A DNA stretch of 60,528 bases, filler included, from Sphacelaria rigidula (lineage: Eukaryota), in assembly GCA_964200075.2 (NCBI GenBank). It is 10 parts of 10 records of this genome, joined end to end, with 100 filler letters (N's around TTAATTAATTAA, not from the genome) between each part and the next. Parts side by side here need not be neighbours in the genome. Positions count along the whole stretch, not along the records: positions 12,127 to 18,089 come from CAXNAA020023170.1; 9 more parts are not named here. One strand, 5' to 3'. The notes under the pieces are model-generated. The model worked only from the letters and a program-made list of their open reading frames with translations. It searched no databases and was not told where the DNA came from. Both the position numbers and the translations under genes were made by a program. Numbering within the stretch: the stretch's first letter is position 1; each line of letters begins with the position of its first letter. Of this stretch, positions 1 through 60,528 are shown one piece after another.

Positions 1-587
1 ATGGCGGCAATGAATATCGATAGATACATACCAGAATCAACTGTGGTATATAGGGACTACCGACAGCTTTTCTCTATCGTCTAGTGCCAGTCCTACATCG
101 TAACATAACACGCATAGAGCATATTATACTCCGTTAAGGTACGGTAGAGAAGCTGCAGGTGGACATGCAATGGGTACATAACGATACTACTTGCGAATAT
201 ATATATATATATGGCACCACGTTTCTACAATTTGGGAACGCTTGTATTTTGTAGGAATCCGTCACATGTGTAGACAAAAGTTTACAATTTTTGTTGTTGG
301 TGTGGTGTCGGTGCTTACGATTGTCCCTCTGATGGACATGAGCGCTTACAGTATTTTTTTGTGGGTGATATGTGCTTATACCCTGGACATTAGACTATGT
401 AATAGATCACTGGCTCTGCAATAGCTCGGAAAATTTGACTGTCGGTGTTCATTGTCAATCACAATCGACTGGCATCAAAGTCTATCGGTAGCTATTGTAG
501 GCGACACTAAATTCGGGACAAGGGACATGATGTATCATTGCCGTGACAATGGAGGGGCCCAGTTGTCTATCGACATTTTTTATTGGT

Positions 588-835
588 TACAATAGGCTCT
601 GTATTGTGGCCACCAATGTTTATTGCCAATTACAATAGGACCGACCACGCGTCACCAATACATACTGTTGGTCACAAAAGGATACCAATTACGCCCACTA
701 TTGTCTATCCAGGGCCACAATAGAATCTGAATCGCGGCCACCAATGTCCACCGCTGGTCACAATGCAATTTGAATCGCGCCTACCAATATCTATTGCTGA
801 CCACAAAGGTAGCTGAATGGCGTCGATCACTAGCG
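588..835 (+). repeat. Degenerate ~43-bp tandem array (about 6 units)
   Basis: Units such as ACAATAGGCTCTGTATTGTGGCCACCAATGTTTATTGCCAATT recur at a ~43-bp period. Confidence 0.7.
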
Positions 836-1069
836 CTATGTATGCACATTTTTCGATTCATATTTCCGCCTTCTTCCACAGAAGCTATGGCCAGCTATCG
901 CCTCAGGCCGTTGTATGTTCATGTGTAAGGGGTATTGCCGTTGGTATCATGAGACCACTCAATCTATTTTTAAAAACCTATCGTCGGCGTCACTGGCTGT
1001 CGATACGTGCTCCCTAGAGCAATCGATTGTTGACGGCAATACCCATATTGTTAGATACCAAAGAATGCA

Positions 1070-1295
1070 TTGTTGGCGGCAGAGGCTACCGATAGACGGC
1101 TCACCAAATTTATTGATGGCGGTGATAGGTATTGATGGATAACCCACCTAATCTATTGATGGCGGTTATAGTTATTGATGGATAACTCACATCATCTATT
1201 AGTGACGGCAATGACCATCGATGGATGGCTCACCAAACCTATTGATTACGGCAATGGCTATCGATATATACAACCCAGAATCTATTGTGGTACAC
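1070..1295 (-). repeat. Degenerate 43-bp tandem array (about 5 units), inverted relative to 588-835
   Basis: Unit TTGATGGCGGTGATAGGTATTGATGGATAACCCACCTAATCTA is repeated; a similar unit lies at 1-50. Confidence 0.75.
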
Positions 1296-3229
1296 GATGT
1301 CCATTGATGGCGAGTGATCTTTATCTACTGTAATTGCCAAAGGCTGTCGATCGACCATTGCAACATCTATTGTCCCTTGCAATACATATCATTAGATGTG
1401 TTTCGCCACCTATCGTGTTCGATGATAGATATCCATAGATTTTTCCCTATGTCCTTTGCTAAAGCTCTGAACTATTATTGTGTTCATTGTCCAGAGTGTG
1501 GATACCACCGAAAACGTACCGCTATGTTCGCGCTTGCCGTCTCTGCCAGAGGCGGTACCACCAAGCACAGGGATAAATGTCTACCACGGTAGATGTACCG
1601 TCGTATGGCATTACGATCCCGTCTCGAGCCATCGAATGAAACTTCAAGAGGAAGACCCTGCTATCATTCTTTGCCCCCGACACTCTCCTGCCAAATTGCA
1701 AGTCTCAGCATTTACCAACTCTCCAGCACTGTTAAGCATCTACGGGGCACACACTGCTCTGGAGCCCGACCGGGGGCAATACTGTCCAACATTTCCAGGA
1801 TGTAGTACTAATTGTCACACTGCCCTAAACGCTAGAGTTGGACGATTTCGGCCGCCTCTAGATTGTCGGGAAAGTGTAGATGTGTCGTCGTAGATATCCG
1901 GTTTTGTATGATCTTGTCCCAAACGTATGAAAAAACAAATCCGATCATAATGCTCTAGTTCAATCCTTCCGTATCTTGTTTCTACTGCTTCGAAGATACT
2001 CAAGATGTTAGTTGGCTTCATGTGCACGGAGGGTTATCCTCCCCTAGCGAGGAGGAATCAGATGGGGATTTTGTCTAACCGGAATGTGAGAGGTGTTCTG
2101 CGCCTCCGTGTACGTCGAGGGCCGCCCGGGGACGTTCCTCCTGGCCATGAACCCCAACGTCGTGACGAAAGTCCACCCCTTGCAAGCATTCTGTCCTTGC
2201 ATTATAGGTGAGTATTTTATTAAACGTTTTGTCTGACGTTACCGTTATCCCGCAGTCGACGATGCGTGTGCGTTGGGACGTGTAGGGACAGTCTGAAATC
2301 TTCTTTGGTTAGTAGGGCGCACGGGGTTACTTTATCTTCATTTTCAATCCCTAGCGTGGCATGATGTGCGCAAGTATAGCAACAGTTTTGTTCGCGCATG
2401 AATGTAAATATATATATATATATATTCCGGCAGAAGTACATGCGGTTGCGTGTTTCAGTTCAATTTGTTTCCCTCGCAGAGCGTGTGGATGGAACACAGG
2501 ATCAACAGGAGGAAAGGGAGGGGATGCCTCAAAAGTGTGTGCCTAGAACCCCTCACGGCACGGAGGTGCTGTGTGACGTGCAATAGTTTAGCGGGCATGC
2601 ATAGGGGCAGCCGTCCTTGTGTAGTGGTCTTTCTTCCATGCCGTAGAGTTGTTTTTTGGTGCTCTTTGGTGCTCCTTGGTGCTCTCCATCTGGCTCTCCC
2701 GTCAAGGTTTCTCTGTCGACCCCTTCTCTACTGTCGCCCCCCCCGTGTAATTCAAGGCAATACTTTCTGCGGCAGGCGAATGTTTCCGGTGTCTCTTGGT
2801 AGGGCTCAGCATAAGCATGCGGCGGCTATTTTTTTCCCCCCATACCGTTTCCCCTTGAATTGTTTCTCCTGGAAACGTTTGGGCCATGGCTTTTTCAGCG
2901 AAGGTATCTTCTTTATTTTTATTATTTCTGTATAAATACCGAGTAGGGTTCCCCCCCCCCCCCCCCCCCCCCCCCAGGGCGCGGCAGAACAGAAAATACA
3001 AACCACACACTTAATTTTTTTCCCTAACANNNNNNNNNNTTTCTTTTTTTTTTTTTTTTTTTTTGTTTAAACACCGAGTAGGGGTCCCCCCCCCCCCCCC
3101 CCGGTGTAGTGGTGGCTGAAATATCAAATATCTCCCATCAATTTCTATTTTTCCCGCGCACAGATTCATTGTACAAAAAGTGTGAAATTATATATCCTCC
3201 GCGACTGCACGACAAAGAAACGTACGGTA

Positions 3230-3429
3230 TTGTAATGCGTGAGAGGACCGCGTGCTTATAGGGCGGTATCGAAATTTGAACTCCCTATGGTTAGGGTTGA
3301 TGTTGGGGTTAGTTTCCGGGGCGTGGTTCCTACAGGGACTGGCCCAGTTGGTTTTGAAAAACGTCGACTCTGAGGTGTTTCGAACTATAATGCGGTCCTC
3401 TAAGCACGCGGCCCTCCCACGCATTACAG
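3230..3429. mobile_element. Tc1/mariner-type MITE with TA target duplication
   Basis: Imperfect ~35-bp TIRs (TGTAATGCGTGAGAGGACCGCGTGCTTA / TAAGCACGCGGCCCTCCCACGCATTACA) flanked by TA on both sides. Confidence 0.65.
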
Positions 3430-4130
3430 TATAGCCCTTGTTGTTTGGCGCAGATTCCAGTAATGAAGTTAAAAGACCTTGTGTCTGCGGGTTTCAGAGT
3501 GTATCCTAGGCTAGCTTCTTGGCGTCACCACTTGTTACAAAATCGAAAACGGCTCGTAGATACTCCATACTATCCATCCTCTCACATTGGAGCGTATCTG
3601 TCATAATCAGCTTCAAAAACAGTAGAACTCCCGCCTTCCGAGAAATCGTAGCGCCCTCCAAAAAAACAAACGGAAAATAGACGATCAGGCTTTTAAACAT
3701 ACTGTCGCAACATGGTGCTCCTTAGGGGAGGGGCTTTATTCCTACCATTCGAACATGTCATCAATACCCCCTCGTCACTGTGCCCCCGATGCATGCAAGT
3801 GCCCTTAGATGACGGGTCGGCCGGCGACGAGACTGACGAAGAGATCGACGATGACGATAGACAGAACGCGAAGGACATTGTCGACGAAGCAAACTCCAGC
3901 GACGAAGTGAACGTAGAGAACGATTACTACGCCGGCGACCGAGGCGGCCAGAGGGGGGGTCCGGTTGGCGAAAGACTTGCACAGCTAAGTTTGCGGGGTG
4001 GACGCAAACGGCGGCCGCGCCGCCGAAAACCTTTTTTTGTTTTTTTGACGGTCCTTTTGACGTGGGAAATTATATTTTGAGGTGGAAGGTTGCAGGGAGT
4101 TGTGAAAGGAAAACAAGTAAGGGGAAGAGA

Positions 4131-4230
4131 GGGGGGGAGGGGGGATACTCATTTGTTGCTTGTCTTAGTCGTTTGACCATTGACCACGCATCCCTTTGGA
4201 GACGGAGCACCGTGGGGGGGGAGGGGAGCA
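4131..4230 (+). repeat. Dispersed repeat, G-run-TACTCATTTGTTGCTT family
   Basis: Homologous copies at 10118-10195, 11971-12026 and, reverse-complemented, 54405-54466. Confidence 0.75.
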
Positions 4231-5327
4231 AGAATGGCGTGTGCTTTTTATTTCGCTCTCGGTATGACGGAAGTCAGTGTCGGGGCTTTCAATGCCGTAC
4301 GGCCTTTGATTCGCGCGTACCGACATGAGCGCCTGGAGACTTAAACACGTTTCGGTGGTCTGCAAGTTTCGGTTTGACTTTTTCGGGAGAGGGGCACTGC
4401 ATATATTCGAATGAGTCATTTTATGACAGGCGCTGGTCTTCTGGGTGTATCCTTTGTTTGGCAACATTGCACGGCAGTAGTTGTCTTGTTTAAGTGTTCT
4501 CTTCGTCAACGAGTTGGGTTTTTTGTTTTAGGTTGCGAATGCTTCTCGTCTCTCTGCGTATACAGCAAATCGTCGGTTTTTGGTTGGATTGTCTCGCATT
4601 CCATCCTGTAGAGGCGGGCTCTCGAGCCCTCGGCTCGTGCGCAAGTATCTAGCCCGTGGATAACAATGTGATAATAGAGAGCTTCGGAAAACGTTTTTTC
4701 AAATCTTAGAGTCAGAGTGGAAAGAAGAATAGCCGGTAACTGTGCACTTTCCGCTACAGAGTAATGTTTAGAGCGATTTTTCAGTGACAGTACCGTTTGC
4801 ATTCTCCACTCTGAAAACCGTTGTGCCCCTTCATACTTTATAGCGGAACGAAGAAGAACGCCCACCTTCACCACCATAATCACAGCTAGTTCAAAATCAA
4901 TATACCTTAACAAGCAAAGTGGAACATCCATCATAACTGTAAATTGTATCATCACAAGAGACCAGTCGCGAAGTAAAAACGTTTCACATCGCAATCAGAA
5001 GACCTCCCTGACGCCGCCACGGTGGTATCAGCATTCGCTTGGTTGAGATGAGTGAAAGCCCGAATGCTCGGCGGAGTGCAGTTCCTTATTTTTACCAGCT
5101 TCAGCTGTAAGACGACGGTGTGAGCGATTTGTAGTCTACAACGCACAAGCAGTTCTACACCTGGCTACATTGCCAGTCCGGTAGAGGTCATGACTTCTTG
5201 CACCACCGTTGCGGGGTTGGGAAATCATCACGATGTGGCCTTGTCTGTTATTTGAAAGTTCTGCATACTGATGTACTGTACTACTGTATTGTACAACTGA
5301 CTGTAAGGTAGACTGGACGGTATTGCC

Positions 5328-5581
5328 TGTGACGCCAGCAGGTTGCTAGTACTGTAGCGTCTAATGCTGTGGAGGGACTCCCCAGTTCCACTGGCCTCAG
5401 GTCTTAGTTGTCAGCCTTCACAACACCTTTTGTTATTCCCGGAGTGCCTGCCAGGCGGCTCCATAAACCACATCAGGGTAACACCCCTGTGTCCATGTCA
5501 TCATCCATATCCTCACTACAGATCCCAAGCCATTATCCAATCATCACCATATGCTCAACGTGGAGGGGTGATTTCGTCACA
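5328..5581 (-). mobile_element. 3' LTR of a Ty3/gypsy chromovirus
   Basis: TGTGACG...CGTCACA termini, homology to the LTRs at 14837 and 47478, and a purine-rich TGGGGG tract just upstream on the minus strand. Confidence 0.85.
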
Positions 5582-5660
5582 GCACCCCCAAGGCGCGTTG
5601 GACGAGAATCGAGCAACAAGCGTGACACTCAGAAAAATAACGCCAAAACTATTGAGCACG

Positions 5661-5963
5661 TCACAACTGAATCCCAAACTCACGCGTAATGCGAGCAGCA
5701 ATGGAACGAGTCACTCGCACCTTACACAACTTCTTCTTGCGAAATTCCGAAGCGGCCTCAAAAATATTTTGAAAAGGCTCCCACGTACGCTCCTCGTCTT
5801 CAAAAAACCCCCAGTCGACCAATACGATCAACGAACGACCCTCTGCCTCCGTCACGTGAACAATCCCAGCCATCTAAAATTGCCCCTGGTTCAAAGCGTG
5901 CTGAAACACATCCTTCAGATCTGCCGTAACATTAAGCTGCGAGTCCGCATAAAAACGCAGACG
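5661..5963 (-). pseudogene. C-terminus of gypsy pol: integrase tail and chromodomain (truncated by contig end)
   Basis: ORF contains LVDWGFFEDEERTWEPFQNIFE, matching the chromodomain pattern LVxWxGF...TWEP..N, and lies directly upstream of the 3' LTR. Confidence 0.8.
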
Positions 5964-6063
5964 NNNNNNNNNNNNNNNNNNNNNNNNNNNNNNNNNNNNN
6001 NNNNNNNTTAATTAATTAANNNNNNNNNNNNNNNNNNNNNNNNNNNNNNNNNNNNNNNNNNNN
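5964..6063. other. Artificial contig spacer (N44-TTAATTAATTAA-N44); recurs at about 12027, 18090, 24153, 30216, 36279, 42342, 48405 and 54467
   Basis: The same six-frame-stop linker flanked by N runs occurs nine times at a ~6063 bp period, so these are length-sorted concatenated contigs. Confidence 0.98.
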
Positions 6064-6596
6064 GATCGGTGGCCCAGATAAGGTACGATTGAAAAAGAAT
6101 TCCTAGATCAGGTATACCTGGGCGAAATTTGGCCTACAAAAGGTGAGCGGTTTCTGGAGGCGAGACGTCTGTTTTTGCGTGGCCATTTTTCTCGAGTAAC
6201 ATGTTTTTTTACCCGTTTTTTTTCGAGGCCCGGGTGCCGATGGCCCCCCCGAATGATGGGCGTGAAAAACTCGGGAGCGAAAACGGTCAAAATGGCGTGC
6301 TTGGCTGTTTTCGTGTTTCTGGCCATTTTTCGTATTTTTCTCAGGCAAAAACGGGAAGGTATACCTTTACTAGCCCATCGCTAAAAAAATATCGGGGATC
6401 AATATTGAGTGACTTACGGGCTTGACCGACCTTCGGGGGTCCTGCGAAAGTGCAACCCCAGGTTCTAGCTCTGCTGTATTTTTCATGGATCAACTCGATC
6501 CCGATCATACAAGTGAAGACTCATGAGGGATGATTTATTTATTTTTTTCACCTTTTCACTGCGCTAAAGCCGGAAAACTATGGTTCTTGGACTATT

Positions 6597-7075
6597 CACG
6601 GTCGATGACACCCTCCTGGTAAACGGGGTCTTTACTCCGTATTGCCCCAACACCAACTTTGGGCACCGTGATTTGAGCACGGTCTGCTTCTTTTGTCGAA
6701 ACTATCGACGCTAGCACTTTCGAGTGCTCATGGAAAATGTTATGCGAAAAAAACACGAAAAGAGGTCATCAGCAGAAAATGCTAGACTGAGGTCTGTGCA
6801 GTACAGCAGGGAAACATGATCTCGGCCATTATTGTGGAGAATTGTATACTCATTCATTTATCAGAATACATTCATTTATCTGAATACCTACCATTTCGTT
6901 GCGGAAGAGCCGAAAAATGGTTTATGTTGGACCAAACACGGTCAATAACACCCTCCTGATAAACGGGGTATCTAGTCCGTATGGCCCCCCCCAAAAAAAC
7001 TTGGGCACTGCAGTTTGAGCGCGGCCTACGCTTTCCCCTACATCTACCGGCACTATTACATTTTCAAGTAGTGAT
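6597..7075 (+). repeat. Diverged direct repeat pair (6597-6740 and 6937-7075)
   Basis: CACGGTC(G/A)AT(G/A)ACACCCTCCTG(G/A)TAAACGGGGT...TTGGGCAC...TTTGAGC occurs twice, 340 bp apart. Confidence 0.7.
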
Positions 7076-7184
7076 GAGAAAAAATACTCGAAAAAAACTC
7101 AAGCAACTACTGTACAGGTAAAACAACTACGAATCCTGAAAACTTCTGATACTGACTACTGTAGACAAACTCAAGGCAATTTGG

Positions 7185-7619
7185 TGTGTTGTATGTTGTA
7201 TGATGTATGTTGTGTGTGTGCGTGTCTGTCTGTGTGTGTGTGTGTGTGCGTGTTCTCATCTCATCTGTTCTGGGCGCCATTCCACGTCTTTCGGTAAATG
7301 TGGGAGCACCAGCCGGTATATGTAGGCGCATCAGCCGTGGTCACACAGGAGGAGGCCAACACAGGAGTTTTTTTTTGTTTAGTGATCCATCTTGCTCCAT
7401 CTTCCATCTGCGGTGCTTGCCTTCTTTACCGCAAGAGGGATTCAGCAGTCCCTTTCCCTCGTCGACCGTGAAGTCGAAGTTTCATGTGCCCACGACATAG
7501 CCGCTCTCCACTAGTGGGCATGGTGTGATAAAAATCTGAGATCGTATGACTGCCCCGAGATTCTAACCCACGACCCAACCATCAGAGGGTTTCGAGTTTA
7601 TCAACTGAGCCACCGGGGC
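7185..7619 (-). mobile_element. tRNA-derived SINE, family 1, with (CA)n tail
   Basis: Minus strand starts GCCCCGGTGGCTCAGTTG (A box), has GGTTAGAATC (B-box-like) and ends in CA repeats. Homologues at 32926-33255 and 52583-53220. Confidence 0.75.
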
Positions 7620-10600
7620 GAGCGGTTCTGTGTACCGAGTTCATGTACGATGGCGAAGTGGGTAATGCGATATAATAGTAGCGAGCAGTTCAAGTGTGTA
7701 GAAAACCAAAGCGTCGAGCAAATAGAGAGTCTTCTTTGCAGCAAGTTTGCGTGCGACTCCCCAAGTTGGACTTCGTACACTGCCATGTGCACACAAGGCA
7801 CCCTCTGGCGTTTGCTGCACACAGGAGATCAGTGACGAGCTACGGTGATGTCGGTACGGTACTGTTCGGGACTACAGTACTTATGCTCTGCTTCTGTGTG
7901 TCACTATCCAAGTACAACGCACGCAGTCGCGAGGACCATTGAGGATTCCTGTCTCGGACCAGATGTGCCGAGACTGGGCAACACAGGAAGTCAGAAACGA
8001 GTGAGCCACGTAATAGAGCATACCGATCAAAAACATACCGAATGGCCAGGGCCCGTCGGCCTCTGCCTGCTCCTTGATGTGCTATGCCCTTCACATACCT
8101 ACAGCGGTAAGGTAAACAGCAGGGAACTCAAGACCAAAACGCGCTTCCTGTGCTACCTAAGCTGCACAGCCAAAAGAGTGGGAAATCTATGAAACACATA
8201 GCAATACCAACTGCACAGTTTTATGAACCGACAGTAACTCACCACGTCTATTGCACGTCAATCAGGTAGCTCCCGCTTTCTCCTGCGTGCCACGCACAGC
8301 TTGCAGCGGAAGGCACTGATGCTTCAAGCCGCCTTCTGGCAACAGGCCCGAGCGAGTACCGCATATCCCCTAATCATCATCTACAAAATTGTTCTGAATT
8401 TCCGGAACACACGACACCCCATCAAGCTTGAGAGTTTGTGCGGTGAGGGTCAGAATGGATGATCCAGCAGCCATATGCGGGTGAGTACTGCTGATAAAGT
8501 CGATTACTTTAGTTTGGGGCCGTTACAGCGGCAAAAAATGAAGAAAGTCGTCTTGGAACAAATTGGCGGCTGATGAAAGTTCTTGCTTAAATTAGCACAC
8601 CGACCATTAGGTCACAACATGCCCTCGACCATGCTAGACTGAAACAGGCCTACAGTTACCTTGCAGTAGACTGCTTGAGGCTCGATTAATGGTGACGCTC
8701 TAGTCTATACTCTCAGGACCTTGAAACCCTACTCCATAGTATTTTTGGTCGCTGCGGCACATCATGCGCGTATTTTTGCATCTCGTCCGCTCGTTCTCCG
8801 CAAGCGTAGGGTTTTCTACTGCTACAGGTATTATTCCGCTCGCGAGGCTATCCGCTGCCCCCCTCGTCCAACGTCATGTTCTAAAATCCTCGCGTCTGCA
8901 AGTGACATGACCTCGTATATCTCCTGCGTTTTCCCTCTGCTACTCTACTGCGCCTTCTTCGTGTTTTGTTACTCTACTGGGCCGACGGGCGCAGAGCGGC
9001 CGTAGTGATCGGGGTGCCTCTTCTCATCTGGGCTTGGAACAACCGTGTACGGTACTGGTATTACGCGGCCTATCCCATTGCCTACCCCGGAGATGCACAC
9101 ACAAATCTCCTGACGCGAAGGTGCAGTGCAATTTTGTTAGGGCTGGGTACTGCCGCAGATTCAGCTAGTACCTTGGATCCGTGGCTGAGCGTCGTAGGAG
9201 GCGTGTTTTCACGTGATTTGGCTTTACTAGAGCAAAAAAGGTGCATGTTCGGCTTCACTTGCGACGCAATCAGATGGGTTTCGTTGAATAACGAGGCGTA
9301 ACCGTGGCATATACGTAAATAGGAAATCACTTGCAGTACTGGCTGCAATTTTTCCAGTACAAAGCCCCAGATTTGTTGCTCGGCCACTGTCCAATGGTAT
9401 AACCCGCCTGATGCTTTCACGGGGGCTCACAGCAAGGATTACGTGATAATGGCGCAAATGAACCTGACCATACGGTCGTCAGTAGTATTAATAGGAGGTA
9501 CCCCAACAACAATGCCCCACTCTGACACCTTCCCCCCTTAGAAGTCGAGGCCTGCTTCGTGAACGGACCCGGCAGTCCGAAATTCCAGTCGCAGGAAGGC
9601 TGTTTCTCAAAATTAACTGACTGGCGTGCCGTAACGTCGGGAGTACGGCGAGCGACGGAGAGTGAAACACACAAAACACCCCCCGTGGGTGGCTGCATAC
9701 TTTTCTAAGGCCCGTTCTTGACCAGGAGTCATTTGGAAACGCCAAACGTTCCATCGGCTTTTCAAATGCCACCGTGCTACCGGAGAATGTGGAAAAACAA
9801 CAAGTTCATGCTGCATGCTTTGGGCCCACATCCTACGAAATATCCTCCACACGGTGTCATGACCGCAGTCTCAGCGAACAGTATCACGACCACCCCCCCA
9901 AAACAGCAAAATGCAAGGTCATATTTTCAGTGCGATGCTGTTGTGTTGTGTACAGCATCAAGGCTGTGCGTTGGCCATATTGTTTGAAACAAGCAGCAGA
10001 GAGATATAATAATGGAGGCGCCCACTGTCCAAATTTGAAAATGAGAGCGAACATAGCGACTGCAAACAAGTCGTGCAAGTCGCCGGGTGAAAAATAATAA
10101 TTCGAACGTGCACAAATGGGGGCGTACTCATCTGTTGCTTGCCTTTGTGCCTTAGCCGTTTGACAACCGATCACGCATCCCTTTCGAGACGGGGCAAAAA
10201 TGGAAAGGGGGATAGGGAAGAACCTATTTCCACCGACAAAAATGGTTCCAACAACCTCAATTTCCTCAGAAAGTTACTGTACCGTGGAATCTAGGCTTCC
10301 GAAAGGCATCGTAAATCATGTGATGGCTTCAAGCCAAAAGCCTTTACAACGACACGGCTTTCAGTAGCATGGTCATTGTTGTTGTCGTGCAAATCAACGG
10401 TTGAAATTCTCGGCTCCATGGGGGGTGGGGGGGGGTTGCACGCCGTTACCAGCGACACTCCTGCCGTCGAAGCAACACATCTGGCCCGCGTGCTTTTTGC
10501 AAGCGATCTGGCGTGTACGTGTACACAATATGCTTACTTGGTCCACATTCCATAATTGGGGCATGCTCTTGCCCGATGTTCCTAGCTTACTTCATGATAC

Positions 10601-12454
10601 CTTCCTCCTTCGTCTCCCACCGCACATCCTCCGACCTGTGGTCCATCCCGGCGCAGAGGAAAGTGGGAAAACCAGACGAGTACGTTGCGTGGAGGCTGGA
10701 CATTCTTCCATGCACAGCATTCGCATGACCGTACCGAGGCAGCATGGGCAAAGGCCGGAAAGTCGCTGAGTCTTACCGGGGAGGCTGCGGGCAGGCAAAC
10801 GTGGGACATGGCTACGGAGAAAGAGCAAGCAGAGTCGCCGCCGGGGGAGGAAGATCTGTCGTTTAATCCTGCCCTCAACCCCAACGCAGGCGATAAGATT
10901 CTCCGTGCTCAGCAGGTGAGCAATGGGTTTTATCGATGCCCGTTTGAAGCGGAACAACGTACAGGTATGACTCCAAGTGCATAAGACATCGGTGGCTAGC
11001 CACGGAAAGGAAGCGGTAAATCCCTGTTTTTTGTCAAGAGGGCTTGCACAAACCGTTTTAGTCGTCTCGTAGTGTTGACGTGCGCATGAAATCTACCCGG
11101 CATTGCGGTTCCACAATAGCGGAAGAATTTTTGGGCCTGCAAGCGTAGCCAATCATAAACGAGTAGTAAGTAGAACCCCTTACGGTGCTTGGTGTCGCGG
11201 TTTGCATCGAAATGTTGCGCATCAGTGCTGTGTGGGCTTGTTGGATCGGTACGGCAGTGTCGAGCGATTCCTGTGATATACCCTCCAAGAATTCTCACAC
11301 GCTTTCCCTCTCAACGTATACATCTTGAAACGCCAACCCTTTCCTACGGAGCAACAAGTGTCATCTTCCATTGCTGCTGCTGCTGCTGCTTTTGCTGTCC
11401 CCATGCCTTGGTGTCGGTGTCTTGCTGGACGTTGACGTTTGACGTTGTGCGAAAGCTGAGAAAGTGGACAGGACCTCGCCCGGACGACAGCAAAGCGCCC
11501 ACCAATGCCCTGGAAGCGGCGAAAAAGGGCGCTGCCTTTTACCAGGCATGGCGTTTACTGCACTGTGCTGTGCTGTGTTAGTTTCATTTATCGCAGTATA
11601 GGTAACACCGTTCATTCGGCTACTGTCTGAGAAAAGAAGAACAGAGTTGTCAGGAACCTACATGTAGTGTCATTATGTATCCGGTTTGACTGAATATGGC
11701 GCTCATCTAGTACGTCGTTGTTGACTCCCTTTATAGTGTCCAAGCAGTCAATTTCGGTGGCGTACATGGGTGCAATTCACTATATCTCCCATGCATATGC
11801 AATGTGTCCTCACGCGTGGACGTTTATCGAATGATTTGCGCCAAAGATGAAGTCCGATGCAGCGTTCAGTGTCTAATTTCTCACGCCAGGATGGACGTGA
11901 CAAAATTGGCGCTTCAACTGCTGTGCTGATTGATTTGATTGGCTGACTGATTGACTAATGGATTGCTTGCGGGGGGGGGGGCGTACTCATTTGTTGCTTG
12001 CCTTAGTCATTTGACCATTGACCACGNNNNNNNNNNNNNNNNNNNNNNNNNNNNNNNNNNNNNNNNNNNNTTAATTAATTAANNNNNNNNNNNNNNNNNN
12101 NNNNNNNNNNNNNNNNNNNNNNNNNNAGCACTGTTTTGGGCTTGAGCCTCATCTCGAAGTTAAACCTCAATTCTCACAATTTGTTGTTACTGGATCGTAC
12201 CGAGTGAGTCATGCTGCGATAGGGGGGAGGTATTTTGGGCCGTTTTCTCCAACGAAATTTGACGTGGAATCGTCGTTAATAGCAGCAACGGTTGTTGACA
12301 CGCGCTTACTTCCGATAAATAACGCTCATTCATACTATTTGACACCGCTTTTACCCAAATACAAGTGCACCGCGAGTGTGTGATGCCGTCTGGAGCATGT
12401 ATGAGCCCATTATTTCGTGGAACCAAACGTCCCCCCCCCTATCGTAGCATTACT

Positions 12455-13504
12455 CTACCGCCGCGGCCTCGTCTTCACTTCGGACGCCCCAGGTTTTGGC
12501 TGAACACGCATGGGCTTTACGCGCGCAGGAGGATCACCCCGCAGCGCACGACGAAACGCGTTGACGCGGCAATACAATATGCCGCGCAGGCGCCCCGCTT
12601 CTGAGACGCTGAGGCCTTTCGCCACAGTCTCCGTCATGCTCTCCTCCAGCGCGAACTTCCGAGCGGACTCCTGTTCCGCCGGGTCCATGAACATATCTGG
12701 GCCGAGCTCTACTAAGCGTTCCACCGCCGCATCCCACTCCTCAGTCACCTGCCCCCCAGCCTCCTGAAAAGCATCCTTCGACAAGCTCATACGACGACTG
12801 CCCAAAAAGGCGGGCGTCTCCACATGCGGACCAGGCGGAGACATCCGCGTCTTGATGGGGTCCTTCAACCGCTCATACGGGTCGACTCCTAGATTCTGTA
12901 GCATCGGCAGCCCCACAAGAACAACGACATCCGACCCTGGCATAATCGCAAACGAGATCGGAGGCAACGGCGCCAGCCCCCAAGCAGTCTTGAACGCTAG
13001 CTGCAACGGAACAGTACGCTCCGTGACTGAAACATGCTGATCCGACGCGGTGACCGCCTGCCGCGCCCCGAGCGAAAACGGCATGCGCAGCGGCACACCC
13101 GGGAGTTGACGCTCCAGCATTTCAACCATCTGCACCGGTAGACTAGTGAAATGGGCGCCAGGATCCAACACAGACCGAACCACAATGGCTCCACGCTGCC
13201 GTTGATTCGTAAGGTATAACTCCGCCGGAATATATCTGTTGGCAAGCTCCACGGAAACTTCTTCCGCTGATCTATGCGCCGCTAATCCCACTTGACGCCA
13301 CGGCTGCGCAGGCGAAGACGCCCCGGCAGGTTCAAATGGCACCACCGGTGGGTACGCCCCCCAGCCAGCAAACCAAGAGTTTGGCGACCCTTCAACCAGC
13401 GCGTCAACAGGCGCCAGGCCTGGCGCTGCTGCCGGTGTCGCCGCCGGCGCCACCACCGGCGCCGGCGCCGTATTCGACACTGTATAAGTTGGGCTCACAT
13501 GCAC
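12455..13504 (-). pseudogene. Gypsy aspartic protease and pre-RT region
   Basis: VLDPGA (degenerate DSG/DTG), AIMPGSDVVVLVG and GDPPARVKPMRVQ are colinear with 43770-45071. Confidence 0.8.
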
Positions 13505-14524
13505 CGCCGGTTGCGGAGCAGGAGCACCTACGGCGGCGCCGGACCCAGAGCCAGCTCCATGCTGACGCCCCCTGCTGCTGCTGGTCCTGCTGCTGCTGGT
13601 CCTGCTGCTGAGGGCTCACCTGCGACCCTCTATCGCCGGAGGATCCGCCGCCGCCACCACGATTACCTCGTCTTTTGCCCTTGTGCTGACGATGCTGATG
13701 GCACGCGGCATGAGACTGCCCAGACTCTCCCCCGGAAGATGTTGGGTAATCGCGCGCGTAATGGCCGACCTGACCACAGCGGTGGCAAGTGATACTCGCG
13801 GCGCGACCGGCCGATTTCGAGCATGATTGCGCAAAGATTTCGGCGAAGAGGTGGACGACTGGCCGAACACCTCTATTTTCCGCCACTGCTTGGCCTCGGC
13901 CACGACGGTGCTCATCACCAGGTAAGGGTCGACCTTCCAGTCTGTTTGGTGCTTCAGCTTGATGAGCACGGCTTGCTTGAAATTTTCCGGTGCCAACCGC
14001 TCCACCAAAGCCTTGGTGATTACTGCTGCCGGGCCGGGAATGAACTCACCATCGGGGGAATGATATACTAGTTCCATGTTCGGATTTTTCGTCAAGTACT
14101 TCTCCACATTGGCCAAGATGGGCTCCACCCGCTCCAACATCGTTTCCCCCCGAGAATCCATGACGACAGCTTTCGCCACGGCCACGGACGCTTGGGTCAG
14201 ATCTACCTCGGCGCCCGCCGCATGCCCAGCATGCTTTGTGATCACCGCAACCAATTGCGGCGAGGTGATAGTGCTTTCATGATGTTCCAAACAAGCGAAC
14301 ACTCTCTGTACATGAGTTGGCACTTGTTGAGCCATTGTCACCACCTGATGCCGCACCGCACCTCCTGCATTAGCGTGCTCCGCACGCTTCTTGTATTCCA
14401 AATATCTCGTGTAAAAAGTGCGAAATGCACTCTCTGAGTACCTGTCCCCGTATTGGGGAGGTCGCAACTCTTTCCGCAAGACCACGGGTGTCACGGTGGA
14501 CGTACCTCGTGAGCCGGTAGCCAC
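13404..14524 (-). pseudogene. Gypsy gag with zinc knuckle (frameshifted)
   Basis: 302-aa ORF with an overlapping frame carrying CHRCGQVGHYARDY (last Cys mutated), followed by Gly/Gln-rich sequence; homologous to 46093-47179. Confidence 0.85.
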
Positions 14525-14836
14525 AGCTGTAGCTGTAACCGGCTACCTGCAAACTCTCATAGGCCAGCGGACTTTCGTGAATTGCACACTTCCTTGCCTC
14601 GTCGCCGCACCACACAGTGGTAGGAGCCTCCAAACTCCCGCTGCACGCAGCTTCAGCAAGTCTCCAGTCTGGATCAATCACACACAGGCCAGCCACCTTT
14701 GTGCAACCGCCTCAGCTGGAACCCTCTCCACACGTCCGTGGGTTATCAGGATTCCACAGCTACCCAACTCCTTCCGCCGAATTCCTTTCTAGCAGGTTTC
14801 TAGCACCAACACTGGCACTAGCACTAATATCGATAT

Positions 14837-15085
14837 TGTGACGCCAGCTAGTGGAAGCACTGCTGATTCACTGCTGTTGAGGGACTCCCCAGTCTTACTG
14901 GCCTCAGTTGCAGTTGTCAGCCTTTACAACATTCTCATTGTTCAGGAGTGCCCTCGTAGGCACAGCCTCCTAGACACGCTGGGGTATCAACCTAGTGTCC
15001 GCGGTCATTATCCAGATTATCACTACCAATGGTCATTATCCAGATCATCACTACCAACTCAATATAACGGCGTTATTTCGTCACA
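14837..15085 (-). repeat. 5' LTR, family A
   Basis: TGTGACG...CGTCACA termini; similar to 5328-5581. Confidence 0.85.
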
Positions 15086-16919
15086 ACCCTAAAAACTCGT
15101 CAGATATTTCAAAAAGGATTTCGATTTGTCGATTCATTTTCTTAGCGGGAGAGCTTTCGCAAGACATTTGAAACTCCATCGTCCCCACGATTTCATTTAC
15201 GAACACCCACGGCTTGTCGATGTGGAACGGAACGGATAAGACCTCGAAACACTCCGATATCAAATGGCTACAAGTCTACTCTGAGATGACGTTTTTCCCG
15301 TCATATTTTTTCGGTCACCGGAGAACACAGATGCTTCAGTTTTTACATCAACTGTTTGGTCTCAAAAGCCCAACAATCATTTTCTCAAACTGATTTTCGA
15401 CGTACAACGGTCTGTTTGATTTGTCAGCTGGTAGCTATCACTGCGGAAACCGAAACAGACGCAAAGAAAGGTGTATTATCACTCATTAGACAGTGGATCC
15501 TGGAAATGAGGTCGATCTCAAAAATGAGGTTCAAGTGGGATATCTTTTTTGCAGGGATGACGCGAAACAGTTACACAGAGCGAAACCATCTTTCCCCCCA
15601 AAACTCTGCAACGGAGAATCAGTTGTGGCTAGGTGCACCGGACGAGTGCGGTTGACACGCGTGTCGATGACGATATCACCAGAGAGAGAAGCAACGACAG
15701 AGAGGAAGCTCCTCGCCCGTGTCCTTTGTGTGTCCTCGCTCGGCGATTACCAATCGCTCGAGAGACTGGCATCATGGATGTTACCAGCATGTACCGAATT
15801 CATGTGCCGGTAGGCATGTTACTATGTTGCTGCGCACAGCCGCCTGAAGAACATCAAGCTGCGGAGAGATTTCGTCTCTTCTTGTCTGTGGAGCTCATCG
15901 AATTTCTCATATGATTAAAATTAACAAGCAACTTTCGATTATTGTCAAGGAGGAGGTTGATCCATATTATGTCATTTGCCAAGAAGCTATTATAGATCAC
16001 CCCTCCCCCCCCCATCCCCCCGTCCCCCACAAGCAAACAACACACAGCGACTGGCTCCGCGGATGACGCTTGACAACTATGTCGCGCCCCGCAACACGTA
16101 TGTGGCATGCCATGTTTTACTGGACTACTTGATGTAGGCATCAGGCTGGTATACATGATCGTCGCGGAGTGATGTTGGCTGCTGACAAGGACACCGCAGC
16201 TGTCACTGGACAGTCGTGTGTTTGAGCATCATCTTTCACGCGGATCGACGTAGCGTTTGCGTACCTAGAGCCTTGTTCGTTGCGAATGACACGTGGTGCA
16301 ATCCCCTGCTACGGCGCTTCGATCTGCGCTGAGGATTGCATGAGATGCTGAACTGCGGCTGGTCCATCATTAGATTAGCACTGCTACAGTGCTGTGCTGT
16401 ATTTGTTTTCCCGACCAGAAACTGCAGTGACATTCATTTGGCAGACGTGTTCCGGCCATGTCTCGTCAATTTCCTGTGACTCGAACGACTTCGTGCGGCG
16501 GAATTGATTCAGTTCGTTTTGCTGTGTTGGATCTGAGCGCATCTGTACGGTGTGCATCGAACAGGCTAAACGAAATTCGTGAAGCGGTACTTGTTCACTT
16601 GTTTTCAGCCGACGTCAAAGTTCATGTGCGTACGAGTATCGTATATAGTGTTTCGCATAGCACGCAGGCGCTCCCTGCACTCTGCATACAGGACGATGAG
16701 GAGAAGATTTGAATCAAGTGTAGTTTTGCACTGCCTCTACTGTCCATGAGCTTGTTCGCAATTCGGTTGGCCACCCCAACATGCAACTCCGTCCGTGGAC
16801 CCCATCACGAAATTGGATACTGACGTTTTCGCCGACAAACAAAAACCGTCATGCCAAGATGGGTGCGGTGTCGATTCTCTTGTCACAGCAGGGTATGTAT
16901 CCCTGTGGTCAGCTCTTAA

Positions 16920-17018
16920 CCCTCAGACCGCGAGGTTAATCTTCTGTTGAATCGGCATCAATTTCAAGTGAAAAAAAGGTATGTATGATCCAGAAAGACT
17001 AACCTCGCGGTCGAAGGG
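16920..17018. mobile_element. piggyBac-type MITE (99 bp)
   Basis: TTAA|CCCTCAGACCGCGAGGTTA...TAACCTCGCGGTCGAAGGG|TTAA: CCC/GGG ends with a TTAA duplication. Confidence 0.8.
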
Positions 17019-17020
17019 TT

Positions 17021-17465
17021 AACACGGAACCTTACAAATTGGGGATGGATCCTTTTGGAGGGATGAAAAACCCGGAGAATTAAAATCTTCGTATCCACAC
17101 CAAATCTCCGATATATTGCTCCAATTCTTGACCTACTGATATCTATTGACAACTGCTACACGACATACAATTTTGGATCTCGATCACCAAAATGTTGGGG
17201 TCTTGGATGAAAAACCATTTTTGGGGAATTCTGGGTGCCCGAACGGACGCCAAAATGGTTCTGAAATTGGTTTTTCACCTAGGACCCCAACATTTCGGTG
17301 ATCGAGATTCAAATTTCTATGGCATATAGCAGTTGTGAATGGCAATCAGTAGGTGAAGAAGTGGAACAATATTTCGAAGAGTTGGTGTGAATACGAAGAT
17401 TTTAGTTCTCCGGGTTTCTCATCCCCAATGAAAAGATCCATCCCCAATTTGTAAGATCTCGTGTT
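17021..17465. mobile_element. Foldback element with ~190-bp arms, AACACG...CGTGTT ends, 4-bp TSD TCTT
   Basis: Long imperfect inverted arms; homologues at 22990-23446 and 55375-55746. The TCTT duplication is restored once the adjacent piggyBac MITE is removed. Confidence 0.85.
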
Positions 17466-17978
17466 TCTTGATCTGTGTTGCAGGGTTGAGCTAGTAGCTA
17501 CAAATGACCATGTGGGTTTTGCATAGGTCTGTAGAACGCTGGTACCTGGTATGATCGTCTGCAACAGGAGAAGCTATGTGTCGCTTCGTTTATTACGCTG
17601 CTCGTTTCGCTCGAAACAGTCGAGCTTTTGTTTACGACCCTGCCCGTCGCGCGCATTTGATTATAAAATGGACTTGAAGCTACCGGAGAACATGAATACC
17701 CCCACCCCCCTCCCCCGCCCGTCGTTGAACACGGTACAAACAGTCTGTACGTGCTTTTGTATAGTACAATGTTTGATACATTAGTCAACTGTTGAGAGCA
17801 TCGTCTCATGCGCACCGCTTCTTCCCCTCTGCTGTCTTCATTCATGAACTAGATGGACCTCACCGACGAAGACATCATCAAGCCTTGACAAGGCCCCGTT
17901 CGACCGCAGGATGAGCACCTGATCACCTACTCAACCATGCGGCTACCCACTACCTACACACAGTACGGATGTACGTAC

Positions 17979-18068
17979 TGTGACGGCTTAAGAGACTACC
18001 AACTAGACTAATGACAAGTCAGCGCTGACTTGTCATTAGTCTAGTTGGTAGTCTCTTAAGCCGTCACA
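17979..18068. repeat. Perfect 90-bp palindrome without a loop
   Basis: TGTGACGGCTTAAGAG...GTCAGC|GCTGAC...CTCTTAAGCCGTCACA. Confidence 0.9.
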
Positions 18069-21000
18069 AAAGTTAGTCGTGGGGGTTCANNNNNNNNNNN
18101 NNNNNNNNNNNNNNNNNNNNNNNNNNNNNNNNNTTAATTAATTAANNNNNNNNNNNNNNNNNNNNNNNNNNNNNNNNNNNNNNNNNNNNTCTTTTGTTTT
18201 TCTCTCGTTTGTTTTTTTCCGCCCGCGCTCGTGTTCCCCCTCCCTCCCCTCCCCTGTTAGTATTTGTTCTGTCCTTCAATCGTTTTTTTTTTCATAGTTC
18301 GGGCTCTCGTAGTTCGCGTTGGGTCGGATTTGGTTTCATCAAAGTTTCTTGTCTCTAAAGAAGAGTACACATTCACGTCTTTCCAGCTTTAATCCGGCTG
18401 CACGAAAGAGAAATACTCTTTTCAGGATGACTCGGTTGGTGGAAATCACAAATTTTATCGTCGCTGGAAATCAACAAATTATCCACCCTCCCCCAATAAA
18501 ACTTGGCTCTCGGTCGAAAGCATTTTCCTATCCGGCAGTGTTGACCGGAGGTCCGACGCTTACTGGCGGTTGCATGACTCGCAATGTATGTTGTATGTTG
18601 AGTCGCGACAGCCGATGGTCTTGAGCGTCGCAGTGTGAATTATCTGAGGACCTCGATGACGATGGATATTACTACTGTAGTTGAAGGGATCACGCCATCT
18701 ACAATGTCGTGCATCCGTTTTGGTGTTGTATGTGTCTGGTTCTCCATCGTTCGGCTGCCGCTACTACTTACTGTTGCTGTTGCTGTTTGTTTCTTCGTAG
18801 TTCGATGGTTGTCGCGTAAAAAAGACCTTATGCTCCTTCCCTTGATGATTGATGTTTTTTTTCTGTTATTCTTAAACTGTTCGCTTTGCGTTGTTGTGTT
18901 GGGGTTATCGACTACGCGCTTACTGATTGATTGATCTGATTTTTTTTTTTTTAATGGACACGAGGTGAGTATGTTTGTTGTAGAGATATGTGTATGGATT
19001 GGGTGATGGGTGCGACGAGAGGAAATAATGTTGTGATTTTTTTTGTCCCCGCGTGTCGTTCCATCTCTTCGATCGGTGGCGTGTACTAGTGGTGTTTGTT
19101 TTTTCATTTGTTTTCGGCGTTCATAAATTTAGCTTTCTGGATGTTGTTTGCAGCACATCTACTTGGCTAGAGGCCAACTTGAGGAAGTAGCTATTGCAGT
19201 AAGAAAAAGTGGAAGGGAACTTTGCTGTGTACCCCTCCCCACTTGGCTGCTATAGTACTAGGAAATTTTCCAGATATCTTTTTCGTCGCTTTGCTGTTGC
19301 GTCACAAGAAACAACCACAAACCTTTGAATATAATGGTGGTCGAAGACAATGTAGTGGCCTGATCAATGATTATTCATATTTCAAGCAATTCAGTGTGCT
19401 TGGGAGAGGCGAGAATCATTGCGCATGCATGGTCTGTGGAATCAGTACCGTACTGCTGTAGCTTTTGTAGCGTAGGAAGATCAACATGTTGGCGATACGG
19501 ATGAACGTTGGATGTAGTGTGAAGGGGGAGAGAAGTGGTGGAGTTGACCTCACTCAAGAACCTGGTCGTTGGTGGGTCGGAGGAGTATTATCGATGGTGA
19601 ATGAAATGGACATAGACGTTAGTCGTGAATATTAATGGTTGAACAAATGATGATGCGGTTTAGTGTGGATGGGGGAAAGGGGGTATGTAAGAAAGGCGGT
19701 GATGATGTATGCGGGATGAATGATGATGGAAGCACAAAAGTCGATACAAAACTAAGATCCAAAAATTGATTCGATTAGTTGTCGTACTATATATTGATCC
19801 CCGAGGGATCCAGCCGTGGTCACACGATGGACGTATCCACAAGACGAGACAAAATTAAAACACAATGAGGTCGGTTTGGACATTTTGCTATATGATATCT
19901 CGGCTAATTTCATATATTTTTTAGTTGTTCTTTCGCGTCAGATTCGAGGCGCCTCATTCGAGACCGCCAATTCCATTTCAGCTAAATTTTTAATAACCAG
20001 CAGCAGGTCAAAATTACCAACCCAACTTTGAAGCTCCGGTGAAAGATCTTCCGATAACTTCCCCTATTTAGACCTATTCAGATTGCTTTTGATCGCAGAT
20101 TCGGTCGACACACGGGACTGTCATTTCCCGTTTTTTTTAAAAACCAAATTGACCATCTCACGTCCCAAGCACGTGGGGTGAAATCACGAAATTACTACCT
20201 CACTCAGGCCGCTCCTTATAGCAGACAAAGAATATCAAAATCTAGAAAAGTGCCTTTTTGGAGCTTCTACGTTTTACGCCCTAAGAAAGAGCTTGGTGGA
20301 TTTTGACGTGAGGAATGCCTTGCGGTACTCGTTGAAACTGCTCCATCACGCCTGAGCGTTTTCCCGGTCGTGGCAGTTTTTTTCTTGCCCAAACTTACGT
20401 TTTCTCCCGGAGACTTTTCATTTTCTCGGAGACGGGTCCAAACAAGGTTTTCGTGAGAATGAGAGTAGAGCGTGGATTACGAGTGGTTTTTGTCATTCGC
20501 TTTAACTCAGGGATATCAACGACTTCGGTGTGAGGCTAATACAAAAATTATATCTTGCCTCGTGGAGGGTAATTTCGGAACTGACACGACTTATTCATCA
20601 ATTGACCGCTTCTCACTCCCCATCTCACGAAAACACTGTTTCCAGTCGACAAAAATTAGCGGACTTTCCCCCAGCTTTTGAAACCCGTTTTGATTCAATG
20701 GAAAAAGATGAAAAACTGAATTGTTGTTCAATTGTACAAGGATTGTAAAATTCGGTGTTGACGGTTTTTGTGCAGGCAGCCAGTAGAACAAAGAAAGCTT
20801 TCTCCGGGCTTGTTTGACGTACTACCGACTAACTAACCTGCTCCAAAGCTACTCTCAGGCACGATCTTCGCGGTGGCGCTTGACAGTGGGGGTCATAGAT
20901 GTAACGGCAAGTGGTTGATCATATAGAACACCCTTGCCCCTCGTGAAACCATATCTCGCCTCTGCTTAGTTAGGATGACTCTCCTCGCACGGGAATTTGT

Positions 21001-21082
21001 GAAAGACACACAGACAGACACAGACACACGCGGTGGGCTTTAGTGCCGTAAGCGCGCACAAAGGTTTTTGAGATTAGAATCA

Positions 21083-21499
21083 AACAGAGGATTCTATAAA
21101 ATGAGGTTCATCAATGAAATGAGGTTCGAGCTCAAAACAGTACTTTCTCCACACTTTAAGCGATGGTGCCCGATGACGTTTTTATCGGCCTAATGCCCCT
21201 CGATCGCGTAGATACTTTTTCTGCGCATTTTACCCACTATGTGAGCTTACAGCGCTGACCGAAACTGCTGTTTTACCTGGTATCACCCCCCTAAAAAATA
21301 AGTAGAAATGGCGGTTTCGGACAGCGCTGTAAGCTCACAGAGTCGGTAAAATGCGCTGAAGAAGTATCTACGCGATCAAGGGGCATTAGGTCGACAAGAA
21401 AGTCATTGGGCACCATCGCTGAAAGCGTGGAGAAAGTACTGTTTTGAGCTCGAACCTCATTTCATTGATGAACCTCATTATTTTACAGAATCCTCTGTT
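21083..21499. mobile_element. Foldback element with ~190-bp arms, AACAGAGG...CCTCTGTT ends
   Basis: Near-complete inverted symmetry; flanks ATCA/ATAA. Confidence 0.85.
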
Positions 21500-22094
21500 A
21501 TAAGCTTTTTTTTCAAAGCTTATTATAGCAAAGCTGCACGCTATCTAATTCGTTGGGACCCAACTCGAAAAAAATGAGGAAATCTCGCTCAAATCTTTCC
21601 ACTTTATTTTTGTTCGATCGAAAAGAAATGTTCCAAGAGACGCCCTGATGATGAGAACGAGAACCAAAAATCTTCAAGGAGAGCAATCGAAAACAAAACA
21701 AAATACTGGTCTATAGATCACAGGCACATATTCGTCGGCAGCAGCGGGACTACAATCAAACCAGCAGCTACAGCTATGCCAGTCGATGTCCACTTCTTCC
21801 CCGCCGTAACAAACCCGTCAAATAATCGGCCTCTCTCGTAAAACCTGCGGTAGTCGCAATGTACGGCACAGTAGTACATCACGTGGATACAAGTGTGTAT
21901 CATATCCAACACTTTCTTGATAAAAACAGCAGTCAGTAAACACGTACACACAGATTCACAAGTGCAGCCGTGTCTACCGTTGCCCCCTTGCACTTCAGCA
22001 ACTTTTCTTTGCACTGGGCTGCCGCTGCTTTGTTGGCCTCTATTATGGTATCGCGTGGAGAGCCTGGACCTCCGGGATGAAGGGCCTGTTGAGC

Positions 22095-22989
22095 CGAAGG
22101 AATATCAGTCAGTCGCTCCACCTTGCCGGTTGAGATCGAGCAATCGAGCTGCACGGGATGCCGGTAAGGAAATCAAGGGCTGAAAAGCTCCTTTCCGCCT
22201 GACAACTGGTAGACTCAATCCCGCTGAACTGCCGAGCAATGACCGCCAAATGCGACAGGGCTGCTTGGACATCACTCGTCTTATTATCGCGTTTACTGGC
22301 TGCGCTTCTACACTACCACCAGAACCCGAGAACGGAAATGTCGTTTTTCTCGGGGTGAACATCTCTCGCCAAACACATCCGCAGCTCCCTTTCAATAAAT
22401 ATCGCGGACCGCCTCACGGTAGTCTCCGGCGATGCGGCTGCTGGTATTTGACGCCTGAAACCTGGCGAGGCGCTCGCGTCGTCTCCTTTCCATGGTAAAA
22501 TCAACCTTTCTTCTTTCGCCTCTTTCAGGCGGCTCGATCTACCCCCCACTGCCATCACCTCCAGCGGCAGAGGAAGCCGACCCAACACCGAAGTCCGCGA
22601 AGGTCTTCGTGAAGTTCTTCATGACATCAATAGCAACGTTCTTTAGAGGTGAGCCACCGTTGATGAGGTGCTCTGCGGAGCAGTCTTTGCGCCGCGGATC
22701 TAGAAGCACGCAATATGCGCCCAACGGGCACCCTGGTCATTCCGAGCTCCTTTTTCAGCGTCGAGAAGAGCAGGACCTTCGAGCTGCGCGTTCCTTGACC
22801 ACATTGAGTTGCTTGATCTGCGCATTTGAACGAATCCGCATAGGATGCAGTGAAACGGCCACATAGATCACGGTGGGAGAGCGCTGCACCCTTCTTGCTT
22901 CCTTTCGCGAGTGACCTGCATCCATTCTCCCGTCCTGCTTCCTTGCTCGACTTCGGTTCAACAGCACCAACCTTTCAAATCTCGCTTCA
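22095..22989 (-). pseudogene. hAT-family transposase, degenerate C-terminal part
   Basis: Minus-strand translation gives LLDPRRK (~22690), FWW (~22320), HLAVIARQFSGIESTSCQAERSFSAL (~22176-22252) and KVERL, the order expected for a hAT dimerisation domain. Stops and frameshifts are present. Confidence 0.8.
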
Positions 22990-23446
22990 AACACGGGATT
23001 TTACAAAGTGGGGATGAATTTTCAATCGAGGATGGGAAATCCGGAGAATTGAAATCTTCGTATCCACACCAAATCTTTGAAATATAGTTCCACTATTTCA
23101 CCTACTGGTAGCTATTGACAACTAATACACGTTATACAAATTTTGATCCTGATAACCGACATGTTGGGGTCCTAGACGAAGAAAAAAAATGTTTTTTTGG
23201 ATGATCTGATCAGATCGCCGAAATTTCCCCCCCAAAATGCTTTTTCACTTAGGACCCCGACATTTCGGTTCTCGAAATCCAAATTTGCATGGCGTGTAGC
23301 AGTTGTCAATACTCGTAGCTACCATCAAGTGAAGAAATGAATGCTACAATTTCGGAAATTCGGTGTGCATACGAAAGTTTTAATTCTCCGGGTTTCTCAT
23401 CCTCAATAAAAAATCCATCCCCAATTAATTTGTCAAATTCCGTGTT
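22990..23446. mobile_element. Foldback element, AACACG family
   Basis: Homologous to 17021-17465; flanks TTCA/TCCA; abuts the hAT remnant. Confidence 0.85.
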
Positions 23447-23620
23447 TCCAGGGGAGTTCCCGTTGATCGACAATAATTACACACTTTAAAGAATTCTAAT
23501 AATTTTTAACATTTGATCACATGTTTTCTTCTCAATAAACGAGAGAAGATACCATTATTTACCTCCGCGTAGCAGGTATGTATCACGATAAACTATTTAT
23601 CTTGCGGGTACAACGCCTTG

Positions 23621-23881
23621 GACACTTTCTACGATAGCCCCCCCCCCCAAAAAAAGAGCATGGTTTTGGGAGGCAAAATCTTCACGTAAATTGAAATGGG
23701 AAAGGTCGAGCACAAACAACGAGAAGAAGCTGAGAATTCCCACACTTGGGTTAGTTCTAGCCAATGTCGCCAACACGAATCGCTTCGTGTAGCCTGAACC
23801 CGAACATCAGGCGCTGCATGGCAATTTTTTTCGTGACACTTTTAGCTGGTTTTGGGGGGGGCTATCATCGTAGAAAGTGTC
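23621..23881. mobile_element. MITE with GACACTTTCTACGAT TIRs, 4-bp TSD CTTG
   Basis: CTTG|GACACTTTCTACGAT...ATCGTAGAAAGTGTC|CTTG; second copy at 52708-52975. Confidence 0.85.
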
Positions 23882-24252
23882 CTTGGTAAACCTTAGACTT
23901 TGGCACCCTCTGTAAACATATCAAACATATATGAAGTAGTGCGTACGTGTTTAGTTCGGACATATCCATCGCTTCGTATATGCTACTGCTGCGACTGTGG
24001 ATCGTTTTGTCCATTGTTCAACTGTCAACATCGTGAAGTATGGCTGGATCGAATGTACCAAGATTTGCGTTATACGTTGGTCTGCTCTAAACAGCCAATC
24101 ATCTATGTTGAGGATGGTGCTTTTGATTGAGGATGAGAACCCGGAGGATTAANNNNNNNNNNNNNNNNNNNNNNNNNNNNNNNNNNNNNNNNNNNNTTAA
24201 TTAATTAANNNNNNNNNNNNNNNNNNNNNNNNNNNNNNNNNNNNNNNNNNNN

Positions 24253-24700
24253 CGCTACGGCCTTCAACAAAAACCCGGTTATGTCGCCCTCTTCGTCTCT
24301 TCATTGCGGTCAGTATGATACCATATATGCGACTTTTGGGTGCGTACGGCGGAAGGCATTTGCTGACGACACAATTTTGGGTGATCACCGTGAACCAGCC
24401 TGTACCTAATTCAGGCATGTCTTCAGAGTTCGATTTTCTGCTGCACGCTTGGCTGTCCTGTGCCTCGAGTGAGCAGAGTCCCAAGGGAGAGATACACAGT
24501 GAGTCGGTTTGCTCCTCCTTCGTGTATACACATGAGTGATTGGTATCGGCTCTAATTGAGTCGTGGATTTCTATGTATAACCCCTGATGCCAGAGAAGTA
24601 ACTCGTGAAATAAATCAGAAAAGGCTGGAACCTGGGAACAACTATCGGTAGGCACCATTCTCCGTTCACCACAAGGTGCCTCACCTATCCACTTGACACC
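24253..24700 (+). pseudogene. Degenerate non-LTR (LINE) RT fragment
   Basis: GLQQ..., VMSP and AFADDTIL (~24356) can be read in order across frameshifts. Confidence 0.4.
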
Positions 24701-24739
24701 CAATGCAGATATGGAATAACGGAGTTGACGATATTTCTT

Positions 24740-25500
24740 TGCACTATCCAGAACATAGACCGGAGATAGACATAGGTTGACGGAGCTAACCATTCGCTTC
24801 TCTTCATTAACCAGAACATAGACCTGATATATGACATGACATGACGAAGCTAACCATTCTTGCGTGAACCAGAACACAAACTCGATATAGACTTGAATTG
24901 ACGGCACAAACCACATTTTATTAACATTGATCAGAAAACAGACTGGATATATTTTTCTTCTTCTTCTTCTTCCTCTTTTATTTGTCGCACTTCGAACCCC
25001 TCCCCTTCCTCGGGACGAGTACGTGGTCTCAAGGGATCAACCCATCTCTCCCCGATACACGCCTTGCATTTTGGTCTGGCGGATGGGATCAGCACTCCCG
25101 CACCGCGTCAAATCACGTCAAACAAACTCAGTCAAGTATTTCGTTTACTCATGTTCTCACGCTTTTCACGCTGGAAATCATATCCTACGATGAAAAACCC
25201 CGGCACATCGGGGATCAAACCCTCGTTCTCTCCACCCCAATGGCGACAGTCGGATCATTACACTACCGGGGCGGATATAAACGTGAAATGACGAAGCTAA
25301 CCATACTTTTCTTATCATTAACCAGAACACAGATCTGATAGACTCCAAATGACGAAGCTAATTATTTTCTTCGTTGCACTACCAGAGCACAGCCCGGATG
25401 TGGACATGAAATGACTGAGCTAACCATTCCCTGCTTTGCACTATCCAAAACACGGGCCGGACGTAGACATGAAATGACGGATCTAACCATTTTTTCCCTT
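24740..25500 (+). repeat. ~60-bp tandem array (about 7 units) interrupted by a SINE
   Basis: Repeated core CCAGAACA(C/T)AGACC(G/T)GATATAGACATGAAATGACG(A/G)AGCTAACCATT followed by a variable pyrimidine-rich linker. Confidence 0.8.
24952..25272 (-). mobile_element. tRNA-derived SINE, family 2, with (GAA)n/A tail and 7-bp TSD GGATATA
   Basis: Minus strand starts GCCCCGGTAGTGTAATG (A box) and contains GGTTTGATCC (B-box-like). GGATATA is duplicated at 24945-24951 and 25273-25279. Confidence 0.75.
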
Positions 25501-26155
25501 CCCCATACATCCCGAAGCAGAAACAGTCAAGACTTTTCTCCCCATATCGCAACAAAGGTGAAACATAAAAGAAAGCAAAAACCAGTAAATATTCTTTTCC
25601 TCATATCACAACAAGGTAAGACATAAAATAAAGCAAAAACCAGATATGTCAGTAATAGCTTAAAGGATAATCACCTTACACACAGGATCGGAAAAGACGG
25701 CGATTGCAGATAGAGTGAGGTCACTCCCACATGTCAAATTCACATGAAGGTTGGGTCTCGTGGTGAGATGCCTGGAAATTGTTCCGATTCTCGTTGGGCG
25801 GTTGATATCTGGCAAGACACTATACGAAAATCCCCTATTTTAGGTGCGCCTGCGACAAATGAAGGGAAGGGAGGGATGATGCATGACAACGACGCCAAGA
25901 CCTACTACACTCATTAAAGAATCATCTTGCCAACGACTGACCGCATGACCAGAAAGAAGGAGCACCAAGAGGTACGTACGTGTCTTGATATCTTGAACGA
26001 TGGAAGTCGGTTCATAGTGTTGGGGAATCGTTGCAAAGTTTCCGATGGCGACAGCCTACTTGGAAGCATTATTGGTGTAGCTGCCCATGATGAAACGTAC
26101 ATAGCAAAGGAGAATGTGATGTGCGGGACATCCCAATGTGTGAGTGAGACTTCAC

Positions 26156-26642
26156 CACTATATTCGTGAGATTCAGAGTGTAGTTTCAGAGTCAGAGTCA
26201 GGATTTCAAACGGAAGAACTGTTTTCTTTGTGGTCAACTCTTATGCGAAACAGTTTGCGTCACTAATCAACCAGCCCGAGTAATGAACGTGCGTGTTTTC
26301 ACAGCCTCAAATGTTCGTTGATTCGTGACGCGAACTGTTTCGCATAAGAATCGACTACAAAGAAAGCAGTTCTTCCGTTTGAAATTCTGACTCTGAATCT
26401 GAAACTACACTCTGATTCTCACGAATATAGTGTTTAACACATTCCTTTGGGGAGAATCGGGGGAAAAGCGTACAAAATCAACCAAAATTGGAGGCTGTGA
26501 AAACACGCACGTTCATTACTTGGGCTGGTTGATTAGTGAGGAAAGTTTTTCGCATAAGAATTGACCACAAAGAAAACAGTTCTTCCGTTTGAAATCCTGA
26601 CTCTGAATCTGAAACTACACTCTGAACCTCACGAATATAGTG
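26156..26642. mobile_element. Non-autonomous CACTA (EnSpm)-type element with a duplicated arm
   Basis: CACTATATTCGTGAG at 26156 is inverted at 26432 and again at 26642; arms exceed 100 bp; outer flanks CAC/TAC. Confidence 0.75.
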
Positions 26643-26739
26643 TACTTTGTGGTATACACGTCGTCCTTGAACCTTGTGCGATAAAAATGACGTTGAGGAA
26701 TTGGAGGAAAGTAACCAGCACAGCAGTGGGGCAACACGA

Positions 26740-29700
26740 TAGAAGATATGATCTTGAGGCGTGTGGAGAGGGGGAAAGGCAAAAGGACGGAAAAGTAAGG
26801 ATAGGGAAGCGGGGGGAGTGGGATTCATAGTCGAGAAATGCCTGCGTGGCATGTTGGTGGTAATCAAAGATACAACACTCTACGAGGGCATACAGATAGG
26901 GGTATCAGGAGAGCGGGGAATGGAGGATTTGCACGTAGGTAACATCTATTTGACCCCAGAATCGAAGATTACAGTGAGAGATGCACAGAAGAAGTTCGGA
27001 GAGATAGAAATAGATGTACAGAAGAATAGCAAGCATGAAAAAGTAATGTTAGTTAGAAATTTGAATGCAAGAGTTGGAGAAGCAAGCCAACCGAACGACA
27101 TCACAACACGGGGGAACGAAGAAAAATGCGCATCGGGTAGAAAGATGAAGACATTGAACAATAGATCAAAAAGCCAGATTCACAATGGACATAGACGAGA
27201 CAATGCATACAGTAGGGGGAACACACCATTCTTGACTGTATCGTGGTAGAATATGGAAGCATTAAGGAAACAGAAGTACATGTATACGCAGCGGATGTAG
27301 GGGCTTCGGATCGCAGCCTAATGTTTGTAAAACCAGGTGCATGGATAAAGTTAACACGCCAGACAGCGCTGATACGCCGGGGTATATAAATATATGTGTA
27401 AGGTTGACCCAATGTATTGTAATAACACATGAGGAGAGCTCCAGACAGGAGGGTCACTCAGGGCGAGTGATCCACGGGGCACGAGCATCGACTGTGCTCC
27501 CCGGTTCCTACAATCATCTTCGATACAATTCCCTGGCTACTACCCGTACATCATTATCGCGTACCGAGTACTCCAAACACCTAATATGGACAGTCGAAAG
27601 ATGAGAGCAATCAGAAATAGGCGGGGTAGGAAGCTGTGCAAATGAAGAACAGGTGAACTACTAATGAAAAAGAATCAGCAAGAGTTCCAAGAAGAAGAGA
27701 CGACCAAAAATGCAGTGGAATTTTCCAAGCTGCTTGCTGCAAAGCATAGGCACGAGCGAAGAACACACATGGATGGGAGCAATTGGTCAAGACCATAGCG
27801 AGTGAAGACTGTATCCAAAATATACCAAGGCGTAGTATAGCATGTAGGGTTCTGGATGATGACTTATAAGACGTAGGGAAGAAGATGATGGTGGTATGCA
27901 ACAGAAGAGTAAAATGGTGGAACGAGGAAGTAAAATAGGCTATCAGGATAAAGAGAGGCCCACGCAAGATGTACATCAAGCAAAGCTACGGTAAGGTGGG
28001 AAGAGCATGACATAGCCAGAGAAAAAACTAGAAAACGTGGTGAAGAAGAGAAATAAGGGAACAGTGAAAGAGTAGGTTAATTAATAAGAATCGCAGGCTT
28101 TGATGGAGGGATAAAGCAAAGGTGGGCAGCGATAAAGGGATACTGCGCAAACAGGCGGGAGGCGCGCAGACAAGGGAGTAGCCACACTGAGAGCACAGAG
28201 CAGTAAAATGGTTTATAGTTTGAAGGGGGGAGAGAAACGCGGGTGAAATATTACCGACAACTTGGATTGCCATCATTTAACGAGAGATTCGACGCGGAAT
28301 TCGAGGAAGAAATCAAGACGTGGGCAGAGGTAAACGTGGAGGCATCAAAACGGGAAGACAATGGTTCAAAACAATTGCAGAGAGAGTTCGCAAGAGAGGA
28401 AGTAAAGGAGTGTGTAGCTAAACTCAAGAAGAGAAAGGCAACAGGAGTAGACGATAGAGTGAATGAATTTATGAAGTACGAGGAAGGGGGAAAGATTACC
28501 GTGGTGATTCTTTTGTCTGATTGGGTCTAGGAAGGCCAGCACACACCCAAGAGGTGAGGAAAAGAAGCAGTAGTAAACATGTCCAAGAAAGGAGACAAGG
28601 CTGACCCGGAGTAGTGTAGAGGGACAACGCTACCTAGCACCGTAGAGAACACCTTCTGTAAGATTCTAAATGATAGAGTGGAAACGATGCTGGAGAAGGA
28701 CAAAAGCAGTGAGGGGCAAACACCGTTTAGACCAAAGCGTAGCTGTGTAAACCATACGTACACATTAAGTAGGAATATTCAAGGTAGGAAAAACTCCGGG
28801 CTAACAACGTAGCATCTTTCTGGATGTATAGAAGGCCGATGATACCGCATGGAGAAACGGGCTGTGGAAACATAATATGTTGGAAAATGAGGTCAGAAAA
28901 ACGATGTGGAGAAGGGTGAAAAAGATTAAATAATGTGCTAGAAGTGTTACTTTGCTAGCTGGAGAGATATCGAAATATTTTTGTATTTTGCAAGAAGTTG
29001 CACAAGGGTGTACGTAATCAACGACTTTATACAAGGTGATCATTAATGACCTGGTAATAGCAAATAGAAACAGCAAAGCAAGGAGTCAAGACGGGGGGAG
29101 ATATGATATCGGGATGGTGTTCGCGGATGATATCGTGGGAATACATATAAAACGCCAGAAGGATTGCAGAAACAAACAGAGGAGGCGCTAGAATACACAG
29201 GGAAGTGGAGAGTGACAGCGGACGCAAGCAAATGCGCGGTAGATGTATGTAATGCAGATAGGGAGAGCCCAGTGGATATCAAGAGGAAGTGGGGAGAAGA
29301 GGGATTGCCGATAGACCAGTACACACAGCTTGTCGTAGAGATTTCAACAAACTGTTCTTGGGATGCATACATCAATGAAGTAATAGGAAAGGGTGAGGCA
29401 GTGTCACCCTACGATAAGGGGCGGGGGATTGATTCCACGAAGAACAGGTCTCACAAGTATGTGCGACGATCTACCATACTCGTGGTGTGCTTGTAATTGG
29501 GTGAGAACGGTCTCAAGCAGAATGAATGAGTGCTGTTTATCGGTAACACGCGCGTTCGGACAACCGCTATCGCTTCCAACGACGATTTGAAATGAAATTT
29601 CGTGGATGAAATGCCCCAATCCCCCTACCCCTTGTCGTAGTATAATGACTCGAAACATATCGGCAAGATCGACGTGATCCTGAAAGACTCGCACCTTGAC

Positions 29701-30130
29701 ACTGGGATTACAGCAATGCTACGGTAGGGGTGCACTTTCTGCGCGCCATCTTGTCTAGTTCAGGGGCTGCAAACGATTCTAGATGCACAAGAACATGGGT
29801 CAGGGCATCCCCGTTCGCAAATTCATTCGGGATGTCCCCGGCACATTGGAATAGTAACCCTGGCGTACTCGCACACATTTTCATAAGTCGTGTTTTGCAT
29901 GAGATAAAGGGTTCCTGAATTCGATACTCAGAAAACATTTGCACCCCTACCGTACCATCACTCATTAAGAGATGTGTTTTGGTGAATGTGATTGTATCAA
30001 AGCTAGAGTATGCTGGAGAAGTATGGGGAGGGAGCGCGAAGTTCGTGAAGCAACTGGAAACAGCACAGATGACAGCCGCTGAGAAGACACGGGTGCTCAA
30101 AAACGACGAGTATTACAGTATTCAGGGCAC
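26740..30130 (+). pseudogene. Degenerate LINE ORF2 (apurinic endonuclease and RT) with internal insertions
   Basis: GGVGFIV, GNIYLTPES and NLNARVG (endonuclease); KRKATGVD, FRPKRSC, FLDV-KA, FADD (~29120) and KLEYAGEVW (RT and C-terminus); many stops. Confidence 0.88.
29722..29952. mobile_element. Tc1/mariner-type MITE inserted in the LINE
   Basis: TA|CGGTAGGGGTGCA...TGCACCCCTACCG|TA. Confidence 0.75.
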
Positions 30131-30399
30131 AGTTGGCAGTCATCCTACCACGGGGGCGCGGGGGGGGGGTACTCATGATCATGCATGCCATAGTCATATG
30201 ACCATCGACCTCGCANNNNNNNNNNNNNNNNNNNNNNNNNNNNNNNNNNNNNNNNNNNNTTAATTAATTAANNNNNNNNNNNNNNNNNNNNNNNNNNNNN
30301 NNNNNNNNNNNNNNNAGATTTTAATCCTCCGGGTTCTCATCCTCAATCAAAAGCACCATCCTCAACATAGATGATTGGCTGTTCTCAGCAAATTGTCAC

Positions 30400-31760
30400 G
30401 TGTTTCTGGGTATGACGACGGCGGCTTTTGTTTGTCGGCGTGTGCGAAAACCGATGACCGATCCCCCCGGGCTTCCTCAGTACGCGTCGTGCGGCGATTA
30501 TCGCTGCACAATCCTGGAGCTTCAATCGGCCACTGCTGCCGCTCCTCGATCCTATACCGCGAGCTCTCTCGTTGGTCTTTCCACCGGTATGAGTTTTTGC
30601 ATGCGCTACCTCAATGTTGAAAGTGATGTCTTCTTGATCGTTATGCCTTGGCGGGCCCCTTGAAACCGATGAACGTGAAATCCTATCGCGAGTGTTGCGC
30701 TGCCCCTTGATGTTCGTTCGATTGTGGGTAATACAGTTCCTGTTGCCTGAGGAACAGTCTGGTTTGTGTGGGTTGCCAGCGTGTTGGCCGTGAGACCATT
30801 CGAGTAACGCGCTGATTTTATCGGCGGCGTGTAGTTTATTTTGTATTTCATGTTGATGGGTTAAATTTGACCGTCCGGGTGACATGCTTGTCTTGTAGGT
30901 TGTGGTTGGCAGGCCAAGCGCCTCCCGTGTGTACCAGAGCCTTGCTGATCGCGCAACCGCATGGACCCTGCGCCGAAGCTGGAATCCCGTTATTTGCCAT
31001 GATGCGGAAGTTCTCCCTTGCCTTTGTTTTATTTTCATCTTCTTTTTTTTGTGGTGTGGGAGATGAATGTGAAACGTGAGGCTTTGAATCTCTTCGAGCA
31101 TCTGCATGCTCACCTTCTAGAGTGGGCAATTGTCATGGTATTTGAAGGATCTAGCGTCGATAAGGTACCGCAACACTCTGGACATGAAGATGTCAAAGTA
31201 AATGAACGTTAGATATGACTCTTGGTTGGCCGTCGAGGCATGTCAGCTTGCTGGAAGATCCAATGTGATGTTCTGGATGGTCGATGGGAGATACAGTATG
31301 GTTGATGTATGCTGCACATTGAATGATCATGTGCATAAAGGATAGTGTTCCCGGAACATTCGTTGGATGGTAGATTTCTGCTCCTTGGTTATTGCATTAT
31401 GATTTGATACGGATGTAATTCCTGCGTAAGGTCGTCACACCACCGCCCTGAGCTCATCTGAGCTCACTCTATTTTGGGCCCAGGATATCAGCAACCTTGT
31501 CGCCGTTGCTCTGAGTTCCAAGTGAGTCCTTACCAGAGATTTTTGTGATCGTGGGGAAAATATTCGCTCTGGTTCGTATTGTGAACTAGAAGAAGATAAT
31601 CTATTTCTGTGACAACTGGATTTGAACTACTTCTTTGATTTGGATCTGGGTCGGTTGTTACTGAGCAGCAGTGCATTGCAATCTGGCACATATGACTTGA
31701 GCCTCTGTTCGTGAGAACATATCAGGGCGAATGTGGACTAAGGCTGCCTTCTCCAAGGCG
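30400..31760 (-). pseudogene. Possible very old non-LTR RT remnant
   Basis: Only faint motif-like strings across frames (PD..E..LK..P; F.IFM..VLRYL); no intact catalytic motif. Confidence 0.25.
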
Positions 31761-31820
31761 ACTAGCCATTAGTTCATAATACCGTGTTGTCACGTATTTT
31801 GTGTTTCCGACCAACGGTTC

Positions 31821-32438
31821 CAAGGGTCTGTCGAGAGAAAAAAATCGGACACGGAGCTCCCCCCCTCCCGGAGGACAATTTTCGAAAATTGTCATGATTT
31901 TTTATATATTTTTTGTGAACTTTTTTTGAGTTTTTTGTATTTGTTGATATTGTTGAAAGAAATTGGTCAACAAACACTGACAAAAACCGAAAAGTCTGGC
32001 GGGCTTTGCGAGGTTCGTATATTTGCTTCTGCTCCTTGCCCGCCCTGTCCCAATGACGTGGAGGCCGGCAACGCATACACACATCCATGTATAATACACG
32101 AGCGCACGATAGCGACAGCCTGTAGCTAAAGTAGTAGCATTATCTCACGCCCCGCCAAATTTTCCCGGACTACTAGTGGTAGGTAGTCGAGACACACGAC
32201 ACGGGACAGGATCCCATAAATGTCATCATGATGGTAGGTGATGAGCTTGGAGGAGCGGTGTGTCCGCCATCTCAGCGGTTTCCATGCCAAGGATCTCTGT
32301 ACACGGCAGCTGACCGCATCCGCCAACGCCGCGGCAGTAAACTAGGGAACAGCAGGCCGGTTCCCCCCCCCCCATCAAAGACTCGAATTTTCGATCTTGG
32401 TGCCTACGTGTCCCGAGATATTTTTTGACAGACCCTTG
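31821..32438. mobile_element. Non-autonomous TIR element with CAAGGG ends (P-element-like)
   Basis: CAAGGGTCTGTC...GACAGACCCTTG; flanks ACGGTTC/GCGGTTC (or a perfect 5-bp CGGTT if the ends are CCAAGG). Confidence 0.65.
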
Positions 32439-32925
32439 GCGGTTCCAAGAAGCATCTCTCGATTGGTTACTCTAGGTAGCTCATCAACTGTCCGACGTGT
32501 GCAGGTATGGTCATCCCAAAGTACGAGGGTAGTCTAAAAATCGCTCCGGCTTCTGTCTGTGTGAGGGAGTGAAGGAGTGAGAATTCATTTTTCCGGACCA
32601 CTGCATGAGGCTAGAACATGCATTTTTTCCACACGCACCTTGGACAAATGTCATGAGATACAAAATGCCTCTACGTTACCCAGTACATTTTCCGTCTATT
32701 GCATCTATTATTGACCATAGATATTGTCCAGGGCGTGATTTTTCCTCATGTTTTTTTGCGCACGGATGCCGTACATGTCCCCGACTCAGTGTCTTGTGAC
32801 ATAGTGCAACTCTTGTCGGCCGTCAAATTCATACCACTGGGGTGCAGCGGCATTTGTGACCCATTTTTCCAATACCGCACATTAGGCGAAAAACATGTAC
32901 ATTTCCTTGGCAGAAAGGACGAAAG

Positions 32926-33255
32926 AGTGTGTGTTGTCCCGTCTATTCTGGACGCCGGTCTACACCTTCTGGTATATTTGGGCGCAACAGCCGGGGGTCA
33001 CATATTATAACGAAGGTTGACACAGGATTTTTTTCTTTTTTCTTGTTTCAGTTCTCCACCTCCATTCTGCGGTGCTTGCCTTTATTTTTTCATCGCGAGA
33101 GGGGTTCAGCAGTCCCTTTCCCTCGTCGACCATTTAGTCAAATTTCGTGTACCCACACGACATAGACGTTCTCCACTGCTGTTGGGCATTGTCTTGAGAC
33201 AAACTCGCAAATCGCTCCGAGATTCGAATCCACAACCCAACCGAGCCACCGGGGC
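32926..33255 (-). mobile_element. tRNA-derived SINE, family 1
   Basis: Starts GCCCCGGTGGCTCGGTTG and has a GGATTCGAATC B box; body homologous to 7270-7619. Confidence 0.75.
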
Positions 33256-34945
33256 GCGCGGAAAGAATATCTTTCCTAGACTGAGACCCTGTCGTTTAAC
33301 ACTGTACTTCAATAAGGTCGCATAGAGTGTTTCCTCTCGTTTCTCTTCGTATTTTCTCTGTTTCGTCCTAGCCTTTCACAATTTTCCTTCAGCGAGTTTT
33401 TCCTTTTTGTTCCCTTGATATGTCCATCCCATGACGACGACCGGATACCCTGGGGATAAGCTAGTGCACGATACATAACCAATAAATCAAATACGTCTAT
33501 ACACCCAAAGGTCTCCATCTTCTGACTAATTTGTGCGTTTCGAGAGTCATGATGCGGCGTACGCACCCAACATACTGCGCTCAACAGCATGGCGATTGGC
33601 CACCATGAAAACTCCCCGCACACACAAACCGGCGAGTCCAACAAGCTGCCCGGAGCGTTGTATGCATGGTTTGCGGATTTCAAGTAAAATGCTACACTCA
33701 ACGTTTGCCTCTTGGGTATCATAGCAAAATATCCAAACTCATTTCTGCACGGCAAAGAGATATAACTGCACCAACATAGAATTGAAGACACCCACGTTCT
33801 ACATTTGGCATCTAGCCTCCTCTTTTTTCGCTATACTAAAACTACTGCTACCGTGGGGTACAAACGTTTGTAACAACACAGTGGCACTAGTACACTGCAC
33901 TCACCTAAAAGCACACATACAGATCTACACGGATGCTCTATCTACCAGCGTTTGGGCGGTGCCCCACAGCGGAGAGGCACGTGAGCATGGCCTGAAGCCA
34001 TGGCGTGTGCTTCTCAGTATGCTCCCCTTCACATTTGTCGCCAAGCAAGGGTACAGCTACACAACAGAAATAGCACACTCATTTTTTCCCACTTCAACAC
34101 TGACCGAAAAGAAAGAGTATGGGAAGCAACAGGCTTCAAAGGGCCCCGCGGCCCATCCATCTCGATGACTCTATGTGTCAGCGCCCTGGCGATAACTTCA
34201 GCGACGCCGATGTTGCAGCGCATCTACAGTTCACACTGGATATCTTCGCTGAAGGCATAAGCGATTTGGGGGCACTCCTGGTAAATACGGAAGCGGAACG
34301 CCACAGGAGGGGAGGAATGGACAGGGGGGGGCGGGGGGGTTGTACCGGGCAAAAAGCAGATTCCCATCTCACAAGGACTGCAAGCCAAACGAAATGTGCG
34401 GAAGGAGGGAAATACTGGAGAGAAGAATGCACTTGTTGCAAGCGGCAAGCTGCTGCTCGCTGCGCATTGGCGAGCGACCCTGTATTGAAAATAAAATAGT
34501 TGAGATCTGAACAAGATATTTTCGTGGATTCGTGGAGAGCCGAGGTTGGGGAATCTGAATACAGGTGTGAGTAAGCTGCCAGACGCATTGACCTATCTTA
34601 AAACTGAAATTGGTGTGTGTATTAAGGCACCATGGCTAGACTTGAAGCAGGGGTGTGCGTTGAGATATAGAGATTGATGAGATTCCACCGCGCGTAATGA
34701 AAACCGAACCAAGCTGGTGAATGAAAGCTGGTGAACGAGAACCAACGAGGCGACTGAAAATTAGAGTTGCCTGGACACCAACTCACACCCGAGAGAAGGG
34801 GTGGAGAAGAACATCAGTTCGACTGCTGACTTCATTTACGTTAGGTCACTCTTACAGCTGCTGAAGAGGCCTTTATAGAGTGCTTTCATGCATGATGATT
34901 TTTGGTGATAAGTCTAAGATTTGTAATATGATCGAAACACCAAAC

Positions 34946-35395
34946 GGGGGGGTACTCATGAGGGGGGGGGGCGTACTCGTAATCTTGTATGCCGTAGTCA
35001 TAATACCGTTGACCTCGCACCCCTACAAAGAACAGCTGATCATCGAAATCGGTCATGGAGCTTTTTATTGGGGATGATAAACCGGAAAATTAAAATCGCC
35101 GCATCCCCGCCAATCCTTCGGTTGTTATCCTCAATGAAAAACTCCATTCTCAATTTCGATGATCGGGTGTTACAGCCGCGACATAACATGGCGAGTTTTC
35201 GCCGGACCAGGCTCGCAATCACTATGCGCGAAGCGCCGTAATGTGTTCGGCGAGTCGCATGATGAGCGGTGAGCTGCATCCTGCTAAGATTGTTCGGGCC
35301 AAAGCCTACTGATTATCTTGCATTTGGATGTCAGTCTCCAATGAGTTGCTTCATTTTCTGGTATCGCCACTTCCAGAGACAGCCACGTGTTAGCT
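34946..35395 (+). repeat. Dispersed repeat, G-run-TACTCATGATCATGCATGCC family, with a nested hairpin element
   Basis: Colinear with 53497-53795; partial copies at 30152-30215, 36170-36278 and 39447-39490. Confidence 0.8.
35031..35171. mobile_element. 141-bp hairpin MITE, AACA...TGTT ends
   Basis: Inverted arms related to the AACACG family. It is absent from the paralogous sites at ~36250 and ~53574. Flanks AAAG/ACAG. Confidence 0.75.
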
Positions 35396-35776
35396 TTTTC
35401 TTATGGGTGTCCAACCGTTCAAATACTAAGTAGTACAATCATACCCTTTGCGCGGAGTTGAGGTTCTCTACCCCGCACAATATGATCTAGTTCGACAGAC
35501 ATCATGGTTACCGCAAAATAACGCAAGCGAGCAACATACGGTAACCTGGTTATGTCCCTTACGCAGTGAGTGCCATGGTTAACAGCGTCGTTGCCAACCG
35601 ACTTCAATCCTGGGAAGGAAAGGGGCGTGTGCATGTTTGAAGGGGGGGGGGGCAAACAGATGTGCCATCCTTTGATAACGTGTGAAGCTGCCCTGAAACT
35701 TGTCATGAAAAACAAAGAAAACACGATCATGAAGTGGTCTTGATCCACTTTTCGTGTGATATCGAAGCCATCTTAC

Positions 35777-35942
35777 GTCGGCAGAGTTGTCCTCGAATAC
35801 AAGGTCAGCAGCCTCCGTCGGTAGCGTAAGCGTGGGACTCTCGTAGTCAGGGGTGGACGAGAACGAGGGCTGCTCCATCCTCAGGAATATCCCGGCGCCC
35901 AAATACGCCGTGTTACTCCGGAAAGTCGTCGTACCCGCCAAC
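35777..35942 (-). CDS. Probable exon of a beta-helix / polymorphic-membrane-protein-like protein
   Basis: Bounded by tag|G and C|gtaaga. Encodes LAGTTTFRSNTAYLGAGIFL...LVFEDNSAD, with two FxxNxA motifs. Confidence 0.5.
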
Positions 35943-38900
35943 CTAGTGTTGAAAAACCGCACGGGCGGGGGATATTGTTAGCGTTGTCGCGCCAATGGGG
36001 GGAATCGTATGGGGGACTATTGCGCCCTCCACTTCCAAATCACCACAAGAGCGGAGAGCACTTTTCCTTAAGAACATAGATGGCAAGCCCCGGGGAACAC
36101 GTCTCCCTTGCCCGCGCATGCGTGTCTACGTGACTGTGTGAGCGTATCGATGGCTCACTAAACTAGGGGGGGGGGGGAGAGGGGGAAGGGGTGTACTCAT
36201 GATCATGCATGCCATAATCATCAGACGATTGACCTCGCATCTCTACAAAGCCGGGAGGGAGCACGCCGGGTTTTCCCCNNNNNNNNNNNNNNNNNNNNNN
36301 NNNNNNNNNNNNNNNNNNNNNNTTAATTAATTAANNNNNNNNNNNNNNNNNNNNNNNNNNNNNNNNNNNNNNNNNNNNTTGATAGGGCAATCAGAGACAT
36401 CACGCGGCGCAGTGGCAATGTTTAGGAGAGAAGTAATGGGTAGCCTCCGACTTTTGTCAGGCTACTCGACGAAGTTTTATCAACCATACACAACTCATCC
36501 TCGTTGCTTTCTTTCATGTGGATACACCTGATAAAACGCCACATCATGGGAACGAGCAAATACTGCGTTCAAGCGACGCCCTCCCTGTTCAGGCGCCACA
36601 TACACGCTACACCCCTGACACGCATGTAAGATGAGTTTCTTCACACCTTTTCTAGCTTTCACTAAAACTCGGCAAAACACAAATGCCATCTGGTTTGCGG
36701 AGTGTGGGACGTTCCCAGAAAACGAGGTTATCACAAGATGTATTGTGATTTGAAGCACACAACGCAAAAAAACAGGGTTCGAATCGCACTCGTGTTGACA
36801 AGATCGTCTGATTTAGCCGGCGTATCGATGGACTGTCCCCAAAAAAGCACCGTCCCCGACAATAGCAAATGGAAAACAAAAACACGCAAACGGGACGGGG
36901 AAGCAAGAAGGGAGGAGAGGTCTTAGCCGGAGTGACATTTTTCGGTGCCGCAAAGTATGTCCGTGTGTAATGCACTCCGAGAGGATATGAACGGCAAAAC
37001 GCTGTCGCGTGTGTATCGATCCGCTTTGGGGACCAACATTGGAGAGCGTGGTGTGTACTGGAACAGACAAGACCATGATGACTGTCTATTGCTCTTCTAT
37101 GTTATGTAGAGTCCACCTCTACTGCCGCATGCCGCCTGCCGTCTGTGCATCATCCCTGCGCTGCCATGAAGCTTCAGTATTATGTTCACATATAATGAAT
37201 TGATTGACATGATATGACTCGAAATATGAACGGGGCGCAGATTGCCCACCGTGGAGGCCCAAGGGTTCACGTACATAGCTGGGGGCAGGACGAGTTCACA
37301 CTCTCCAAAGGTTTCTTGTAGCCTGGTCCATGGTGATACCCATATATAATGTGAGCCTTGTAAGAGTTTGTCCGTCGATATACAACCACCCTCAGGGAGA
37401 GTAATCTGTTGTGTATTGGCATAACTTTGACTTGAAAGATGAATGCAAGACCTAGTTGATCCACCGTAAAGGCTCACAGGTTAAACTTTGTTCAAAGGTT
37501 TTGTGTCATCTGATCTTTTATGGTGCCCATAGAAGAAGGGAAGGAAAGCAGCGGGGGAAGAGATAAGACAACACTGTTGTGCTGCACTGTACTGTACTGT
37601 ACTGTACTGTAACACACAACTTTTTGACTGCATTGTACTACTCGTACTCGCTTGTTGTTCTCTCTGTTTTAGTTAGACTTTGTCTACAGTCACCCCTAGG
37701 GTGGGCATCTGCATCGGAATAATATAAAATGAATAGTCATTACGCCCATGAGCAATGCACCTGCAGCAGTGTGTGTGATCTGCGCAGAAGACCGTCCGGG
37801 GTTCTCTTGAAACCGACAAGACAGATGCTTTGTTTCTGACTGACTAGCTTGAATTTGTCCATCAGAAAGAGCCGAGACACTTTCGGGGGAAATCTCCTAT
37901 TTGTTTTGTGAGCGATTTGCATCCCTAACTTTGGAGCCTGTTTGTGAGTATAACATGAAAACAGTTCATCAAAACGGGAACAACCAAGGCGCTAATCCCA
38001 GCATCTTCGCTTGTGCAGTGTGTCTGAATATTGACTACATTGTCACCAGTAGAATATACACCAGAGCAGTAGATATTATTTTTCCAGCCTGACACTAATG
38101 CTGTAGTGTTTGTGAAACGATGCAGGGCGCGCATCGCAACTCGGGCGGATGTACAGGCTCACCAACGGGATCTTTGAAATGCTCTACCTTCGTCGGTTCC
38201 ATGCGTGTTCGGCAAGCGATGGTGCGTCCGGGATGCACGGATAAGGACATCATTTAGCACACCGGAAGCAACTATCTGGTGCTTCAACATGAGGCCTTCG
38301 TAACCCAATTTCACTCCCTCTTATTTAAAAGTCTTCAACTTACATAGTTCAAATATTGCGTATGGCCAGGGAAATATAAAACCTGACACCATCACATATT
38401 GCATTTTCTTCCTCAGTATCACGGCCAGGGCCAGGGTTAGGGTTAGGTGGCTGGTTCGGAAACCCTGGTACTGAGGAGCGCCGCGAACATGTACGCCCTA
38501 GAAGCACCGCAACCAGCACTTGCATTCAAGCGGTAGAAACTGCAGCCTGCAAACAAAATTGTGTGCGAATATGATGCAGGTACGGTAGAGTATGGGTTGA
38601 TGGTTGAACGCTTCTTTGACCACCATTGACTTGGACAAGACGAATCTCCCGTTGTTACATCTCTCCGGCAGTTTAGAACAGTGCGTTGATGCATGGTGAG
38701 TCGAGTAAGAGGCAACCGATATTTGGCGCATGAATGATTTGGCTGGTCGAGAGAATTCATATTCCATTCATACACTGTCCTCCCTGTTCAATGCCATTTC
38801 TCCGTCTGCCGTGACCACGGGTACAAATCGTATATACACGTACTGCAGACCAAACGACCACCCCAACCCTTGATCTCTTCCGTCGAAAACATCACGGTCA

Positions 38901-39756
38901 TGAAGAACACACGAAACACTCGTATACATAAACGCGTCACACCTGGAAACCTCGACAGCACACACATGCCTCCTCACAACAAAAGGAGCCTGGTCGAAGA
39001 AATGCACGCAGTTTGCATCATCGGACAGTGATATTTTGTCCAGGCGGGTAACGTCAACATCGTCCCAGTTTTCTACTTAAAATTTCGTTCCTGTGCAATA
39101 CTTGTAGACGGAGGGTGAGAAGGACTGTCTAACCAAGGAAACACAGATTCAAAAGTTGCAATGATGAAGTCGGATTCTCCGCCGTGACTGACGGATTCCA
39201 GCGGGTTTGGTGTCCAAATTTAAGGGCCAAGCAACACAAACAAAAAGTTAGTGACAGTCATGTTCCGGATGGCCAGATGAAATCTGTATGAAGTCACCAA
39301 ACTGGCGTAATGGTGTATGCCCTGTTCAGGTTTTCACTGTCTGCGAAACATTTCCGAGCATTTTCCCGAACCACCTGCTTCACCGAAAGAATACGAATGC
39401 ATGTTGTGCCGGGGAGAGCTGGCTTTATTCCCTCACATTACGGACTCGTACCGAGGGGGGTGTACTCATGATCATGCATGCCATAGTCATGTAAGACAAT
39501 GGAGGGTTAGGGTTAGGGTTAGCGTACCGAGGAGGGGGGGGGGGTTAGTGTGACAAAACCAAAAATACATGCTGCTCAAGCTTACGGTGCCGACAGCGAG
39601 CACGCACGTCGAAACTGAGTTTCCAGCACTCCTACTGCCGTTCGCGTGTCCTTCAATAATGTGACTCGATTGTGTTACACCCGATGAAGATGCAAAATCT
39701 GTACCAGTTGGTGAGTGTTTGTGGTACGAAATAGTATCATATATGCACCAATACTT

Positions 39757-41578
39757 CACACGCGGCCATTCGGCTTCCTCGTAGAGGAATTTTTAAACGT
39801 CATCCTCGGTTCCGTCCGCTTTAAACCCCCCCCTAGAGAATCTTGGGTATTCGTAATCCTCTGGAGGATTTTCAATGTTGGGGCCCTCGAAGGTCTGTGT
39901 CGATATTAAAATTCCGTGCATTGTTTTGGAGGCACAAGTGCTACGGATATCTGGAATTTTTACAGCTGTTCGAAATAAGTCCTGATTCCAAATTATTGGA
40001 ATCAGGCCAAAAGGATTTATTTCGAACAGCAGAGGCTGTGCAAATCCCATATACAGTACACTCGCAAATGGAATTCGTACACCAGAAACTTTTCGAAATA
40101 AATCTTCATTTCGCCCCCACAATACCTTGAATTGGGCAAAAAAGGACTCTTATGTGCGAGCAGCTTTTGCTGTTCAAGTCCCACATACGGCACGGTATCG
40201 GTGAATGAGAGCCGAGAGACAGCAGAAGTCGTTGAGAACTCATCCTCTTGCCCCCCATTTCATATCTTGGGCAAGCGGATCGAACTCTTCAACAGCTTCG
40301 ATTGGTTTCAAATCCCATACCGATTGCGAATGTATGTACACACAGCCATGCTTTCCAGCTGCAGCTTGTGGTTATCATGTTTCAACGGCAAGAACCTTAT
40401 TTATCTAAACATACAAGCTTGAAAACCCCGTGGTCCGGTGTTCACCATTCGACCACCAAAGTGAAGCATTTTTCCGAGTGAACACGCGAAAAATTATGAT
40501 CGCGGTGTATCCTGTACTTTGATGGTGATATACATGATCATCACAACAATAAGCATGGTTTGATGCTGTACTGGACAGTACAATACCGTGTAGGACAATA
40601 CCATATCGTGCTTATAAACGTGCTGTACAATATACTGCAGAGTTCGCGCGGCATATGCGCCACGTGTGGCTAAACAACGTGGACGCCTGTAACTTTGGGT
40701 GCATGGGAGTGTTACATACCGTGAGCTACTGAGTATACCCGATGCCCGTTCTTGCAGCGTGCTCACCGCTGCAGTCAGTAGGACGTGAAAGGGAAGCGGA
40801 CAAATTACAGCAAGACGACGCAGGACTATATGTACGTTTTCTGCTCACAGTGCAACGTGAAAAGGACTTGAATAGTGTGCGCAGCTTGGTCTGCCTGCAC
40901 TGTCCATGGGTATGTATGCAGTAAACCGCCGGTTGTTGCTCGCACCATACCCCGTGACCCCGTGCTCAAGTTCAAAACTCCACCAAGAAGACATACATCA
41001 TGCTCAGCTACTGCAGTGTGTACCTACATCCCTGTGCCCAACTCGTGCTCTTTGCTGCAGGGTTATCGTGGTGGTATTATAGCTGGGGATAAGTGTTGTC
41101 GGGTTTACAATTCAATCTGTCAACGGCGGGTGATCCATATATTTTTTCTGGCGTGATGGTCCCAAAGGTCCCCTGGAAGCAGTTATAGGACACAAGTGAA
41201 CAAGTGCTGATGTACACGCTGGAGGATACTGCACCGCTATGCCTCCCGGAGTCGCAACAAATGCCTTAGAGGCCATAGCCGGTCCCTCCGCCAGAGGAAT
41301 GATGCTCATCTATCCCCCTGCCGTTCATATTTCCCTCTAAGGGACGTTCACGAAACCCACGTGCTCCAGAGCACCATATTTTCGGTACTGTAGAGGGATT
41401 CAGACCTCGGAAGTCACTCAAGCATCAGATGCCCTCCAGAGGATTCGTTTCATGACCGGAACCGAGTATGAAATACCGTCTAGAGGATATTTTTATTTTC
41501 CCGAGGGTCACTTTACCAATCGAGAGGATGAAAGTCGCGATAGAGGATTTCAACGGGGTAGCCGAATGGCCGCGTGTG
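39757..41578. mobile_element. 1.8-kb non-autonomous TIR element (CAC ends, EnSpm-like)
   Basis: 19-bp perfect TIR CACACGCGGCCATTCGGCT / AGCCGAATGGCCGCGTGTG with TT on both flanks and repeated subterminal GAGGAT and TTCGAAATAA motifs. Confidence 0.75.
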
Positions 41579-42441
41579 TTCGCACCTACGACGCCAGCAG
41601 AGTAGATGCAAACCGATGAGAAGCACCAATGCGAATTGTAACATGTAGTACACCAACACGCACACGCGGAAACGGGTTTGTACCTCCCGACCTACGTGAT
41701 CAACAGCTGACCGTTGCAATGTTCAGCAATGCACCCACGAGAAAGTGATACCCCATCCCGACGTGTTCAAGAGCTCTTGACCATATGTTTTTACGTTTGT
41801 CTGTGCACACTTGAGCCAGCATGCGAGCTGCCACTCTACATCTCACGGCCTGTGAATTTGTGTGCACAACCCACCGATTTTTCCGAGTCGTCGATGATCC
41901 TTCCGCCGAAAACATCGACAGTTCGACTGTCGAAGCGTAATGGACGCGGATTTCAGGAATACTCAGAACCGACGTTTTCCAACCAATGCCGAGTTGCATG
42001 CTCCACATGTTGGTCGTTGCTGGGGTGGTACTTGGCAAGCAACCGGCAACATGAGTAGCTGTGCGTGCATGGTTGCAGTCTGTGCGTGTCTCCTCTAAAG
42101 TCGGAACGACCCGAAACTTGAGTAAAACGAAAACATAATGCCATAACTACAAGAAAAATACGAAGTGGTGCTACTTCAAGCACGAATTTCTTACTTCCGT
42201 GCAGAAGCTCCTCGTACAAGTCAGGCTCAGAACTCCTCAAATTGGGCTGCGCGTGCAACTTTGTGTGTGACATGTAGCCAAAATACACCAAGGCGTAGTA
42301 GATTTAGCATGTGTAGGATCCTGGATGATGACCAGGGGACANNNNNNNNNNNNNNNNNNNNNNNNNNNNNNNNNNNNNNNNNNNNTTAATTAATTAANNN
42401 NNNNNNNNNNNNNNNNNNNNNNNNNNNNNNNNNNNNNNNNN

Positions 42442-45071
42442 GCGCCACACCACGGTGACCAGCCGACCGCATGTGAGCGCACACCATCAAGCGAGTTTGT
42501 AGAGCCCTATCATCCGACAGAATCCACAACACATCATTACTGCCGACACGCACACGAAATACACCATCGTCAGCCAAAGCAGTTTGAACGAAAGTCGTAG
42601 GAAAAGAATAAACAGCGTCGCCGACTGTTTTGCGCTGCGCGGTACGAATGACATCTAACGAGGGCAGAGAATCATCGGCATCACACGGGCTGTACACGGC
42701 AACAGAACGAACAGACACGGTAGGAACCTTCACCCAGCGGGACAACAAATCTCCCCAACAATTGCGCTCTCCAGGAATGTGTTCAACGGCATACCGATAT
42801 TGGCCTAGTACTCCTCTCCAATTTTTAAGTCGTTATGCCATGGCCTTCGTCACCGATGTGACACACTCCTCGGGGTTACAAATGTATTTAAGATTGCGAT
42901 GATCGGTGAAAATGCGAACACCACCCCAAAGCAAGTACTCTAGCCTTCGAAATGTATTGACTATCGCGAAACCTTCCTTGGCCACTGTCGCCCACCGTAA
43001 CTGTGAACCCTTAAAATTACCATTCAGAAAAGCCAACGGTTCGTGTGACATGTTTTTGAGCGCAACGCCACTTCTAAACTCTGCGACAGGCACTTGCGTA
43101 AAAAAACTACCCCAGTGAAAATCCGAAGCATCTGGAAACATGAGAACAACGCACCCTGGACAAGGATGATACAGCGGCAACGCTTGCGCCACCAAATCTT
43201 GCGCAGCATGCCATGCCCGGACAGTATCCTCCGTCCAAGCGTCCTCCGGAATGGTACGATTACGCGCCACCCACTCGGTCAGACGCGAAGCCCCGATCAT
43301 GAGCTGTTCCAGAAATACTCGAAGCGGAGCAACTACTTCCGCCATGCGCGGAAGCAAAGCCCGCGACCAATTCACCGCCTGCAGAAACTGCATCAGCTCC
43401 CTAGCTTTTTGAGGACGTCGCATATTGCTCAACCTCGAATACGGGCGGGATCATGCGAAACAGTACCCTTGGAATACACCTTACCACACCAAACCACTTC
43501 GCGGGCGAAAAAAGTACACTTATGCGCAGCGACGAATAGACCAACACTCTCGAAGCGGCCGAGAATTTCGTCAAGCAAAGCTAACAGTGCTTCTTCGGTT
43601 TCAGCAAAAATAGAAAACGTCACCCACCCACACTTTACAATCTAGACCTCGCAAAATGTCAGTCAGCCGTGGAATTCAATACCCCCTGCGGGACACGAGT
43701 AGGCGTAAACAAACTGTCCGGCGTGAGGATCGTGAAGATTTCCTGAGCCTCCGGCGCCAGAGGCATCTGTCAATACCCCTGTAGAAGGTCCAACTTGCCG
43801 AAGCATTGGGCTCCTAGCAACTCCCGCATGTCTTCTTGGCTAGGCATCACCCCCGGAGACTGTTCCACTTGCGCGTTCACCGCCTGATAGCCGCTGACCA
43901 AACGGAATGTGTCCCTTTTCGGCACCGCCATCGCCGGACTCACCCACACAGCCTGGATGTTCTTCACCACTAAACCAAACGCCACCAAAGCTGCGATGGA
44001 TGAGGCAAGCCACCCGGTCTTCACTGGATCGTACCGTCTGGGCTTGGCCTTCACCGCATTCGCCTGGGGCTTGATCTGCACCCTCATAAGCTCTACGCGC
44101 GCTGGCGAATCACAACGCAGCGCACGGCGTAATGTATCTACGCGACGAGCCAAAATATCGCGCAGACAATGTGAGCCATCGGCGCTCAGGCCCTTCAGCT
44201 CGGCTTATCGCACACTATCCTCAAGCGTACATTTTCTTGAACCTCTCTCCTTTGCGGGGTCCATGAACATGTCCGGCCCCCGATCGACTAAGCGCTCCAC
44301 CGCTTCATCAGCAGGAGCCTCCTCCTCATTGGCGCTCTGGAATGACCGTACGGATACAATCACACGCCTTGCAGCAAGGTAAGTGGGGTTTTCCACGCCG
44401 GTTTGCACCGGCACAGCACGCGGACGTAACTTCTCCAACGCCAGCGAATACAGATCAATTCCGAGCTCCTTCATTGTCGCCATCCCAAATAGAACCACGT
44501 TATCCCTACCGGGCATGACAGCGAACGTAATGGGCTACAACTGCAAAGCCCCCCACGGCGTACGCACGCTGACAGTAATTGGCACCGTTTTGTGTGTAAC
44601 CGTCACGGGAGCACCCGTGGCGGTCGGTGCCGTTCGCGGTCCGTTTTCGAACGGAATCTGAAGCTGAGCACCGCCAAACTGCGAAGACATCTGTTCTAGC
44701 AACCCCACACCGATCGACGTGAGCGCTGACCCAGAATCCAGAATAACGCGGGTCATGAACGAACCTACAGAACCAGGCAAGGATAAATCTGCGCGTAAGC
44801 ATTCAGTCTTGCGATCGACAGGTACCACGCCTGCCGAAGAACCCTGTTCTGTCCCAAAAGTCACTTGACGCCAGGGCTGCCCTCCAGCACTTGGCATCGG
44901 TAGCTGTGAGTCGTCGGTCCAACCAGACCAAGTCGCTGAATATGCAGACGGCGCTGTCACAGCCGTCGCAGCAGTAGGGGATGCACCAGACATGGATCCT
45001 GCCTGGCCGAGAGGTTGCGAGCTATACGCTCCAGCACTCCCCACCAAGGTATTTGCATTTCCCACGTACAC
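42442..45071 (-). pseudogene. Gypsy pol: protease, RT, RNase H, integrase H2C2 start
   Basis: ILDSGSA; WVSPAMAVPK and KLDLLQGY; KVWVGDV (mutated WVDD); FPDASDFHWG, KEGFAI and FTDHRNL; CAHMRSAGHRG. Stops and frameshifts are present. Confidence 0.93.
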
Positions 45072-45116
45072 TATCCGCCCCGCTACGGACGAACCATAAG
45101 ATCCAGAGTCACCACC

Positions 45117-46087
45117 TCATGACGTCGCGGAAGAAACAGCAGCGGAGGAATTACCATCTTCCGCCGATTGCTTGCTACCGCGGCCGCCGCGCCCGCGTCC
45201 CTGATTGGCACGGCCCCGTCTGCCGTGACGACCGCCCCTAGATCCTGATAAATCTCGTGCATTGCCCTGTGCCGCGCCTTGAGCGCAAGGCTTGTGGCAG
45301 TCCTTGATCACATGTCCGGTGTTGCCGCATTTGTGACACGCGCAAGTGGACGACGCTCGCGAAGACGGCTGTTGTTTCTGTTGCTGTTGGTGCTTGCGGC
45401 GCATACCACCTGCACTTGTTGCAAAGTCGCGCCGGCCATGTGCTTCAATGAATTTCCACTGGTCGGCCGCCTCAAATATGTTTTTGAACACCACCGTCGG
45501 GGTTTTTTCTAGCCGTCGACATACGTTAGTACACTTCTAACATGCGCCTTAAATTCCGGGGGCGAAATCCCGTCCACCAAAGCTATGGAAACCGACTCGG
45601 CCGGGCCTGGCAACCAACTCCTGTCCTCCGCCCGGTACATGGCTTGCACCATCAGGTTCTCTGCAAAAAACCGTTCCATATCTGAACTGACCATCACAGC
45701 ACGATCCCTGACAGATTTTCCCCCGTTTTGCTTCATCGTAAGTACCCTACGCAGGTCTGCTGCAGCCCGCGCAGCGTTATGCTTTCCACCAGTTGTAATA
45801 TACCCGGCATGCTGCTTCACAGCATCAAGCAATTCATCGGGGGTCACAGCCCGACCGCCCTTGTACATGTCTTCGAAGCAGCGGTGAATGCAGACAGGAA
45901 TGAGTTGCCCTATGCTTACTTTCTCATGCCGAATAATTCCTTGTCCATTAACGAGACTCAGACGCTGTATATTTTCAAGATATGCTGCGAACAAAACCCG
46001 TGATGCCTCCTCTGTCCATACTTCACCATACTTTGGCGGCTGTAGTGGCTCACCTAACACCAGCGGCGCTACCGCTGCTTGAGCCAT
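45117..46087 (-). pseudogene. Gypsy gag, family B
   Basis: Starts MAQAAVAPLVLGEPLQPPKYG; the second fragment carries the knuckle CHKCGNTGHVIKDC. Confidence 0.85.
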
Positions 46088-46092
46088 GTCGT

Positions 46093-47179
46093 CTATGCTT
46101 CAAACACTTCACGGAGAGACACTTGAGTGGTCGGTCCCACCTGCACTGCCCGTTGCGGAGCAGAAGCCCCTGCGGCTGAGCCGGACCCAGAACCGGACCC
46201 CTGCTGACGCCGCTGCCCCTGCTGCTGCTGCTGCTGCTGCTGCTGGGAACTCGACTGCACACCTCCACCGCTGGAGGATCTGCCTCCACCACCACCCCGA
46301 TTATCTTCTCCTCCTTTGTGATTGCGAGAGCGCGCGGCACTTGTCTGCCCAGACTCCCCCTTGGAAGGCGTTGGGCACTTGCGTGCGTAGTGGCCTACCT
46401 GGCCACACTGAAAGCAAGTGATCTTGGCGGCGGCACTGCCTGCGGATTTTGATCCGCGGTTACGCGAGCTCGAAGACTGCGGCGGCGAAGTGGATGATTT
46501 CCCGAATACTTCAATCTTCCGCCATGCCTGAGCCTCAGCCACCACGGTATCCATAACTAAGTATGGGTCTGACTTCCGATTGGTTTTCGTGCTGTAATTT
46601 CACAAGCATTGCCTGTTTGAATTCCGCCAGTGCCAGACCCTCCACCATCGCTTTCGTGATCACCGCAGCGGGCCCTGGACGGAATTTCTCATCGGAGGAG
46701 CGGTAGACCATCTCGACGTTGGGATTTTCGGGAAAATATGTCTCCAATTTTCCCATGGTTGGCGCCACCCTCTCACGCATGGTCTTCCCCTTGTGGTACA
46801 TGGCGACAGCCTTCGCCACGGCCGCGGACGCCTGGGTTAGCTCTACCTCAGCGCCCGCCGCATGCTCTGCATGCTTCTTAATTGCTGCAGCCAATTACAG
46901 CGGGATTATTGTGTTCTTCTCGTGGAATCTTCTCGCAAAAACACGTTGGAGGGGGGTATCCATGAGTTGCGCCATGGGTACCACCTGATGTCTTACCGCA
47001 CCCCCCGCATTCGCATGCTCCACCCGCTTCTTGCATTCCACGTATTTCGTATAAAACGAACGAGCAGCACACTCAGAATACAATTTCCCGTAACTGGGAG
47101 GCCGCAACTCTTCTCTCAGAACAACTGGGGTTACGGTCGTCTCCGCTGGCTCTTCGGTCGGTACTTCAATAGTCGACAT
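46093..47179 (-). pseudogene. Gypsy gag, family A (nested)
   Basis: TVTPVVLREELRPPSYG matches the gag at 14524; knuckle CFQCGQVGHYARKC and a poly-Q tract. Confidence 0.85.
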
Positions 47180-47477
47180 TTCCGAGCGGATCTAATCGAA
47201 GGCTTCTGAACCTTCTTGAATTCCACAGTTCACACCTGTCTTCGTCGCCGCACCACACAGCCGTGGGGTCCTATAAACTCCCGCTGCATGCAGCTCCAGC
47301 AAGTCTCCTGTCTGGATCAATCACGGGTCAGCCGTCTTTGCAGCTACCCCAGCTTGAACCCTCCTCACGTGCCCGTGAAGCAGTATGTCCGAAGCTGTCC
47401 AGACTTCTCTCTACTGAAACATTTCCAGCAGTCACTAACGATAGCACTACTAGCACGGCTAGCACTAATATCGATAT

Positions 47478-47680
47478 TGTGACCTGTAATGCTGTTGAGG
47501 GACGCCCCAGTTCCACTGGCCTCAGGTTTCAGTTGTTCGCCTTCACAACACCTGTTATTATCCTGGAGTGCCACCGAGGCACAATACCCTTCATAAACCA
47601 CATCAGGGTATCACCCCTGTATCCATGTCATCATCCATATCATCACAATATACTCAACGTGACGGCGTGATTTCGTCATA
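47478..47680 (-). repeat. 5' LTR, family A
   Basis: TGTGAC...TTTCGTCATA termini; clear similarity to 5328-5581. Confidence 0.82.
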
Positions 47681-47825
47681 GTCCTTCAGCTCACGGAGCG
47701 TCCCCCACTGCTGTGCGCTTCAAGCTGGTTTCCTCCTGTCTGCGGGCTAAACTGGCTCTCAGCTGCCGTCAACTTCTCCTCAGCCAAAACTCCTCTAACA
47801 GAGTGCCGGAGTAATATCTAGATAT

Positions 47826-48083
47826 TATAGCCTCTGCCACACGATCTGGACAAGAGGACTATTCACGAGGGACTCCTCCAGTAGCACTGGCCTCGTGCTC
47901 GACAAGTCCTTCCTTCTCACTTGTTATTATCCCGGAGTGATCCTCAATAGACCACATCAAGAGCCAGACAGCAAGGGGCCACACAGATGAGGGTCATCAA
48001 TCCAGGATCCCCTGTCCCCTGCCACTGCTCCAACCATGCATGCGATTATATCGGAACCTACGGCTTGGTATCATTGGGCTACA
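47826..48083 (-). repeat. Probable 5' LTR, family B
   Basis: T(A)TAGCC...GGCTACA termini, 258 bp; shares GAGGGACTCC..CCAGTnnnACTGGCCTC and TTGTTATT..CCCGGAGTG with the family A LTRs. Confidence 0.65.

Positions 48084-60528: not shown

What the first reader, a model, noticed from the sequence alone, without database searches (positions are those of the whole stretch)
14800..14860. Gypsy chromoviruses with a self-complementary palindrome instead of a tRNA primer-binding site
Seen: none of the three 5' LTRs is followed by the TGG that pairs with a tRNA CCA end. Both family A copies have the perfect palindrome AATATCGATATT spanning the LTR end (14826-14837, 47467-47478). The diverged family B LTR has TAATATCTAGATATTA (47812-47827), a different centre and length with symmetry kept. 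In family A the sense strand can extend the stem (CAC-AATAT-CG-ATATT-A-GTG), and U5 CACTAGC can pair with leader GCTAGTG. Known: Tf1/sushi-type chromoviruses self-prime by pairing the PBS with the first bases of the mRNA, but I see no complement of this PBS elsewhere in the LTR. Inference: these elements may use a distinct priming route, such as hairpin cleavage or pairing of the two packaged genomes through the palindrome.
Basis: partly seen in the sequence, partly recalled or inferred. Interest (0 to 1): 0.75.

Follow-up and report, generated by a model that had tools for sequence, protein, structure and literature searches.

The report
Palindromic primer site in algal retrotransposons
A very abundant family of gypsy-type retrotransposons, whose nearest named relatives are in brown algae and oomycetes, carries a short self-complementary sequence exactly where the tRNA primer site should be, pointing to an unusual and untested way of starting reverse transcription that has one published parallel in fungal copia elements.

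Summary
The elements lie on the minus strand. Their LTRs (TGTGACG...CGTCACA, 203-258 nt) are followed at once by ATATCGATATT in families A and C, or ATATCTAGATATT in family B. With the last A of the LTR these make perfect 12- and 14-nt palindromes. None of 4 junctions has a TGG. A fourth junction, from an unrelated public contig, has the same 12-mer. The 20 nt around the junction are identical in three copies whose LTRs are only 47-64% alike. Thousands of sequencing contigs pile up on this block.

No LTR holds a better-than-chance complement of the site, so ordinary Tf1 self-priming is not supported. Host tRNAs could not be searched.

The LTR border fixes where the minus-strand primer must end, so the palindrome is the primer-binding site. 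Family B differs by a central TA that keeps the symmetry. This favours nucleic-acid self-pairing over a fixed host RNA or a dimeric protein site.

My best reading (0.4) is priming in trans: two genomic RNAs pair through the palindrome and one is cut.

This is not unprecedented. Fungal GalEa copia elements have a post-LTR palindrome that also includes the final A of the LTR (PMC5445492), mechanism unknown. I rate it a new variant of a known kind, interest 0.6.

The parts
14837..15085 (-). 5' LTR of copy A1 (249 nt, TGTGACG...CGTCACA)
   Evidence: Inverted termini read. Contigs diverge at 14837 and 15085 (table 7). Aligns with the other LTRs.
14826..14837 (-). 12-nt perfect palindrome AATATCGATATT. 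Base 14837 is the last LTR base; 14826-14836 is the 11-nt putative primer-binding site.
   Evidence: It lies inside the deepest, least variable block of the read pile-up.
14543..14825 (-). Leader of copy A1. Positions about +18 to +50 can pair with the last ~30 nt of U5.
   Evidence: duplex -23.9 kcal/mol; 14% of shuffles as good.
12455..14542 (-). gag (CCHC knuckle), protease and start of RT of copy A1, cut by the end of the piece
   Evidence: ORFs; zf-CCHC; tblastn with P0001 residues 11-681.
47478..47680 (-). 5' LTR of copy A2 (203 nt, TATGACG...GGTCACA)
47467..47478 (-). Same 12-nt palindrome in copy A2. 47478 is the last LTR base.
46372..47466 (-). Leader and partial gag of copy A2, a truncated copy nested in the leader of the family B element
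   Evidence: tblastn with P0001 residues 14-264; leader alignment.
47826..48083 (-). 5' LTR of the family B element (258 nt, TGTAGCC...GGCTATA)
   Evidence: Inverted termini match at 6 of 7 positions.
47813..47826 (-). 14-nt perfect palindrome AATATCTAGATATT. 47826 is the last LTR base. It extends to 16 nt (47812-47827). It equals the family A site with TA inserted at its centre.
42443..46078 (-). gag-PR-RT-RNase H-integrase (N-terminal part) of the family B element, with frame breaks, cut by the end of the piece
   Evidence: tblastn with P0001 residues 13-1221, 37-57% identity; RT_RNaseH domains.
5328..5581 (-). 3' LTR (254 nt) of a further family A-like copy. It ends CGTCACA and is followed by unrelated flank.
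5582..5590 (-). Polypurine tract (TGGGGGTGC on the sense strand) just before the 3' LTR
   Evidence: The same motif precedes the 3' LTR on L005 and appears in the loose-end consensus beyond 15085.
5664..5963 (-). 3' end of pol with a chromodomain-like C-terminus
   Evidence: tblastn with P0001 residues 1562-1661, 77% identity. Pfam Chromo hits P0001 at E 0.0013, below the curated cut-off.

Best explanation
The palindrome is the minus-strand primer-binding site of a stramenopile-type Ty3/gypsy lineage that has given up tRNA priming.

Shown:
- The LTR ends at the A that opens the palindrome.
- No TGG follows.
- No complement of the site lies in the LTR.
- The site is the best-conserved block of the LTR-leader region across diverged subfamilies.
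- The one variant form keeps perfect symmetry.

Follows from the standard reverse-transcription scheme: the U5 border marks where the primer's 3' end sits, so the primer must pair with this sequence.

Inferred mechanism:
- The site is held in a loop closed by a U5-leader helix.
- Two genomic RNAs pair through it, giving 12 bp in families A and C and 14 bp in B.
- The element's RNase H, or another nuclease, cuts one strand one nucleotide before the 3' end of the duplex.
- The cut strand now pairs by 11 (or 13) nt with the partner's site. It primes copying of the partner's final LTR A and then of U5-R.

This is Tf1-like self-priming done in trans with the site itself. It would explain why the palindrome includes exactly the last LTR base. 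It would also explain why changes become mirrored: the plus strand recopies the site from the primer.

Confidence in this specific route is 0.4. Confidence that it is a functional, non-tRNA, self-complementary primer site of some kind is about 0.75.
For: - LTR borders are fixed by a 3' LTR plus flank, by an LTR pair of 96% identity on L005, and by contigs that diverge at 14837 and 15085.
- 4 of 4 junctions are palindromic from the last LTR base and lack TGG.
- GTCACA|ATATCGATATTAGT is identical in 3 copies whose LTRs are 47-64% and leaders 45-57% identical.
- Contigs laid: 3580 (X1), 3189 (X3) and 3484 (X4). The bin 14818-14854 is among the deepest (440,070 in X1). Depth is only 68,216 at 14849 and 33,515 at 14814, so a block of about 30 nt centred on the palindrome is shared far more widely than its flanks. 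No variant between 14815 and 14848 is among the 40 rows shown.
- Family B, whose LTR is about 40% identical to the others, differs by a central TA that keeps the symmetry.
- No Tf1-type partner lies in any LTR.
- Predicted homodimer energies are -12.3 kcal/mol (A, C) and -14.0 (B). The isolated palindromes have no predicted hairpin.
- Each copy has its own U5-leader helix, starting 1-3 nt before the LTR end and resuming at +18 to +21.
- The Tf1 precedent, an 11-nt RNA duplex cut by RNase H between bases 11 and 12, is taken from passages of PMC7175516.
- The family looks active: an intact 1661-aa gag-pol relative exists.
Against: - There is no direct evidence of pairing, cleavage or the identity of the cDNA 5' end.
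- The symmetry argument rests on a single evolutionary event. A random 2-nt central insertion keeps symmetry in 4 of 16 cases.
- Host tRNAs and small RNAs were not available. There are 0 tRNA genes in the window and in L005, so a host primer is not excluded.
- The duplex is AU-rich and weak.
- The primer would be about 100 nt long with no obvious stop for plus-strand strong-stop synthesis.
- In the predicted A2 homodimer, 0 of 38 intermolecular pairs use the palindrome. They do in the other 3 of 4 copies, but that is nearly true by construction.
- The U5-leader helix beats shuffles clearly in only 2 of 4 copies (0.14, 0.20, 0.03, 0.023).
- RNAalifold found no consensus helix on the 4-sequence alignment.
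- 220 variant rows of the read pile-up were not shown, so invariance of the palindrome is not proven.
- The best DNA runs may be the sample the window came from.
Confidence: 0.4

Rival explanations
1. A host RNA is the primer. This could be an internal part or half of a tRNA, a tRNA fragment, or another abundant small RNA. The site is complementary to it and its palindromy is secondary.
For: - Half-tRNA primers are established for some copia lineages: 1/2 tRNA-Met and 1/2 tRNA-Ile (passages of PMC6317226).
- No host RNA set could be searched here (0 tRNA genes).
- Conservation of the site fits any fixed primer.
Against: - Family B carries a 2-nt insertion in the middle of the site. This would bulge any primer shared with families A and C, yet it keeps self-complementarity.
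- Sequence beyond +13 differs among A, C and B, so pairing could not exceed about 13 nt.
- Nothing tRNA-like was found in the leader complement at E up to 10. That test cannot see a 12-nt match.
Confidence: 0.25
2. The palindrome is mainly a dimerisation and packaging signal, a kissing or extended-duplex site like those in retroviral leaders. Priming then uses some other, unidentified 3' end at the same place.
For: - It is self-complementary and predicted mostly unpaired in monomers of A1 and C (P unpaired 0.79 and 0.71).
- It is enclosed by a U5-leader helix.
- The GalEa authors raise the same comparison with dimer initiation sites (passages of PMC5445492).
Against: - It occupies the very bases where the primer must end, and no separate primer site exists beside it.
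- This reading therefore leaves priming unexplained rather than replacing the best explanation.
- In A2 and B the palindrome is predicted less accessible (P unpaired 0.41 and 0.34).
Confidence: 0.2
3. Ordinary Tf1/sushi-type self-priming: the first bases of the element's own transcript fold back onto the site.
For: - There is no tRNA site.
- The element is gypsy-type with a chromodomain-like C-terminus.
- A U5-leader helix is reminiscent of the U5-IR requirement named in the reference list of PMC7175516.
Against: - None of 4 LTRs holds a better-than-chance complement of the first 14 nt after the LTR.
- The region where the possible-RNA run X6 rises (about 14928) and the conserved TATA-like box place the likely transcript start in sequence unrelated to the site.
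Confidence: 0.05
4. The palindrome is a DNA-level site for a dimeric protein (promoter-proximal or chromatin factor), or a chance feature carried along by descent.
For: Palindromic 12-mers are common in the window: 42, about 20 of them non-trivial. Three of the four junctions share descent.
Against: - A change of half-site spacing from 0 to 2 nt (A versus B) is awkward for one dimeric protein but neutral for base pairing.
- Conservation far exceeds that of the flanks.
- The position is tied to the LTR border in all 4 junctions.
- The same layout occurs in unrelated fungal copia elements.
Confidence: 0.05

Closest known systems
[quoted passage not shown] 2017, PMC5445492; section 10 and discussion passages read)
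   Same: - No tRNA-type site.
- The 9 nt directly after the 5' LTR are palindromic only when the final A of the LTR is included.
- The site is conserved across families.
- No Tf1-type complement was found, and the mechanism is unknown.
- LTRs are of similar size (average 235 bp there, 203-258 nt here).
   Different: - GalEa is copia, in Pezizomycotina. Here the element is gypsy-type, with brown-alga and oomycete relatives.
- The sequences are unrelated: CTGATCAGT or CTAATTAGT there, ATATCGATATT here.
- GalEa has a second conserved 9-mer 12-41 nt downstream that pairs with the first. No such partner exists here (fraction of shuffles as good 0.2-1.0 in 4 of 4 copies).
Tf1/Tf2 self-priming (Levin 1995/1996 as summarised in PMC7175516; passages read)
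   Same: - Gypsy-type element without a tRNA site.
- The site is 11 nt long.
- The proposed cut one nucleotide from the end of an RNA-RNA duplex mirrors the Tf1 cut between bases 11 and 12.
   Different: In Tf1 the partner of the site is the 5' end of the same transcript, so a copy of the complement lies in the LTR. Here no such complement exists, and the only complement of the site is the site itself.
Chromoviruses reported with no recognisable primer site, e.g. SM-Tcn1 of Selaginella (PMC2864245, passages read). Tcn2-5 of Cryptococcus are said possibly to use novel priming (PMC7175516, passage).
   Same: Gypsy/chromovirus elements for which neither tRNA priming nor Tf1-type self-priming could be shown.
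   Different: Those reports describe a conserved T-rich leader or give no motif. No palindrome tied to the LTR border is described in the passages I read.
Half-tRNA-primed copia lineages (Osser, Bryco, Bianca; PMC6317226, passages read)
   Same: The primer site lacks the TGG of a tRNA 3' end.
   Different: Those sites match an internal tRNA stretch. Here no tRNA match could be tested, and the symmetric family B variant argues against one fixed primer.

Membership tests
Ty3/gypsy LTR retrotransposon (chromovirus) | Domain order gag-PR-RT-RNase H-integrase | tested here: met
   In the intact relative P0001 the order is RVT_1, RT_RNaseH, Integrase_H2C2, rve. Window copies align to it collinearly on the minus strand. 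The best solved-structure hit is Ty3 Gag-Pol, E 2.3e-43.
Ty3/gypsy LTR retrotransposon (chromovirus) | Chromodomain at the C-terminus of integrase | tested here: inconclusive
   Pfam Chromo on P0001 residues 1606-1637 scores E 0.0013 and 19 bits, below the 25.1-bit cut-off. Window 5664-5963 aligns to this C-terminus at 77% identity.
Ty3/gypsy LTR retrotransposon (chromovirus) | LTRs with TG...CA inverted termini and a polypurine tract before the 3' LTR | tested here: met
   Termini TGTGACG...CGTCACA. PPT at 5582-5590 and on L005.
tRNA-primed LTR retroelement | Site complementary to a tRNA 3' end (starts TGG) within a few nt of the 5' LTR | tested here: not met
   0 of 4 junctions (A1, A2, B, L005) have TGG within the first 30 nt after the LTR.
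tRNA-primed LTR retroelement | Site complementary to an internal part or half of a host tRNA | not testable with these tools
   No host genome is held. There are 0 tRNA genes in the window and L005 and no Rfam match.
Tf1/sushi-type self-priming elements | [quoted passage not shown] | tested here: not met
   The best LTR-site duplexes (-5.5 to -7.7 kcal/mol) are no better than 200 shuffled LTRs (fractions 0.21, 0.29, 0.46, 0.76).
Tf1/sushi-type self-priming elements | U5-IR-like RNA structure around the site | tested here: inconclusive
   A U5-leader helix is present in 4 of 4 copies but beats shuffles clearly in only 2. No alignment consensus was found.
Tf1/sushi-type self-priming elements | Phylogenetic placement in the Tf1/sushi clade | not tested
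   No reference sequences were at hand. The nearest named relatives are Ectocarpus (64%) and Aphanomyces and Phytophthora (37-40%) proteins.
GalEa-type Conserved Hairpin Site | The sequence directly after the 5' LTR is palindromic when the final A of the LTR is included | tested here: met
   4 of 4 junctions: 12 nt in A1, A2 and L005, 14 nt in B.
GalEa-type Conserved Hairpin Site | A second conserved inverse-complementary 9-mer 12-41 nt downstream (CHSeq2) | tested here: not met
   The best downstream partners (-2.8 to -6.8 kcal/mol) are no better than shuffles in 4 of 4 copies.
GalEa-type Conserved Hairpin Site | Ty1/copia element of the GalEa clade | tested here: not met
   The domain order is gypsy-type, with integrase after RT.

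The most novel reading that the evidence does not exclude
LTR retroelements have a third general way to start minus-strand synthesis, besides host tRNA and Tf1-type fold-back. The primer site is a palindrome that pairs with the same site on the co-packaged second genome. A nick in one strand supplies the 3' OH, so dimerisation and priming are one event. The site is then recopied from its partner each cycle, which keeps it symmetric. Under this reading the same solution arose independently in stramenopile gypsy elements (here) and in fungal GalEa copia elements.
Probability: 0.3. Interest if true: 0.85.

Novelty: new variant of a known kind. Interest (0 to 1): 0.6.

Why it matters
How reverse transcription starts is a defining step of every LTR retroelement, and only two routes have been demonstrated: host tRNA and Tf1 fold-back. 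A palindromic site tied to the LTR border was noted once, in fungal copia elements, and left unexplained.

Finding the same layout in an unrelated superfamily and kingdom makes it a recurring design rather than a curiosity. The family here has thousands of contigs and intact relatives. It also offers a symmetric natural variant, and a second system in which the mechanism can be tested.

There is a practical point too. Annotation pipelines that require a tRNA-type site will mis-score or miss these abundant elements.

Tried and rejected
**More family members**
- Protein-guided scans with P0001 found nothing in metagenome contigs, genome contigs or viral contigs. A 10-protein alignment in viral contigs also found nothing.
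- A U5 DNA pattern that does not include the palindrome found 0 loci in metagenome contigs and 0 in viral contigs. In genome contigs it found one contig, which was used.
- That contig's genome holds no further copy.
- Searching the protein collection with a spurious antisense ORF that spans the junction, to sample other copies, gave no hit.
- No host genome is held.
- Earlier notes of this scan returned nothing in 5 look-ups.

**RNA evidence**
- No RNA holder is listed on record.
- One run guessed to be RNA (X6) was laid. Its depth is 6,166-7,490 over 14818-14928, against 16-177 over 14929-15076 and 0-156 over 14707-14817. Its ratio to DNA run X1 varies about 100-fold along the stretch.
- This would fit a transcript start near 14928 and abundant R-U5-site RNA. 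However, the run's nature is a guess, contigs cannot show RNA ends, and low-depth variable flanks may simply drop out. I treat it as a hint only.

**Structure**
- RNAalifold on 4 sequences gave no consensus helix.
- Single-sequence minimum-energy folds differ between copies.

**Rfam:** nothing relevant at E up to 10 around the site or at gathering thresholds on the window and L005.

**Target-site duplication on L005:** no clean 5-bp duplication (TTAAC versus GAACA; 3 of 4 bases if 4 bp).

**Literature**
- Searches for palindromic primer sites, 'Conserved Hairpin Site' (2 papers), chromovirus + algae, brown alga + LTR retrotransposon + primer binding site (2 unrelated papers) and novel priming found no description of this gypsy-type case in the held library.
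- The original Tf1 papers (PMC1369541, PMC1563812) are not held.
- Supplementary files of PMC5445492 and PMC6317226, which list per-element primer sites, were not opened and may bear on how common such sites are.

Full report
**Layout of the window.** The window is not one stretch of genome. N runs recur every 6063 bases, so it is ten pieces of about 5963 nt joined by N44-TTAATTAATTAA-N44 linkers. Nothing can be inferred across a linker. No whole genome is held for it.

**Orientation and element type.**
- The long open frames near the finding are on the minus strand.
- They include gag with a CCHC knuckle, and protease plus the start of RT in 12455-14542.
- An intact 1661-aa relative from the protein collection, P0001, has RVT_1, RT_RNaseH, Integrase_H2C2 and rve in gypsy order. 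It also has a weak Chromo match (E 0.0013, below cut-off).
- Its best solved-structure match is Ty3 Gag-Pol.
- tblastn with P0001 maps four element parts:
  - copy A1 in piece 3 (14506->12458);
  - a family B element in piece 8 (46078->42443; 37% identity in gag, 55-57% in pol);
  - a truncated family A copy (A2; 47137->46372) nested in B's leader;
  - a pol 3' end in piece 1 (5963->5664).
- The nearest named relatives are an Ectocarpus protein (64%) and Aphanomyces and Phytophthora proteins (37-40%). One relative is annotated in a bacterial MAG.
- The runs that hold the sequence are labelled 'organism A' or 'algae metagenome'.

**LTR borders.**
- On the sense (minus) strand the LTR of A1 runs 15085->14837, TGTGACG...CGTCACA.
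- Piece 1 holds a 3' LTR (5581->5328). It is preceded by a polypurine tract and followed by unrelated sequence directly after CGTCACA.
- A U5 pattern that avoids the palindrome matches the three family A LTRs in the window and nothing else.
- The same pattern found one public contig, inside a bacterial MAG. That contig carries a complete, internally deleted element with LTRs 96% identical.
  - Its 5' LTR ends CGTCACA and is followed by ATATCGATATTAGT.
  - Its 3' LTR ends CGTCACA and is followed by unrelated flank.
- Sequencing contigs were laid on 14300-15400 at 80% likeness: 3580, 3189, 3484 and 68 contigs from four runs.
  - Many diverge into heterogeneous sequence exactly at 14837 (44 and 39 contigs in X1 and X3).
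  - Many also diverge at 15085 (100, 86 and 98 contigs), where the consensus is the PPT region.
- The last LTR base is therefore the A at 14837, 47478, 47826 and L005:8883.

**The observation.**
- With that A, the next 11 nt (ATATCGATATT) form the perfect 12-mer AATATCGATATT in A1, A2 and L005.
- In family B the next 13 nt form AATATCTAGATATT, a perfect 14-mer. It extends to 16 nt because the penultimate LTR base is T.
- None of 4 junctions has TGG within 30 nt.
- A 12-nt palindrome as such is unremarkable. The window has 42, about 20 of them non-trivial, against about 15 expected.
- What is remarkable is conservation. GTCACA|ATATCGATATTAGT is identical in three copies whose LTRs are 47-64% and whose leaders are 45-57% identical. 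The last 40 nt of U5 are as little as 18-21% alignable for A2.
- In the read pile-up the bin 14818-14854 has a summed depth of 440,070 (X1). Depth is 68,216 at 14849 and 33,515 at 14814, so a block of roughly 30 nt around the palindrome is shared by far more copies than either flank.
- No variant between 14815 and 14848 is among the 40 variant rows shown. A further 220 rows were not shown, so invariance is not proven.
- 24 contigs with a different U5 subtype, like that of piece 1, run through the palindrome up to 14848 before diverging (table 7).

**What the site must be.** In the standard scheme of LTR-element reverse transcription (established knowledge), minus-strand synthesis starts at the primer's 3' end. 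That position defines the U5 border, give or take the few bases trimmed by integrase. A primer binding further downstream would place the intervening bases in U5 and hence in every 3' LTR. The 3' LTRs in piece 1 and on L005 lack them. The palindrome is therefore the primer-binding site, whatever the primer is.

**Known routes tested.**
- tRNA 3' end: not met, 0 of 4 junctions.
- Tf1-type fold-back. [quoted passage not shown] For each of the 4 copies, the best duplex between the first 14 nt after the LTR and the whole LTR is no better than with 200 shuffled LTRs (fractions 0.21, 0.29, 0.46, 0.76).
- GalEa-type second motif: no downstream partner beats shuffles in any of 4 copies.
- Host tRNA halves or other RNAs: not testable. 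There are no tRNA genes in the window or L005 and no Rfam matches.

**Why self-complementarity looks like the selected property.**
- Families A/C and B have LTRs only about 40% identical, yet both keep the arms ATATC/GATAT and the flanking A...T.
- B has TA inserted at the centre (CG becomes CTAG). Perfect symmetry is preserved and still begins at the last LTR base.
- Such a change would bulge a shared host primer. It would also alter half-site spacing for a dimeric protein. For self-pairing it is neutral or better (-12.3 versus -14.0 kcal/mol predicted).
- This is one event, and 4 of 16 random dinucleotides would do the same, so the argument is suggestive rather than conclusive.
- An isolated hairpin is not predicted for either palindrome. 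In context only B forms a small local hairpin. Intermolecular pairing is therefore the feature common to both.

**Context structure.**
- Each copy has its own helix between the last ~30 nt of U5 and leader positions about +18 to +50.
- The helix starts 1-3 nt before the LTR end and leaves the palindrome in a loop of about 20 nt.
- Energies are -20.5 to -28.4 kcal/mol. The fraction of shuffles as good is 0.14, 0.20, 0.03 and 0.023.
- The helix sequences differ between copies.
- An automatic alignment gave no consensus structure.
- The palindrome is predicted mostly unpaired in A1 and C monomers (0.79 and 0.71) and less so in A2 and B (0.41 and 0.34).
- Predicted homodimers use palindrome-palindrome pairing in 3 of 4 copies. 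That is close to true by construction.

**Proposed mechanism (inference).**
- Two genomic RNAs pair through the looped palindromes.
- One strand is cut one nucleotide before the 3' end of the duplex.
- Its new 3' end is paired by 11 nt (13 in B) with the partner's site and copies the partner's final LTR A, then U5-R.
- This explains why the palindrome includes exactly the last LTR base: that base is the mirror of the nucleotide removed by the cut.
- It matches the 11-nt duplex and the 11/12 cut of Tf1.
- It predicts that the plus strand recopies the site from the primer. A change on one side would then be transferred to the mirror position. A one-base insertion at the centre combined with its mirror image would give exactly a CG-to-CTAG change.
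- Weak points:
  - the duplex is weak and AU-rich;
  - the primer is long, with no obvious stop for plus-strand strong-stop synthesis;
  - there is no experimental datum.

**Comparison with what is known.**
- The closest precedent is the Conserved Hairpin Site of fungal GalEa copia elements. These have no tRNA site. [quoted passage not shown] No Tf1-type complement was found and the mechanism is unknown (PMC5445492; section 10 read in full, discussion passages).
- That system differs in superfamily, host kingdom and sequence. It also has a second complementary 9-mer, which is absent here.
- A bivalve TRIM paper cites it without resolving the mechanism.
- Chromoviruses with no identifiable primer site are on record (SM-Tcn1, PMC2864245 passages). 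Cryptococcus Tcn2-5 are said to have possibly novel priming.
- My searches of the held library found no description of a palindromic primer site in gypsy-type or stramenopile elements. Subscription papers and the supplements of the survey papers were not seen.

**Verdict.** The mechanism is unproven. It is a new variant of a known but unexplained kind.

Noticed in passing
window 5964-6063, 12027-12126, 18090-18189 and so on, every 6063 bases: The window is ten pieces of about 5963 nt joined by N44-TTAATTAATTAA-N44 linkers, so neighbouring pieces are not adjacent in the genome.
   Followed up: yes
window 46372-47680 within 42443-48083: Copy A2 (LTR, site, leader, gag residues 14-264) is a truncated, same-orientation insertion about 125 nt into the leader of the family B element. 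B's gag resumes near 46078.
   Followed up: partly
table 5c, run X4, joint 14989 -> 14826: One contig at about single-copy depth (16.1) reads LTR end, then ATATCGATAT, then the start of another LTR in the same orientation, with no internal region or PPT. The inverted LTR termini make this a 22-nt perfect palindrome. It could be a nested insertion into the site, or a circle-junction-like product that kept the site.
   Followed up: no
L005 (contig of a bacterial MAG) 4982-9128: A eukaryotic retroelement sits on a contig filed under a bacterial MAG, probably contamination from an algal host. The copy lacks P0001 residues about 736-1569 but keeps an 892-aa open frame without stops. Its LTRs are 96% identical, and it has no clean target-site duplication.
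   Followed up: partly
window 14818-14928 versus 14929-15085, run X6: In a run guessed to be RNA, depth is 6,166-7,490 over the presumed R-U5-site block and 16-177 over the presumed U3. A conserved TATA-like box (ATAATAAC / TAATAAAG in the LTR alignment) lies about 25-30 nt upstream of where the depth rises. This hints at the transcript start only.
   Followed up: partly
window 14793-15090 (+), 47173-47670 (+), 5358-6011 (+): The antisense strand of the LTR is open in the same frame in three copies, and the palindrome reads N-I-D-I there. No homologue was found in the protein collection, so the open frame is probably due to composition.
   Followed up: partly
window 17019-17466, 22989-23448, 55373-55746; 7307-7619, 32963-33242, 53002-53220; 58011-58509: Other repeat families occur in the window, one matching in both orientations, plus a ~250-nt tandem pair at 58011-58509. 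A minus-independent ORF at 58764-59600 (+) carries cysteine/histidine spacing like a gag knuckle but has no Pfam hit.
   Followed up: no
window 14879-14905, 47497-47523, 5372-5398, and L005: The U5/R core GAGGCCAGT-N3-ACTGGGG-N-GTCCCTC is the other strongly conserved LTR block. It contains a near-palindrome (GGGAGTCCC). Its function is unknown.
   Followed up: no
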